From positions 1-64,000 of the forward strand of contig CAVYSE010000028.1 of assembly GCA_963771075.1 (NCBI GenBank): a stretch of DNA of 64,000 bases, written 5' to 3'. This document shows, one piece after another, positions 1-64,000 of this stretch. The notes under the pieces were generated by a model, which was given only the letters and a program-made list of their open reading frames with translations, searched no databases and was not told where the DNA came from. Numbering within the stretch: the first letter of the stretch is position 1; each line of letters begins with the position of its first letter. This stretch comes from a candidate division FCPU426 bacterium (GTDB taxonomy: Bacteria; Oederibacteriota; Muellerivitia; Muellerivitales; Muellerivitaceae). The translations under genes and the position numbers were made by a program.

Positions 1-2890
1 GGCGGACCAGGTGCTCAAAGCGCGTTGGCCTTGTGTCGCGCAACATGTCCATGGCGAAGCCGGTACCGAATTCAGGCACTCCCAAGGTGCCCAGGTCTTT
101 ATCGATCTTTTCCTTAAGCCCAAGGGCGTTGATCCCGGAAAAAAGGCTCATGGTCTTTTCATCATTCAACGGAATTCCCAGGGCGGGAATGCCGGTCATG
201 GCCTCCAACCTTTTCAAGCTGGTCGGGTTGTCATGTCCCAATATATCGAGCTTTACCAGGCAGTCATGCATGCTCCGGAAGTCGAAATGAGTGGTAATGA
301 CGTCCCCGTCTTTGTTGTCCGCCGGGAACTGGACCGGGCAGACGTCAGTGATTTCCATATCCTGCGGCAGGATGATGATTCCCCCCGGGTGCTGGCCCGT
401 GGTCTTGGATACACCCGAGCAACCCTTGACCATGCGGTTAAGTTCGGCATTTCGGACGGTTTTCCCGGCCTGCTCAAAATATTTTTTCACGAAGCCGAAG
501 GCGATCTTGTCCTGGACGGCCGAGATGGTTCCCGCCCTGAAGCAGAAATCTTTCCCAAAAAGTTCCTCGACGTACTTGTGCGCCACATGCTGGTACTCGC
601 CGGAGAAATTCAGGTCGATGTCCGGCATCTTGTCGCCCTTGAAACCCATGAAGACCTCGAAGGCAATGGAAAAGCCGTCCCGCGTCATGGGCTTGGAACA
701 CTTGGGACAATCCTTAGGTGGCAAATCAACCCCCGCCATGGAGGCGGGATTGGGGGGAAACTCATGGTGGCGGTCGGCCTCGCAGAGGTAATGGGGCGGA
801 AGGGGATTCACCTCGGTGATGCCGGTCAGGAAAGCCACGAAGGAACTGCCCACGCTCCCCCGGCTACCCACGATGTAACCGTCGGACATGGATTTTTTCA
901 CCAGTTTCATGGCGATCACATAAAGGGTCGCGAACTTGTTGTTGATAATGGAATCCAGTTCCTTTTGAAGCCGCTTATCGATCATCTCGGGCAAGGGGTT
1001 ACCGTAAAGCCCATGAGCCCTTTCGGTGGCGATCTCGCGCAATTCCGCATCCGCGGTGGCCCAAATGGGGGAAAGGGTTGTGCTGGGAAGGGGTTTCACA
1101 TCCTCGATCATCTCGGCGATCTTTCGGGGATTGGTGACCACCAATTCATGGGCCGTTTCTTCCCCGAAATACTCGAAATCCTTCTTCAACTCGTCGGTCG
1201 TCTTGAAATAAAGGGGCGCCTGGCGCTCCAGGCCGTAGCCCATGCCGGCGTGCAGGATCTTGCGGTACACATCATCCCGTGGGTCGATAAAATGGGAGTC
1301 CCCGGTGGCCACCACCAGTTTCCCCAACTTTTTGCCCAGGTCAAAGAGGGTGCGGGTGTGGGCCTGCAGTTCCTCCATGCTCTTGACCACCCCATCCTGG
1401 ATCATGAACTCGTTGTTGGCGCAGGGTTGGATCTCGATGTAATCGTAGAATTGGGCCACTTCCTCGACCGGTTTGGTCTTGTACAAAAGATGCTGCCAAA
1501 CCTCGCCCTGTTCGCAGGCGGAACCGAGAATCAACCCCTCCCGGTGCCCTTCCAGAAGTGCCTTGGGAATCAGGGGCCGTTTGTAAAAATAATCCATATG
1601 GCTTTTGGATACCAATTTATAAAGGTTCTTCAACCCCGTCCGGTTCTTGACCAAAAGGATGATGTGGTAGATAGGGAGGCCTTTTTCCTTGCGGAACTCA
1701 TCCACCAAATATCCTTCCATTCCCAGGATGAGCTTGATCTTATGGTTCTCGTCGGCTGCCTTGTTATGCTTTTCCACCGCGTTCATCGCCTCGGGGTAGG
1801 CCTGCACCACCCCATGGTCGGTGATGGCGATAGCGGGGTGCCCCCATTGGGCGGCGGTTTCGATCAAGCGATCGATCTTGGAGAGCCCGTCCATTCGGCT
1901 CATCTGGGTATGGCAATGCAGTTCCACCCGTTTTTCGGGAGCCCGATCCATTCGGGTCTCAGGCGCCGGGATCTTCATGATGTCCCGCGCGTTGAGGATA
2001 AGTTCGTTCGCGTCCCGGCTGTCGAATCGCAGGTCACCCCGTACCTTCAGCCAATCCCTTTCCCTGATGCCGCCCTTGAACTTGCCGTCGTTTTCGTGGA
2101 AGAAAAGCACATCGAGTGAATCGACGTAATCCGTGAGGGTCATCTTGACCATGTGACGCCCGCTTCGAGTTTGCCGCTGGTCGTATTGGATCACTTCCCC
2201 CTGGGCCACGAAGCCCTTCATCTCATCGGTGACATTCAGGGATTGGTGGGGTTCCGTCACCTTGCGTCCCAGGATGCTGACGCTTTGGGGCGTGATCGAG
2301 GCCACGAATTCCTCAGGTTTCTCCTCCGCCACGAGCGCCGATTTCGGAACGATGTCGGGGTTGATGGAAAGCTCGACCCGCCCCTTATACCCAATCCTCG
2401 CACGCAAAAGATCAGCCAGCACCTTCATGCATTGCTTGCGGTCCATCTGGAGGCGCGCGACCTCGTGGGGCACTTGAAAAGAGAGCTTGTCGCCCTGAAT
2501 TTCCAACCGGTAGTGGGTCAGCCAACCTTCCGCCACTTCGGTTTCTTCGATCAGGCAAAACATCAAATCTTTCTCGTGGGCTTTTAAATACTCATCCAAG
2601 GATGTTTCAGGGGATGAATAATGAACGTCCAAAACCACCCGCTGTACTCCCGGAATGGTTTCTTTCAGGTATTGGCTGACCAGGCCAAAAGTCGGCCCGG
2701 GAATACTGGCGGCCATTTTGATCCGTAGAACAAGGAGTGACTTTTCCGGATAGACCTGGACACCGATCAACTCCGACTCAAGGAGCCGTTCCTTCTCGAA
2801 ACATTGAAGGGGAATCTGTTGGATCAGGTCGTAGAAGGGAGAGGTGGCAGTTTCGGTCTCGGCGGACGAGGGGCTGCTGACGGGGGTCAT
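1..2890 (-). CDS. polC: DNA polymerase III PolC-type alpha subunit, runs off the left edge; lacks the inserted DEDDh exonuclease domain
   Basis: Missing from the ORF track because there is no stop in the window. Segments translated by hand in the frame of ATG 2890 (GGAGG upstream) give ELHCHTQMSRMDGL, AITDHGVVQAYPE, LGSACEQGE, ATGDSH, PDIDLNFSGEYQ, TTGQHPGGIII and GTLGVPEFGT, all PolC motifs. Confidence 0.93.
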   Translation of the reverse strand, partial: MTPVSSPSSAETETATSPFYDLIQQIPLQCFEKERLLESELIGVQVYPEKSLLVLRIKMAASIPGPTFGLVSQYLKETIPGVQRVVLDVHYSSPETSLDEYLKAHEKDLMFCLIEETEVAEGWLTHYRLEIQGDKLSFQVPHEVARLQMDRKQCMKVLADLLRARIGYKGRVELSINPDIVPKSALVAEEKPEEFVASITPQSVSILGRKVTEPHQSLNVTDEMKGFVAQGEVIQYDQRQTRSGRHMVKMTLTDYVDSLDVLFFHENDGKFKGGIRERDWLKVRGDLRFDSRDANELILNARDIMKIPAPETRMDRAPEKRVELHCHTQMSRMDGLSKIDRLIETAAQWGHPAIAITDHGVVQAYPEAMNAVEKHNKAADENHKIKLILGMEGYLVDEFRKEKGLPIYHIILLVKNRTGLKNLYKLVSKSHMDYFYKRPLIPKALLEGHREGLILGSACEQGEVWQHLLYKTKPVEEVAQFYDYIEIQPCANNEFMIQDGVVKSMEELQAHTRTLFDLGKKLGKLVVATGDSHFIDPRDDVYRKILHAGMGYGLERQAPLYFKTTDELKKDFEYFGEETAHELVVTNPRKIAEMIEDVKPLPSTTLSPIWATADAELREIATERAHGLYGNPLPEMIDKRLQKELDSIINNKFATLYVIAMKLVKKSMSDGYIVGSRGSVGSSFVAFLTGITEVNPLPPHYLCEADRHHEFPPNPASMAGVDLPPKDCPKCSKPMTRDGFSIAFEVFMGFKGDKMPDIDLNFSGEYQHVAHKYVEELFGKDFCFRAGTISAVQDKIAFGFVKKYFEQAGKTVRNAELNRMVKGCSGVSKTTGQHPGGIIILPQDMEITDVCPVQFPADNKDGDVITTHFDFRSMHDCLVKLDILGHDNPTSLKRLEAMTGIPALGIPLNDEKTMSLFSGINALGLKEKIDKDLGTLGVPEFGTGFAMDMLRDTRPTRFEHLVR

Positions 2891-2949
2891 CCTGCCTCCA
2901 AAACGGTTTTCAGGGGAAGAGTATAAGGGCTTGGGGCCTGCTCATTCGG

Positions 2950-2977
2950 AATATACAACCTGTGGACAGGATGTCAA
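2950..2977 (-). promoter_or_regulatory. Putative sigma70 promoter for polC
   Basis: Minus strand TTGACA-16 nt-TATATT about 60 nt upstream of the polC ATG, with an AT-rich tract further upstream. Confidence 0.5.
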
Positions 2978-3124
2978 TAATTTTAAATTGAGGTCTTATT
3001 TTTAAGAAAAAAGCCAAATAAAAAAATCAATCCTCCCTAAAACATTATTTTATTTATTTTGATTTAATGACTTTTTAAATTCTTAGAATCCATGAAATGC
3101 ATCGAATATTTCTAAAAAAGAAAA

Positions 3125-5299
3125 TTATCCTTGGACCGGTTGTGAAGTTTCTTCCACCATGCGGGCCAGGGCGTCGGTCATCTGCTGAAGGGTATCCGCA
3201 TCGAGCGAACCGAGGTAATCCGCCAAGGTTTCGGCCATGACCATGCCCATCTGGGATGCCTGTCCCTTCCCCGACTTGACCGCGAAATCATGCAAAAAGG
3301 TCAAAAGATCCTCGATGTTTCGGTCGGCGACATCCTTATCGGTTTCAGGCAGTTTCAAGACGATATTCACTCCCGGCATTTCGGTTTTCGCTTTCTCGGC
3401 AAGAAACTCCGCCAGTTGACGCATTTTTTCCCAGGGAGTCACCGTCTCCCAGGGAAATATGGTCTGGCCGGGTAAGGCGGGCTTCGGGGGTTTGGGCTGA
3501 CCCAGAGTTTTCACGGCCGGTTTAGGCTGAAGTTGGCGGGCCTGGTAACCCTGGTTCACCATTTCAAAGAGGGGCCTGACATAACCTTCGAGCGCTAATT
3601 TGGCGGCCTGGGTAATCTTGACCTGGGCCGCCAGCTTGGCTTTGAAGGCCATGATACGCTGGGGGGTCTGGTTGGTCTTGATCTCATTTTGGGTTTGGAC
3701 CAGCAGTTTATTTTGGATCTCCTGCTGGGTCTGGAACTCTTGTTTGGCCGCGATAACCCCCTGCTTGGCCGCTAGAACCTTTTTCAAACAGTTCCACAGG
3801 TCATAGGTGAAACGTCCATCAGGCGACTGCTGGGCTTTTAAGAATTCCTGCAGGGCCGAAATGAGCGCCTCCGCCTTCCGCCCTTTTAAGGTATCCAAGA
3901 TCGCGCCGGTCGTCGCGCGATTCTGGGCGAGGAATGACCTCATTCTTTCATAGACCATCATTCTCGGGTCTTTGAGCACATTGGGCGGCAAGGCGTTTCG
4001 CAAGGCCGGGTCCAATTCGCAGACCCTCAGTTTTCCCAGGGGAAAGGTGCTGTATTTCCTGACGAGGGACTCGAATTCCTTCCGGGTCCGGATGATGAAA
4101 TAAAAATGGGATTGGTCCCTGTCATCGAAGAAGGAAGCGATCAGAAGCTCATTGAATCCCAGCACTTGCTTGAGCTCGGGATCCTTATAATCGGGCAGGA
4201 TCGGGTAGATGAACGCGTAGTAATCAATTTTAGTTTTCCGTCCCTCCGGCTGAGGCGGCTCATAGGTCAGGCGGGTTTTCAACTCACTGATCTTGACCCC
4301 GTCCTGGAGCCGGATCGGTTCGCGCGACATGACCTTGTGACCCGCGCCGTAAAGAACCCGGCTGTCGTCCGGCTTGACATCCTCCTTCTCCACCACCGTT
4401 TCCGTTTCCTCGGCCAGCAAGGCGTCAAAATCGGTCTCGTGCAGGTTCGCCATCAACAGTTCGGTTTCCTTGTCCCTTTTACCGTTGACCTCCTGGGTCC
4501 GGTCCTTGAAAAAGCAGTCGAACCAGTAGGGCTTGTTTGTGTTTTCGCCCTTCACCGCCACGCCCAGGAATCCAGGCCAATAAAAGACTTGTTCCTTGTC
4601 CAGCTTGTCTTGTTTCCCATCCAACTTTTGGAAAAGGGCGGTCGCGGGAAGATCCCCGGTCATCCCAGGCCAAAAGACGCGGATCATGGTCTTAACATTG
4701 TCGAGCTTATCTTGCTCCGACTCCGAGGACATTTTCAGGTTATCGAGAACAACGGTCGTGATGTTGGGTTTCGGCTCAAAACGGCCCGGTTTGGCCTGGT
4801 TGGCCTCTTCCTCAGCCAGTAATTTCCCGGCCTGCATCGACACCTCAAGCAATATGCCCTTTTTCAAACCCCGGTCATGCACATAGACGTCGCGCATGAG
4901 TTGAAGGACGATCTCGTCATTCTCTTTTTTCCAAGCCAGGTAATCCAAGACCTTTTGGCAAAAGACTTCCGTCTCCAATCCCTCGGGCTTGGGTGTTTCC
5001 CCTTTAAAATGTTCGACGATTTTGGCGGCGTCCACGGCGCTATCGTCGGTGATTCCACCCGAGGAAATAGCGTCACGGAGGGTTCTCACCAGGCGGTCGG
5101 AGGTATTTTCATTGAGGGAAAGCACGACTTGTTGGAGAAAGCTCTTGCTGTTGGCGTTAACAGCGGCGGTCAAGACTTCCTTGAAGAAATCGGTGACCAA
5201 CAAGCGTTCTTTCGTCTTTTCGTGCGCGAGGACAATTCGCTCTTGTTGGTTAAGGGTGACGGCTTTGATATGTTTTTGTTTTTCTGGGCCTTCGGGCAT
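3125..5299 (-). CDS. Hypothetical protein (724 aa), charged and helical, no recognised family
   Basis: Long ORF with protein-like composition; GGA upstream of the ATG; Gln/Lys/Ala-rich coiled-coil-like segment near the C-terminus. Confidence 0.75.
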   Translation of the reverse strand: MPEGPEKQKHIKAVTLNQQERIVLAHEKTKERLLVTDFFKEVLTAAVNANSKSFLQQVVLSLNENTSDRLVRTLRDAISSGGITDDSAVDAAKIVEHFKGETPKPEGLETEVFCQKVLDYLAWKKENDEIVLQLMRDVYVHDRGLKKGILLEVSMQAGKLLAEEEANQAKPGRFEPKPNITTVVLDNLKMSSESEQDKLDNVKTMIRVFWPGMTGDLPATALFQKLDGKQDKLDKEQVFYWPGFLGVAVKGENTNKPYWFDCFFKDRTQEVNGKRDKETELLMANLHETDFDALLAEETETVVEKEDVKPDDSRVLYGAGHKVMSREPIRLQDGVKISELKTRLTYEPPQPEGRKTKIDYYAFIYPILPDYKDPELKQVLGFNELLIASFFDDRDQSHFYFIIRTRKEFESLVRKYSTFPLGKLRVCELDPALRNALPPNVLKDPRMMVYERMRSFLAQNRATTGAILDTLKGRKAEALISALQEFLKAQQSPDGRFTYDLWNCLKKVLAAKQGVIAAKQEFQTQQEIQNKLLVQTQNEIKTNQTPQRIMAFKAKLAAQVKITQAAKLALEGYVRPLFEMVNQGYQARQLQPKPAVKTLGQPKPPKPALPGQTIFPWETVTPWEKMRQLAEFLAEKAKTEMPGVNIVLKLPETDKDVADRNIEDLLTFLHDFAVKSGKGQASQMGMVMAETLADYLGSLDADTLQQMTDALARMVEETSQPVQG

Positions 5300-5651
5300 T
5301 TCAGTCCTTTTACCGACTTATTCCCGCGCCTGCCTATTTCGGGCTCCCCGCCAGGCGTGTCCATCCCAATTACAATACACCCTCTCGGACCAGACCTCCT
5401 CAAATAAAAATCAAGGTCAGAAATTAATCATATGATTCGGTCTATTCAGGGATTATCTCTAATGAACGCCTGGTTACCAGTTTAAAAGATCGCGCAAGCG
5501 TTTTGACAAGTTCTGCTCATCCAAGTCTCTCTGTCGTTTTCATCGAGAAAACTATGATTGAAAACATAAACCGGAGGTGAAAAAACATCGCCCCTTTTTG
5601 CCGATGGCGAACAAAACTTGATCGTTTCTCCGAGGGGCCAAAACAACAGGC

Positions 5652-7754
5652 TTATTGATTCATGCGTTGCATTAATTGGATCGCCCGCACGTTCGTAGGG
5701 TCCAGGTCCAAGGTCTTTTGGATCCATTTCCGGGCCTCAGGCTTATCCCCCCCCTGGTAAGCGGTCAACCCCGCAAAGAAATAGACATCGCTGTCTTGGG
5801 GGGCCGTCTGGACGGCCTTTTGGATCCAAATCCTCGCCTGATCCATGTTTCCCAGGTGGAAATAATCGATACCAATGCCGATGAGTACGGCATGGTGAAA
5901 GAGGACGGCATTGTAAAGATCACCCAAGTGCTCGAAATCGGAATCATCTTCAATAACCGACTGGGAAGGCGCCGGGTTCCAATCCTTGATCACCATCAGG
6001 TCCGCCAAACTTTTTCCATACCATTCACGCGGTTTCCCCGCAAAAGCGGATGGATTTCTTTCATGGGAATTCTTCAGCTTGTCGGCCTGGTTCAATTCGT
6101 ACAAGGCCAGCGCCAGGCGTTTCGTTCCGTAATCCTGTAAGACCCCGTTCCATGTTCGCATGTCCACCGAGGAATGGGGTGGGTATAAATGCCTTAGACG
6201 AGCGTTCTTCCAGAAAACGTCATTGGCCTCCGGGTTGAAAACGGATGGGCGGGTGGGCGGCGTTCCCTCTTGGGTAAGCCCCCAGGGAGCCAAGCCTAGT
6301 TTTTCGAGCCCCTCATCCTTGGGTGGAAAAGAGATGAAAAAACGCCTTTGGGGATTATTCTCCACCATCCAAGGAAACAAGGGCCCGAAGTAATAAACCT
6401 TATCCGGATCGTGTTCCGGAAAGGGGACCTTCAGGCCCGCATGGGACCGGGCCAGCTGGATCCGGTTCCAATCCATCGTCAGGCTGGAGCCCACGACACA
6501 GAGGTCCGGCCGCTTGCCTTCCACCCACTGGAAAAACCAACTGGGAAATTGAAGTTCATCACCTTGGCAAAAGAAACAAGCGTCGCGCGGTAAGGCTTTG
6601 AAGGCGTTAAGGGTGTAATCGTAGACACAGGTGTAGTCGCCCTGGCTGCTTTTCCCCACCCGGTATACCGCCCCGGCGAGGCAAAGGGTCAGAAGAACCA
6701 CGTTCAAAACAATGGTGATCTTCTTTTCTTTGCCCCAAAGATGGAATAACCCGTTCGCGCCGAGGCCCGAGAACAGAATGAGGAAAACCCATGAAGAAAC
6801 GGAGTAATCTTCTAGAAGGGAGAGTCGAGTTCCCGAAAAGTTGGAAAAAGCGCTCACCGCCACCGCCAGCCCCGCCCATGCCGTCAACAAACCCCACGAA
6901 CGTCTCCGTTCCCTTTTCCATTCCAGCCCAATCCCCGCCAAGGCCAGAAGTCCAAAACCCGGGATTTCCAAAAAAGCCGAGCGTAGGTAATAGGTCAACG
7001 CGTGAAACCATTGGAGGGGGCTTGGGGACAAGTCCCGACCCTTGTCGATATAGCGGGAGACATGTTTGAGGAATAGTTCCAGGTGCGCGGGATAACCCCA
7101 ATTGATCACCGGTTCGTTCACTGCGCGCATTGGCAGGTAAAGATAAAGGGAACAACCCAGGAGAAGGAATAGAACGGCTTGGATCAAATCCCGCCTGTTC
7201 CAAGACTTTTGCCTGTTTCTTTCAAAAGCCACCCAAACCAGGCCGGGCCCATAGGCCGCCATGCTCATCCAGTGGCCACCCATGGAAAGGCCGTACAGAA
7301 ATGCTGCCAATTTCAGGCGTCCTCCCAACAGGCTCAGCAGGATGGCTAGGACGAATACCCCGGCGAGTTCATAAATACCTCTCTTGGCGCTCAGCGCCGA
7401 GGGATAGGTGGTGGCGCCCGCCATCCATAAAACGGCGAAAGCTAAGCTGATGACCTTGGGAACGTGGAACCCGCGTGACAGGGACAAAAAAAGGAGCAAG
7501 CTGATAAGGGCGGCCAGGAGGGCAGAAAGCAGATTGACGCTGAAACACAATGGAAAAGGCAGTAAAGACATGAGCCGGCCGGCCAGCATGTAGATCGGAT
7601 AACCGGGTGGATGCGCCACCCCCAAGGTGGCGGAAGCCGTAATGATCTCAGGGCTGTCATCCGTATAAAAGGTGGGATTAAGCCCTAACAAGGCACACTC
7701 AAAAACGGCTAGGAAAACGAGGGAACCCAAGAGAAAGTTTTTCAAATGGACCAC
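5652..7754 (-). CDS. DUF2723/TMEM260-like GT-C membrane glycosyltransferase with C-terminal TPR
   Basis: N-terminal DDSPEIITASATLGVAHPPGYPIY motif, about 10 TM segments, YLYLPMRA..PVINWG, TPR-like C-terminus. Confidence 0.85.
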   Translation of the reverse strand: MVHLKNFLLGSLVFLAVFECALLGLNPTFYTDDSPEIITASATLGVAHPPGYPIYMLAGRLMSLLPFPLCFSVNLLSALLAALISLLLFLSLSRGFHVPKVISLAFAVLWMAGATTYPSALSAKRGIYELAGVFVLAILLSLLGGRLKLAAFLYGLSMGGHWMSMAAYGPGLVWVAFERNRQKSWNRRDLIQAVLFLLLGCSLYLYLPMRAVNEPVINWGYPAHLELFLKHVSRYIDKGRDLSPSPLQWFHALTYYLRSAFLEIPGFGLLALAGIGLEWKRERRRSWGLLTAWAGLAVAVSAFSNFSGTRLSLLEDYSVSSWVFLILFSGLGANGLFHLWGKEKKITIVLNVVLLTLCLAGAVYRVGKSSQGDYTCVYDYTLNAFKALPRDACFFCQGDELQFPSWFFQWVEGKRPDLCVVGSSLTMDWNRIQLARSHAGLKVPFPEHDPDKVYYFGPLFPWMVENNPQRRFFISFPPKDEGLEKLGLAPWGLTQEGTPPTRPSVFNPEANDVFWKNARLRHLYPPHSSVDMRTWNGVLQDYGTKRLALALYELNQADKLKNSHERNPSAFAGKPREWYGKSLADLMVIKDWNPAPSQSVIEDDSDFEHLGDLYNAVLFHHAVLIGIGIDYFHLGNMDQARIWIQKAVQTAPQDSDVYFFAGLTAYQGGDKPEARKWIQKTLDLDPTNVRAIQLMQRMNQ

Positions 7755-7782
7755 CTAAACTCAGGACATCTATTGTTATTAA

Positions 7783-8637
7783 TTAAGGGTCAAAAAAGAC
7801 GCCCATGGACCAATGGTCGTCGGACATAAGGTAAAACTGGCCATATTCGCTATTGCCGTTGAAATAGGTGACCGCCATCCGGATGGCGCCGCGGGAATCG
7901 GGCTTATCCTTCCATTGGAGCCCAAGCTCGAACTGTTGGTTCAACACGCCCCCCGCCTCCCCCTTGACCTTCCCATCGTAAGTGAAATAGCCCTGGACGA
8001 TAGTTCCAAAGAGAAAGGGGGTGGGTGAGGAATAAAACTCCGCGCCCAAATGGGCGAAGAAGCGGTTGTCGGGAATGGAAATATGGGAGTAATAACCCAG
8101 TCCTCCGTAAAGGCGGATGGAATCCTTGATTGGATAATAGGAAAGGAGGTAGCGGAAACTTTCCCGGGAATAGATGATGCGGTCAACCTGGTTAAATAGT
8201 TCGTCTCCCAGGTGGGAGCTGACGTGAAGGTATTCCAGCCGGTGGGAAAGGTCGCCCGTCTTTTCACTGAAGTAGGTCCCCAAGTACCAATCGCTTGCCC
8301 TTTCGGGAAAAACCCCGTCCCCCAGCGAATCCAGCTCGATAAAACTATCCCCATCAATTCCCCACCCCCATTGGGTTCGGTCTCCAGGAGACCATTGGAG
8401 CAATTCAATGAATTTGCCGATGGAACCCTCAAATCGGGGCTGGTCCACCTGGGCGATCAGGCTGTTCTGGGGTTCGCGTGGGTCGCCAATGATGTTGTCG
8501 AAGGTCGTTTCAGCTGGCAGGAAAAAAAGATTAGATTCTCCAGCCACCACCGTTGGCACAATAAAAGAGAAAAAAAGGGGGAATATCAGCGCCATTACCA
8601 AAGGGACCTTGAGACGTAAGAGTGACAATTTTTCCAA
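7783..8637 (-). CDS. DUF1207-like outer-membrane protein, copy 2 (start uncertain: TTG 8637 or ATG 8595)
   Basis: IGDPREP and HVSSHLGDE motifs, YFNGNSEYGQFY, aromatic beta-strand C-terminus; paralogue of the upstream gene. Confidence 0.75.
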   Translation of the reverse strand: MEKLSLLRLKVPLVMALIFPLFFSFIVPTVVAGESNLFFLPAETTFDNIIGDPREPQNSLIAQVDQPRFEGSIGKFIELLQWSPGDRTQWGWGIDGDSFIELDSLGDGVFPERASDWYLGTYFSEKTGDLSHRLEYLHVSSHLGDELFNQVDRIIYSRESFRYLLSYYPIKDSIRLYGGLGYYSHISIPDNRFFAHLGAEFYSSPTPFLFGTIVQGYFTYDGKVKGEAGGVLNQQFELGLQWKDKPDSRGAIRMAVTYFNGNSEYGQFYLMSDDHWSMGVFFDP

Positions 8638-8743
8638 AAGATTCTTTAATCCAAACAAATCTTGGTTTGTCTTGGGTTTATACAATGAGATAGGTTTCCT
8701 CTGTGCCTCTATTCCCCCGGGATGAATATTTTCATCTTTAAAT

Positions 8744-9586
8744 TCAGAAATCAAAGAACACCCCCAGGGCCCAATGGGTGTCGTAATCCTGATAGAACTG
8801 CCCGTATTCGGAATGGCCGTCATAATAAATCAGGGCAAGCCGGAGGGCCCGTCCGCCTTGGGGCTTGAGTCCCGCCCTCAAGCCCAACTGCCAAGTCTTA
8901 TTGAAGGTATTGGGGGTCTCCCCCTTGTAGGTCAAGTCCAGGCTGGTATAGGCCCGAATGTCCGTTTGTTCAGAGCCAAAGGAGGGACTGTAAAGTTCAC
9001 CCCCGAACGAACAAAAGAACGGGTCCCCCACTGGCGCCATGTTCTCCCAATAACCGATTCGGGTGTAAAGGCGGTAAAGTCCAGGGTCGGCATAGGAAAG
9101 GGCTAGATTGAAATTTTCACGGCTGATAAAAACAGGGTCTTGAATTCCCTGGAGGGAATCCCCCAGGTGAGAGCTCTCGTGCTCGAACTCGAGGCGTCCC
9201 GAGAATTGATCCAACTTCCCGCTGAGATACATCCCGGCGTACCAATCCCCGCCCCGCATGGGAAAGGTGGCTCCGTCCTCATCCAATAGGATGTAACCCG
9301 AACCAAAAATTCCCCATCCCCATTGGGGGCCATTTTCGGGTTGATACCGCAGCAATTCCACGAAGGAGCCAAGGACACCCTCATAACGGCTTTGATTGGT
9401 GTAACCAAGGAGAGCGATCTGGGGTTCACGGGGGTCGGCGACCATGGGCGTAAAAAGCGGTGTGACCGGCAACAGGGACCATGTATTCGATTCTGCGAAT
9501 AAGGACCCCGGGCGGGAAAGGACGATCAAAAGACTCAAGAAAACGGAGGAAAGAAAGGGATGGGAGGTTTTCATGGGTTTGAACAT
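8744..9586 (-). CDS. DUF1207-like outer-membrane protein, copy 1
   Basis: Signal peptide, VADPREP, HESSHLGD, YYDGHSEYGQFY, ends LGVFFDF. Confidence 0.78.
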   Translation of the reverse strand: MFKPMKTSHPFLSSVFLSLLIVLSRPGSLFAESNTWSLLPVTPLFTPMVADPREPQIALLGYTNQSRYEGVLGSFVELLRYQPENGPQWGWGIFGSGYILLDEDGATFPMRGGDWYAGMYLSGKLDQFSGRLEFEHESSHLGDSLQGIQDPVFISRENFNLALSYADPGLYRLYTRIGYWENMAPVGDPFFCSFGGELYSPSFGSEQTDIRAYTSLDLTYKGETPNTFNKTWQLGLRAGLKPQGGRALRLALIYYDGHSEYGQFYQDYDTHWALGVFFDF

Positions 9587-9599
9587 GGTAACGGCCCTC

Positions 9600-10301
9600 T
9601 TATAAAGGGGCAAGATCATCCGTTAACACCGAGATGAATTTCGAAGGCGGAAAAGAACTTTTTTGAAGGCCCGGAAAACCTCCCCACTGAAACGAAATCC
9701 TCAAGTAATCGATAAAGGTCGTTTTGTGGCTTTCTTCCAGCAGGAGCGCGTCCACATTCGGATTGGGCAACTCGATGGCGTAAGCCCGTCCACCTTCCAG
9801 TCCCGCCTTATGTTTTGAATCCGGACTTAGTTCCATCCTGAATTTCTTGCGTTCCTTGGGCTTTTGCTTTTCAGTTATTTCCTGCCATTCCGGGAAACTG
9901 TAATCCAAAAAATAGGGGAATGGCTCGATGGCCAAAGGATCGGGGTAATCCTCCGGAAAAAGGTCCGGATGCCGGCCAGTTAAGTTCACCGACCCGATCA
10001 TTTGGTAAAAATACCGTACGGAAAGGGGGACCGGACCCGCCAGCTTCTCCAACTCCCCGATCTTCTTGGTAATATCCTCGGAGGGCGGGAAATAGATCTC
10101 GCTTGGATAGGTGAACTCGTACTGAAGGCCCTTCAAGCGATCAATGATGCGTTCCACATTAATTTGGACCCGCTCCATGGTCTCCGTGGCAACCGCCTCG
10201 GCGTCTTTCCGGGTTTCGGGGTCCTCGATCTTGCCCAAGGCCAACAGCTCCGCCCACACCTGCTTGTATTCGCCATGGAGATATCGTTCCAAATAAGACA
10301 T
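9600..10301 (-). CDS. Conserved hypothetical protein, possibly SMI1/KNR4 (SUKH)-like
   Basis: IGELEKLAGPVPLSVRYFYQMIG resembles the SUKH helix-P-helix core and TFIDYLR resembles its C-terminal motif; start set to MSYLERY (GAAGGG context not used, ATG 10301). Confidence 0.55.
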   Translation of the reverse strand: MSYLERYLHGEYKQVWAELLALGKIEDPETRKDAEAVATETMERVQINVERIIDRLKGLQYEFTYPSEIYFPPSEDITKKIGELEKLAGPVPLSVRYFYQMIGSVNLTGRHPDLFPEDYPDPLAIEPFPYFLDYSFPEWQEITEKQKPKERKKFRMELSPDSKHKAGLEGGRAYAIELPNPNVDALLLEESHKTTFIDYLRISFQWGGFPGLQKSSFPPSKFISVLTDDLAPL

Positions 10302-10331
10302 GGGCCAGCCCCTGAAGGGAACATCAAAACA

Positions 10332-10525
10332 TTCACCACGGAGGCACCGAGACACCAGGAAAAATCGTCTCGAATGCCGACAAACGAAATCAATGGAGAG
10401 ATGCCCTTAAGGCTCATTATAGAAGCGATGGGTATAACTCCACAATTTTTCACCATCGTAAGCCAGGCATGAGAATGGGAAAACCAAATTAAGGGTTTAC
10501 CCTTATCCTTGGGTCTCTGAGGTGA
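10332..10525. repeat. Degenerate intergenic inverted-repeat element (TTCACCAC...GTGGTGAA family)
   Basis: Left arm TTCACCACGGAGGCACCGAGACACCAGG; decayed right arm CCTTGGGTCTCTGAGGTGA. Confidence 0.5.
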
Positions 10526-10535
10526 GATCGTGGTT

Positions 10536-11687
10536 TTATTTCAAAATCCGCTCGTAGGCCTCGAGCATCTTTTGGGCCATGGTCGTAGAGGACCATTTTT
10601 CGGCTTCGGGACGCGCTTCGGCTTTCTTTTGGGCGTAGAAGGCCTCGTCGGTCAACATCCTCCAAACCGCTTCCGAGAACTCTTTTTTATCCAAGCGGGT
10701 CATTAAGCCTCCTTTGCCGGAAGCCATGACGTCCTTCACGCCCATTTCCCCCACCGCCACTACCGGGGTATCGGCCGCCATGGCCTCGCTGATCACCAGA
10801 CCTTGGGTTTCGGTCACCGAAGCGAAAACGAACAGGTCCGCCCCCGCGTAGCAATCCCGCCAATCCTCAGGGGTGAGATAACCCACGAACAAAACGTATT
10901 TGGAGAGGTGCAGCTCATCGACCATGCGCTCCAATCTCCTCTTGGCGGCGCCTTCCCCGGCGATCAAGAACCTGAGATTTTGGTTTTTGATCAGCAAATC
11001 CTCAAACACTTCGACCAAAAACCCAATGTTCTTTTCCTCCGCCACCCGGCCCATGAAGAGGAGCAGCTTCTCTTTTTTTGAGACGCCGATGGCATCGCGG
11101 AAACGCTGGGGGTTGACCCCTTCGAACCTCGCCAAGCGGATACCGGTCGGAATGACCTCAATGGGCTTGGTCACCCTATAGCTGAGCAGAACGTCCCTCA
11201 TTTCCGAGGAAGGGGTAATGACCAGGTCGCAGGAATCGCAATAGGTGCGGCTGGCATGCTTGGCGTACCAGATGCCGAAAGCCTTGGGAAGGAACCACAG
11301 GTAATGTTCCGTATAAGCGGCGAAGAGGGTGTGGTAGGTATGGACCACCTTGGCCCCGGTTTTGCGAGCCCATTGAACGGCGGGTTTTCCCAGGGTAAAG
11401 GGGGTTTGGGTATGGACAATGTCGAATTTCTGGTCGTGGAAATGCCGGACCAGCTTCGGGTCGGAAGCGGGCCAGGGTAATCGATCCTCGGGATCGAAAA
11501 AAAGATACCAGGAGGGAAAGCGGTGCACGTGGTAGGGCTGGATTGGGTCCACATGGTTGGGGAACTGGGGACCATAGATGTGGACCTCATGGCCCAATTT
11601 AGAAAATTCCTCGGCGAAGATTTGGGTAGAAGTGGAAACACCGTTGATGCGGGGAAAGTAGGTGTCGGTAACCAAGGCGATTTTCAA
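10536..11687 (-). CDS. GT4 glycosyltransferase (1,2-diacylglycerol glucosyltransferase-like), copy 2
   Basis: MKIALVTDTYFPRINGV, HTQTPF, HTYHT, GRVAEEKN, FASVTETQGLVISEAMA. Confidence 0.9.
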   Translation of the reverse strand: MKIALVTDTYFPRINGVSTSTQIFAEEFSKLGHEVHIYGPQFPNHVDPIQPYHVHRFPSWYLFFDPEDRLPWPASDPKLVRHFHDQKFDIVHTQTPFTLGKPAVQWARKTGAKVVHTYHTLFAAYTEHYLWFLPKAFGIWYAKHASRTYCDSCDLVITPSSEMRDVLLSYRVTKPIEVIPTGIRLARFEGVNPQRFRDAIGVSKKEKLLLFMGRVAEEKNIGFLVEVFEDLLIKNQNLRFLIAGEGAAKRRLERMVDELHLSKYVLFVGYLTPEDWRDCYAGADLFVFASVTETQGLVISEAMAADTPVVAVGEMGVKDVMASGKGGLMTRLDKKEFSEAVWRMLTDEAFYAQKKAEARPEAEKWSSTTMAQKMLEAYERILK

Positions 11688-11708
11688 CGAAAACCTTTCT
11701 TGCCAGAA

Positions 11709-11837
11709 TTTACCGTAAAGACGCGGAGAAAAACCAAAAATAATAATCCCGCATTTTAGAGAATTACCTACGCGACTGGTTTAAATGTAGGTTAATTCAG
11801 ATGATTGATAAGAATCAAATGCGGTTTGCGTGGTGAA
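11709..11837. repeat. Degenerate inverted-repeat element between the GT4 paralogues
   Basis: TTTACCGTAAAGACGCGGAG ... GCGGTTTGCGTGGTGAA with an AT-rich interior. Confidence 0.45.
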
Positions 11838-11849
11838 TGGTTCGATTTT

Positions 11850-13004
11850 TTAGGCTTTCAAGATCTGTTCATAGGCCGAAAGCATCTTCTTGGCCATGGA
11901 GGTCGAGGACCAATTCTCAGCCTCGATCCGGGTCTCGGCCTTTTTAACCGCGTAAAAAGCCCCATCGGTCATCATACGGAAGACCGCATCGGAGAATTCC
12001 CTTTTATCCAACCGGGTAACGGTTCCCCCTTTGCCGGAGGCCATCACGTCTTTCACACCCATTTCACCAACAGCGACCACGGGGGTACCGGCGGCCATGG
12101 CTTCGGTCACCACCAAACCTTGGGTCTCCGTCACCGAGGCGAACACGAATAAATCTACACCGGCGTAGCAATCGCGCCATTTCTCGCCCGTCAAATAACC
12201 GGGGAAGCAAACCGTATCCGTTAGCTTCAGGTCCTGGACTTTCTTTTCCAGCCGTTCCTTGGCGGGGCCCGCTCCCGCGATCAGGAATTTCAAATGAGGA
12301 ACCTTGGGAATTAGCTCCCGAAAGACATCGATCAAAAAGTCGATGTTCTTTTCCTCCGCCACCCGGCCCATGAACATCAGAATTTTATCCTCGGGTTTGT
12401 AGCCATTCGTCTCGCGGAATCGTTTGGGGTCGCTCCCGTCAAAACGGTTCAGTTGAATGCCCGTGGGAATCACCTCAACCCTTTTGGAAATGCCGTAACT
12501 CAACAACACATTCCGCATTTCGCTGGAGGGGGTGACGATCATGTCGCAGGAATCGCAGTACTTTCGGCTCAAGCGCTTGGCGTATCCAATCATGGGCTTG
12601 GTGGGTAAAAACCAAAGGTAATGTTCAATATATGCCGCGAAATGGGTGTGGTAGGTATGCACCACCTTGGCCCCCGATTGCCGGGCCCATGGGATGGCGG
12701 CCTGACCTAAAGTGAAAGGCGTCTGGGTGTGGACGATGTCAAATTTCTGGTCAAGGAACTGTCGAATCAACTTTTTGTCGGCGTTCGGGCGTGGCAAGCG
12801 GTCCTCAGGGTCAAAGAAGAGGTACCAGGAGGGAAAGCGGTGGATTTGATAAGGAAGCGGCTCATCGACGTGGCCGGGAAATGCGGGCCCGTAAATATGA
12901 ACCTCATGTCCCAAAGCGGCGAATTCCCGCGCGAAGGTTTGGGTGGAAGCCCCCACGCCGTTGATGCGGGGAAAGTAGGTGTCGGTCACCAAGGCGATTT
13001 TCAT
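11850..13004 (-). CDS. GT4 glycosyltransferase (1,2-diacylglycerol glucosyltransferase-like), copy 1
   Basis: Same motifs as the adjacent gene, with long identical peptide blocks; tandem paralogue. Confidence 0.9.
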   Translation of the reverse strand: MKIALVTDTYFPRINGVGASTQTFAREFAALGHEVHIYGPAFPGHVDEPLPYQIHRFPSWYLFFDPEDRLPRPNADKKLIRQFLDQKFDIVHTQTPFTLGQAAIPWARQSGAKVVHTYHTHFAAYIEHYLWFLPTKPMIGYAKRLSRKYCDSCDMIVTPSSEMRNVLLSYGISKRVEVIPTGIQLNRFDGSDPKRFRETNGYKPEDKILMFMGRVAEEKNIDFLIDVFRELIPKVPHLKFLIAGAGPAKERLEKKVQDLKLTDTVCFPGYLTGEKWRDCYAGVDLFVFASVTETQGLVVTEAMAAGTPVVAVGEMGVKDVMASGKGGTVTRLDKREFSDAVFRMMTDGAFYAVKKAETRIEAENWSSTSMAKKMLSAYEQILKA

Positions 13005-13025
13005 TTTTACCTTACAAAAAGAATT

Positions 13026-13167
13026 TTTACCACAGCGGGGACACAGAGAAAAAAATAAGGCATCCTTTATTAATTAATAGCAAAATCGTTACTACAAAGA
13101 TTGACGTAGGTTGGAGGACTTTTTCCTAAAAACAAATTGGATCTATTTTCTGTGTCTCCGTGGTGAA
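13026..13167. repeat. Intergenic inverted-repeat element
   Basis: TTTACCACAGCGGGGACACAGAGAAAA ... TTTTCTGTGTCTCCGTGGTGAA. Confidence 0.7.
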
Positions 13168-13170
13168 GTC

Positions 13171-14901
13171 TTAGGGTGTACAGAGTTTCCATTCCTCGGC
13201 GGCGAATTTCTTCACCTTGTCCATGACCTGGGCCGAGGGAACCTTCGCCACCTCTTTTTCGCGGCGGCGTTTGACTTCCAAGACCCCTTCTTTCAGGCCC
13301 TTGGCCCCCACTCGCACTGAAACCGGCAGCCCCAGCAGGTCCGCGTCTTTGAATTTGAACCCGGCAGTCGCCTCGGTCCGGTCATCATAGAGCACCTCAT
13401 AACCGGCCTTCATTAAGTCGTCGTAAACCTGGTCCGCCACCTTGACCACTTCGGCTTCGGCGGGATTCAGACAGAGGAGGTGAACCTGGTAGGGCGCGAT
13501 GGAAATGGGCCAGAGGATGCCGTCCGCGTCGTTGTGCTGCTCGATGGCGGCCCCTACCGTTCGGGTCACGCCGATGCCGTAACAGCCCATAACCGCTTCT
13601 TTCTCTTTCATCTTCTCGTCCAGATACACGCAATGCATGGACTTGGAATATTTGGTTCCAAGTTTGAAAGTCTGACCCACCTCGATGCCCCTGACAATCT
13701 TCAGGGGTTTGCCGCATTTGGGACACCCTTCGCCATCCACCACGTTGCGGAAGTCGTTGTACCAAGGCGCGGCGCAATCCCGGCCGATTTCGACATGGAC
13801 CAAGTGCTTATCCTTCACCAGGGCTCCGGTCACGTAATCGTGACCCTCTTTCAGGGCGTTGTCCGCCAATATTTTCACGCCTTTTAATCCCACTGGTCCC
13901 GCGAAACCCACTGGGGCACCCGTCACCTCCAAAACCTTTTCGGCGGGGGCCAAAATCAGGTCCACCGCGTTCAACGCGTTTTTCACCTTGGTCTCATTGA
14001 CCTCGTGGTCGCCCCGCACCAGGACCGCCACCGGTTTGCCGTCGGCTAGGAAGATGAGGGTTTTGATGAATTGCTGGGGGGGAAGTTTTAACAAGGCCCC
14101 CACGTCTTCCACCGTGTATTTGCCGGGAGTATCCACGGCAAGGGCGGTTTCGGAAGTGGGCTGGGTTACGGAAGCGGCGGCGGGGACCCCGACCGCCTTT
14201 TCCATGTTGGCCGCGTAAGAACAGGCCCCGCACCAGGCGATGGCGGCCTCGCCCGTTTCGGCCATGACCATGAACTCATGGGTGAAAGACCCGCCGATCA
14301 AGCCCGAATCAGCCTCGACGGGGGAAAAGGCCAGACCACAACGCTTAAAAATGCGCTTGTAGGCTTCCAACATGGCCCAATAAGTCTTGTCGGAAGCCGC
14401 GTCATCCACGTCGAAGGAGTAGCCGTCCTTCATCAGGAATTCCTTGGTGCGCATCACGCCAAACCGGGGGCGCACCTCGTCGCGGAACTTGGTGGCGATC
14501 TGGAAAAGGTTCTGGGGCAGTTGCTTGTAGCTTTTCAGCTCCCGGCGGACCAGGTCGGTAATGACCTCCTCGTGGGTGGGGCCAAGGGCGAAATCATGTT
14601 CATGACGGTCCTTGACCCGCATCAGTTCCTTGCCGTATTTCTGCCAGCGGCCGGTTTCCTGCCACAATTCGGCGGGGGTCAGGATGGGCATCAAGACTTC
14701 CTGCGCCCCTGCCCGGGCCATTTCCTCCCGGATGATGGTGGCGACCTTGAAGATGGACCGGAACCCCAAGGGCAGGTATTCGTAAATGCCGGAGGCGACC
14801 TTGCGCATCAACCCCGCGCGAAGCATCAGCTTATGGGAGGGGATTTCCGCCTCGCCGGGTGTTTCTTTGACCGTCGGGATCAGGGCTTGGGATACTCGCA
14901 T
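13171..14901 (-). CDS. proS: Proline--tRNA ligase (bacterial type, with editing insertion)
   Basis: LGPTHEE, FRDEVRPRFGVMR, GIEVGQTFKLGTKYS, MGCYGIG; start MRVSQ at 14901. Confidence 0.97.
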   Translation of the reverse strand: MRVSQALIPTVKETPGEAEIPSHKLMLRAGLMRKVASGIYEYLPLGFRSIFKVATIIREEMARAGAQEVLMPILTPAELWQETGRWQKYGKELMRVKDRHEHDFALGPTHEEVITDLVRRELKSYKQLPQNLFQIATKFRDEVRPRFGVMRTKEFLMKDGYSFDVDDAASDKTYWAMLEAYKRIFKRCGLAFSPVEADSGLIGGSFTHEFMVMAETGEAAIAWCGACSYAANMEKAVGVPAAASVTQPTSETALAVDTPGKYTVEDVGALLKLPPQQFIKTLIFLADGKPVAVLVRGDHEVNETKVKNALNAVDLILAPAEKVLEVTGAPVGFAGPVGLKGVKILADNALKEGHDYVTGALVKDKHLVHVEIGRDCAAPWYNDFRNVVDGEGCPKCGKPLKIVRGIEVGQTFKLGTKYSKSMHCVYLDEKMKEKEAVMGCYGIGVTRTVGAAIEQHNDADGILWPISIAPYQVHLLCLNPAEAEVVKVADQVYDDLMKAGYEVLYDDRTEATAGFKFKDADLLGLPVSVRVGAKGLKEGVLEVKRRREKEVAKVPSAQVMDKVKKFAAEEWKLCTP

Positions 14902-14932
14902 AGGGTCCTCAGGTTTTGAATTCGGGGATAAT

Positions 14933-14964
14933 AAAAGGGGCGGGCCAATCCGGCCCACCCCTTT
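14933..14964 (-). terminator. Intrinsic terminator-like hairpin between ispG and proS
   Basis: Minus strand AAAGGGGTGGGCC-GGATT-GGCCCGCCCCTTTT. Confidence 0.6.
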
Positions 14965-14995
14965 GGAAGTAGCAATATAACCGCAGAAACTGGTT

Positions 14996-16096
14996 TTAGG
15001 AAGTCTTGGCTTTTTCGATCTCGGCGGCCTTTTTCTTGATCTCGCCGATCAGGTGAGGCACCAATTCCTCCTCTTTCAATCGAGTTTTGATCTCGCCCTT
15101 CTCGATGATGACCCCATGCCCCTTTTCGGAACAGATCCCCAGGTCCGCTTCGGCTCCCTCTCCTAGGCCATTCACCACGCAGCCCATGACCGCGACCCTC
15201 ATGGGGGTCTTCATGGTTAGGGTGGCGGTTTCAACCGCGTCCACCATGGACTCTAAATCCACATGGCAACGCCCGCAGGTCGGGCAAGCCACGATATCGA
15301 CCCCTTCTTTGCGGAAGCCCATGGACCGGAGCAGGTGGGTTGCGACCTTCACTTCCTCAACCGGATCGGCCGTTAGGGAAACACGTATCGTGTCGCCGAT
15401 CCCGTCGGATAAGACCGCCCCGATGCCGGCGGCGCTTTTGGTGATTCCCTGCATTTTGGTCCCCGCTTCGGTAACCCCGACATGAAAAGGATAATCACAT
15501 TGTTGGGCCAGAAGCCGGTAGGACTGGATCATGGTGGGCACATGCGAGCTTTTAACCGAGATGATCATGTCGTGATAACCGAGAGACTCGATGAAACGGA
15601 TATGTCGCATGGCCGATTCCACGATGGCCTCCGGCGTGGGGTGTCCATGTTTTTCCAGCAAGTCTTTCTCAAGGGAGCCCGAATTGACCCCCACCCGCAT
15701 CGCCACCTTGTGCTTCTTGCACTTCTCAACCACCTGGGCCAGACGGTCCATGCCCCCGATGTTGCCCGGATTGATGCGGATCTTGTCCGCCCCCGCGTCC
15801 ACCGCGCCGAGCGCGATGGAATAGGCGAAATGAATATCGGCCACCAGGGGCACATGCATCTGGGCCTTGATCTTGTCCAACACCTTCAGGGACTGCTGGC
15901 TTTCGACCGTGACGCGAATGATCTCGCAGCCCGCGTCCTCCAGTCGTTTGATCTGGTCCAGGGTCTCCTGGACGTCATAGGTGTGGGTATTGGTCATGGA
16001 TTGGATGGAAACGGGCGCGTTGCCCCCCACTTGGACTTTCCCTACCATAACGGGACGGGTCTTGCGGCGTTTGATCTCGTGGAACATTTCAGACAT
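14996..16096 (-). CDS. ispG: 4-hydroxy-3-methylbut-2-en-1-yl diphosphate synthase
   Basis: IQSMTNT, VADIHF, RINPGNI, RVGVNSGS, GDTIRVSL, CPTCGR, MGCVVNG. Confidence 0.97.
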   Translation of the reverse strand: MSEMFHEIKRRKTRPVMVGKVQVGGNAPVSIQSMTNTHTYDVQETLDQIKRLEDAGCEIIRVTVESQQSLKVLDKIKAQMHVPLVADIHFAYSIALGAVDAGADKIRINPGNIGGMDRLAQVVEKCKKHKVAMRVGVNSGSLEKDLLEKHGHPTPEAIVESAMRHIRFIESLGYHDMIISVKSSHVPTMIQSYRLLAQQCDYPFHVGVTEAGTKMQGITKSAAGIGAVLSDGIGDTIRVSLTADPVEEVKVATHLLRSMGFRKEGVDIVACPTCGRCHVDLESMVDAVETATLTMKTPMRVAVMGCVVNGLGEGAEADLGICSEKGHGVIIEKGEIKTRLKEEELVPHLIGEIKKKAAEIEKAKTS

Positions 16097-16295
16097 GAGG
16101 GGCTCCCCTTTCAGCCATTTTTCTTATAAAGATTGATGGGAAAAAATGACTTGCCCTTCTCTCGGGTAAAAAAGGGTCTAGATACAAGGTTGCAAGGCAT
16201 TAGGCATCTTAATCTTGAGGATGAGCGCATTTCAAGGCGGGCTCCATAACTGGAAAACCGGAAGTGGGAATAAGCCGGAAAATTAATGGATAGGG

Positions 16296-19202
16296 TTAAC
16301 GAAGGACCAACAGCCGCATCACATTTTGTTGAATGCGCCCGCCATTATTTACAACAAGCACCGCGTAATAGAGCCCATTGGCGATGGACCCCACTTTGGA
16401 CCATTCCAGGGTATACCCTTGCCCCCCGACCGCCGTTGGAAGGTGGTCATCCTCGAATATCTTCCGGAAAGACACCGTATATAGCTTCAACTGAACCTGC
16501 TGGGCGGGTACGGTTAGAAGATAGGTAATATGAACGGGCAACTGATCCTTGACGGGATTGGGATAGATCCAGTTCATACCCGGTGTGGAGGTTGGAATCA
16601 GCGATTGGGTGGGGGAACAGGTTGGGGTCGCCGTCCCGGTCGGTGAGTTGAGGGCCGTCGGGGAGGACGTTGCGCTGGCCGAGGGAGTAGCGGTCCAGGA
16701 AAGGGTTAGGGTCCAGACGGGGGTATCGGTCCCGGTGGGTGTCCCCGTTTGGGTTGGAGTCCAGGTCCATGAATTCGTCGGTGTTGGGGTCGGGGTGGAA
16801 GTTAGCGGAGGAGTAAACGTAAAGGTACAGGTGTTCCCCGAACCATCCATGCAAACCGTCTGGGTCGGGGTTGAGGTAGGGGTCGAGGTGGAGGAGGGGG
16901 TGGGTGTGTTTGAAAAGGTATAGGTCGAACTGGGGGTCGGGGTCGGGGAAAGGGTAGGTGTATTCGACGGAGTCCAAGTGGGGGTCAGGGTTATCGTATT
17001 TGTGGGAGAGAGGGTTGCCGTACTGGTGGGTGTTGAAGTGCTGGTGGAGGTCCGAGTCGGGGTGGGACTCGGGGTGGAAGAAGGGGTGGAAGTGGAGGTT
17101 GGGGACTTGGTGGGCGTAGTGGTATAAGTTGGCACGCCTGAATTCGTGAATTGAAACACATTGATGGAATAGGGGCTAAAGGTCACCGGAAACGAGGAGG
17201 ATACCCCAGTCATCACGCCTGAGACAGGAGCGGTATCGGGAGAAGCGTTATAGGGTGTCGTGGTCGTTTCCCAAACATAATTGGAGCCATTAAAGACCCA
17301 GGTTTGGGCCGTGGAATTGGGAACGAAGGGGCCGATATTGAGGGTGGTCGCATAGCTATTGGTAACGTCCTTGTTAATAACGATCAGGGAAAGGACGTTA
17401 TCGGGCCGATAATCCGCGTAACAGGCCAGGGTGGCCGCGGTGCTAGCGGTGCTGACCAATTGGTGGATGTTCGCGTCCCCGCCTATGGCCCAGTCGGAGG
17501 CCATCATCTGCATGGCCCAATAATTCGCACGGGGTTGGTTCGGGTAGCTACCGCCCCCCTCTAAATAACCCTGGTCTCCAACAACCGAGGTGGCGTAGGA
17601 AGACCCGTTCAAGATATCCCACAGGTTGGTATGTCCCCCATAAGCGAAGGTGGGTGGACCGAAGTTTTTGATGTATTCCCCGAGCCAGTTATCCAGCCAA
17701 AGGCCGGTGGGCAGCTGGTTCATAAGAACCGGGGTTCCCGCGCTGATATTGGTCTCGCTCATAATGACGGGAATATTACCCGAGCTCATTCCCGCCCCCG
17801 TTAGCCAGCTCGAAAGGCTGACCGCGAAGGAGGCAACCTGGGAAGGGGTGCCCAGCGCGACTACGGCGCTGGTTCCCTGCCAATAGGGATACCAATGAAA
17901 ATCCAGGGCGCCCAGTTCGTTGGTCGCGCCCAGGGTGCTTAGGGTATTCAAAAAGGTTTGGATGAACGGATTACCGTCGTATGCGTTGGAATTGTTGTAG
18001 GGCCCCCCGACCACGGGTCCGGTGATAATGATGTTCGGGTCCACCGCAGTCATGGCACTGTAAAATTCTGTGAACCGGTAAGCGTAATCGTCCGCCCGCA
18101 TGGGGCCGCCGCATTCCCAATTGCCATCCATCTCGTTGCCGATCTGCCAATACTTGATTCCATAACCCATTTGTTTGTTGGCGTAGTTCACCCAACTGGC
18201 GGCCTCCGACGGGGTGCCAGTCCCGAAGTTCACGGTAATCTCGGGAACCGCCGTGACTCCCCCGGTAGTAATGGAATGAATGAAGGTCATGAAGGAGGCG
18301 AAGTCCGTCGAACCGGGTGGGCTGGTTTGGTAATTTTTAGTGGAGGCGGGGTCCACGCTTGAAACTTCCACCGCGGATTGGGAGGTAGAAGGCGTATTCT
18401 TCGTGACCGCTGTCGTCCCATTGAATGCGTAAACCTCATCGATGTCATAGGCTCCACCTGCCCCGGCCGAACTGGCCGTCAGGAGGATCCGGATATAACG
18501 GGTGGCCTGGGCGGTCGAGAAGGTGATGACCGTCGTTCCTCCCGTGGCGCCCGTGACGTTGCCCCCCGAGAAATCCGACCAATTGGAGGCTTCGCCCGCG
18601 TTGTAGTAAGGCGTCGTATTCGCGCTGCCTTTCCAATACTGGACCTCATAGTTGGTGGCGTAGGGCGTCCCCCAAAGTATGCTCACCGAACTCACGCTGA
18701 CCGTGCTGTTGCTACCGGTCAAGTCGATCTGGGCCCACTGATGATTTGGAAAGTAGGTGTCTTTGTTGGACAGCCAGGAAGTATTCGCGTTATTGTCCGT
18801 GATATATGAGTAAGTGCCGTTGGCGCCGGTGGTTCCGCGGTAGGTCTCGTAATCGGCGAAACCAGCCGAATAGCTGTTGCCGCTTGGCACCCAATAACCG
18901 TTGGAATCAAAGGCCCCCGTGCTGTTCCAATGGTAGACGTCGGAAGAGGAACCTCCCGGATAACGAAGAAAATAATTCCCAGCCTGTGCAACCAGGGTAC
19001 TGACGCCATAATTGCTCGTTTGACTGATCCAATAGGACATATTGTTCCCAAAAATGCTCAAGGGAGCGAAGGAAGTGAGGGTCGTGCCGGCATTGACCGT
19101 GATAGTGGCCGGAAGGGGTTGGGCCTTCGCGGGGCTGATCGAACCCATCCAAAGGCCAAGCAGGCACAATAAGTGGATCGCGTGTCTCTGGATTTTCTGC
19201 AT
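16296..19202 (-). CDS. Secreted clan-A-like glycoside hydrolase (GH44/51/79-like) with inserted F5/8-type C (CBM32-like) domain, Thr/Pro linker and T9SS-like C-terminal domain
   Basis: Signal peptide; LRYPGGS..D.YHW, YWQIGNE, FHWYP, IMSETN; WAQIDL...TRYIRI discoidin-like motifs; long TPT linker; YPNP...NGLYY C-terminus. Confidence 0.8.
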   Translation of the reverse strand: MQKIQRHAIHLLCLLGLWMGSISPAKAQPLPATITVNAGTTLTSFAPLSIFGNNMSYWISQTSNYGVSTLVAQAGNYFLRYPGGSSSDVYHWNSTGAFDSNGYWVPSGNSYSAGFADYETYRGTTGANGTYSYITDNNANTSWLSNKDTYFPNHQWAQIDLTGSNSTVSVSSVSILWGTPYATNYEVQYWKGSANTTPYYNAGEASNWSDFSGGNVTGATGGTTVITFSTAQATRYIRILLTASSAGAGGAYDIDEVYAFNGTTAVTKNTPSTSQSAVEVSSVDPASTKNYQTSPPGSTDFASFMTFIHSITTGGVTAVPEITVNFGTGTPSEAASWVNYANKQMGYGIKYWQIGNEMDGNWECGGPMRADDYAYRFTEFYSAMTAVDPNIIITGPVVGGPYNNSNAYDGNPFIQTFLNTLSTLGATNELGALDFHWYPYWQGTSAVVALGTPSQVASFAVSLSSWLTGAGMSSGNIPVIMSETNISAGTPVLMNQLPTGLWLDNWLGEYIKNFGPPTFAYGGHTNLWDILNGSSYATSVVGDQGYLEGGGSYPNQPRANYWAMQMMASDWAIGGDANIHQLVSTASTAATLACYADYRPDNVLSLIVINKDVTNSYATTLNIGPFVPNSTAQTWVFNGSNYVWETTTTPYNASPDTAPVSGVMTGVSSSFPVTFSPYSINVFQFTNSGVPTYTTTPTKSPTSTSTPSSTPSPTPTRTSTSTSTPTSTATLSPTNTITLTPTWTPSNTPTLSPTPTPSSTYTFSNTPTPSSTSTPTSTPTQTVCMDGSGNTCTFTFTPPLTSTPTPTPTNSWTWTPTQTGTPTGTDTPVWTLTLSWTATPSASATSSPTALNSPTGTATPTCSPTQSLIPTSTPGMNWIYPNPVKDQLPVHITYLLTVPAQQVQLKLYTVSFRKIFEDDHLPTAVGGQGYTLEWSKVGSIANGLYYAVLVVNNGGRIQQNVMRLLVLR

Positions 19203-19219
19203 CTTGAGTGTTCCTTAAT

Positions 19220-19246
19220 AAAAAAAGCCGAATCGGCTTCGGCTTT
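19220..19246 (-). terminator. Terminator-like hairpin with U-tract immediately upstream of the large GH gene
   Basis: Minus strand AAAGCCGAA-GCCGA-TTCGGCTTT followed by TTTT. Confidence 0.55.
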
Positions 19247-19266
19247 CAATCAACCACGGATGAACG

Positions 19267-19282
19267 TGCAGAAAGTATGCCA
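19267..19282 (-). promoter_or_regulatory. Putative sigma54 (-24/-12) promoter
   Basis: TGGCATACTTTCTGCA has the exact GG-N10-GC spacing and points toward the GH gene 65 nt downstream. Confidence 0.45.
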
Positions 19283-19344
19283 CAAAAGAACAACGATAAA
19301 AGATTTGAAAAGAAACAAAACCTTTTTCATAAACCCTATGCATG

Positions 19345-19354
19345 AAAGCGCTTT
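19345..19354. promoter_or_regulatory. LacI-family operator-like palindrome AAAGCGCTTT
   Basis: Perfect 10-bp palindrome with central CG inside GCATGAAAGCGCTTTGCATGC; the same core is at 21194 and 56741. Confidence 0.7.
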
Positions 19355-19461
19355 GCATGCCGGTTTACCGTCACAGCGGATGGAAATCAAACACAGGAAA
19401 AATCCACGAACATACCGCTCGAGATAAAACGAACACCCGGGATAAAATCTCTCGTTGTTTC

Positions 19462-21057
19462 CTACAGAAGGATGAGAACTTTCATGACCTGCTGGTTATG
19501 GCTTGAACCGTTTCGCGTATCGACGACAAAGTAATAGAGGCCATTCGAGATCATGGACCGAATCTTGGTCCAGTCCAAGGAATAGGTATATGAACCTGCG
19601 GCGGTATTCAACCCGTCATCCTCAAAAACCTTGCGGAAAGCGACGGTATAGATCTTCAAGCTCACTTGTTCCTCTTGTTGGCTGTTGTTGTAGTTGAACT
19701 GCAGAGGCGCGTTCGGGTTCCCTTTATCCGGCCAGGGGTTGGGCCAGGGCAGGTTGACGATACCGGGAGTCGTTGTGACGGTGGGTGAAAGGGTGACTGT
19801 GGGTGTTGCGGTGGGGGTGGGGGTATTCGTGATGGTCGGGGTAAAGGTCGGCGTACAGGTGTGCCCCGCACCGTCCGTACAGGCAGTGGGACTAAAAGTT
19901 GGAGTCGGCGGGCAATAGGAGGGTTCGGGTGTCCCTAAAAAGTTCTTAACATCGACTCCCCAAACGGTAGTTGGCGAGAAATTTGCGGGGGAATCCGTAT
20001 AAAGGTTAGGCCAGGAATTGATGGTAAATGACCAGGCCGTACTTCCTAATATTCCAGAGGTACTGGTTAGCCATGTGAAAAAGGGTTTATCGAAACTACT
20101 CGCGTCAGCGGACTGGGTTTGCTCGTTACTACTCCCGTCCGGCCCATATTCGCCAACGAAAACCGGGTAGTTGGACAGGATCGAATTGGGAACTTCCCCG
20201 TCCCAACTACCCGAATCAAAACCATCATTGGCCCCGTAAATATGGGCGGCAAACATGACGCCATTTCCAAAGTTCGTAATGGATGATGCGGGCAGGCCAT
20301 TTAAGTTAGCGCACCAATGGAGGCCGCCCATCAAACAGATATTATTGGCACCTGTGGCACGCACCGCGTTCAGAAGCACCTGCATCCCCGGAGTGGTAAA
20401 GGTTGCATTTCCCAGGGTCCCCCCCTTCAACCAAACGGCATAACCACTCGTATCGATTCCACCTGGATTATCGTTCCCCAAATCGTAAGGCTCGTTATAA
20501 AGATCAAATAAAACCGCAGGATTATTGGCGTAGGCGGTCGCCACCGAAGCCCAAAAGGTCACCGCGTTGGCATCCGCCATCGGCTGTTGCGCGGTTGTGT
20601 GGTCGCTACCCCACCCGGTCCCACAGGGTGCCGTGGCCGTTGAAGATTCCCCGGACCAATGGAGGTCCAAAAGAACGTAAACACCTTGCCCGCTACAATA
20701 ATTAACAATGCTTTGGACGATACCTTGATAAGTGTTTTCATTAGATCCACCGCAACCAAACCAAAAATCCTGGCTCAAAGGCAGACGGATGATGGTGGAA
20801 TGCCAACCCGTGACCGCCATTTGGGCGACGCCTTGGAGGGTGCCGGGCCAGCTTCCGGATGTTGAGGAGGAAACAAATTCCAGGCCATCCACATCCACGC
20901 CATTTAAATGAACGGTACATCCCAAACTGTTGACCACTTGGTTCCCTTGCACCATCAAGGAGGCCGGTTGGCTCCAAACCTTGGGCGCCGCAACCACAAA
21001 AAGAACAATCATGGTTAACCCGAGGAGGATATAAAACCGTTTCAAAGTATTTCGCAA
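19462..21057 (-). CDS. Secreted GH5 (cellulase family) glycoside hydrolase with Thr/Pro linker and T9SS-like C-terminal domain
   Basis: IIRLPL, VLLDLHW, LFDLYNEP (acid/base), AAHIY, VFVGEYG (nucleophile); WPNP...NGLYY C-terminus. Confidence 0.88.
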   Translation of the reverse strand: MRNTLKRFYILLGLTMIVLFVVAAPKVWSQPASLMVQGNQVVNSLGCTVHLNGVDVDGLEFVSSSTSGSWPGTLQGVAQMAVTGWHSTIIRLPLSQDFWFGCGGSNENTYQGIVQSIVNYCSGQGVYVLLDLHWSGESSTATAPCGTGWGSDHTTAQQPMADANAVTFWASVATAYANNPAVLFDLYNEPYDLGNDNPGGIDTSGYAVWLKGGTLGNATFTTPGMQVLLNAVRATGANNICLMGGLHWCANLNGLPASSITNFGNGVMFAAHIYGANDGFDSGSWDGEVPNSILSNYPVFVGEYGPDGSSNEQTQSADASSFDKPFFTWLTSTSGILGSTAWSFTINSWPNLYTDSPANFSPTTVWGVDVKNFLGTPEPSYCPPTPTFSPTACTDGAGHTCTPTFTPTITNTPTPTATPTVTLSPTVTTTPGIVNLPWPNPWPDKGNPNAPLQFNYNNSQQEEQVSLKIYTVAFRKVFEDDGLNTAAGSYTYSLDWTKIRSMISNGLYYFVVDTRNGSSHNQQVMKVLILL

Positions 21058-21193
21058 AACAAATTCCTTCAGGTCGTTAGTTTGGGATCAGAAGACGGAA
21101 CAAGGCGGGCCGAATGACAATAAAACCCGTAAACTAATACCACAAAAGGAAGATACCACCAACCTTAAACCAGCTTCCAGTTTTCTCTAATGG

Positions 21194-21203
21194 AAAGCGC
21201 TTT
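21194..21203. promoter_or_regulatory. LacI-family operator-like palindrome AAAGCGCTTT
   Basis: TGGAAAGCGCTTTTAA in the divergent GH5/GT9 intergenic region. Confidence 0.7.
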
Positions 21204-21277
21204 TAAGTTCGTTTACCCTGTTCTTAAGGCGATCGAAACCGTCAAAAGCTCTCATCACGGACTTTATAATACCCGCA

Positions 21278-22177
21278 ATGACCTCTCAACCCAACCAGTT
21301 GGTCCTTACCGCCGGAAGCCTGGGCGACAGCCTCTTGACCCTTCCGGGCTTGCGTGCGCTTCAAAACCTTGGACCGGTTACAGTGGCCGGAACCCACCCT
21401 TACTCGGATCTGGGCGCGGAGTTGTTCGGCGTCAAGGAAATCATTCCAGGGGACCCCTTGCTCCAAACCCTTTTAAAGGATGAAACACCACCCAATGGGA
21501 CTATCGATTTTCTTAAGTCTTTTGATCGAATCTTTCTCTTCTTTAAAGAGAAGGATCAACCTCTCATTCAAAAAATAACCAACCTGTGCGGCCAGGTGCC
21601 ATTGGTAAACCTTCGGCCTTTCTCAGACTTCCTCCAAACTTCCCGGTGGGCCGGAGAATATTGGTTGGAAACCGCCCTTCAAACCCCAGTCAACCCGGAG
21701 TCCCCTCTCCTCCAGTCCAAATTAATGATCCAGGATCAGCATCGGGAAAAAGGTAAAAGACTTTTAAAGGATTTAGGCATGGCCTCACCCCTCATCATTC
21801 ATCCGGGTAGTGGCAGTCCTGCCAAAAACGCCCCTCTTTCCTTCTTTCAAAAGGCGGCCTTGAGGGCCGTTCAGGAATCGGGCAAGCAGGTGTTGGTTCT
21901 ATGGGGTGAGGCGGAGCGGGAAAGGTTGGGCGAGATCACGGATGGGTTCAAAAACATCCCGGGAGTTCAAGTCATGGAAGCCCCCCTTCCCTTAAGGGAC
22001 CTCGCCTGCTTGATGTCCCAGGCATCCGCCTTCCTGGGCAATGACAGCGGGGTGACCCACCTGGCTTCAGCCTGCGGGGTACGCACCTTTGCGGTTTTTT
22101 ATGCCACCGACAACCGGATCTGGGGGCCTCAGGCAAATTTCATTATTCTTAATATGTTAAAGGGAATTTTGCATTAA
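21278..22177 (+). CDS. Glycosyltransferase family 9 (ADP-heptose:LPS heptosyltransferase-like)
   Basis: LGDSLLTLP, IHPGSGSPAKN, FLGNDSGVTHLASACG. Confidence 0.88.
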   Translation: MTSQPNQLVLTAGSLGDSLLTLPGLRALQNLGPVTVAGTHPYSDLGAELFGVKEIIPGDPLLQTLLKDETPPNGTIDFLKSFDRIFLFFKEKDQPLIQKITNLCGQVPLVNLRPFSDFLQTSRWAGEYWLETALQTPVNPESPLLQSKLMIQDQHREKGKRLLKDLGMASPLIIHPGSGSPAKNAPLSFFQKAALRAVQESGKQVLVLWGEAERERLGEITDGFKNIPGVQVMEAPLPLRDLACLMSQASAFLGNDSGVTHLASACGVRTFAVFYATDNRIWGPQANFIILNMLKGILH

Positions 22178-22198
22178 CCAGGCTCCAAGCCAATCCGT

Positions 22199-24400
22199 TC
22201 AATGTTTTCCGATCTTCCCCAAAACCTCATTTGGAAGAAAATCAAATTTTTCCATGCCCGGCGTTTTCCAAAGAAGGCTGGCCGTATCCACGGGAGATCC
22301 GGTTGAATCTTGATAGAAGAAATCCAACCGGTGCCACCCCGCTTTCAAATTCCCCCTCCAAAGGGGATTGTTTCCAAACCCTTCCTCGCCCTTTTGATCC
22401 ACCTGGATCAGTCCCTGCGAAGTGGAAAAAATAGCGCCCCATATCTGGTACAAGCCTTCCTGGTCGGCCTTGAATTGACCTCGCCAATGGATGAAAAGGG
22501 GTGTTCCCGTCATCGGCAAATCCCTGAAATTAAAATTCAGGATAGGGTCCCACCGTTCCAGAAAAGGTTTTTCCTTCCCATCCCGATTATGCCGATAGAC
22601 ACCCCAAAACCCCCTTTCCAAAGTCGGCCCTGCCGGAAATTTTTCCAAGGCGCTCGCGGAAACCCGGTATATATAAAGTGGAATATTCCCCAGGGAGTCC
22701 TGGACGGTTTCGAACCATCCTCCCGGATAAAGGCTTTCCAAATAATGGAGGGTGCCACCTTTAAACTCGTCCAGCAGGAAGCAGAAAGCCGATCCCTTGG
22801 GATAATCCGAAGGCCGAGGGACGAGGTTCAATTCCAGGGGATGCATCTTGTCCCCATTGCCTTCGGACAGGTATTTCACCGTGGGGTGTCCGTAAAACCT
22901 CGAGGTTAAAAAGCATTGGGTGTCTTCCGGCAACCGGGAGATAAATCGCCCCGCCCGGGACTCCGCCCAGGAGCAATCGTTGACGCATTCGGGCAGGCGC
23001 GCCTGAATCGAAAAATAAGTTTCATAATTCTCATACCCGGCGCCCGATAGCATCACCGCCGCGCAAAACAAGAATCCCCGATTCCAAAAAGCCGAAGGTT
23101 GAATAGCCTTCCATCGATCCCAAACTCCCGCCAGCCAAAGCCCGCAAACCAAAGCCACGTAGGGAGAGGCGCCCAACAGCCTCCCGAGATTGGAGCCGCC
23201 GATGGAAAGTAGGCCGGGAAGGCACATGATTCCCACGCCTGAAAGGGCAATGAAAAAGACTTTTTCCCTTACCCGCAAAAGGGCGTTACAAAATCCCAAC
23301 ACAAAAAGCACACCCGTGATGTCGTCCAATAGGCGGTGGTGCTGAAAATTAGACTGGCTGTTTCCATCCATCATCCGATGGTTAAAAACCAGGGCCACAT
23401 CCCGGATATTTTCCCACAGGGGAAGCAGGCTGTTCTGGGCGTGAATGGGGACAAGAACCGAGACTTCGGGCTCCCGTCGGCCCAGAGCACCATTCTCGAT
23501 CATCCAAATCACCAGGGGCGAGGCCGCGAGAATAAAAACAATCCCAAACACCACCCAAACCTCCCTGTTTTTCCTGAACTTTTCTTTTTCCCAAAAGAAC
23601 TCATATAGCAGGAAGGCAGCGGCCAAGAAGGGTACCGCCTTGAAGGATTGATAGGAATAGAGCCCCGCTCCCATCGCCAGTCCCGCCGCCGCGGCGAACA
23701 GGGGCTTTTGGTTCCGTAAAGCGTAAAGCAAGGGGACCAGGGTGAGTCCCATAAAGAGGATCGTCTGGCTTTGGAAGTAAATCTGATGTGCGAAGACAAA
23801 ATTCCACCGCATGATGGCGAGGAAAAAAAACGCGAGAAGGCTGGCCCGCGGTCCCGTCAACTGCCGGAAAACCAAGTACATCAGTATGATTCCCGAGACC
23901 GAGAGAATCACGTCGAAATAGGCGAAGATTTCGGGTGAGGCCCCGAAAAACTTGAACCAGGCCGCCGCCATGTAATAAACGCAAAGTTCAGGCACATGTT
24001 GGCTGAGGGCGTCTAAAAAAGGGCGCCAATGGTCATGGAGTATCCGCAAGGCCCCGCAGGCCACCTCGGCCCGGTCGGCGAAAATCCCTTCCGGAAATCG
24101 GTTGGCGCCCTTGGCCCTCAAATAAATTCCTAATGTCAAAATCAAAAGAAAAAATACGCCCTCAACCAATGGGCCTATTCCCTCCACCGGTGGTTCCAGA
24201 TTGATTTTTCCAGGGGGGAAACTTAGGAATGAAAAAAGAACGGCGAACACAAAAAAGGCCAGGCCCAAATAAAGAGCCCAGCCGTTCCCATCCTGGGCCA
24301 AACAAAGCTGACCGATCCCGCCTAATACAAGGAAGGGCAACACCCGCCAGACGAAAGCCGCCGGAGTGGAAGGCGTACCCGCGAGCGCCCTCACCGCCAT
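22199..24400 (-). CDS. ArnT/PMT-like (GT-C) membrane glycosyltransferase with C-terminal PA14-like domain
   Basis: Many TM helices, GLYSYQSFK; C-terminal DPILNF..FIHWRGQF..G.Y..LKAGWHRL..Y..LLW pattern typical of PA14. Confidence 0.78.
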   Translation of the reverse strand: MAVRALAGTPSTPAAFVWRVLPFLVLGGIGQLCLAQDGNGWALYLGLAFFVFAVLFSFLSFPPGKINLEPPVEGIGPLVEGVFFLLILTLGIYLRAKGANRFPEGIFADRAEVACGALRILHDHWRPFLDALSQHVPELCVYYMAAAWFKFFGASPEIFAYFDVILSVSGIILMYLVFRQLTGPRASLLAFFFLAIMRWNFVFAHQIYFQSQTILFMGLTLVPLLYALRNQKPLFAAAAGLAMGAGLYSYQSFKAVPFLAAAFLLYEFFWEKEKFRKNREVWVVFGIVFILAASPLVIWMIENGALGRREPEVSVLVPIHAQNSLLPLWENIRDVALVFNHRMMDGNSQSNFQHHRLLDDITGVLFVLGFCNALLRVREKVFFIALSGVGIMCLPGLLSIGGSNLGRLLGASPYVALVCGLWLAGVWDRWKAIQPSAFWNRGFLFCAAVMLSGAGYENYETYFSIQARLPECVNDCSWAESRAGRFISRLPEDTQCFLTSRFYGHPTVKYLSEGNGDKMHPLELNLVPRPSDYPKGSAFCFLLDEFKGGTLHYLESLYPGGWFETVQDSLGNIPLYIYRVSASALEKFPAGPTLERGFWGVYRHNRDGKEKPFLERWDPILNFNFRDLPMTGTPLFIHWRGQFKADQEGLYQIWGAIFSTSQGLIQVDQKGEEGFGNNPLWRGNLKAGWHRLDFFYQDSTGSPVDTASLLWKTPGMEKFDFLPNEVLGKIGKH

Positions 24401-24405
24401 GGCGG

Positions 24406-25320
24406 TTAGGACGATTTCTTAACGGCGGATTTCCTCTTTCGGCCTTTCCCTTGGAGGGCCTGGACGAGCGCCTGTCCGATTTCGCCTGGGGTCGGGGCCA
24501 CCACGATACCCGCCGCTTCCAGGGCGGCAATCTTTCCCTTCGCCGTTCCCTTCCCGCCGGAAACGATGGCGCCCGCGTGGCCCATGCGCTTACCGGGGGG
24601 GGCGGTGGTTCCGGCGATGAAGGCCGCCACGGGTTTCTTCATGTGCTTTTTGACATAAAGGGCGGCTTCCTCCTCGGCGGTACCGCCGATTTCCCCGATC
24701 ATGATGACGGCCTGGGTTCCCTTATCCTGGTTAAAGGCCTCGAGGGCGTCCAAATGGGTGGTTCCCACGATGGGGTCGCCCCCGATACCGATACAGGTGG
24801 ACTGGCCCAGTTTGAGACGGGTCACCTGCCAAACAGCTTCGTAAGTGAGGGTTCCGGAACGGGAAACGATGCCGATCTTGCCCGTTTTATGGATGTATCC
24901 CGGCATGATGCCGACCTTGGCCACGCCAGGGGTGATGATGCCCGGGCAGTTGGGTCCGATCAGGCGGGTTTGGGGAAATTGCCTCAAGAGCCGGTTTACC
25001 TTGGCCATATCGTTGGCGGGAATGCCCTCGGTAATGCAGACCACCAGCTCGATCCCCGCGGCGGCGGCTTCCAGGATGGCGTCGGCGGCCCCCAGGGCTG
25101 GCACGAAGATCATGGAAACGTTGGCTCCCGTTTTCGAGACGGCTTCCAGGACGGTGTCGAACACCTTGAAGCCTTCGACCTCGCTGCCGCCCTTGCCCGG
25201 GGTGACGCCCCCGACCATCTTCGTCCCATATTCCCGGCAGGCCTTGGAATGGAACAGCCCGGCCGAACCCGTGATGCCCTGGCATATGACCTTGGCTTTT
25301 TTATCGAGATAAATGCTCAT
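24406..25320 (-). CDS. sucD: Succinyl-CoA synthetase alpha subunit
   Basis: [36 protein letters not shown]. Confidence 0.97.
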
Positions 25321-26489
25321 GGCTTAACCCCCTTTGCGGATTCCACCACGGCCTTGGCGGCCTCGTCCATCGTGGAAGCGAACCGGTATTGAAGGTCCGA
25401 TTTGGCCAGCAGTTCCTTGCCCAGCTCCACGTTGGTCCCCTCCAGGCGGATGACCAGGGGTAGTTTCAGGCCCACTTCCTTGGCCGCCTCCAGGATGCCT
25501 TGGGCGATCACGTCGCATTTCATGATGCCCCCGAAGATGTTGACCAGGATGGCCTTCACCCGAGAATCGGAAAGGATGATCTTGAACGCCGCGGTAACGG
25601 CCTTCGCCGTCGCCCCGCCGCCCACGTCCAAAAAGTTGGCGGGTGATCCGCCGAAATGCTGGATGGCGTCCGCGGTGGCCATCGCGAGGCCCGCCCCGTT
25701 CACCAGGCAGCCGATATTGCCGTCCAGGGAGATATAGGAGAGGCCGTGACCGGCCGCCTCCAACTCGCGCGCGTCCTCCTCATCGGGGTCTCGCCACTCG
25801 GCGTATTCCTTGTGGCGGGCCAGCCCGTTGTCCTCGAAGGAAACCTTGGCGTCCAGGCAATGCAGGTCCCCTCCCTTGAGGACCACCAACGGGTTCACCT
25901 CGACGAGGGAAAGGTCCAGCTCCATGAACATTTTGAAAAGCTTCAGGAAAAGGGCTGCGCCCTGGTTGATCTTTTCCTTGGGAAGGCCCAAGGCCAGGTG
26001 CAGCTGTCGGGCCTGGTAGCCTTGAAGTCCCTCGACGGGGTCGATCACCACTTTATGGATGGCCTTCGGGTTGGTGGCGGCCAATTCCTCGATCTCGGTC
26101 CCCCCCTCGGCGGAGGCCAAAAGTACCGGGCAGCGGGAGCTACGGTCCAGCACCACGCTGACGTAAAGTTCTTTTTCGTAATCCAGGGCGGGAGTCAGGA
26201 AAACCTTTTTCACCAGTTTTCCCTGAGGCCCGGTCTGGGGGGAAACCAGGGTCATTCCCAGGATATCGCTGGTTTTTTGTTGGAGTTCCTCCTCCGTCTT
26301 GGCCAGCTTTACGCCTCCGGCCTTACCCCGGCCCCCGGCGTGGATCTGGGCCTTGACCACCCAGGGTCCCTGGGGAAATTTTTTTAGGAATTCATCGACT
26401 TCCGACAGGTGTTTGACCAGCAGGCCCGAAGTGACCGGCAATCCGTATTGGGCGAAAAGTTCCTTGGCCTGGTATTCGTGTAGTTTCAA
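25317..26489 (-). CDS. sucC: Succinyl-CoA synthetase beta subunit
   Basis: [44 protein letters not shown] start with GGAGG upstream. Confidence 0.97.
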
Positions 26490-26536
26490 GAAAGCGCCTC
26501 CCGCTTTATATTTAAAATCTCTAACAAAACCCAATA

Positions 26537-26653
26537 TTTACCACAGAGACACGGAGACACAGAGTAAACCCGGACAATTGGTTTAAGATTCCTTGAATTT
26601 AGAAAGGTTTTTCTCTGTGCCTCTGTGGCCGCCAAAGGCGGCCTGTGGTGAAA
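26537..26653. repeat. Intergenic inverted-repeat element with an extra hairpin in the right arm
   Basis: TTTACCACAGAGACACGGAGACACAGAG ... CTCTGTGCCTCTGT[GGCCGCC-AAA-GGCGGCC]TGTGGTGAAA. Confidence 0.75.
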
Positions 26654-26696
26654 TTAGGTATTGTTATAGTCTCTTAGAACTTACGGCAAAACCTCA

Positions 26697-26857
26697 TTTA
26701 CCCCAAAGTACAAAAACCGCATTTCAATGAAGCCTCCAAAGAACGCGGTAGGGCCCTGATTTCTTTGGAGTATTAGCCAAAGGGGGCAAAGTTCACGAAG
26801 TTAAATCCCTGGGCTTTATCAGTTTTGAATGCCCGACTTTGTGTCCTTCGTGATTTT
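26697..26857. repeat. Second, degenerate element of the same family
   Basis: TTTACCCCAAAGTACAAA and CAAAGTTCACGAAG ... CTTTGTGTCCTTCGTGA. Confidence 0.4.
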
Positions 26858-26890
26858 TGTATTAAGCGTTTAAAGGTTTCTGTTTCCACT

Positions 26891-28249
26891 TTAAGGAACC
26901 TGACTGTGGACCCTCTCCAGGATCCAGCCCCATAAATCATTCCCCACCGCGAAAAGAATCAGCGTGAACACGAGCGCGAAACCAATCTTTTGGTAAATGT
27001 CCTGGAACTTGACCGAGACGGGCTTTCGGAAGATGCCCTCCAGAACGCAAAGGACCACCTGCCCGCCGTCCACGACCCCCAAAAAGGGCAGCAAGTTCAT
27101 CAGGCAAAGGATGAGGGAAATGGTGGCCACCATGCTTATGAATTCATCCCACCCCTCCGAGGCCTTCTGGTACATGACCCGCATGATGGAGATGGGACCG
27201 CCAATGTTGTCCTTGAGCGAAATTTTACCCGTAACCATTTTTCCCAGCAGGTCCACATACATGACCGAGAAATTGACCGCGCGCGCCCAAGCCCCGACAA
27301 AAGCCTCGCCCACTCCCACCCTTTTGACGTCGAACCGGGTGGGGTCCAGGGGTGAGATCCCGATGGCCTTGCTCTTGGTCAGCCCGCTTTCAATGCGCTC
27401 GATGCTGAATTGAAGGGTCCGGTTCCCGCGCAAAACTTCTAGTTTCACGGGATCAGTGGTGGCGGTATGGATGGCGTAGGCCAGTTCGTTCCACTCCGAA
27501 ACCTTCATTCCGTTCACGCTTATGACCTGGTCGTTGGCCTGAAGTCCCGCCTTGCGTGCGGGGGTCATCAAAGCCACCGAACCGATGGTGGGCGGGCTGA
27601 AATTGAAAAAACCGAAGGAAACGTTCGGGTCTTTTTTGTCATTTTTAAGCACGAGGGTAAGGTTTTTCCCATCGCGCAGGACCGTGAGGATGGCCGTAGC
27701 CCGGGGGTCCTTGGTCATTCGGTCGTAAACGGCATCCAAGTCTGTGTAAAGATTGGCGATGTCCCTGCCGTCGGCCTTCAGCAGCCGGTCTCCCTTGTGG
27801 AATCCGCATTCATAGGCAAGGGTTTGGGGCTGGATAAAACCCAAGACCGGCTCTTCCACCGGGGTCTTGATGCCCATCAGCAGGAGGATGAACAAAAACA
27901 CGACAGCGGAAATAAAGTTCATGGCCGGGCCGGCAAGGAAGATCACCACCCTTTTCCACCAGGCCGCGTGCAAAAACTCGCCCGGTTCGGGGGCCTTCTC
28001 GTACATTTTCTCGGCCGATTCCCCGCTCAAGTCGCCGCCCTTGGGCTTGCAAAAACCCCCCAAGGGGATGGCCCGGAGGGTATAAAGGGTCGCCCCCATT
28101 TGCCTTTTGGCCAGGATGGGCCCAAACCCCAAGGCGAACTCGTCCACATCCACCTTAAAAAAACGACAGGCCAGGTAATGGCCACCCTCATGGATGAAGA
28201 TCATGAACCCCAAGGCCACGATGGCCTCAATCCAATAAACGATCGGCAT
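26891..28249 (-). CDS. rseP: RIP metalloprotease RseP with two PDZ domains
   Basis: IHEGGH (HExxH), GFGP, PLGGF, AGP.MN, NLLPF..VDGG. Confidence 0.93.
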   Translation of the reverse strand: MPIVYWIEAIVALGFMIFIHEGGHYLACRFFKVDVDEFALGFGPILAKRQMGATLYTLRAIPLGGFCKPKGGDLSGESAEKMYEKAPEPGEFLHAAWWKRVVIFLAGPAMNFISAVVFLFILLLMGIKTPVEEPVLGFIQPQTLAYECGFHKGDRLLKADGRDIANLYTDLDAVYDRMTKDPRATAILTVLRDGKNLTLVLKNDKKDPNVSFGFFNFSPPTIGSVALMTPARKAGLQANDQVISVNGMKVSEWNELAYAIHTATTDPVKLEVLRGNRTLQFSIERIESGLTKSKAIGISPLDPTRFDVKRVGVGEAFVGAWARAVNFSVMYVDLLGKMVTGKISLKDNIGGPISIMRVMYQKASEGWDEFISMVATISLILCLMNLLPFLGVVDGGQVVLCVLEGIFRKPVSVKFQDIYQKIGFALVFTLILFAVGNDLWGWILERVHSQVP

Positions 28250-28316
28250 AACACTTCTCCTTATTCAAGCATGGGTGGAAACGGACTCACACGGGATGGA
28301 AATTCCAGAGACAAGT

Positions 28317-29465
28317 TCAAATCGCCAGGGCCAGCTCACGGGCCCAACCATCGGATTTCAATATAGCATCGAGGGTGCGGTTTGTCAGGGGACGGAATTT
28401 TTTGATGGTTTTTTCAATGATTTTCGGTATCTCCACGAACCTTATTTCCTCTTTTAGGAACCGCGCGACCGCCACCTCGTTGGCCGCGTTCAGCACTGCC
28501 GGGTATTGTCCCCCTTTATTTCCAGCTTCATAGGCCAAGTCCACGCAGGGGAATTTCCGGCGGTTTGGCCTCTCGAAATGCAGCCTCTGGATGGCCGCCA
28601 GGTCCAGGCGCCCTACGGGCGAGTGGGCCCTACGGGGAAAGGTCAGGGCGTACTGGATGGGAATCTGCATGTCGGTGGTGCCCAATTGGGCCAGCACCGA
28701 GCCGTCGATGTATTCCACCATGGAATGGATGATGGACTCGGGATGGACCACGATCTCGATCTTTTCGTAGGGCATGTGGAAAAGGTAGTGGGCCTCGATG
28801 ACCTCCAGACCCTTGTTCATCAGGGTGGCGGAGTCAATGGTGATCTTGGGGCCCATGCGCCAAGTCGGGTGGTTGAGGGCCTGTCTCAGGGTGATCTTGT
28901 GGAATTGGCTTTGGTCGAGCTGGCGGAAGGGTCCGCCCGAGGCGGTCAGGAGCACCTTGTGCACTTCCCCGGGATCATGACAGCCTTGCAGGCACTGGAA
29001 TACCGCGCAATGTTCGCTGTCCACCGGTAGGATCCGGGAACCGGATTTGCGGGCGGCCTGCGTGACCACCTCCCCGGCCATGACCATGGTTTCCTTGTTG
29101 GCCAGGGCGATATCCTTGCCCCGCTGGATGGCCTCCAGGGTCGGCTTCAACCCCGCCGCGCCCACGATGGCGGTCAGCACCAGATCGGCCCCCGATTCGG
29201 CGGCCACCGCCACCAGGCCCTCTTCCCCAGCCAAGATCTGGGTGCGGCTTCCCTTGGTCAGGGTCTTCAAATCCTCGTAGCACCCTTCATCGGCGATCGC
29301 GGCCAGTTTAGGTTGGTAGGTCTTGATTTGCCGGGCCAGCTCCTTGACGTTGCGGTATGCGGAAAGCCCCACGACCTGGAAGGCGGGCTTGAGCTTCTGG
29401 ACCACCTGCAGGGCGGACAGCCCGATGGAGCCGGTGGAACCCAGGATGGCGATTTTTTTGGGCAT
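28317..29465 (-). CDS. dxr: 1-deoxy-D-xylulose-5-phosphate reductoisomerase
   Basis: ILGSTGSIG, LANKE, PVDSEH, LTASGGPF, HPTWRMGPKITIDSA. Confidence 0.97.
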   Translation of the reverse strand: MPKKIAILGSTGSIGLSALQVVQKLKPAFQVVGLSAYRNVKELARQIKTYQPKLAAIADEGCYEDLKTLTKGSRTQILAGEEGLVAVAAESGADLVLTAIVGAAGLKPTLEAIQRGKDIALANKETMVMAGEVVTQAARKSGSRILPVDSEHCAVFQCLQGCHDPGEVHKVLLTASGGPFRQLDQSQFHKITLRQALNHPTWRMGPKITIDSATLMNKGLEVIEAHYLFHMPYEKIEIVVHPESIIHSMVEYIDGSVLAQLGTTDMQIPIQYALTFPRRAHSPVGRLDLAAIQRLHFERPNRRKFPCVDLAYEAGNKGGQYPAVLNAANEVAVARFLKEEIRFVEIPKIIEKTIKKFRPLTNRTLDAILKSDGWARELALAI

Positions 29466-29488
29466 TAGGAACGAGTCCTTAGAAGCAT

Positions 29489-29649
29489 TCACCACCAAGG
29501 CACCAAGGCACCAAGAAGGCAAAAGATTTTAACATTTTTGAATTCCGTGTCATCCTCGAAGACAGGTCTGAAAACCTCAAAAACCATCAAAAACAAAAAA
29601 GCACCAAAACACTTTTATACTACTTGGTGTCTTGGTGCCTTGGTGGTGA
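29489..29649. repeat. Intergenic element with 27-bp terminal inverted repeats built from 8-mers
   Basis: TCACCACCAAGGCACCAAGGCACCAAG (29489-29515) vs CTTGGTGTCTTGGTGCCTTGGTGGTGA (29623-29649), 26/27 complementary. Confidence 0.85.
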
Positions 29650-29651
29650 TA

Positions 29652-31594
<1,943 letters not shown>

Positions 31595-31602
31595 TCAAAA
31601 TT

Positions 31603-31697
31603 CAGTTAGCAGTCGACAGTCCGCAGTCGATAGCCAGCCATTGAAGGCATGTATTAATTTCTTTGCAGTCGACTGTTAGCTGTGAGCTGTCGACTGA
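31603..31697. repeat. Inverted arrays of 7-mer repeats (CAGTCGA-like) overlapping the grpE stop
   Basis: CAGTTAG CAGTCGA CAGTCCG CAGTCGA ... TCGACTG TTAGCTG TGAGCTG TCGACTG. Confidence 0.75.
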
Positions 31698-32284
31698 TTT
31701 TTTGCTATTTTCACCAGCGCCGCCCGGACCACCCGGTCGTGGATCACGTAACCGCTTTGCAGTTCCTCCAGCACCGTCTCATCGGGCGCCTGGTCCGTGA
31801 CTTCCTGGAAAAGCACCTGGTGGAAGCGGGGATCAAACCGCTCCCCCACGGTTTTCATCTTCTTGACCCCATACTTCTCCAGCAACCCGTGGAATTGCTT
31901 CAGGGTCAACTCCACCCCCTGCTTGAGGCTCAAGAGCCCCTTGTCCTGGTCGTCGGCAGGCAGGGCCGCCAGGGCCCTTTCCAGGTTGTCGCCCACCACC
32001 AGGAATTCCTTCATCAGTTCGGCTGCGATGAATTTACGATTCTCTTCCTGTTCCTTCAAGGTGCGTTTCTTGTAATTATCGAAATCCGCCGCCAGCCAGA
32101 GGTAATTGTCCTTTGCCTCATCGTGCTTTTTCTTCCACTCTTCCGCCAGGAGGTTCCCGGTGGTATCCCCTTCCAGGCGGGGGCCCTGTTTTTCACCCGG
32201 TTTTTGGAACCCATCCTCGGTTTCAGGGGCGCTGGAAAGGATTTCCACCTCCGGCTCGTTCGCGTCAGGGTTCAGGGGGATCAT
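31676..32284 (-). CDS. grpE: Nucleotide exchange factor GrpE
   Basis: ADFDNYKKR, DNLERAL, GERFDPRFHQ, GY.IHDRVVRAALV. Confidence 0.95.
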   Translation of the reverse strand: MIPLNPDANEPEVEILSSAPETEDGFQKPGEKQGPRLEGDTTGNLLAEEWKKKHDEAKDNYLWLAADFDNYKKRTLKEQEENRKFIAAELMKEFLVVGDNLERALAALPADDQDKGLLSLKQGVELTLKQFHGLLEKYGVKKMKTVGERFDPRFHQVLFQEVTDQAPDETVLEELQSGYVIHDRVVRAALVKIAKNQSTAHS

Positions 32285-32287
32285 GGT

Positions 32288-33316
32288 TCAACTCTCCAAT
32301 CGGCCGAGATTTTCTTTAAGCATCATCGCCAAATGATTGACCAGGGACACCACCCGCTCGTAATCCATCCGCGTGGGCCCCAGCACACCCAGGGAACCGA
32401 CCATGCGGCCTTCCCAGGCAAAGGGGATCCTCACCAGCGAAAAATCCCGCAGCGAAACTTCAGGGATTTCCGATCCAATCTGGACCGCCAGGCCGGGTTC
32501 GGCAAACCGGTTCATGAGCCGGGCCAGCAGGGCCTTTTGCTCTACGATCTTTAAAAGGCACTCCATCTTCCCGGTGTTCTGGAATTCAGGCTGTTCACCC
32601 AGTTGGACAACCCCTTCCATTTGAATTTGATTCCCGAAATCCAACGCCTCCTCGATCAGTCGCAGGGTGGATTCCACGACGGATAGCCGCGTTTTTTTGA
32701 CCGTCTCGGCCTCTTTCATCAGAATGGATTTCAGGTCCGTCAGGCTTTTCCCGGCGAACCGCGAGTTTAATAGATGGGTAATCTGGGTGATTTCTTTAAA
32801 AGAGACCGCGGCGTCCAGGCGTACCAGCTCTTCCTTCACCAGGCCGTGGTCCAGGACCAGTATCACCATAAGTTTTTTGGCGTCGATCGGCACCAACTTG
32901 AAATGGTCCAGGGAAATATCCTCCGGCACGTGGAAGGAGGCCAGGCTGCCCAGCCGGGTCATGGCGGCGAGGATCTTGGCGGTATGCCGGACGACCGCCT
33001 CCACCTCCGCCCGGGTGACCTGATATTGCCGTTCGATTTGTCTTTTTTCCTCCAGGTTCAGCCTTTTCGCCTGCATGAGCTTGTCCACATAAAGCCGGTA
33101 GGCGGGATTAAGGGGAACCCGGCCTGCTGAAGTGTGGGGGTGGGTCAAATAACCCTTGTTTTCCAGTTCCATCAACACATTGCGGACGGTGGCGGGGGAA
33201 AGGCCCATTTGCCCGGAAATGGCCTGGGAGGAAACCGGCTTGGCCGAGTTGACGTAATGATGGATCACCGAGGCAAGCACGTTCTCTTCCCGGGATTCAA
33301 GGTTCGGCGTGGTCAA
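32288..33316 (-). CDS. hrcA: Heat-inducible transcription repressor HrcA
   Basis: SPATVRN..LE..GYL.HPHTSAGRVP, LGVLGPTRMDY. Confidence 0.95.
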   Translation of the reverse strand: MTTPNLESREENVLASVIHHYVNSAKPVSSQAISGQMGLSPATVRNVLMELENKGYLTHPHTSAGRVPLNPAYRLYVDKLMQAKRLNLEEKRQIERQYQVTRAEVEAVVRHTAKILAAMTRLGSLASFHVPEDISLDHFKLVPIDAKKLMVILVLDHGLVKEELVRLDAAVSFKEITQITHLLNSRFAGKSLTDLKSILMKEAETVKKTRLSVVESTLRLIEEALDFGNQIQMEGVVQLGEQPEFQNTGKMECLLKIVEQKALLARLMNRFAEPGLAVQIGSEIPEVSLRDFSLVRIPFAWEGRMVGSLGVLGPTRMDYERVVSLVNHLAMMLKENLGRLES

Positions 33317-33353
33317 GGGACAGCTCCTCTTCAGGTTGCTCGAAGGCTAGATA

Positions 33354-33381
33354 ATAATAGGGAGGGGGTCTTTAAAGTCAA
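33354..33381 (-). promoter_or_regulatory. Putative sigma70 promoter for hrcA-grpE-dnaK
   Basis: TTGACT-16 nt-TATTAT, 38 nt upstream of the hrcA start. Confidence 0.5.
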
Positions 33382-33401
33382 CTTTCACAAGACTAAACCT
33401 G

Positions 33402-33498
33402 TTTACCTCGAAGGCACCAAGAACTTTGAATGGCACCTATGTAAAAAACGGTATAAAAATAAACCTTTTATTCGTTTTTCTTGGTGTCTGGTTGGTTC
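33402..33498. repeat. Degenerate inverted-repeat element (CACCAAG type)
   Basis: TTTACCTCGAAGGCACCAAGAA ... TTCTTGGTGTCTGGTTGGTT. Confidence 0.55.
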
Positions 33499-33518
33499 AA
33501 CAGAGATTTTATGTAGTT

Positions 33519-34625
33519 TCAAAATACGAGCTTTTCGAGCACACCATTTAGCACGAAAAACCCCTTGGATGTAGGCTTGTAATGACCTTGGGAAAAAGAC
33601 AATAACCCTTTTGACACCATATCGTCCCATCGACTCAAAACAACAGTCTTTTTGAGCTTCTCAAACTCCTTAATCTTATCCACTGGAACCCCTTCTCTCG
33701 TGCGAAGTCCCAGCATGATGCCCTCAAAAAGAATGGTCTCATCACTTAAATCTTCCTTTTGGAGGACCAAGTCCCGGCCGGCCTTTTGAATATATTCCAG
33801 CAGGTCTTCCCCATGGGTCCAACGCTTCCCATGAACCGTTCCCACGGCGGAAATGCCGAAGGCCCAATAATCCTCGCCCCTCCAGATATTCCAGTTGTGG
33901 CGGCAGTCAAAACCAGGTTTGGCGAAATTGGATACTTCGTATTGGTCGAACCCTGCTTTCCGCAATCGTTCCTGGGCATGTTCATACTGGTCCGCGACCA
34001 TTTCCTCGTCGGGAAGACACAACCCTTCCTTTACCCAGCGATGAAGGGGAGTGCCTTCTTCCACCTGTAACGCATAGAGGGAAAAATGCTCGGGGTTCAA
34101 CTCCAAGGCCTTTTCGAGGGTTTCCTGAAACATCAACAAGGTTTGATTGGGCAAACCAAACATGAGATCCAGATTGATGTTGGTGAACCCGGCCTGCCGG
34201 GCCTCCCCAAAAGCCTGCACCACCCTAGGCCACTCATGGCCCCGGCCCAGTTTTTTTAAGATATCCTTTTGGGACGCTTGAGCTCCGAAGGAAATTCGAT
34301 TAATACCCGCGTTCCGGTACCCTTCCAGCTTGGCGGGATCTACCGTTTCGGGATTTGCTTCCAGGGAAATCTCGGCGGCCGGGGAGAATTCGGTCTTTTC
34401 TCGAAGGGCTTTTAATATTCGGGCCAACTCGGCGGGAGGTAGGGTGGAGGGCGTCCCACCGCCAAAATAGATCGTCCACAAGGGGCCAGCCAGGTCGGAG
34501 GAGTGGATTTCTTCCGCCATGGCGGTGACATAGGCCCCGATCCGGGATTCCTGGCCCGCCACGGAAGTAAAATCGCAATATCCGCAGATCGAGGCGCAAA
34601 AGGGAATGTGGAGATAAACGTTCAT
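33519..34625 (-). CDS. hemW: Radical SAM heme chaperone HemW (HemN-like)
   Basis: YLHIPFCASICGYCDF, YFGGGTPS, YEVSNFA, HN..W; lepA-hrcA context. Confidence 0.9.
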   Translation of the reverse strand: MNVYLHIPFCASICGYCDFTSVAGQESRIGAYVTAMAEEIHSSDLAGPLWTIYFGGGTPSTLPPAELARILKALREKTEFSPAAEISLEANPETVDPAKLEGYRNAGINRISFGAQASQKDILKKLGRGHEWPRVVQAFGEARQAGFTNINLDLMFGLPNQTLLMFQETLEKALELNPEHFSLYALQVEEGTPLHRWVKEGLCLPDEEMVADQYEHAQERLRKAGFDQYEVSNFAKPGFDCRHNWNIWRGEDYWAFGISAVGTVHGKRWTHGEDLLEYIQKAGRDLVLQKEDLSDETILFEGIMLGLRTREGVPVDKIKEFEKLKKTVVLSRWDDMVSKGLLSFSQGHYKPTSKGFFVLNGVLEKLVF

Positions 34626-34720
34626 GACGCCAGATTTCAAAACTGTTCAAGTTTCACGGTGAAAACGCGGTGAAAAACAAGAACGGCTTTATTTTGATTT
34701 CGGTTGGTTTGTCGCTATTT

Positions 34721-34755
34721 TCCCCCTCTCCCCCTTGGGGGAGAGTTTGGGGGAG
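34721..34755. repeat. GC-rich CCCCCTCT-type hairpin
   Basis: CTCTCCCCC-TT-GGGGGAGAG followed by GGGGGAG; same style as 55270-55368. Confidence 0.5.
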
Positions 34756-34789
34756 CCATTTGCCAAACACAGGGTTGGGTAATCTATTA

Positions 34790-35758
34790 TTACCGGATCA
34801 CGGTGAAAACCCTGTCCTTTAAGGTCTGAAAACCTTCCTTGAATTCAGGTGATCTCCCGTTGGAAACGTAAATGATCCCCACTACCACGAGTGAGAAAAT
34901 GATCAGGTAAAGATATTGTTTGGGGGTCATTCCTTCCTCCTCCGGTTTGACAGTAGGGGGAGCATTTTCAACCGCGGTTTTCCTTGAATTGATCCGGGTC
35001 AAGGCCATCCCCAAAAGGAGCAGTAGAATCGAACCGCCCGCCACCACCAATCCAATAACCGTTAAAAGCTGGGGGACCGATAAGCTGTGCCAGTAAATCA
35101 GCCAGGCCCGCCCCTTGATGAGCTTCTCGTCCAGCTGGCCCCAATATCTCGAGTCGGCGCTATTGTCCCGGTTGTCCCCCATCATGAAATAATGATCTGG
35201 CAGGACGGTGACGGGCCCAAAATTGTCCCGGTCCACCGACAGGTAGCCCCTCGGATAGGTATTTGGGTCGATGTGTTTGACGTAGGATTCTTCTTGCTTG
35301 GTCCCGTTGACGTAGAGGTCCTTGTCTTTCACCTCGATCACGTCACCCGGAAGTCCGATACAGCGTTTGATGTAATCCTTCGTATGGTCGCCCGGGTAAA
35401 CAAACACCACGATGTCCCGGTGCTGGGGTTTGCGGTGTTGCAGGAACCGATCGGTGCTGTTCCATATGGAATAGCCATACTCGTATTTCTTGACGAGGAT
35501 ATAGTCACCCACCAGGAGGGTGTCCTCCATGGACCCGGAGGGGATGGTAAAGGGCTGGACCCAGACCGCTTTGAGGGAAAGGGCGACGATCAGGGCAATC
35601 CAAAGGGAATCGACCGTCTCCACCCACCCCGCCATTTGGGGGTTCTTGCGGATGGAGGGGATCAGCCACTTGAAGGCCCCTTCCACCAGGGTCAGGAGGA
35701 TGGCCAGGATATAAAGAAAATAATTCAAGTGCTCATATATAAAATTGACCATTTCCAT
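34790..35758 (-). CDS. lepB: Signal peptidase I
   Basis: IPSGSMEDTLLVGD, DYIKRCIGLPGD, MGDNRDNSADSRYWG; two extra C-terminal hydrophobic segments. Confidence 0.95.
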   Translation of the reverse strand: MEMVNFIYEHLNYFLYILAILLTLVEGAFKWLIPSIRKNPQMAGWVETVDSLWIALIVALSLKAVWVQPFTIPSGSMEDTLLVGDYILVKKYEYGYSIWNSTDRFLQHRKPQHRDIVVFVYPGDHTKDYIKRCIGLPGDVIEVKDKDLYVNGTKQEESYVKHIDPNTYPRGYLSVDRDNFGPVTVLPDHYFMMGDNRDNSADSRYWGQLDEKLIKGRAWLIYWHSLSVPQLLTVIGLVVAGGSILLLLLGMALTRINSRKTAVENAPPTVKPEEEGMTPKQYLYLIIFSLVVVGIIYVSNGRSPEFKEGFQTLKDRVFTVIR

Positions 35759-35807
35759 TCCTTTTGATTCTCAATTTCACGCGATCCCAAAATGATTTGG
35801 GCCTAAA

Positions 35808-37607
35808 TTATTCCTCAACCTTCAAAACGGCCATGAAGGCTTCCTGGGGGATTTCCACGCTCCCGATGTTCTTCATGCGTTTCTTGCCTTCCTTCTGTTT
35901 TTCCAACAGTTTGCGCTTGCGGGTGATGTCCCCGCCATAGCATTTGGCCAATACGTCCTTCCGGCGGGCCCGCACCGTTTCCCTTGCGATGATCTTGCCC
36001 CCGATGGCCGCCTGGATGGGCACCTCGAACAATTGCTGGGGGATGATTTCCTTCAGCTTTTCGGCGATGCCCCGGCCCCGGACCTGGGACTTGTCCTGGT
36101 GGATCATGAAGGAGAGGGCGTCCACCACCTCCCCGTTGAGGAGGATATCCACCTTCACGATGTTGCCCTCCCGGTAGCCGATTGGCTCATAATCTAAGGA
36201 CGCGTAACCCTTGGTGCAACTCTTGAGTTTGTCGAAAAAATCCATCACCACTTCCGCCAGGGGGAGCTCATAGGTGATCATGGCCCGGGAAGTATCGAGA
36301 AAATGGGTGTTTTTGTGGATCCCCCGTTTTTCCTGGCAAAGGGTCATGACCGGACCGATGTAATCGGCCGGAACGATGATCTTTCCGTCGATAAAGGGCT
36401 CCTGGATTTCCTGCACATGGGACAGGTCGGGCAGTTTGGTGGGGTTGTCGATGAATATCTCCGACCCGTCGGTCTTCACCACCTTGTAAACCACGCTGGG
36501 GGCCGTGCAGATCAGGTTCAGGTTATATTCCCGTTCCAAGCGTTCCTGGACGATCTCCATGTGCAACAGACCCAAAAAACCGCACCGGAACCCGAAGGAA
36601 AGGGCGACCGACGTCTCGGGTTCGTAGGACAGGGCCGCGTCGGAAAGTTTCAGTTTGGAGAGGGCCTCCTTCAGGTCGTCATAATCCTCGGAAGCCACCG
36701 GGAAAAGACCGCAAAAGACCATGGGCAAAACGTCCTTGAAACCGGGCATGGCCTCGGCCGTGGGCCTATTTTCCTCGGTGACCGTATCCCCCACCTTGGC
36801 GTCGCGGACTTCCTTGATATTGGCCGCGATATAGCCGACCTCCCCCGCCTTGAGGATCCCGGTTTTCTCCATCTTTGGCTTGAACACGCCCACTTCCTCC
36901 ACCTCAAAGACTTTGCCGGTGGCCATCAATTGCATTCGGGTGTTCTTCTCGATCTTCCCTTCCAAGATGCGCACGAAGATCATGACCCCGCGGTAAATGT
37001 CGTACATGGAATCGAAGATCAGGCCCTTCAGTGGTTCTTCCTCATCCCCCTTGGGCGCGGGCACTCGCTTCACGACCGCCTCCAATATTTCCTCGATCCC
37101 CAGTCCTTCCTTGGCGGAAGCCAGGATGGCTTCCGAGCCCTCGATCGCCAGGGATTCCTCCATTTGTTTCTTGCACCGCTCCACGTCCGCCGCGGGCAGG
37201 TCGATCTTGTTGATGACGGGTATGATGGTCAGTTTTTGGTCCATGGCCAGGAAGGCGTTGGCCAGGGTCTGGGCCTCCACCCCCTGGGAGGCGTCAATAA
37301 GGAGTAGGGCCCCCTCGCAGGCCTTGAGGCTCCGGGAGACCTCGTAATTGAAATCCACATGGCCCGGGGTGTCGATGAGGTTCATTTCATAGGTCTTGCC
37401 GTCCTTCGCCTTGTAGAAAAAGCGGACCGCCTTTGCCTTGATGGTGATGCCCCGCTCCCGTTCCAGGTCCATCTGGTCCATGAGCTGCTCGCGCATTTCC
37501 CGGGGCGGGATGGCCCCCGTGAATTCCAAAAGGCGGTCGGCGAGGGTGCTTTTCCCGTGGTCGATATGGGCGATGATGCAGAAATTGCGGATATGTTCCA
37601 GCGACAA
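35808..37607 (-). CDS. lepA: Elongation factor 4
   Basis: [52 protein letters not shown]. Confidence 0.98.
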
Positions 37608-37712
37608 GTACGTCCTCTTTAGGGTGAGAAAGATTTTGAAAGGGGCCTAGTATAGGCCAGGGTTTTGATAAAAAGAAGAATGGATTCACGGGCGGGGGGA
37701 TGGGCATAAAAC

Positions 37713-37742
37713 AAAAAAGGCGGCCCCAAAGGGCCGCCTTTA
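37713..37742 (-). terminator. Intrinsic terminator closing the lipoprotein/porin unit
   Basis: Minus strand AAAGGCGGCCC-TTTG-GGGCCGCCTTTTTT just after the stop at 37756. Confidence 0.85.
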
Positions 37743-37755
37743 AACAAAAGGGCCC

Positions 37756-38640
37756 TTAATAAAACTGGACGTTGTCGACCCAAAAGTCGGTGTAGGTGGA
37801 TACACCGGGGGCGCCAGGGGGGGGGCTGGGGCCGCCATTGGAGAACTGCCACAAAAGAAACAAGCCCAAATTCTCAAAGCTGGCCACAGGCTGGCCGTTC
37901 ACGCTCACAGGCTGGCCGTAGAGGATCGCGGGCGCGCTGAGGGCTTGGGTCGTGAGGCCGTCCGATCCGGTGGGAGAAAAACGGATTTTCATGCTACTGA
38001 ATGGAAGGGTCATGTGTTTCCAACCCGAAGTAGAACCCGAAGGCAGGTTGAAGTTAAAGTAGTTGTAGCAGTTGGCGCTATAGGGCGGCGGGCAGATTCC
38101 AGCCGGATCCGCCCCGGCGGGGGTATTTGCGGTAATGCCGACCTGAAACCAGCGCGCAGTATTCGTATCATCCGGGAGGATGTTGATGTCAAATTGGATG
38201 CCGGTGGGAAACTGGGAAAGGTCGTAAATATAAGGATCCGTCGGGTCGTTGGGGTTGTTCCTCAGGAAGCACCACAACTCGATGGCGGGATACTCGGTGG
38301 GGTTGGTGTCCGTTTGCTCGCCGTAAATGTGGACGGCGTATTGCCCCGTATCCGGCCGGGGCACCAATATGATGGGGTTCAAGCTGCCGTTGATCATGTT
38401 GGTATGGCCCGCGACACCGCCGGTGACCTCGCCCGTGAAATAACCGCCGGTTCCGTTCGTGAGGGCCGGGTTCACGAGCAGCGAGCCCTCGTGGAAGTTG
38501 CTGATGATGTCCACCGGCAGGGCGGGCGGGACCACGGAGGACACGGTGGGCACGGAACTCGTGCAGCCTTGGAAAAAGAAAAAAGTCATAAAGGCAAGGG
38601 CCAAGGAGCCCAAACCCCAACCCAGCCATTCTTTTTTCAT
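37756..38640 (-). CDS. Lipoprotein with CBM11/CIA30-like beta-sandwich domain (paralogue C)
   Basis: Lipobox FQGC; YDLSQFPTGIQF, C..CYNYF, W...LPFS, DFWVDNVQFY; GGAGG before MKKEW. Confidence 0.65.
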   Translation of the reverse strand: MKKEWLGWGLGSLALAFMTFFFFQGCTSSVPTVSSVVPPALPVDIISNFHEGSLLVNPALTNGTGGYFTGEVTGGVAGHTNMINGSLNPIILVPRPDTGQYAVHIYGEQTDTNPTEYPAIELWCFLRNNPNDPTDPYIYDLSQFPTGIQFDINILPDDTNTARWFQVGITANTPAGADPAGICPPPYSANCYNYFNFNLPSGSTSGWKHMTLPFSSMKIRFSPTGSDGLTTQALSAPAILYGQPVSVNGQPVASFENLGLFLLWQFSNGGPSPPPGAPGVSTYTDFWVDNVQFY

Positions 38641-38698
38641 TCCAAGCCTCCTACCGCTGAACATCGGTTCAAAGAGAGATATTTTTTTAATTCTACCG

Positions 38699-39613
38699 CT
38701 ATTTAAAGAATGAGATTTGATCCACGTAAAAATCCAAATTGGAGACGCCCGGCTTGTTGTTGCGGCTTCCGCTCCATTGGAGCCACATGATTTCCTGGAG
38801 ATTCTCGCCGCTCAGGGTGGGCGGGTTGGGGATGGCCCCGGATACCAGTTGCTTCAGGTCGCTGAAATTATACCGGAAAAATTCCCATTGGCCGCCGGTG
38901 CCCCCGGAGACGTCGGCCGCGAAATGGTCGTAGCAGAGGCTGGGTCCCGCGGTGCAGTCTCCCCCGGCCACCGGGGCGAGGGTGTGTTTAACGGGAATGG
39001 CGAAATGCCGCTGTATGGTCGTGTCGTCACTGGCGATCATCAGGTAAAACTGGACACCGGTGAAATTGCTTGCGTCAAAAAACGCCCCCCCCTCCGGGTA
39101 AGCGCAGAGGTCCAGCTCCGGGAAGGCTGCGTCGCCCTGGTCGGTGACGGGGCCGGACATGCGGTAGCCGAAGGCGTCCCCGTTCGGGCCGTTCCCTCCC
39201 AAGCCGACCAGGCCCCAGTACGTAAAGCCACAATAGGCCTTGAAATTATTCAGGACCGTCACGGTAGCGGAGGATGGACTTTTCAGGGTGTAGGAGGGGG
39301 GGTTGCCCGCGTCGAAGAGGCTGGGGTTAATGGGATAGCTATAAACAGGCTTGTTCGAAGTTTTGTAAACCACAGGGGCGTTGAAACTTGGGTTTTGAAT
39401 GAGGGAAACCGAGGGCGTGATCATGGCCAGAGTGTTGAAATCGGCCACCGAATCCCGGTTGATCTGGGAAGCCGGGGCTCCATAGGTGCCGACCACAGGA
39501 ATGGAATTTTGGCACCCAATGACCGCCAGCATCCCCATAGCGGCCAGGAAAGAAACGATCAAAACGTTTCTTTTGAAGCCCCTGGGGCTATTTCCCCTAG
39601 AATTGGATTTCAT
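38699..39613 (-). CDS. Lipoprotein with CBM11/CIA30-like domain (paralogue B)
   Basis: Lipobox VIGC; FDASNFTGVQF, C..CYDHF, W...YNFSDL, DFYVDQISFF. Confidence 0.65.
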   Translation of the reverse strand: MKSNSRGNSPRGFKRNVLIVSFLAAMGMLAVIGCQNSIPVVGTYGAPASQINRDSVADFNTLAMITPSVSLIQNPSFNAPVVYKTSNKPVYSYPINPSLFDAGNPPSYTLKSPSSATVTVLNNFKAYCGFTYWGLVGLGGNGPNGDAFGYRMSGPVTDQGDAAFPELDLCAYPEGGAFFDASNFTGVQFYLMIASDDTTIQRHFAIPVKHTLAPVAGGDCTAGPSLCYDHFAADVSGGTGGQWEFFRYNFSDLKQLVSGAIPNPPTLSGENLQEIMWLQWSGSRNNKPGVSNLDFYVDQISFFK

Positions 39614-42032
39614 AAGTCAGCTCCGCGTATTGGTTGTTGAGCGTGTTCCCGCTCGGTAAGGCCCCCACATAGGGTACCGCGTTTCCCCAGGTATAGTCAT
39701 AGTCCAAAAAAAGCCTGGAGTTGCGGTTCATGGTAAAGGTCATGGAAAGTCGCAGGCTGTCGTTGGTGCCGTTGATATTGAATATTTGGTAATTCCCCAG
39801 GTCGCTATTGTCAAAGATATAGGAATAACGGGCCATGGTGCTTCCCTGGTAGCCTGCTTCGGACCCGTTCACGCTGTCCACACTGAAGGAAAGGGCCGTA
39901 TTCCACCAGGGGAAAAGCCCCGCTTCCACGCCGCCTAAAACCCACGCGCTGGTCAAGGTGCCGATCGAGCTGTCCGTTTCCTCGTACCGGACATTGGTGC
40001 CGATCACCAGGTCTTCCGGGTCGTCGATGTAAGGCGCCAGGTTGATGGAAGGGCCCAAATTAATGTAGGTAAAGTTGCGGATGGGAACGGAAGTGACGGA
40101 AGCAGGCATATCCACCGGTACGAGCCCCGTTCCGTCCGTGGTCGCCACCAGGTTCGCCTGCATTTCCTGGACGAAATAGACCGAGCCCTTGATCTTCAGG
40201 GAGTCCTTGTCCAGCGTCTTCACGTCGATTTCCAAACCGCCGCCCTGTCGGTTGGGGGTGCCCAGGCCATAGGGGAAGGTATTGTCTTCCGTGCGGTCGT
40301 AGAATGAAAAGATGCCGCTCGCGCGGGGAACCCCCGATAGGAAGAACTGGCTCCGGAGCGGGTCGGTGTTGAATTCCGGCGTTGGCGCCGAACTGTTAAA
40401 GTTCGAGGTGGCGGTGACCAGGTCCTGGCGGGTCTGGGCGAGGGGCGAGAAGAAGTTGGGACCCACGTTCAGGAAATTGAACGAGATTTGGGAATGCTGG
40501 AATTTCAAATAGGGTCCGATCAGGAAGGCCCAGTCGGAAACGTTGTTACCGCTGTTGCGCGTATCATCTTCATATAACGAACTGGCGGTTTCCCAGGATG
40601 CGCCCAACACCATCCCGTCCCCAAGGGTCACGTCCACGGAGGGCTTGACGCTGAGGATTTCATATTGATGGGCCCAGGTTCCCACGCCATTTGGATCGTA
40701 GGGGCTGCCAGGCTGTTCGCTCTCCAAAGGCTCCCAGAGCAAAACGCCATAGGTGTCGAGGGAAAACTTCAGATTGGTGTTTCCTCCGATAAAAAGGCGC
40801 TTGGTGGCCAACTTTCCCTGCCCCGCGAATAGCCAGTCGGTGAAAAACCCGGGGCCGAAATAGGTGCCCCCGCTGGCCAGGTCGTTGAACCCGTTGCGGA
40901 TCATATCGGCCATGAGGGAAATATCGAAATGATCGAACCAGGTCGAGTCGGGCCAGGCCACCTCCGTGCCCAAGCGCAAGCCCCGGAAGGGCCAATTCGG
41001 CTCGTCGTTCAGGAAGCTTTCATACTTTAAAGTGTCGTCCTCGCGGGCCATCATTTCCGGCACCCAGCGCAGGTCCAGGTTGTCCCGGTTCCACATGGTT
41101 AAGGGAGTGTAGGATTCGTTGAAATCGCCCAAGGTCGCCGTAAACCAGGGAGTCTTAAGTTCCATGGTTCCCCGGCGCGGATAGAAGCTGTCGATCGCCT
41201 GGGAATCGTTCGCCACCATGGCGGTTCCATAGCGAACCATCAGTTCCCACCGGACCTGCTTGCTGACGACACCCTCGGGCTCAAAGTCGATATAGCCCCT
41301 TCCTTGGGAGTTGTCCTCGGGTGAAACGGTGGCTCCCGTCGTGGTCAGGGAAAGCCGTTGAACCGCGCCGAAGACCCGGCCCAAACCGTGCCAGGCGATG
41401 GTGGGGTACTCAGTGATCCCCTTGATTCTCTTCAAAAGGTCATATTGGGCGTTTTCCAGGTCTTGCGTCTTGTCCGCCAGGCCCTTCACCGGAGTCTGGA
41501 TATCCTTTAACTCATATTGATAAGCGTCTTCCAGGCTGTTCAAGGTCGCTGCGATCTTGGACCACTTGAGGGGGTCTTCCGGGGTCGCGGTGGGGGTGAC
41601 GGCGGCCGGAACGGCGGCTTGTGCTACGGGGGGAATTTCGGGCACGGATGAATCGGCCGGGCTTACGGGCGCTGGAGCCGGGGATGCGGGCACCGCCGCT
41701 ACGGGGGGGGCCGAGGACGAAGTGGAGGGAAGGCTGGGTTCCCCCAGATCGGGCGGGAGAGGTATCTCGTCAGCCTGGGCCACCACGATCTCACGGTATT
41801 GGTCGCGGGCCTTCGCCACCCGCTGGGCCACCTCAAAACGGGTCAAGGGGCCTTGGGAGTCGCCGGGGGAAAGCAAGCCGGCTTTTTCCAACTGGCCTAG
41901 TTGCAGGTAGGTCATGTCATTGGAAGGCACCACGGAAAAGATCCCTTCCGAGGCAAAAGCGGCGGCCAAACCCACCCCCCCGAAGAGGGCCAAGGCCAGG
42001 GCCAAACGCCCGGGATTAATAATGGGCTTCAT
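39597..42032 (-). CDS. SLH-like/coiled-coil/beta-barrel outer-membrane protein 3
   Basis: Signal peptide; FSVVPSND.TY.QL.QL.KAGLL..LTRFEVA (SLH-like); Pro-rich linker; coiled coil; amphipathic strands; ends LTYEIQF. Confidence 0.72.
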   Translation of the reverse strand: MKPIINPGRLALALALFGGVGLAAAFASEGIFSVVPSNDMTYLQLGQLEKAGLLSPGDSQGPLTRFEVAQRVAKARDQYREIVVAQADEIPLPPDLGEPSLPSTSSSAPPVAAVPASPAPAPVSPADSSVPEIPPVAQAAVPAAVTPTATPEDPLKWSKIAATLNSLEDAYQYELKDIQTPVKGLADKTQDLENAQYDLLKRIKGITEYPTIAWHGLGRVFGAVQRLSLTTTGATVSPEDNSQGRGYIDFEPEGVVSKQVRWELMVRYGTAMVANDSQAIDSFYPRRGTMELKTPWFTATLGDFNESYTPLTMWNRDNLDLRWVPEMMAREDDTLKYESFLNDEPNWPFRGLRLGTEVAWPDSTWFDHFDISLMADMIRNGFNDLASGGTYFGPGFFTDWLFAGQGKLATKRLFIGGNTNLKFSLDTYGVLLWEPLESEQPGSPYDPNGVGTWAHQYEILSVKPSVDVTLGDGMVLGASWETASSLYEDDTRNSGNNVSDWAFLIGPYLKFQHSQISFNFLNVGPNFFSPLAQTRQDLVTATSNFNSSAPTPEFNTDPLRSQFFLSGVPRASGIFSFYDRTEDNTFPYGLGTPNRQGGGLEIDVKTLDKDSLKIKGSVYFVQEMQANLVATTDGTGLVPVDMPASVTSVPIRNFTYINLGPSINLAPYIDDPEDLVIGTNVRYEETDSSIGTLTSAWVLGGVEAGLFPWWNTALSFSVDSVNGSEAGYQGSTMARYSYIFDNSDLGNYQIFNINGTNDSLRLSMTFTMNRNSRLFLDYDYTWGNAVPYVGALPSGNTLNNQYAELTYEIQF

Positions 42033-44310
42033 AGGTGAATCTCCAAATCTCGTCATTACGCGCGTAGGCGGCATTGTCGGCCCAAGTGTAATTGGTGAGG
42101 AAACAATCGGCCCGGATGTTAATCACGTTGCTCAAGGGATATTTCACCCCGAAGGCCCAGGTTTGCCGGGTCATGTTCATGGGCTGGTACACGAATTGGC
42201 CGCTTTGATTCAAGACGGGATCGATGTAAAAAACGTACTGGCCCAAAGTGGGCGGGTTGCCGTCCTGGTTGAGGACATATTCGCTTCCGGTGCTTTGGGT
42301 CTGCTCAAAAGCCGCCGACCAGACGGTGGTCCCGAACAATTTGAGGGGAATGTTGAAATCCGCCGCGGTAATGATGGTATTGGAAGTGAAGGGGGGATCG
42401 CCCATCCCCAGGTTCGTGGTCTGGTTCTTGTAATCCACCTGGAGGTCGTAGGTCTTTCCGCTCAGGCCCGCCAGCTTGGCGAAATGGAACGTCAGGGCCC
42501 CTTCCCCGCCCCCGAAGGTCCGGGCCATCGCGGTATTGCTTTGGCTGTCCACCGGGAGGAGTCCCGTGCCCGAGGTATTGAGGACTAGGTTCGGCTGGAG
42601 TTCATGCGCACTCATGACCACCGAGGCCTGGGGTTGGAGCCAGCCCTTTTCCCCCACCGCACCGGAAAGGCCCAGAAGGAATACCTGCCGGTTGGGCGTG
42701 GCATCCCCGTAAGGCAGCATGTTTTCCGCCGTGCGGTCATAGGGAGCGAAATAGGGCCGGTTCACGCCCTGGAAAGGGCTTTGGTTCAACAGCCCGGGGG
42801 CCGCGTCATCCAGGCCGGTCAGGTTGTTCGTCATATAGCCCTGGGCCGATTGGTCGGGGGAATAGCGGTTGGTTTGGGCCCCCGGCGAGTAGAAATAGGG
42901 ACCCACGTTCAGGTATTTGGTCGAGAGCTTGAGCCCGTAAACCTCCAGGCCCCCTTCCACGGACAAGGCCCAATCCTGGAAGACCGCCGCCGAATTGGTG
43001 GCGTCGTCGTTGTACTGGCTGAAGGCGCTCTCAAAACCAGCCGTCAATTTGATCTTTTCATCGAAGGGCACCGAGGCTTTCGACCAGACGCTTCCCACCT
43101 CATAGCTCTTGGCGTAATTGTCCGGGTAACCGGGAATATAGGGAACTTGGCCGCTGGCCGAATCCTGCCAAAGAAGAAGGCCCGTCAAACCCACCACCAG
43201 GTTTTGCTGCAGGAAGCCCAGGGAACCCTGCCCCCCCGCGAAGTAATTCCCGAAAGTGAGGGCGCCGATGTTGTCGCCCGGGTCCTGTTCCACCCCGACC
43301 ATGGACTCCAAATGGTAACTGCTCAGGTCCCAATTTTTACCCCAAGTCTCACCCACCGAGCCCTGGAAACCGCGCATTTTCCAATCATTGCCATGGTCCA
43401 AATAAAGCAGGTCCTCCGCATCATTGCGGGTCCGCTGGAGGGAGGTTGGGTCCACGAAAGTGTAAACGGGCGCGTTGAAATTCCATAAGGTGAAGGGCGT
43501 GTAGCTCTTGTAGAAATCACCTCCCTGGAATGTGGCGGCGCCGCTATAGCCGGAAAGGCTGATCCAGCGCAACTGATAGGGGGGCTGGATGGGGTCCTGG
43601 TAATACATGCCGATGGAGCGCCAAAAGCGGAAACTCACGTTGAAGAGAACGTCGGGAACGGGCACGCTCCGCAGGTCCAAATTCATGAAAATGGCCGCGT
43701 TGTAATCCATGGAAGGATAGGGCGAGTCCCCGAAGCCCCGGTAGAGGTACATATAACCGCGCGACTCCCCGCCGACCTCGGTGCCGGAGCGGGTCAAGTA
43801 TTTTTTCTGGAGGGCGGAAAAAAGTTCGTCGCGGGTCTGGGCGTCCACCAGGCGTTGTTCCAGCCGGTCCACCTGGATCCCCATGGCCGTCAATTCTGAG
43901 GCGAATTCATCGACCAATTGCTCGAAGCTCCGGGCCGGAACAACCTGGGCGGGAGAAGCGGCGGTGCTCCCTACCGGCGCCGGGGGCGATGAAAGGGTCG
44001 GCTCAGGGAGAGTGGGTATGCCCGTGTCGGGAACGGGAAGAAGGCCGGCATCGGCCTGGGCCAGCACCATTTGGGAAGCCTGGGCAGTCAGCTGGGCCAC
44101 TTCCAGGTTGGACATTTGCTCGACGTCCTTGTTGGGGTCGGGGACGAGACCCGATAGGATCAGGTCGTTCACCGCTAGATTGATCCAGGAGTCGCGGTCA
44201 TTCGTCGCCAACCGGCCATGGTCGGCCAGGGCGGGCAGGGCCAGGCCCAGCCAAAGGGCCAGGAAGGGGGTTAGCTTTTTCACCATCGCGTTAAGTTTCA
44301 AAGGTTCCAT
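42016..44310 (-). CDS. SLH-like/coiled-coil/beta-barrel outer-membrane protein 2
   Basis: SW..LAV.DL..SGLV..MSNLEVA; EQLVDEFASELTAMGIQVDRLEQR (OmpM/cyanobacterial-porin-like stalk); ends FTYEAHY. Confidence 0.72.
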   Translation of the reverse strand: MEPLKLNAMVKKLTPFLALWLGLALPALADHGRLATNDRDSWINLAVNDLILSGLVPDPNKDVEQMSNLEVAQLTAQASQMVLAQADAGLLPVPDTGIPTLPEPTLSSPPAPVGSTAASPAQVVPARSFEQLVDEFASELTAMGIQVDRLEQRLVDAQTRDELFSALQKKYLTRSGTEVGGESRGYMYLYRGFGDSPYPSMDYNAAIFMNLDLRSVPVPDVLFNVSFRFWRSIGMYYQDPIQPPYQLRWISLSGYSGAATFQGGDFYKSYTPFTLWNFNAPVYTFVDPTSLQRTRNDAEDLLYLDHGNDWKMRGFQGSVGETWGKNWDLSSYHLESMVGVEQDPGDNIGALTFGNYFAGGQGSLGFLQQNLVVGLTGLLLWQDSASGQVPYIPGYPDNYAKSYEVGSVWSKASVPFDEKIKLTAGFESAFSQYNDDATNSAAVFQDWALSVEGGLEVYGLKLSTKYLNVGPYFYSPGAQTNRYSPDQSAQGYMTNNLTGLDDAAPGLLNQSPFQGVNRPYFAPYDRTAENMLPYGDATPNRQVFLLGLSGAVGEKGWLQPQASVVMSAHELQPNLVLNTSGTGLLPVDSQSNTAMARTFGGGEGALTFHFAKLAGLSGKTYDLQVDYKNQTTNLGMGDPPFTSNTIITAADFNIPLKLFGTTVWSAAFEQTQSTGSEYVLNQDGNPPTLGQYVFYIDPVLNQSGQFVYQPMNMTRQTWAFGVKYPLSNVINIRADCFLTNYTWADNAAYARNDEIWRFTYEAHY

Positions 44311-44315
44311 TTCCG

Positions 44316-47036
44316 TTAAAACAAGAATTTAATTTTGCTGAAAAACTGGTCGCCCGAATAGTTGTTCACCGGCACATAGGCGTCGGCAAAGTCGATATGC
44401 TTATAACGGAACTCCAGCTTCCCGCCGCCCCAGGGGATATCCCAGCCCAACCCTAAGCCGTACTCGTTGGTCTGGTAATTCACTTGCGGATAGGTGTAAT
44501 TGGAGGTCCAGGTTTCCACGCCCCTATCCACCATCAGGTCCAGGTTCTTGATGATATTGACCATGAGCGCGCCGCTGAAAACCTGTTGGGTGAAAAGGTT
44601 GGGGAAACTGCCTCCGGCCAACGAGGGGGCGTTGGAGGTGGGTGAGCCCGGGGATGGCGCGGTCCCGTTGGCCGCCGCGTTGGGATTCAGGAAATCGGTG
44701 GCCGCGGCCGATGCCGCGGAAACCTGGTTATCCGTCATGTAAAAGGAAAGATCCACCGGAAGGGGCGTGTGCAGCCAATCCCCTGCTTTGATCTTGGTGG
44801 TGAGCGTGATGTAGTTGTAGCTCTTCAGGCCCTGGATATTGGCGTACTCGTTGAAACCCTTGGATAACCCGCTCGTGTAGGTGGCCGGGGCCTGGCCTGT
44901 GGCGCCGGGGGTGAGGCTTAAGTTACCGCCATTGTTGTAAATAGGCAGGATCAGGGGGAGGCGCTCGGAGGTCATCCGGAACTGATACCTTACGTCGTCG
45001 TTGATGATATCCCCGTCGTTGCGCATGGCTTCTATATTATTGATGTAGTCCTGGCGCACCGGGTTCACGTTGGGGGAATAGTTGCCCCACATGTCCAGGC
45101 CCCAAAGCCCCTCGTCGTCGGGATAATAAAAACTCAGGAACTGGGTGGGTTCGACGGTGTTGTACCCTTCCGGGTCCTGCTCGGAGACGTACTCGTTCTT
45201 TTGGGAGATGTCGAAATTGACCACGATGGAGTCCAGGAAGGAGGGCCATTTCTTCATGAAATCCTGCTTGCGCCCGCTCCAGCCGAAATTGAAGCGCCAG
45301 CCGTAACGGTCGGTCTGCAGGTTGTCCACTTCCCCGACGGCGCCGTAAACGTCCTGGAAATCCGAGGGGTTGAAGGAAAGGCCGTAGTGGAAGAAGTTCA
45401 GGCCGCTCATGGTGACCTTGCTTTGGAAATCGGAATAGGCGTCGCCGATGGCGAACCCGTAAACAGTGAATGGATAGAAGGCCACCGAGCCTTGGCCCGC
45501 GCCCGACTCGATGGGGCTGGAATCGAGCACGGTGTTGCCGGTGTTCAGGAATTCCGGCCCCTGGATCTGAGTGCCGGTATAGAAATGGGAGAAGGCCCCA
45601 TCCAGGCCGATCTGCAGCTTGTTCAGGTTGAAAAAGATGTCCGCCTCATAATCTTTCATGTCCAGCTGGGGCGTAAGGGGCTGAACCATGCCTAAATTGT
45701 CGTTCACCCATTCCGCCGAGAAGGCGGTTCGGATCAGGTTATTGGCCCAGGGCTCCTCGATCTTGAGGCCTTCTTCCCAGCGCTGGGTCTGGAAGGGGGT
45801 TTCCCCCATGCGACCCACGATGAACCACATGCGACCGCCTTGGGCCATCCAGGGCAGGTCGTGCCCCACCGCGTACATGCCGTCGAACACACGGTCGCTG
45901 GCGGATTGCACGTTCCCGGCGGACGCCGCGTAGGCGGGGATGTAGCTGACCTGGGACATGTAATCGTCCCAGTTTTTGCCGTTCTTGTCATCGTTGAAAT
46001 TCTTGATGTCGAAGGGATCCTCAAAGCGCTTGATGGAGTTGTTGGCGTAGCCCCGGCTGAAATTTCCGAAGGTCGTGTCGGGCTGGTAGCATTCCACCGC
46101 GAAGGTGGTGTCCCATTTGCCCAGCCCGCCGTAAAGGTGGAAGGTCGCGCTGGGGTTACCGAGGTAAATGGAGGCGGGGGCGGTTCCCACGCCCGCCACC
46201 TGGTACTTTCCCGAGAAGTTGTCGAAGGGCAGGATCATCCCGAAACCGGTGGAGACGGTCCCCAGGCCTCCCATGTCGGTGTACATTCCGACCCAGGCCT
46301 CCTGGAGGATCTTCGTGGCGCTTTCCTGGGCGATGCCGGTCAGGTTCAAGTTCTCGAAGCGTACGTTGGTGTTGGTGTTGAAGTTGGGGATCCCGACGGA
46401 CTTGTTGGCCTTTTTCCAAACCGAATCCACGTCATCCTGGACCTTCTTGAGACTTTCCAGTTCGGCCTGGCGGTCCTTCAACCTTTCGTCCTCCTGGGCC
46501 AGGCGGGTCTTGAGGATCTGGGTGGAGTCGCCGAGTTGTTTCAGGAGTCTCTCGATTTCCGTTTTGGCGGACGGCGGATAATTGGGTGCCAGGGTCGGAA
46601 CCGGGACGGGTGTGTTCTCCGGGGGGGCGAGGGGAGCCATGGTCGGGACGGGAACCGCCTCCGGCACCAAGGGTTCCGGAATGGCGGGAGGGGCGACTTC
46701 CGGGACGGATGGGATGCTCACGGGTGCCGTGGGCAGGGTCACCGGGACAGGGGTGGGTACGGGCGTGGGTGCGATTCCCAGGGTGGGTGCCTCAATACGG
46801 GCTTTGGCCTTCTCGGTATAAAAAGCCAATTCCATTCGGGTCACGACCTTGCCCTGGTCCAAAACCTGCTGGTCGTCCGGGTCCAATAGTCCGTAGGTTT
46901 CCAGGTGCTTCACCTGCTGGTAAAGGGGCGCGTCGGAAGTGACTTCCTCGTAGGGGTTGGCCTGTAAGGGGCTCGCGGTAAAGATACCCAGCAAACCCGC
47001 CAGCGCCATCAAAAGGATTAAAAATTTAAGTTTCAA
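44316..47036 (-). CDS. SLH-like/coiled-coil/beta-barrel outer-membrane protein 1
   Basis: ANPYEEV....LYQQVKHL..YGLL...VTRMELA; Pro-rich linker; coiled coil; ends SKIKFLF. Confidence 0.72.
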   Translation of the reverse strand: MKLKFLILLMALAGLLGIFTASPLQANPYEEVTSDAPLYQQVKHLETYGLLDPDDQQVLDQGKVVTRMELAFYTEKAKARIEAPTLGIAPTPVPTPVPVTLPTAPVSIPSVPEVAPPAIPEPLVPEAVPVPTMAPLAPPENTPVPVPTLAPNYPPSAKTEIERLLKQLGDSTQILKTRLAQEDERLKDRQAELESLKKVQDDVDSVWKKANKSVGIPNFNTNTNVRFENLNLTGIAQESATKILQEAWVGMYTDMGGLGTVSTGFGMILPFDNFSGKYQVAGVGTAPASIYLGNPSATFHLYGGLGKWDTTFAVECYQPDTTFGNFSRGYANNSIKRFEDPFDIKNFNDDKNGKNWDDYMSQVSYIPAYAASAGNVQSASDRVFDGMYAVGHDLPWMAQGGRMWFIVGRMGETPFQTQRWEEGLKIEEPWANNLIRTAFSAEWVNDNLGMVQPLTPQLDMKDYEADIFFNLNKLQIGLDGAFSHFYTGTQIQGPEFLNTGNTVLDSSPIESGAGQGSVAFYPFTVYGFAIGDAYSDFQSKVTMSGLNFFHYGLSFNPSDFQDVYGAVGEVDNLQTDRYGWRFNFGWSGRKQDFMKKWPSFLDSIVVNFDISQKNEYVSEQDPEGYNTVEPTQFLSFYYPDDEGLWGLDMWGNYSPNVNPVRQDYINNIEAMRNDGDIINDDVRYQFRMTSERLPLILPIYNNGGNLSLTPGATGQAPATYTSGLSKGFNEYANIQGLKSYNYITLTTKIKAGDWLHTPLPVDLSFYMTDNQVSAASAAATDFLNPNAAANGTAPSPGSPTSNAPSLAGGSFPNLFTQQVFSGALMVNIIKNLDLMVDRGVETWTSNYTYPQVNYQTNEYGLGLGWDIPWGGGKLEFRYKHIDFADAYVPVNNYSGDQFFSKIKFLF

Positions 47037-47084
47037 AACAAGTCCCTTGAATTCATAGGTATTGAAAAATCCGTCTCCCAGGCT

Positions 47085-47855
47085 TTAAAAAAACTCGATG
47101 TCATCCACCCAATAATCGATGTTATAAGTCCCGGCGTTGTTGTCTCCGCCGTGATCCCACTTGACATAAACGAATTCATTGAGATGGTCCACCAAATCCG
47201 GAGGAACCACGGGGGAACCCCACCCAGGCTCCCGAGGCAGTTCGGTGAATTTATAGGAACAAAACTTCCAGTCGGTCGTAGGGGCCATATAGGCGCCGAA
47301 ATGGTTGTAACAATCGGTCGCGCAGGTCCCTCCGTCCTGCGGGGGCAGGGTGGGCGAGGTTCCGATGGCAAAACGCCGCTTGATGGCCTGGTCGTCCTCG
47401 GGGCACTTGTAATAAAACTGGATTCCGGAAAAGGCGCTGGCGTCATAAAAACCGCCCGACTTGAACTGTCCCTGCAGGGTGAAGGAGGGATAGGACCGGT
47501 CTCCCTTGTCCGTCAGGCTTCCGGTCACGTGGGCGCAAAAGGGCAATCCGTTGGGCCCGCCCTTGTCGATAAAAACAGGGTTCGGAGTGTTCCCCGCGAA
47601 TGAAAAAACCATAAAAGAACCAGTGGCGCCGCCGTAAAGTTTGGAGTTGATCGCCTTGTTGCCGCCCTCGAAATTGCAGATGATTTTTTGTTCGGCGGGA
47701 ACGATGACTTTCGGCTTACTTAAATCGGGATTGACCAATCCGTCCCGCAGGGAGGACATCTTGGAACCAGGATTGATGAAGACTGCGCCACAGCCGGCGA
47801 GGACGAACAGGAGGAAAAGCCCCAGGCACCAAGCGTAAAATTTCGGGGAAAACAT
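47085..47855 (-). CDS. Lipoprotein with CBM11/CIA30-like domain (paralogue A)
   Basis: Lipobox LAGC; NFEGG, YDASAFSGIQF, C...CYNHF, PGWG, DYWVDDIEFF. Confidence 0.68.
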   Translation of the reverse strand: MFSPKFYAWCLGLFLLFVLAGCGAVFINPGSKMSSLRDGLVNPDLSKPKVIVPAEQKIICNFEGGNKAINSKLYGGATGSFMVFSFAGNTPNPVFIDKGGPNGLPFCAHVTGSLTDKGDRSYPSFTLQGQFKSGGFYDASAFSGIQFYYKCPEDDQAIKRRFAIGTSPTLPPQDGGTCATDCYNHFGAYMAPTTDWKFCSYKFTELPREPGWGSPVVPPDLVDHLNEFVYVKWDHGGDNNAGTYNIDYWVDDIEFF

Positions 47856-48016
47856 AGCGACCTCATCCGGGGGATAACAGAGCCAAAGCCCGTGTATTTT
47901 ACTAAAAGGTGGGAAGGGACGTTAGTTTTTTTTCAAGGAACCATCATGTAAATTTTTTAACCCTATGGATAGCCGCCGGTAGAGGGGGAGATCAATCCCT
48001 AGCACTGGGGAGTTGA

Positions 48017-48029
48017 ACCGTTAAACGGT
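48017..48029. promoter_or_regulatory. Palindromic candidate regulator site upstream of the porin/lipoprotein unit
   Basis: ACCGTT-A-AACGGT about 165 nt upstream of 47855. Confidence 0.35.
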
Positions 48030-48195
48030 CACGCTTCAAAGCTTTTGGGTTGTTGAATGAATTATTTCGCGACATAAAAAAGGGCTTTCAAAGTACCCCT
48101 GGACGGAAATCAGGATTTTTTACCACTTCGTTTCGGGAGAATCTCCAGATTCCTTACCCCGGTTCGTGGCTAACACCATCACCCCGCCGAATGAA

Positions 48196-51100
48196 TCAGG
48201 GCTTCGGTTTCCGAGCCGGGGAGGTTCCCGTGACTCCCTTCACATAGGCGAAGTCAAAGGCGTGCACCGAGTCATCCGGGGTCTCCACCAGGATAGCCGC
48301 CATGGTCTGGCTGTCCCGCTCGGGCTGCGCCTCCTTGGGCAGGTTCACGAACATGCTCTTCACCCGAACCACCATGCCGGGGGAAACATCCAGGGGACCC
48401 ACCGTCGAAAGCACGTTGTAATAGTCCTTCGTGGTGTCCAATTGCCTCAAGATCAAACCCTTGATGGTATTGGCGGTCGGGTTATGGATATCCACCGTCA
48501 AGGGTACTTCTGCGCCCAAAGACGCTTCCTTGGGCGCGGTCAGGCTCACCTCCACCGGCAGCAGTCCCTCCTCCTGGCGCAGGGTCGTGAAGGCCTTCCC
48601 GCCCGAGATCGCCCATTCCATCCGGGAATAGGGGCCCCGGACGCCCCAGATCAGGCGGTAAAGGTCATGCCAGAACATGCCCAGGTTGGCGTTCAAGCCG
48701 TACCAAAGGTTGAATGTTTCTACTTCCCGGTTATAGAGTTCCTCCGGCGCGGGAGGATCCAGGCTTTTCTGCACCATGTTAAAATCAACTTCCTCGCCCG
48801 GAACGTACATGCCCCCTTCCCGGGAAAGGTACCCCGGCCAATGCCGTTTCATGTCCTCGATGGTGCTGCGATCCCCCTCATAAAGCATGATGTGGTTGAA
48901 GTTGATCCCGGCGTCCACCAGCATGGCCGGGTCTTGCCCGTGTTGGTGCCCCATTTCCCAACCCAGGGTGAAGGTAAAAACGGGCTTCGTCATTTTTGCC
49001 TGGTCCAGGACATTTTTCAGCACCATCGCCACCTTGTGCGCCCGCCACCACTCGAAAAGGGCTACCACCTGCGGATCCGTATTTCGTTCCACGGTATGGG
49101 CCAACCAATGGATGCGGTCGGGCTCGGCCATCGTGTCGAAACCCTCGGGCAGGTTCATGTTCAGGTCCTTCACGAACTCATCCACCAGCTCATAACCCGC
49201 AAAACCGGTACGGACGTAATCCAGCCCCACGAAATCCACGTTGGAGTCTTTGTTCATGGTCTGGAGGAAATCCAGGATGTCCTGCTGGCGTTTCGGGTCG
49301 TCGAGGGAAATGAACCGGGTCTGGATTACCTGATCCGTGCTCAAGTCATAGCCGAGGGAGAATTGATAAGGGGCCTGGTGCCATCCGTCCCCCTCGACCT
49401 TGAAGGTGGTCATGTAGGCTGCGTACTTTATCCCCGCCGCGTGGGCGGCCTGGGCGTACTTGCGCCCGTTCTCCATTTCCTCCCGGTTGAAGGGAAAATC
49501 CTGGGGATAAAATCTTTCCCAAATGGAGGTATCCCCCACCAGGTTGCAAAAAACGTTAGCGCCCATGAATTTCGTCCAATCGATGGCGTGGGCCGGGCTC
49601 ATGGTGCCGCTGGCGTCCAGCGATGGAATGGCCCCGCGGATCAACTGTTTGCCCCCCTCCATGGTCAGGACCGCGTAACCCGGATCCAGGCCGGAAGGCC
49701 TCAGGGGCGGGATGGTGAAGGCCGATTGAAAGACCCTCGGGTTGGAACGATCCGGGTCCACCAGGACCAATTGGGCCAGGTAGGTGCCCGGCCGGGGGTT
49801 AAACGGAACGGGCCAATTGCCCGAGAATTTCCGGCCTTCCGCTTCTTTTCTTAATTCCACCCTCGTATGGCCGTCCACCAGGGTGACCGGTTTCCCGTTC
49901 ATGAGAACTTCCACATAGGCGTGGCTGTTCACGAAACGCCTATAGTTCATGGAGCTGACTTTCAACTCAAAGGGCACCATCTCATACCTTAAAAAGCTGC
50001 CCTTGGGCATGAGGGCCACCACATCGGGGATTTCCAGGGAGAGGGTCTTGAGAGGAATGGTTTGCTGACTCGCCAAGGAGGTCAGGGTGGCCTTGGCCAG
50101 GAAGGCCAACACCAAAAAACCGAACAGGACCCCTAGGAAACCCCAGGCCCGGCGGGAAGAATTCTGTTGAAGAACCCAAGCTTCCTTTAATTTTTCCAGG
50201 CCGGACCCTATCCCGGCGAAGATCGAACGGGAAGTGGAAATAACCGGGCTTGGATCCTCGGCCGTGAAAAGGGGGTCTACGGAAACGGAAGAAGGCGTGG
50301 CAGGCTCACGGTTAGAAATGGGCTCGGCGGCCTGATCGATCCCCATCGACCCTTCCAAGATCATCCGTTGGAGTCTTTCCTCGGAAATGAATCTTTCGGT
50401 TTCAGTCGCGGACGGCGGAGACGCCTCCAATGGATTGGTTTTCCCCGATTTTTCCGCTAAAGAGGGCGCTTCGGATAGGTTCTCAATGACGGTCTCCTCG
50501 TCATGGATCGCGTTTTCCAGGGCCTCCCCAATGGTCGTGAATTTCATCCGGTCCTCTTCGGACATCTCCTCAAGGACGGTCCCTCTTGTCAGGGCTTCGG
50601 TTTCCAAGGGGCCAGGTTCCTCATTGCGAGCTTTATCCTCGGTTGACAAGTTTTGGAGGGCAGGTCCGGCCATGAGAGGTGAAGGCATCTCCTGGGGCAA
50701 TTCATCCTCCGGAAGGGAACCCCACAAAAAACGCCGAATGGCTTCTTCCCGCTCCGCCGGATTGGCGGAAGCACGCGTGATGTTAGCTGGATCGGCCGCC
50801 TTTTTAGCCGCTGCTTTGGCTCGCGCCCAGTTTCGATAGGCCTGTTGAGCCCCTCCCCATAATTGCATTGCTTGGTTTTGCTTCCCCCGGACCCAAACCC
50901 AAGCCGAAGACGCTGTTCCCAGGGCGGAGGAAACTCCCCTCCCCAAGAGTCTCACGGTGTTCAGGAGGATTGAATCTCCCGGTTTTTGGACTTCCTCCCG
51001 TGGGAGTCGGAAAGGCTCCAACGCTTGGCGAATGGTGGCGTCGACGGTCGACTCCCGGGGGATAACCCGGTTGAGGCGGACCACCGTCTCCACGTGATAG

Positions 51101-52497
51101 GTCTGGGGAAACATGTCGAGGGGCTGGGCCCAATCCACCGCGTAACCATGCTTGACCAGCAGGGATAGGTCCCTCGCCAGGGTGGAGGGATCGCAAGAGA
51201 CGTAGACGATGCGTTGGGGCTGAAGGGCCCCTATCCGAGCGAGCACTTCGGGCAAAACCCCTTTCCGGGGAGGGTCCACGATGACCGCGTCCACCTGGTT
51301 GAGGCCCTTTTCCCTCAAACCCAAAAGGACCTGGGCCACATCCCCTTCCAAGAAATCGATGTTGTCTTTTCCGTTGAGCGTCAGGTTGGCCTTGGCGTCC
51401 TCTACCGCGGGTCCTACTTCCTCGATCCCCACCACGTATTCGCATTCGTTGGCAACTCCCAGGGCCAGGGTGCCGATCCCGCTGTAAAGATCAAGCGTCG
51501 TGGGCCATTTTCCCCCGTTCTCGGGGCCTCCCAGGGCTTCCCGCACCACCGAGTGCAGCAGGTCGGCTTGGGCTGTGTTCACCTGGAGGAAGGATTGGAG
51601 CGAGACCTTCAAGCGGAGCTGGTCGATCTCCTCAAAATAATGGTCCCGTCCGGCGAGCACCTTGGTCTGCGATCCAAAAACGATGTTGGTGCGGGATGGG
51701 TTGATGTTTTGCAAAACCCCCACCAGGGAGGGGACCTCCGCCATCAATTCCCGGGCCAAGCGGGGCAGGATGTCTTCCAGGGATTCGGCCGATACGCCCG
51801 TCGCCTGAACCCTTTCCTCGGGAATCTCCGAGCGCGTTACCAGGGCCAGCAGGATCTCGCCGGTCATTTCGCCCCGGCGTACCGCCAGGTGCCGGAGGAA
51901 TCCCGAGTGCTTTTTTTCCTGGTAGGGCGTCAGGCCCGACCGGTCGATCTTGCGCAGTACCTGCTGGATAAGCTCGTTGATCCCGTCCGCCTGGATGGGG
52001 CAATTCTGGTAAGGCACCAGCTTATGGGACCGGGGCTCGTAAATGCCCGCCACGAAGTGCCCGTCCCTCATGGAAAGGACCGGCATGGCCTTGTTGCGGT
52101 AATGGTAGGGAGAGGGGGAGGGGAGGCAGGGCTGAACGTTGATATTCGGCATCTTGCCGATACGCTCCAAGGCGTCCACCAGGAATTGGCGTTTGGCCTG
52201 GAGCTGGAGGGGATATTGGAAGTGCTGCCAATGGCAGCCGCCGCATTCCTCAAAAATGGGACAAGGCGGCTCTACCCGATCGGTGGACCGGCGGAGAATT
52301 CCGGTGATTTTTCCGACGGCGAAATGGTCCTTGACCTGGGTAACCTGGACGGTCACCTTCTCTCCCGGCAGGCCCCCGGGCACGAAAATAGCGAAATCCT
52401 GGTACCGGCCCACCGAATCACCGCCGAAGGCCAGGGTGGTGATCTCCAACTCGATCTTGTCGCCAAATCGGACAGGTTTAACGGCTTTGGTTTTCAT
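48196..52497 (-). CDS. rlmD: 23S rRNA m5U methyltransferase RlmD fused to an acidic linker, a TM helix and a periplasmic TIM-barrel/Ig-like region
   Basis: TRAM N-terminus, CPIFEECGGC, SFLQVN, DLYSGIG, DPPRKG, YVSCDPSTLARD, DMFPQTYHVE in the first ~475 aa; then ~950 aa more in frame, including a TM at about 50092-50150. Confidence 0.85.
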   Translation of the reverse strand: MKTKAVKPVRFGDKIELEITTLAFGGDSVGRYQDFAIFVPGGLPGEKVTVQVTQVKDHFAVGKITGILRRSTDRVEPPCPIFEECGGCHWQHFQYPLQLQAKRQFLVDALERIGKMPNINVQPCLPSPSPYHYRNKAMPVLSMRDGHFVAGIYEPRSHKLVPYQNCPIQADGINELIQQVLRKIDRSGLTPYQEKKHSGFLRHLAVRRGEMTGEILLALVTRSEIPEERVQATGVSAESLEDILPRLARELMAEVPSLVGVLQNINPSRTNIVFGSQTKVLAGRDHYFEEIDQLRLKVSLQSFLQVNTAQADLLHSVVREALGGPENGGKWPTTLDLYSGIGTLALGVANECEYVVGIEEVGPAVEDAKANLTLNGKDNIDFLEGDVAQVLLGLREKGLNQVDAVIVDPPRKGVLPEVLARIGALQPQRIVYVSCDPSTLARDLSLLVKHGYAVDWAQPLDMFPQTYHVETVVRLNRVIPRESTVDATIRQALEPFRLPREEVQKPGDSILLNTVRLLGRGVSSALGTASSAWVWVRGKQNQAMQLWGGAQQAYRNWARAKAAAKKAADPANITRASANPAEREEAIRRFLWGSLPEDELPQEMPSPLMAGPALQNLSTEDKARNEEPGPLETEALTRGTVLEEMSEEDRMKFTTIGEALENAIHDEETVIENLSEAPSLAEKSGKTNPLEASPPSATETERFISEERLQRMILEGSMGIDQAAEPISNREPATPSSVSVDPLFTAEDPSPVISTSRSIFAGIGSGLEKLKEAWVLQQNSSRRAWGFLGVLFGFLVLAFLAKATLTSLASQQTIPLKTLSLEIPDVVALMPKGSFLRYEMVPFELKVSSMNYRRFVNSHAYVEVLMNGKPVTLVDGHTRVELRKEAEGRKFSGNWPVPFNPRPGTYLAQLVLVDPDRSNPRVFQSAFTIPPLRPSGLDPGYAVLTMEGGKQLIRGAIPSLDASGTMSPAHAIDWTKFMGANVFCNLVGDTSIWERFYPQDFPFNREEMENGRKYAQAAHAAGIKYAAYMTTFKVEGDGWHQAPYQFSLGYDLSTDQVIQTRFISLDDPKRQQDILDFLQTMNKDSNVDFVGLDYVRTGFAGYELVDEFVKDLNMNLPEGFDTMAEPDRIHWLAHTVERNTDPQVVALFEWWRAHKVAMVLKNVLDQAKMTKPVFTFTLGWEMGHQHGQDPAMLVDAGINFNHIMLYEGDRSTIEDMKRHWPGYLSREGGMYVPGEEVDFNMVQKSLDPPAPEELYNREVETFNLWYGLNANLGMFWHDLYRLIWGVRGPYSRMEWAISGGKAFTTLRQEEGLLPVEVSLTAPKEASLGAEVPLTVDIHNPTANTIKGLILRQLDTTKDYYNVLSTVGPLDVSPGMVVRVKSMFVNLPKEAQPERDSQTMAAILVETPDDSVHAFDFAYVKGVTGTSPARKPKP

Positions 52498-52682
52498 TCT
52501 TGCCTTTAACGATCAGGGTCCCACCTGGGGACTGTCTTCTTGAAAATTCCCTTTTGAAGCGGTTGCATTTTAAAGTATTTTTGCGCCAAAACGTATCCCA
52601 ACCTGGGATTGCGAAGGATATACTTTCCCCGCCGCGGTTTGGGAAACCGTTCAACGGGGCTGATCGGGAGGGGAGATTGGCA

Positions 52683-54146
52683 ATGAAAAGGCTTTCTTGG
52701 GCGTTGGGATTATGGATCCTATTCATGGGGTCCGGCCGCCTCTGGCCCTCCGAGACAAGGGTCGATTCCACCGGCGGCTTGACGACCATCCTGACGGATG
52801 AAACCACCGACTTGAGCTTCATTATGGACGGAAACCCCGCGGGGCTCCTCCTATTGGACACCCATGACCGGTTGGACGAGGCCTTTCAATGGGGCCAGCA
52901 AAATACCCAGCCCTCCGGGCCGGGTTCCTACCAACAAACCTACGGTTCGATTCCCCGCCTTTTGGGGGACAATGACCTCCATTATTCGGGTTGGATGGCT
53001 TTCCCTTCAAAGGGTGTCGCTTTCCAGGCGGGAGGGGACTTCCTGTCCCAATCGGGCCAGACCACCGGTGTGGCCGATACCTTTACCCTCGGCCAATACC
53101 GGGGCTTGATCCGCGGCGCGGCGAGCCTGGGCCCCCTGGTCCTCGGCTTGGAAGTACGGAATATGGAATCGAACAACGCCTATGACCCGGGGCTCTATTC
53201 GGACAAAACCCTCCCCTATAGCCTCCAGAACGGCTCCAGCGCCCTGAACCAAACCTACCTTCGCGCGGGACTCGCCACCACCTTTCCCGAAAACCAGGGA
53301 CCGGATGACGCCTATTGGCAGGCGGGTGGACTCTTCGAGGCCCAGGTCGCGGGCGGTAATATCGCTTTCAACGCCAATCTCGATTACCCGGGCGGAAACA
53401 CCTTCGCCCTGCGGCAGAACAACAGCTATACCGATTACTATTACTTCGGCCCCGAGCTGAGGTATGTCATTCCCCATCACGCCATTTTCCGTTTCAGTTA
53501 TTTCCTGACCTATGACGACACCAATTTCGAACGGACGGTCTCGGCCACCTCCCCCGATTACGCCAACCTGAACGCCTATCACTCCACCCAATATCAATCC
53601 ATGAACGCCAGCGGGGCCTTCCGGTTGATCTTCCCCACCTCGGGACGGGAAAACCTGAAAATTGGCGGCTTCATTTCCTCCTTCTTCAACAACACGGATG
53701 ATTTGAGTACCGTCGAAAACGTCTATACCAACACGAACCGCCAGCAAATCCAAACGAACCTGGGGGTAGGCCTGGAAACGATCCATGATTACGCCTTTGG
53801 AATCCAATTTGAGAGCCAGACCTACACACTGGATAACACCTCCATCGCTTCCGCGGCCACCACGGCCCAAAGCGACTACAATTATTACCAATTCGCCCTA
53901 GGCGGGGAGAAATGGCTGGACGATCATCTCGCTTTCCGGCTGGGCTTGTCGGGGGAGGATGACGAATATTTCCAGGCCTCCAACCTAGAAAACCTCGTCG
54001 CTTTGTTGAACGCCGGGTTGGGCTGGGAGGACACGACTTGGGCCTGCGACCTGAGGCTTTGGGTGGGGGAGCAAACCAACCTTCAGGATTCCTCGAACCA
54101 GGGGAATTTGGGCGGCTTCGAGGTCTCAGGGACCGTCTTTCTTTAA
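52683..54146 (+). CDS. Outer-membrane beta-barrel protein (FadL/PorV-like N-terminus)
   Basis: GGAG before MKRLSWALGLW; RVDSTGG...D....NPAGL; alternating strands; ends SGTVFL. Confidence 0.6.
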   Translation: MKRLSWALGLWILFMGSGRLWPSETRVDSTGGLTTILTDETTDLSFIMDGNPAGLLLLDTHDRLDEAFQWGQQNTQPSGPGSYQQTYGSIPRLLGDNDLHYSGWMAFPSKGVAFQAGGDFLSQSGQTTGVADTFTLGQYRGLIRGAASLGPLVLGLEVRNMESNNAYDPGLYSDKTLPYSLQNGSSALNQTYLRAGLATTFPENQGPDDAYWQAGGLFEAQVAGGNIAFNANLDYPGGNTFALRQNNSYTDYYYFGPELRYVIPHHAIFRFSYFLTYDDTNFERTVSATSPDYANLNAYHSTQYQSMNASGAFRLIFPTSGRENLKIGGFISSFFNNTDDLSTVENVYTNTNRQQIQTNLGVGLETIHDYAFGIQFESQTYTLDNTSIASAATTAQSDYNYYQFALGGEKWLDDHLAFRLGLSGEDDEYFQASNLENLVALLNAGLGWEDTTWACDLRLWVGEQTNLQDSSNQGNLGGFEVSGTVFL

Positions 54147-54169
54147 TCCCCCTGCTGGCCCCCAAAAAC

Positions 54170-54206
54170 AAAAAAGGGCCCAGGCTTTCGCCCGAACCCT
54201 TCTTTT
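54170..54206. terminator. Possible bidirectional terminator between convergent genes
   Basis: A-tract, imperfect GC stem with TTCG loop, T-rich tail. Confidence 0.5.
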
Positions 54207-54223
54207 ACGCGAATCAAAACTTT

Positions 54224-55012
54224 TTATTTTTTCTTGGACGCCGGGGCCAGTTCCCCTTCCAACCGCAGGTAATCCAGGTAAACAACCGGGGGCTTGGTCC
54301 AGCCGTCGGTATTCACCCAGAATTGGATCGACCTCATGTTGGCCAGGTCCATGCGCTCCGCCGTCAAGTCGGTAAAGGTCACCGCGAGATTGGCGACCTT
54401 TTTGGGCGTCAGCACACCCCAGGTCTCATGGATGAAGGATTTGGAGTCGGCGACCCTCATGTGCCAGGTCACGGGTTGGTCCTGCGGGTTGAAGGCGTCC
54501 AGGTTCAGGGTGCTGTATTCGGACCAATCGTAGACCCTCAATTGGGTCGGCGACTCGGTGTCCAGGGTCAGGGTGGGCTGCCAGCCGGAGGGAGGGGGTG
54601 GGGCCGCTGGCACGCTCACGACGACCGGGGTCGGGCTGCCCTTGGCCTTGAGGATAGGCGTGGGCACCACCTTCACCTTCGGGTTGGGGGTAGGGGTGGG
54701 CGGCATGGGGGTGGCCGTGGGGGGAGCGTTGGGTCCCAGGGTCGGGGTTGGATAAAACTGCGATTGAAGCATAAAAGTCGCCATGGCGGATCGCTTGCCG
54801 TGGGTCTGGTTGTCGGTCGAGGTTTCCAATTTCACGTAACCGCCGCTGGCCCAATCCAGGTCCATGGAGGGGTCCTCAAAGTCGTTGATGACCAGGATCC
54901 GCTTGGTCTCTTTTTTCTTGGAAAAACCCTTGGTCAGGCCCAGGCCCTGGGCGACGACATAAATCAGTCCCAGAACCAGGACCAGGATCAGGAATTGCAG
55001 GAAAAGTCTCAT
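54224..55012 (-). CDS. Membrane-anchored protein with a galactose-binding-like (CBM) domain and an internal Pro-rich insertion
   Basis: N-terminal TM; INDFE, THGKRSA, YDWSEYSTL.LDAFNP, DLANMRSIQF, VYLDYLRL. Confidence 0.6.
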   Translation of the reverse strand: MRLFLQFLILVLVLGLIYVVAQGLGLTKGFSKKKETKRILVINDFEDPSMDLDWASGGYVKLETSTDNQTHGKRSAMATFMLQSQFYPTPTLGPNAPPTATPMPPTPTPNPKVKVVPTPILKAKGSPTPVVVSVPAAPPPPSGWQPTLTLDTESPTQLRVYDWSEYSTLNLDAFNPQDQPVTWHMRVADSKSFIHETWGVLTPKKVANLAVTFTDLTAERMDLANMRSIQFWVNTDGWTKPPVVYLDYLRLEGELAPASKKK

Positions 55013-55159
55013 ATCATTTCCTCATTTAGATTTGCCCGATAGGGACACAACCGTGGCATTGTAACAGCCTCCCTGGGGCCCCGCAATCTTCGTTCTCGGG
55101 TGATTCAGCGGGCCGGAGAAACGTTACATCCAACTTATGCCGACCTTATTAAACCTTTA

Positions 55160-55458
55160 GGCTCTTTCACGAATTTGCAGATAACCCTTATTGCCAAGGA
55201 AGGTACCCCCCCTTTGAAAAGGGATTTATATCTTTAAGTTCCTTGATAAAAAGCCAGTTTGTATTCCGTCTCCCCCTCTGAAAGAGGGGGACCAAGGGGG
55301 AGTTAGCTTTTCCATTCTCGTTTTTCACGACTAACACCCCCCCTCCCCCCCTCTTTCAGAGGGGGGAGAAAGCGGTTCGCCTTACTACCTTATTATTGGC
55401 CACGCTTAGGCTCCCCATGGTAATTCTGGGCAACTATCTACAAATTCAGGAAAGAGCC
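55160..55458. mobile_element. MITE, 299 bp, with 24-bp terminal inverted repeats and 8-bp target duplication (IS1595-like)
   Basis: GGCTCTTTCACGAATTTGCAGATA / TATCTACAAATTCAGGAAAGAGCC (21/24); AACCTTTA at 55152-55159 and 55459-55466; no ORF inside. Confidence 0.8.
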
Positions 55459-55687
55459 AACCTTTAATGAGGTCGGAATTCCCCCGTTTTCAATCAATGT
55501 TTTCTTAGCGGCTTTGTGGTGAAAGCGGGTTTGCTTTGGCCTTAAATAAAATCTGAGACCTCTGAAAAACTCTAAAAGAGCGACAATCAGAGGTCTCGAT
55601 CCCAAAGATTTCCGCAGGAAATCGTGGGGTTACCTTGAATGTTTTCCTGAAGAAGGCGGCAAAGCCGACTTTTTCAGAGGTTACAAT

Positions 55688-56716
55688 TTATTTCTTCGAA
55701 CCGCAGGATGAACGGACCACCAGCTGGGTAGGCACCAGGATCTGCTTGGCTCGCCAATGTTCGGGGGCCTGGAACTTCTGCAATAGGATATGGGCGGCTT
55801 CCACGCTGATGGTTTTGTAATCTTGCCTCACGGTCGTCAGGGAGACCAGGCCCAGGGAAGCCTCCGTAATATCGTCAAACCCCACCACCGCCATATCCCT
55901 CCCAACTTTTAGCTTGGCTTTTTCCAGGGCTTTCAACGCCCCGAGGGCCATGAGGTCGTTGCTGGCGAATACCGCCGTGGGACGGTCCTTCAATCCCAAT
56001 AGACGGGTCATGGCTTGCTCGCCCGAATCCTTCAGGAAATCCCCCTCGATCACATAATCGTCGGGAACGGTTAGGCCGTGGCGGTGCATCGCCAGTTTGA
56101 ACCCGCTGAGGCGGTCCGACGCGTTGCGGGAGGTCTTGAGCTGGCCCGTGATGATGGCGATCTTCCGGTTCCCCAACTTGACCAGGTGGTCCACAACCTT
56201 TTCCGCAGCCTGGATATTATCGCTGTCCACGAAATCAAAGCGGGGGTCCAGGGTACGGTATCCGATCAACACCACCGGTACCCGGTTATCCATCAATTGT
56301 TCCACCTGTTTTTCCTCCAAATAGGGGGAAACCATCAAGACACCGTCCACCGCGTTATGGAATACCCGGCGGTAAACTTCCTGGGGATCAAACACACCGG
56401 CGATGGTGTTGATGAGGATTCCATATTGGTTTTCCTGGACGACCTGGTTGATCCCATCGAGGATCCCGGCGTACCAGGGGCTGTTGAAACCGAATTCGTA
56501 ACCCGCCCATGAAAAGAAGACCTCGATGAGGTTGGTCTGCTTCACCACCAAACCCCGGGCGATGGGATTGGGTTTGAATTGAAGCTCCGCGATGACTTTT
56601 AAAACTTTTTGGCGGGTCTCATCCAGCACGTTCGGGTTGTTGTTCAACACGCGGGACACGGTGGAGATGGAAACGCCCGCCTTCTGGGCAACGTCATAGA
56701 TGGTATTTTGGACCAT
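55688..56716 (-). CDS. LacI family transcriptional regulator
   Basis: TIYDVAQKAGVSISTVSRVLN, F.PN.IARGL, VFASNDLMALG, VVGFDD, LTTVRQD. Confidence 0.95.
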   Translation of the reverse strand: MVQNTIYDVAQKAGVSISTVSRVLNNNPNVLDETRQKVLKVIAELQFKPNPIARGLVVKQTNLIEVFFSWAGYEFGFNSPWYAGILDGINQVVQENQYGILINTIAGVFDPQEVYRRVFHNAVDGVLMVSPYLEEKQVEQLMDNRVPVVLIGYRTLDPRFDFVDSDNIQAAEKVVDHLVKLGNRKIAIITGQLKTSRNASDRLSGFKLAMHRHGLTVPDDYVIEGDFLKDSGEQAMTRLLGLKDRPTAVFASNDLMALGALKALEKAKLKVGRDMAVVGFDDITEASLGLVSLTTVRQDYKTISVEAAHILLQKFQAPEHWRAKQILVPTQLVVRSSCGSKK

Positions 56717-56740
56717 GGGTTTTATTATTCTCTTTCCGTT

Positions 56741-56750
56741 AAAGCGCTTT
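56741..56750. promoter_or_regulatory. LacI operator-like palindrome AAAGCGCTTT (possible autoregulation)
   Basis: 25 nt upstream of the LacI ATG; weaker related sites at about 56790-56801 and 56831-56840 (AAAACGTTTT). Confidence 0.75.
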
Positions 56751-56933
56751 CCCTTAGTCCTAGAAAAAGTTAGGCGGGTTTAAGGCTTTCACGCGCTTTC
56801 ATGTTTGCTGAACTACCATTCCCGACCTGAAAAACGTTTTAATTTTTCTTGGAGAGGGAATTTGATGCGAATGGTTTTATTATAAAAGCAGTGGTCGGGG
56901 AAAAACACCTGGTTTTCAATGAGGATTAAAACT

Positions 56934-56966
56934 AAAAAGGCCCCAATTGACATTTGGGCCTTTTTT
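56934..56966 (-). terminator. Intrinsic terminator after hsp20
   Basis: AAAAAGGCCC...GGGCCTTTTTT. Confidence 0.7.
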
Positions 56967-56997
56967 ACATCTTAAAAGCTTTAATCCACTTAAAGAT

Positions 56998-57459
56998 TTA
57001 TTTCACATCTATGTCGATTTCCTTGGGTTTGGCTTCCTCGCTTTTGGGAACAGAGATTTCCAAGATCCCATCCTTAAAGGAAGCGGAAATTTTTTCCGCC
57101 CGGATGGGCGAGGAAAGGGCGAAACTCCGCTGGAATGCACCATAGGACCTTTCCACCCGGTGGTATTTCTTTTCCTTGTCCGTCTTTTTCTCCTCGGTTC
57201 TCTTTTCACCCGTCAGGGTCAAGACGTTATCCAAGAGGGAAATTTTGACGTCTTCTTTTTTCATACCCGGCATTTCCGCTTTGAACAAGTATTCATTCTC
57301 GGTTTCCTCAACGTCAACGGCCGGAATCCAGTTCGACGCGATGCCCTTCCATTGGGGTTCCCACCGGTCCTCAAAAACCCGTTCAATAAGCTGGTCCAGG
57401 GAATCCACCCAGGGACGGGCGGTGCTGTTCACGCGGCGTGAAAGCTGGTTAAAGTTCAT
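56998..57459 (-). CDS. Hsp20/alpha-crystallin small heat shock protein
   Basis: PAVDVEE, AEMPG, LTLTGEK, ERSYGAFQRSF, FKDGILEISVPK; GGAGG before the ATG at 57459. Confidence 0.93.
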   Translation of the reverse strand: MNFNQLSRRVNSTARPWVDSLDQLIERVFEDRWEPQWKGIASNWIPAVDVEETENEYLFKAEMPGMKKEDVKISLLDNVLTLTGEKRTEEKKTDKEKKYHRVERSYGAFQRSFALSSPIRAEKISASFKDGILEISVPKSEEAKPKEIDIDVK

Positions 57460-57600
57460 GGTGAAACCTCCAAAATAATTTGTAATGCCCTTCTGCCGAT
57501 ACAAATAGGAACGGATGGTTTTTTCGTCAAGGCCCCCTTGATGGACGGCCCCCGGCGAGGTTGGTAGAATCCCCCTTGTCAAAAACCGAAAGGATTCCTA

Positions 57601-58428
57601 ATGACGAGCCAGTTAAAAGCCGCCGTGGAAGCCGCCCAAGCCGCCGGTTCCCTCCACCGCCGTTTCTACGGAAAAACCCTGAAGATCGAACTTAAAAAGG
57701 ACAATTCCTTGAACCTGGTCACCCAGGTGGACAAGGCCTGCGAGAAAAAAGTCCAAACCATCCTTCACGAGCGTTTCCCCGCTTTTAATTTTTGGGGTGA
57801 GGAAAGCGGGCAGGACGCGGGCGATTCGGAATATACCTGGATCGTGGATCCCCTCGACGGCACCACCAACTTCGCCCATGCTTATCCCTTCTTTTGCGTC
57901 TCGATCGCGTTGCTTCAAGGAAAAAAACTGGTCCTCGGGGTTATCTATGACGCCATGAATCACGAATGCTTCACGGCGGAAAAGGGCAAGGGCTCATTCC
58001 TTAACGGGAAACGCATTTATGTCTCAACCGTTTCCAAGCTTTCGAAAAGTTTCTTGAGCACGGGCTTCGCCTACGGGGTTAAGGAAACCCTTTATAACTT
58101 TGAGAACTTCAAGAATTTCGTCTTGAACAGCCAGGGTGTCCGACGGGACGGCTCAGCGGCCATGAATTTGGCCTATGTCGCGGCGGGACGCTTTGACGGC
58201 TTCTGGGAAAGGGGCATCCAGGCATGGGACATGGCAGCGGGGATTCTTTTGATACGGGAGGCAGGCGGCAAGGTGACGGACATTTCGGGTCAGCCCTTTG
58301 ACCTCATGGCGCAAAACGCCCTGGCCAGCAACAGCAGGATCCACCGGCAGATGCACAGGATATTGTGGGCGGGGCCGGATGAGAAAAATTGGGTTTTACA
58401 AAACTCCAAAAAAGGTTCCCTGGGTTGA
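57601..58428 (+). CDS. suhB: Inositol monophosphatase family protein (SuhB-like)
   Basis: GEE, WIVDPLDGTTNF, GSAA..LAYVA.GR.DG, WDMAAG. Confidence 0.88.
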   Translation: MTSQLKAAVEAAQAAGSLHRRFYGKTLKIELKKDNSLNLVTQVDKACEKKVQTILHERFPAFNFWGEESGQDAGDSEYTWIVDPLDGTTNFAHAYPFFCVSIALLQGKKLVLGVIYDAMNHECFTAEKGKGSFLNGKRIYVSTVSKLSKSFLSTGFAYGVKETLYNFENFKNFVLNSQGVRRDGSAAMNLAYVAAGRFDGFWERGIQAWDMAAGILLIREAGGKVTDISGQPFDLMAQNALASNSRIHRQMHRILWAGPDEKNWVLQNSKKGSLG

Positions 58429-58482
58429 ACTCCCATCGTTTCACCCAGGCCAACCTCGGTTTCAAGGTCTTCCCCATTGATA

Positions 58483-59253
58483 TCAATATAAATTAACGGG
58501 CGCTCCCATCTTCACGCCCAGCTTTTGGGCGGCGTTGCCGCCGTTCATGGCTATTTCCAAATGGCCCGATGACCCAATCAGGGCGGCCACCGTTCCCTTC
58601 TTGACCTGCGAATAATGGGTGATGAAATTCAAAACCACCGTCTTGCCCACGCGCAAGCGGAAGGGTTTAGGCAGGTGCTGACTCTCAAGGTTTGAGATCA
58701 AATTCCCGAAGCGGTCGATCCACAAAACCTCGCCCGTCCACCCCTTGGCTGTTTTGTAAGGTTTGGGAATTTCCCCCCAAACCCAATTGTTGGTTTTCTT
58801 GCCCAATTTGAATAGGGGAACCCCCTTCGCGAGATAGGCGGCGGCAGGCGCGAAGACATCCCGTCCGTGGAAAGTGGAGCTAGCTTTAGGTAGTTGGTAC
58901 TTTTTCTCCGTTAACTCGACGACCTGCTCGATGCCCCATTCTTTCAAGGCCGCCGGGATCAGCCCATTATCCGGTCCCACGAAATACCGGCCTTTTGACT
59001 TAAAGGCAACCGTCTTTCGACGGCTCCCTACCCCCGGGTCCACGACGCCCAAGTGAATAGCGCCCTTGGGGAAATATTCGATCACGGATTGAAGCAGGAA
59101 AGAAGCGGTCAGGACAGCCTGGGGTGGAACCTCATGGGTTAAGTCAATCAATTGGGCATTGGGACAAATATTGAGGATGACCCCTTTCATCGTGCCGACA
59201 TAGGGGTCACTCATACCGAAATCTGTTAAGAGAGTAATAATCGGATTGTTCAT
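58483..59253 (-). CDS. SAM hydroxide adenosyltransferase (DUF62, chlorinase/fluorinase family)
   Basis: LLTDFG, DLTH, VVDPGVGS, GPDNG, STFHGRDVF, IDRFGN. Confidence 0.92.
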   Translation of the reverse strand: MNNPIITLLTDFGMSDPYVGTMKGVILNICPNAQLIDLTHEVPPQAVLTASFLLQSVIEYFPKGAIHLGVVDPGVGSRRKTVAFKSKGRYFVGPDNGLIPAALKEWGIEQVVELTEKKYQLPKASSTFHGRDVFAPAAAYLAKGVPLFKLGKKTNNWVWGEIPKPYKTAKGWTGEVLWIDRFGNLISNLESQHLPKPFRLRVGKTVVLNFITHYSQVKKGTVAALIGSSGHLEIAMNGGNAAQKLGVKMGAPVNLY

Positions 59254-59269
59254 AAAAATCCCTAGATGG

Positions 59270-59381
59270 CGGTCCACAGCTCGCAGTCCGCGGGGAAGCC
59301 GTGAAAGTCTAGCCGCGGGCCGCGAACTGCCAACTGCGGTCTGCTTTTTCTACCAACTGAGGACTGCCGACTGTCTACTGC
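59270..59381. repeat. Inverted 7-mer repeat arrays (CAGTCCG/NNNACTG)
   Basis: CGGTCCA CAGCTCG CAGTCCG ... CGAACTG CCAACTG CGGTCTG ... CCAACTG AGGACTG CCGACTG TCTACTG; same family as 31603-31697. Confidence 0.7.
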
Positions 59382-59385
59382 TTCT

Positions 59386-59844
59386 TCATTTCCCCGCGTT
59401 GCGCATGCGGATCTTTTCCGCCAGGAGGTAGCGGTCCAGTTTCGCGACGTCCTGTTTATTGATGGCGAGGATCTTCAACCCCGCCCGGAAGGTGGACCCG
59501 GCCGCCCCGGCGGATTCCATCCCCGCCCGGACCACCTCGGCCAGGAGGTTCAGGGGAATGGGCTGGCCAGGCAGGTAAAGCTGGATCTGCAGGGCACAGT
59601 CCTGCGGGAAAGTCTCCTGCCCCACCAGGGACATGCCCCCCATGGAAATATCCCGCGTGACGGCGTGCAGGGTCGCGCTTCTTTTGGATAACTCGGGCAG
59701 GTGGTCGGCGGTGGATTCCCGGTAAGCGGGGTCGGCCAGGGAGGTCACCAGGACTTCCTTTTCGATGACCATATAGGTCACCTTCACGGTGGCGTCCACG
59801 CGTTCGGATTGGCGTTTTTCCATCCATCCCGACTTCATGTTCAT
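59386..59844 (-). CDS. PilZ domain (c-di-GMP-binding) protein
   Basis: RQSER (RxxxR) and DISMGG (DxSxxG). Confidence 0.82.
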   Translation of the reverse strand: MNMKSGWMEKRQSERVDATVKVTYMVIEKEVLVTSLADPAYRESTADHLPELSKRSATLHAVTRDISMGGMSLVGQETFPQDCALQIQLYLPGQPIPLNLLAEVVRAGMESAGAAGSTFRAGLKILAINKQDVAKLDRYLLAEKIRMRNAGK

Positions 59845-59853
59845 TTCATCCCT

Positions 59854-60054
59854 TTACTTCTTCCAATGGATGCAAGACACCGGACAGCCATCCATGGCTT
59901 CCTGGATCGCCGTTTTGGAGTCGCCCTGGGGCTCAAAAACCTCGGCGACCCCATCCACCGTCATGCGAAAAACCTTCGGCACCGCCGCCACACAGGATTC
60001 ACAGCCCGTGCACTCCTTGGCATCCACAAAGGAAAGAGGGTTATTGTTTTTCAC
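59854..60054 (-). CDS. Single-cluster ferredoxin
   Basis: CTGCESC...CPVSCI, 66 aa. Confidence 0.88.
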   Translation of the reverse strand: MKNNNPLSFVDAKECTGCESCVAAVPKVFRMTVDGVAEVFEPQGDSKTAIQEAMDGCPVSCIHWKK

Positions 60055-60069
60055 GCCGGTCCCCTTCCC

Positions 60070-61032
60070 CTAAAACTGGCCGCAGAAACTGGTGCTGAAG
60101 GAAAGATCACTGCCGTTCGATTCTCCCACGATGGACCAATGAAAGCCCTCCCCAAAATCCAGGCCCAGCACGTACTTGGGTTCGAAGAGAACGGGTGTTC
60201 CATTGGAGGTGACGTTCGCGTTGATCGCGCCGGGGTTTCCCGCCACTGTCGTGGTCAGCTGGCCGGTGATGTTGGAAACCACGGTCCCCGAATTACGCTG
60301 GAACCCCACTGCCGCGAAGGGATAGATCACCATCAGGTCCTTACCCACCAAAAGCTTGGCGCCGAAGCTGTGCACGTTCCAATTAAGGGCGTAATTGGTG
60401 GTGCCCGACACGGAGGCGCTGCTGCCGTAGTAGGTGGTGTTCTGGTTCACATCGGTGCCGAAACCCAAATTTCCCTGGAGCTCATCGAAGCTCACGCCCA
60501 CAGTCACCGTGGGGAGGGTGCGCCCCTCCATGATTTTGTAACGGAAATCGGCTCCCACACCCGTATAGTTGGCCGCGAAACCAAGGCTGGAGAGGGTGAT
60601 CTGGGGCAAGTAGAGCACCTTCAAGCCGACATCCAAACCATTGGCGAGGCCCACCCGAAGGGTACCCACCGGGTAGGGGGCGGGCAACTGGGATGGAATG
60701 CTCACATTGGCGGTGCCCTGCAGGGCCTGTAAATTCAGGTTATTAAGACTGGTGACTTGGATAAGGTCCACTCCACCTCCAATACCGAACTCGAAATGGG
60801 GGCCGGAAATTAAATCAAAGACCGTGGGGGGATTGTCCCATCCGAGCGTGCTATAAAATCCCATGCTTTTGGTGAACTGGCTGTTGAGGTAATCCGAGAT
60901 GGACTGCATATCCGCCAGCCCTGAAGTGTCGAACTGGGCGACGGTTTGGCCCCTTAAAAGGCCTGGAACGGTCAGAAAAAGTAGGGCCGCGGCAGTTTTA
61001 AGGCTTTTAAGGGACATGGGCTTTCTTTTCAC
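60070..61032 (-). CDS. Outer-membrane beta-barrel protein (DUF6588-like)
   Basis: Signal peptide; LRVGL..GLDVGLK, GVGADFRY; ends in F. Confidence 0.5.
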   Translation of the reverse strand: MKRKPMSLKSLKTAAALLFLTVPGLLRGQTVAQFDTSGLADMQSISDYLNSQFTKSMGFYSTLGWDNPPTVFDLISGPHFEFGIGGGVDLIQVTSLNNLNLQALQGTANVSIPSQLPAPYPVGTLRVGLANGLDVGLKVLYLPQITLSSLGFAANYTGVGADFRYKIMEGRTLPTVTVGVSFDELQGNLGFGTDVNQNTTYYGSSASVSGTTNYALNWNVHSFGAKLLVGKDLMVIYPFAAVGFQRNSGTVVSNITGQLTTTVAGNPGAINANVTSNGTPVLFEPKYVLGLDFGEGFHWSIVGESNGSDLSFSTSFCGQF

Positions 61033-61123
61033 GATAAAAATGAACGCGGGATTAGTTTAAAGGATACCCCACCTTCATTAAAAGCGGGTAATTTAAGCCT
61101 TCGGACCCTCAAGGGAGATTCAC

Positions 61124-61843
61124 ATGCGATGGGTGGAAAAACGGTTAGTGGAAGGCCGCTTCCTGGAAAGGCTCCATCGATTCGGAGCCCGGGTTCGGGT
61201 AAAGGGCAAGGTTGAATACTGCCACGTCCCCAACTCGGGGCGGTTGCGGGAATTGCTCCATCCAGGCGCCAGGGTCGCCATGGTCGACCATGGCCCCCTG
61301 GGCACCCACGAACGAAAAACCAGGTATGCCATCCGGCTTAGTTTTTACCGTGGAAAATGGGTTTGCGTTGAGGCCAATATCGCGCCCCTCTTATTAAAGG
61401 AAGCGTGGAAGAAGGGAAAAATACCTGAGTTGAGGCATTATGACGGGTTACAAGCCGAGGTGCCCCTGAATGCCCACACCCGTTTTGATTTCAAGGCTAC
61501 CAAGCGGAACACCCGGGAAAAGGCCTGGGTGGAGGTGAAATGTGTGACGCTGGTGGATGAAGAGGGGTGCGCCCGTTTTCCGGACGCCCCTTCGTTTCGG
61601 GCTTCCAAACACCTCAGGGAACTGATGGGCCTGGCCCAAAAACCTAAAACGAAAGCTTTGGTATTCTTCGTGGCGCAAAATCCTCTGGCGAAAGGGGTAG
61701 GCCCCAAGGAGGATACGGACCCGCTTTTCGCGAAAACCCTGCGTCAAGCTTCCAAGAAAGGCGTGCGTTTGAGCGCTTATTTAGCCCAAATCAATCTTCA
61801 AGGGGCTTCCATCGTCCGGCCGTTAAAGGTGAGATTGGATTAA
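61124..61843 (+). CDS. sfsA: DNA/RNA nuclease SfsA
   Basis: HVPNSGRL, RFDF, VEVK.VTL, FPDAP..R..KHLREL. Confidence 0.92.
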   Translation: MRWVEKRLVEGRFLERLHRFGARVRVKGKVEYCHVPNSGRLRELLHPGARVAMVDHGPLGTHERKTRYAIRLSFYRGKWVCVEANIAPLLLKEAWKKGKIPELRHYDGLQAEVPLNAHTRFDFKATKRNTREKAWVEVKCVTLVDEEGCARFPDAPSFRASKHLRELMGLAQKPKTKALVFFVAQNPLAKGVGPKEDTDPLFAKTLRQASKKGVRLSAYLAQINLQGASIVRPLKVRLD

Positions 61844-61930
61844 TCGACCGCGGGTAAACCGAATGGATGGATCCACCAAGCAGTCAAGCTTCAAGATTAT
61901 TTAAAGTACACCCAGGAAGAGACCCTCTAT

Positions 61931-64000
61931 TCAATGGGGCGCCGGGCCAAAGTCCAGTTGTTCCTGGTTTCCCTTTTCCTTTTCCAATTTCTCAATGACC
62001 GAATTCAGGGATTGGTTCACCACCTCGCGAAATTCCTTATCCGATTCCTTGGCCAGTTTGGTCAGGAACTTGCGAACATACTGGGACCGGAATTGTCCCA
62101 GGGCCCGTACCGCCGCCACTCGGACGGCCAGGGGCCTTTCGTTTTTTTTCTCCAGGAATTTATAGCCTTCCGCCCATTCCACCAGGATATTGATGGCATA
62201 GGCCTCGCCCAAGGTGCCCATGACCCGGCAGGCTTCGACCCAAAAATCCTCGCGGCGTGGATGGTCCAATCCATAGGCCTTCAAGGCCTCCACGATCAAC
62301 AGCGAATCCCCTTCCCCGCCGATCTTGTCCAGTATTTTCAGGGCCGGGATGGAGAGGTCCTTGTCCAAGGCGCCCATCAGCTCGATGACGCGCGGGTGGA
62401 AAGCGGTCCAACTCCAGCGTTCCACGATCTCCAGTACCTGTAGCCTTTGGTCCAGGGTCAGGCTTCCCCAGTTTTTGGCGAATTGATCGTACAGGGCGGA
62501 GGAGGGGGGCATTTTCTTGAACAACTCGAGGAACAATCTCATCCGGTCGGTGGGAGCCCCGGCGGAGAACCATTTTTCCAGTACGGGTACCTGGAGCGTC
62601 TCGAACCGGTCCAGCCAATGAAAAGCCCTTCGGGCGGCCGGTGAATCGAAGGCGTTGTCCATGGCCCTTTGGAGGAAATAGGCTCCGGTCAAATGGTCCA
62701 GCAGGATGAAAAGCCTTTCCCGGGTATCGGTTTCATGGCCTGGCGCCACATAAAGACCGTCGAGATGCTCCAGGGCGCTTCGATTGAAAACCGAATCAAG
62801 GATGGTCCTGGCCTGGACGGCCTGGTTTGGAAATTCCTGTTCAGTGCGAAAGGCGATGGCCTTCAGGGCCGAGGCCCCCAGGATCATTTCAGGCCAGTCA
62901 GGATCGGAAAGCTCATGGGTCACCCAGTTTTGGTAAAGGGCCATGACCAGGGGGAATGACTCGGGCGTCTGTCCGGTCGCGAAAAGCTCCCGTAATTTTT
63001 GGAGCCCATCCTTTTGAAGGGGACGGGGTATTTTGGTCCAATCCAGCCTCTGCAGGTGGCGGAGGGCCACGTTCCTCGCCTCTCCCGGCTCCCCTAGGGC
63101 GGAATGCCACAGACCCGTCCAAAGTTTCTCAAACCGCTCCCGCTCATTCGGTTCTTGGAGCCTCGAAAGGCGCTGGACCACCGCGCCCTCGTTGGAGGCG
63201 GTGACCATTTTAGGAAAAACATTCTCATCCAGGGCGCTCAGGACCAGGTCGGTCTCAAACAGGGTAAAGCGTTCCCCAGTCGGGTCCTGGGAATCGGTTT
63301 CGTCCCCCAAGCCCCCCCCCGCGAATCCCTGGCTTTCCCCCAAAAGGACCAGCTTCGCGAGGAGCTCATCCATGTTCACCTTGAGGGAGGGCAGATCCAC
63401 CGGGTCCTTCAGTGATTCCAGGTTCTTTTTCAGGGAAAGGAAGGACCCCATCAGCTCTCCCCAGTGGCCCTGGGCCTCCGTTGAGGGTGCCGCCGCGGGC
63501 ATGCCCACCTCCTTCAGGTCGTCGGCGGTCAGGATACCGCCCATCTGGCTCATCATTTTTCGGGCCACTTCTTTCTTATTAGAAGAGGGATTGACCCGGG
63601 CGAAGATTTGAAGGAAATATTGCAGGGCCTCCAAAGCTTCCTGGAAATTTTCCTCCTTTTCGAGGACCTCCAAGCCTTCCCCGGCGGCCACGACCTTTTC
63701 CCCCTCCCTGACCGCCACGAACATCTTTTCGTTGACCTTGATGTTCACGATGCCGCCGGACTCCAAGGCCTGAAAAAGGGTCCGGTCCGGGGGAAGTGCC
63801 CTGGGCTTCAAGAGGGCCATGAATTTTTCCATTTCGGGAGCTTGCACTCCGGGCTGAAAGGTCATGCTGTGGATCTTGTGGGTGAGAAAGAGGTCCTTGA
63901 TCATGTTGGTGGAACCGGTCGCCCTCTCGTCCAGGGCGGTTCCCTCCACCACCAGCCTGCCCTCCGATTCCCCCAGGGAAACGGCCGGCAGGGACTGGAA
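61931..64000 (-). CDS. HEAT-repeat-containing protein, 5' end outside the window
   Basis: Frame stays open to 64000; C-terminal HEAT-like units (ALKILDKIG, ACRVMGTLG, VRVAAVRALG). Confidence 0.7.
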   Translation of the reverse strand, partial: FQSLPAVSLGESEGRLVVEGTALDERATGSTNMIKDLFLTHKIHSMTFQPGVQAPEMEKFMALLKPRALPPDRTLFQALESGGIVNIKVNEKMFVAVREGEKVVAAGEGLEVLEKEENFQEALEALQYFLQIFARVNPSSNKKEVARKMMSQMGGILTADDLKEVGMPAAAPSTEAQGHWGELMGSFLSLKKNLESLKDPVDLPSLKVNMDELLAKLVLLGESQGFAGGGLGDETDSQDPTGERFTLFETDLVLSALDENVFPKMVTASNEGAVVQRLSRLQEPNERERFEKLWTGLWHSALGEPGEARNVALRHLQRLDWTKIPRPLQKDGLQKLRELFATGQTPESFPLVMALYQNWVTHELSDPDWPEMILGASALKAIAFRTEQEFPNQAVQARTILDSVFNRSALEHLDGLYVAPGHETDTRERLFILLDHLTGAYFLQRAMDNAFDSPAARRAFHWLDRFETLQVPVLEKWFSAGAPTDRMRLFLELFKKMPPSSALYDQFAKNWGSLTLDQRLQVLEIVERWSWTAFHPRVIELMGALDKDLSIPALKILDKIGGEGDSLLIVEALKAYGLDHPRREDFWVEACRVMGTLGEAYAINILVEWAEGYKFLEKKNERPLAVRVAAVRALGQFRSQYVRKFLTKLAKESDKEFREVVNQSLNSVIEKLEKEKGNQEQLDFGPAPH

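Follow-up and report, generated by a model that had tools for sequence, protein, structure and literature searches.

The window analysed here, by which we mean the whole 64,000-nucleotide stretch of DNA, carries a cassette of six ORFs, all on the minus strand, in the order LipA-OMP1-OMP2-OMP3-LipB-LipC and with a terminator-like hairpin at its end. Its features are:

47876..47889, minus strand: AT-rich motif TTTTAGTAAAATAC upstream of LipA, a possible promoter element
47085..47855, minus strand: LipA, 256-aa lipoprotein (Cys22) with a CBM11/CIA30-like galactose-binding-domain-like module
44316..47036, minus strand: OMP1 (A-type), 906 aa, with signal peptide, OmpM-like SLH stalk, Pro-rich insert, coil and predicted barrel
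42016..44310, minus strand: OMP2 (B-type), 764 aa, stalk with the SLH Trp and without the Arg, predicted barrel
39597..42032, minus strand: OMP3 (B'-type), 811 aa from the overlap start, stalk with Tyr and Arg and without Trp, a duplicate of OMP2
38699..39613, minus strand: LipB, 304-aa lipoprotein (Cys34), CBM11-like, its start overlapping the OMP3 stop by 17 nt
37756..38664, minus strand: LipC, 302-aa (or 293-aa) lipoprotein, CBM11-like, lipobox Cys25 in the 293-aa form
37716..37741, minus strand: intrinsic-terminator-like stem-loop with 11 pairs, 8 of them G-C, and a T run

The preliminary description of this DNA had placed six co-directional genes here, with overlapping junctions at 42016-42032 and 39597-39613 and a terminator at the end, and all of this is borne out: both overlaps measure 17 nt and the stem at 37716-37741 is the longest among the 13 hairpin sites listed, a total that lies below the shuffle mean of 16.5. 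The signal-peptide-like N-termini, lipobox cysteines, Pro-rich linkers and aromatic C-termini which it had noted are likewise present, as is the motif shared by the three lipoproteins. In both overlaps the start is an ATG within the TAT-GAA (Tyr-Glu) codons of the preceding barrel's C-terminal motif, and an ATG occupies the -17 position after 44 of 58 OMP2, 43 of 47 OMP3 and 1 of 51 OMP1 ORFs. The candidate promoter element TTTTAGTAAAATAC has 8-mers present in 13-15 of the 23 upstream regions of core copies (see below) and could possibly serve LipA. A palindrome upstream of the window's LipA was discarded as an operator, its pattern being missing from the 22 other core copies. None of the six cassette proteins has a Pfam match at E<=0.01 or any NCBIfam match.

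Between OMP2 and OMP3 paralogy is clear (E about 1e-30); OMP1 shows no BLAST or phmmer similarity to either, and its paralogy is seen only in profile-to-profile comparison (P=98%), so that the three paralogous barrels of the initial reading stand by direct search for two members and only at the profile level for the third. The regions following the stalks span about 590-690 aa, a crude strand scan finds 18-21 amphipathic strands per OMP (shuffled OMP2 columns average 11.7 and reach 18), and the C-terminal residue is aromatic in 151 of 152 aligned rows (56/56, 49/49 and 46/47). The Atlas neighbours of OMP2 are barrels, the closest cluster being commonest in Ca. Goldiibacteriota, and named relatives carry labels including Ca. 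Firestonebacteria and Goldiibacteriota. From the aromatic C-termini, the strands, these neighbours and the model and localisation published for the Cytophaga homologs discussed below, we infer that the C-terminal regions are beta-barrels. Profile searches gave no significant match between them and the OmpM1 barrel, and in the PDB neither the stalkless A-type and B-type profiles nor the d2 profile had a credible match. Covariation computed on 254 B-type sequences was set aside as gap-driven, parallel stripes being as strong as antiparallel ones, and the names of 20 distant OMP1 relatives were uninformative.

The stalk of Veillonella-type OmpM1 (V. parvula, 8BYS) is matched by the profiles of OMP1 (E=9e-8), OMP2 (E=5e-11) and OMP3 (E=8e-6). 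In the present proteins the stalk is interrupted by a Pro-rich stretch of 14-222 aa, and the length of the coil into the first predicted strand is fixed for each subunit (46/47 OMP1, 50/50 OMP2 and 44/46 OMP3). The SLH-like motif first described is thus sustained by homology to OmpM1 but scores below the Pfam SLH cut-off: PF00395 has no match at its gathering cut-off anywhere in the genome.

A profile of the lipoproteins matches the C-terminal two thirds of CBM11 from endoglucanase H (1V0A, 2LRO; E=7e-4 to 8e-4), and among 92 lipoprotein relatives 6 match CBM_11 (E<=0.05), 5 CIA30, 2 CBM30 and 2 SGBP_B_XBD. The window's own LipA, LipB and LipC have no Pfam match, CBM11 (PF03425) included, and a single-sequence PDB search with LipA returned nothing; their likeness to CBM11 is seen with the profile. 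They are likely to be sugar-binding, CBM11-like proteins. Their number differs among cassette copies while the barrel triplet is constant, LipC being the most variable member and missing from many accessory copies. In the ESM Atlas the nearest unnamed clusters to LipA (score 0.96) are commonest in Myxococcota.

An OMP2 (B-type) match occurs in all 30 genomes of the family and in the sole other genome of the order. Among the 53 best-ranked copies of the OMP2 match list in the order, the arrangement OMP1-OMP2-OMP3 is kept in 51, both exceptions lying at contig ends; a LipA-type gene lies directly upstream of OMP1 in 44, and a lipoprotein follows the triplet in 47. Conservation of a cassette of three barrels and three lipoproteins, on which the first reading had depended, therefore applies to the triplet but not to the variable number of lipoproteins. 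The copies fall into a core set of 27, including the window's, which adjoin an rlmD fusion or lepA (a housekeeping locus), and an accessory set of 26. The cassette's expected co-occurrence with glycosidases is found in the latter, 20 of which have GH, CE, CBM11, SBP or galK neighbours (GH44, GH2, GH31, GH29, CE/CBM11 proteins, SBP_bac_1/8 and galactokinase, also GH30, GH67 and GH5), but not in the core set, where glycan gene clusters adjoin none of the 27 copies; 16 queries found no glycosidase closer than 10 kb to the window's copy. At least three glycan neighbours are seen at 2% of random places versus 3 and 4 at two accessory copies, a comparison that is partly circular because its queries were drawn from the accessory loci themselves. 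The OMP2 and OMP3 subtrees largely mirror one another, from which the cassette appears to duplicate as one unit. Core and accessory copies share the same parts, and the accessory copy L060 nests among the core ones.

The rlmD fusion beside the window's copy (48196-52497, minus strand) encodes a 1433-aa protein with TIGR00479 over cut-off at aa 24-470, followed by a low-complexity linker, a likely membrane helix and a conserved domain of ~600 aa that has no Pfam or PDB match; relatives occur in 25 loci, the full-length ones being 1240-1541 aa. Further on lie genes for a 548-aa possible outer-membrane barrel (52500-54146, plus strand) and a 262-aa CBM-like protein (54224-55012, minus strand), both with no Pfam match and both recurring upstream of the rlmD fusion in relatives, and a LacI regulator (55688-56716, minus strand). 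Elsewhere in the window, a 968-aa secreted protein with no Pfam match (16296-19202, minus strand), whose relatives look like accessory-cassette neighbours, and a GH5 (19462-21057, minus strand) share Thr/Pro linkers and a similar C-terminal domain, which we take to resemble a secretion-sorting domain. Two tandem DUF1207 proteins and two tandem GT4 glycosyltransferases are encoded at 7783-9619 and 10536-13004 (both minus strand).

The genome (4.39 Mb, 96.7% complete) contains 9 TonB-dependent receptor, 4 TonB, 4 ExbD and 5 OmpA-C matches, and SusD was not found in it. The reported lack of TonB-dependent receptor, SusD and TonB/ExbBD genes is thus true of the window, but the genome does have matches to TonB-dependent receptors, TonB and ExbD. 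Two further cassette copies, on contigs C24 and C26, are both frameshifted, one of them near a G7 run, and dnaK is split into two overlapping frames in the window (29652-31582, minus strand), which suggests that the frameshifts may be assembly errors. A codon-bias ranking was uninformative, with dnaK and lepA low and AT-rich genes on top.

In the loci inspected from other classes of the phylum the stalked barrels form a pair of one A-type and one B-type, after which mostly come CBM9-/CBM11-like proteins, with GH9, GH8, GH62, GH44, GH116 or BNR-repeat proteins nearby. A stalkless version is found in 48 loci, 47 of them labelled Bacteroidota, as an A-B pair, which at most of these loci precedes a lipoprotein and which lies near GH3, GH2/GH5-like, GH16, GH18 or CBM30/CBM9 proteins, an NrtR or a two-component regulator; some Bacteroidota loci also include sugar transporters. 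The A gene adjoins B in 52 of 56 distant loci, the misses lying at contig starts. OMP2 aligns with the stalkless B-type profile at P=100% over 520 columns and OMP1 with the A-type profile at P=98% over 404, and in one family centred on Cytophagaceae 38 of 41 genomes have a match to the lipoprotein profile of the stalkless loci. None of 33 large neighbours scanned at the Bacteroidota loci matched TBDT or SusD at E<=1e-15. Within the phylum, 56 of the 66 genomes that have a B-type match carry GH9, versus 6 of the 33 that have none (weaker matches being counted uninspected and related genomes not being independent); the 10 of 66 with a barrel match that lack GH9 count against an uptake function.

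Several individual loci deserve mention. The Cytophagales genome G102 has 8 B-type matches in A-B cassettes (L139, L182-L188) beside GH3, GH18, GH16, GH10/CE2, alpha-1,3-glucanase and GH97, and in one of these, L187, the A-type barrel has an N-terminal CBM_4_9 fused to it. Lone genes for CHU_1278-type lipoproteins, with no barrel pair in 18 kb, occur at L178:8925-9932 and L181:8756-9778. At L149:5803-10026 the A-B pair adjoins genes that by inspection look like polysaccharide synthesis ones (glycosyltransferases and a sugar dehydrogenase) instead of glycosidases, and this pair possibly has a role other than uptake.

One stalkless locus connects the family to an experimentally studied system. 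In L175 (genome G106) a 375-aa ORF has 10 of 10 published CHU_1279 residues, with an A-type barrel, a B-type barrel and a lipoprotein encoded upstream and a GH9 downstream, which together reproduce the chu_1276-1280 arrangement of Cytophaga hutchinsonii. The barrel in the CHU_1276 position matches the A-type profile (E=5e-130), and that in the CHU_1277 position is matched by the OMP2 profile, built from this phylum only (E=1.6e-48; blastp 2e-7), and by OMP3 (E=6e-21). The OMP1 profile alone gives no match to the CHU_1276-position protein at E<=0.01, the link running solely via the intermediate A-type profile; the window's lipoproteins resemble the CHU_1278-type lipoprotein weakly (P=53%), and the lipoprotein profile does not match the protein with the CHU_1279 fingerprint. 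According to the published account (PMC12016534), the chu_1276-1280 cluster is cellulose-induced and essential for cellulose use; CHU_1276, CHU_1277 and CHU_1279 are outer-membrane proteins required for this, CHU_1279 binds cellulose, and SusC/D homologs are described as not involved. The same study traced the cluster to C. aurantiaca and S. myxococcoides only and reports that chu_1276 and chu_1279 mutants grow poorly on low glucose; transport through CHU_1276/CHU_1277 is unproven there.

A cross-lineage profile additionally matches P0417, source-named F. succinogenes (E=8e-45), which scores 82.6 bits on the OMP2 profile versus a shuffle maximum of 5.7. In the Fibrobacter-like set of 26 metagenome loci (55-100% identity) the arrangement A-B-B' is seen in 22, contig ends truncating the remaining four; the OMP1 profile matches the A-type protein of these loci directly (E 1e-8 to 1e-11), and the neighbours include CBM30 (17 loci), GH5 (14), GH18 (14) and GH9 (13). 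A quick tree, computed with no bootstrap, recovers the two Fibrobacter B genes, FibA and FibB, as sisters (SH-aLRT 99) apart from OMP2 and OMP3 (SH-aLRT 96-98), indicating that B was duplicated twice independently, once in this order and once in the Fibrobacter-like contigs. Two separate duplications of B, with no duplicated A in these loci, fit with a 1A:2B trimer. Literature listings, which did not cover subscription journals, showed no paper that ties these barrels to Fibrobacter or Goldbacteria, or that reports a heterotrimer or a form with a stalk.

The SLH-like residues are distributed unevenly over the three stalks. In solved SLH trimers, three different repeats are described as contributing the Gly, the Trp and the Arg of a groove (PMC6081394). 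Here the Trp is conserved in OMP2 only (45/50), which has Asn at the Arg position (50/50), and Arg/Lys is conserved only in OMP1 (47/47) and OMP3 (46/46), both of which also conserve a Tyr equivalent to OmpM1 Y36; SLH-Gly29 is missing from all three. In a set of 11 pair-type B subunits, 6 have Trp, Tyr and Arg together, which suggests that the motif was shared out among the subunits after the B duplication. With Trp and Arg on different subunits, no homotrimer could carry both.

Wall anchoring, also part of the first interpretation, would run through the OmpM1-type stalk, but its canonical SLH form is doubtful, Gly29 being missing and no CsaB lying over cut-off in the genome (TIGR03609 19.6 bits versus a cut-off of 213). 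A PS_pyruv_trans match considered as CsaB was rejected; it lies within an LPS cluster and does not pass the CsaB model. The stalk Tyr recalls the polyamine-peptidoglycan binding mode described in Negativicutes (PMC10628300). As to the host, PMC12057145 groups Ca. Firestonebacteria/Goldiibacteriota-type lineages with PVC, and PVC is placed in Gracilicutes by another study (10.1101/2021.05.31.446380), which reports OmpM as absent from them; the host lineage likely lies on the Gracilicutes side. The stalked form bears on this claim that Gracilicutes have no OmpM-type tethers, since the published survey demanded a Pfam SLH hit, which these proteins fail.

Based on these observations we propose that the cassette mediates SusC/SusD-independent glycan import via one stalked OMP1:OMP2:OMP3 heterotrimer fed by the lipoproteins, a reading that we hold to be moderately probable. 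The three OMPs would assemble as one 1A:2B trimer (A-B-B in the pair lineages, A-B-B' in this order and the Fibrobacter-like contigs) tethered to the cell wall through the shared OmpM-type stalk. The CBM-like lipoproteins would gather oligosaccharides, dock and feed the barrels, whence these sugars would cross to glycosidases and ABC binding proteins in the periplasm. The window's copy would be constitutive, probably combining beta-glucan/cellodextrin uptake with an envelope tether, and those on C24 and C26 would work for xyloglucan/beta-glucan and glucuronoxylan-type loci. The 1A:2B stoichiometry is suggested by the pair-versus-triplet distribution and the split SLH residues; for the heterotrimer, at first raised as a possibility, these residues and the two B duplications offer indirect support. 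Glycan uptake distinct from Sus is well supported by the chu_1276-1280 homology, the glycosidase neighbours in three lineages and the CBM11-like matches. Its novelty needs narrowing: the Cytophaga form is already published, so the cassette is not wholly new, and it is rather a new stalked, three-subunit version of the chu_1276-type atypical PUL. Membership in one family with the C. hutchinsonii cellulose proteins and the Fibrobacter-like triplet makes it a likely import gate for plant-fibre sugars.

We regard it as unlikely that the window's copy serves chiefly as a structural tether of the OmpM kind and as a general porin, with the lipoproteins as periplasmic accessory subunits and only the accessory copies handling glycans. 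Such a role would suit the stalk homology to OmpM1, the B-type match in every family genome and the placement of 27 copies between the rlmD fusion and lepA with no glycan clusters, as it would the genome's lack of any Pal match over cut-off, the failure to find LolA in it and the lipoprotein bound to the coil of Deinococcus SlpA (PMC9388160). However, the stalkless Bacteroidota and Fibrobacter homologs retain the barrel pair or triplet beside glycosidases, the core and accessory copies have the same parts with L060 nesting among the former, 33 of 99 phylum genomes have no B-type match, and the five OmpA-C matches furnish alternative tethers.

Less probable still is that the barrels are a surface scaffold or an export/assembly platform placing CBM lipoproteins and endoglucanases on the substrate. 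The fusion of CBM_4_9 to the A-type barrel of L187 would agree with this, as would the findings in the C. hutchinsonii study (PMC12016534) that the bacterium depends more on having CHU_1279 at all than on the protein's ability to bind, and its authors' suggestion of a larger complex; yet in that study the chu_1279 mutant adheres and retains about 75% of cellulase activity, while both it and the chu_1276 mutant show poor growth on low glucose, and ABC binding proteins are frequent in accessory loci and sugar transporters present in some Bacteroidota ones. That the barrels are separate monomers or homotrimers, possibly plug-gated and TonB-ExbBD-driven, each with a lipoprotein lid as in SusCD, is very improbable: the window's three barrels with three lipoproteins, the TBDT hits retrieved by the CHU_1276 model (PMC12016534) and the four TonB and four ExbD matches speak for it, but the OMPs have no match to PF00593 or any other Pfam family, the stalk leads directly into the first predicted strand with no N-terminal plug, lipoprotein count varies against a fixed barrel triplet, and the SLH Trp and Arg would never meet in one homotrimer.

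The heterotrimeric import reading touches on a wider question. The means by which crystalline cellulose is used by C. hutchinsonii and F. succinogenes, with no cellulosomes or free cellulases, are presented as an open matter in PMC3079729, which notes a proposal of chain uptake across the outer membrane and says that the two have few cellulases in common; the Goldbacteria-like group is reported to be cellulolytic with many CBM11 copies (PMC7031533). The barrel family joins these three lineages and provides one concrete candidate common to Cytophaga and F. succinogenes that is testable in two harmless, culturable organisms; in the Fibrobacter-like loci it stands as a conserved triplet beside GH9, GH5 and CBM30. 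With somewhat less than even confidence, we suggest that a 1A:2B heterotrimeric barrel family is the long-sought SusC/SusD-free glycan channel of contact-dependent cellulose degraders (Cytophaga, Fibrobacter and Goldbacteria-like bacteria) and of marine beta-glucan users, which here would be fused to an OmpM-type stalk with a groove completed across three subunits, yielding an OmpM-like tether on the Gracilicutes side. Neither Pfam nor NCBIfam has a model for the family, so these loci, many from marine Flavobacteriales MAGs among them, would escape PUL predictors that rely on susC/susD.

Among known systems the closest is chu_1276-1280, with homologous A-type and then B-type barrels, CBM-like lipoprotein genes downstream and no SusC/SusD. 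The present cassette differs in its phylum, in having three barrels instead of two, in the OmpM-type SLH/coiled-coil stalk on each barrel, absent from the Cytophaga proteins, in its single-domain CBM11-like lipoproteins, one of which lies upstream, and, for the window's copy, in having no in-cluster glycosidase. With OmpM1 (8BYS, 8BYM, 8BZ2; PMC10628300) and SlpA of Deinococcus radiodurans (PMC9388160), as described in those reports, the OMPs share the succession of signal peptide, SLH-like helices, coiled coil and C-terminal predicted barrel; unlike OmpM they have barrel regions with no sequence match to it, a Pro-rich stalk insert and three unlike putative subunits in place of a homotrimer, and they fall outside the published definition of OmpM (Witwinowski et al., Pfam SLH). 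Whereas the CBM11 of Clostridium thermocellum endoglucanase H is part of an enzyme, the window's modules are lipid-anchored and free-standing, with an added Cys pair. Finally, the cassette likely does the same job as the SusC/SusD PULs, with a barrel and glycan-binding lipoproteins multiplied beside varied glycosidase sets, but it does so with no TBDT or SusD homology and with a fixed barrel pair or triplet.
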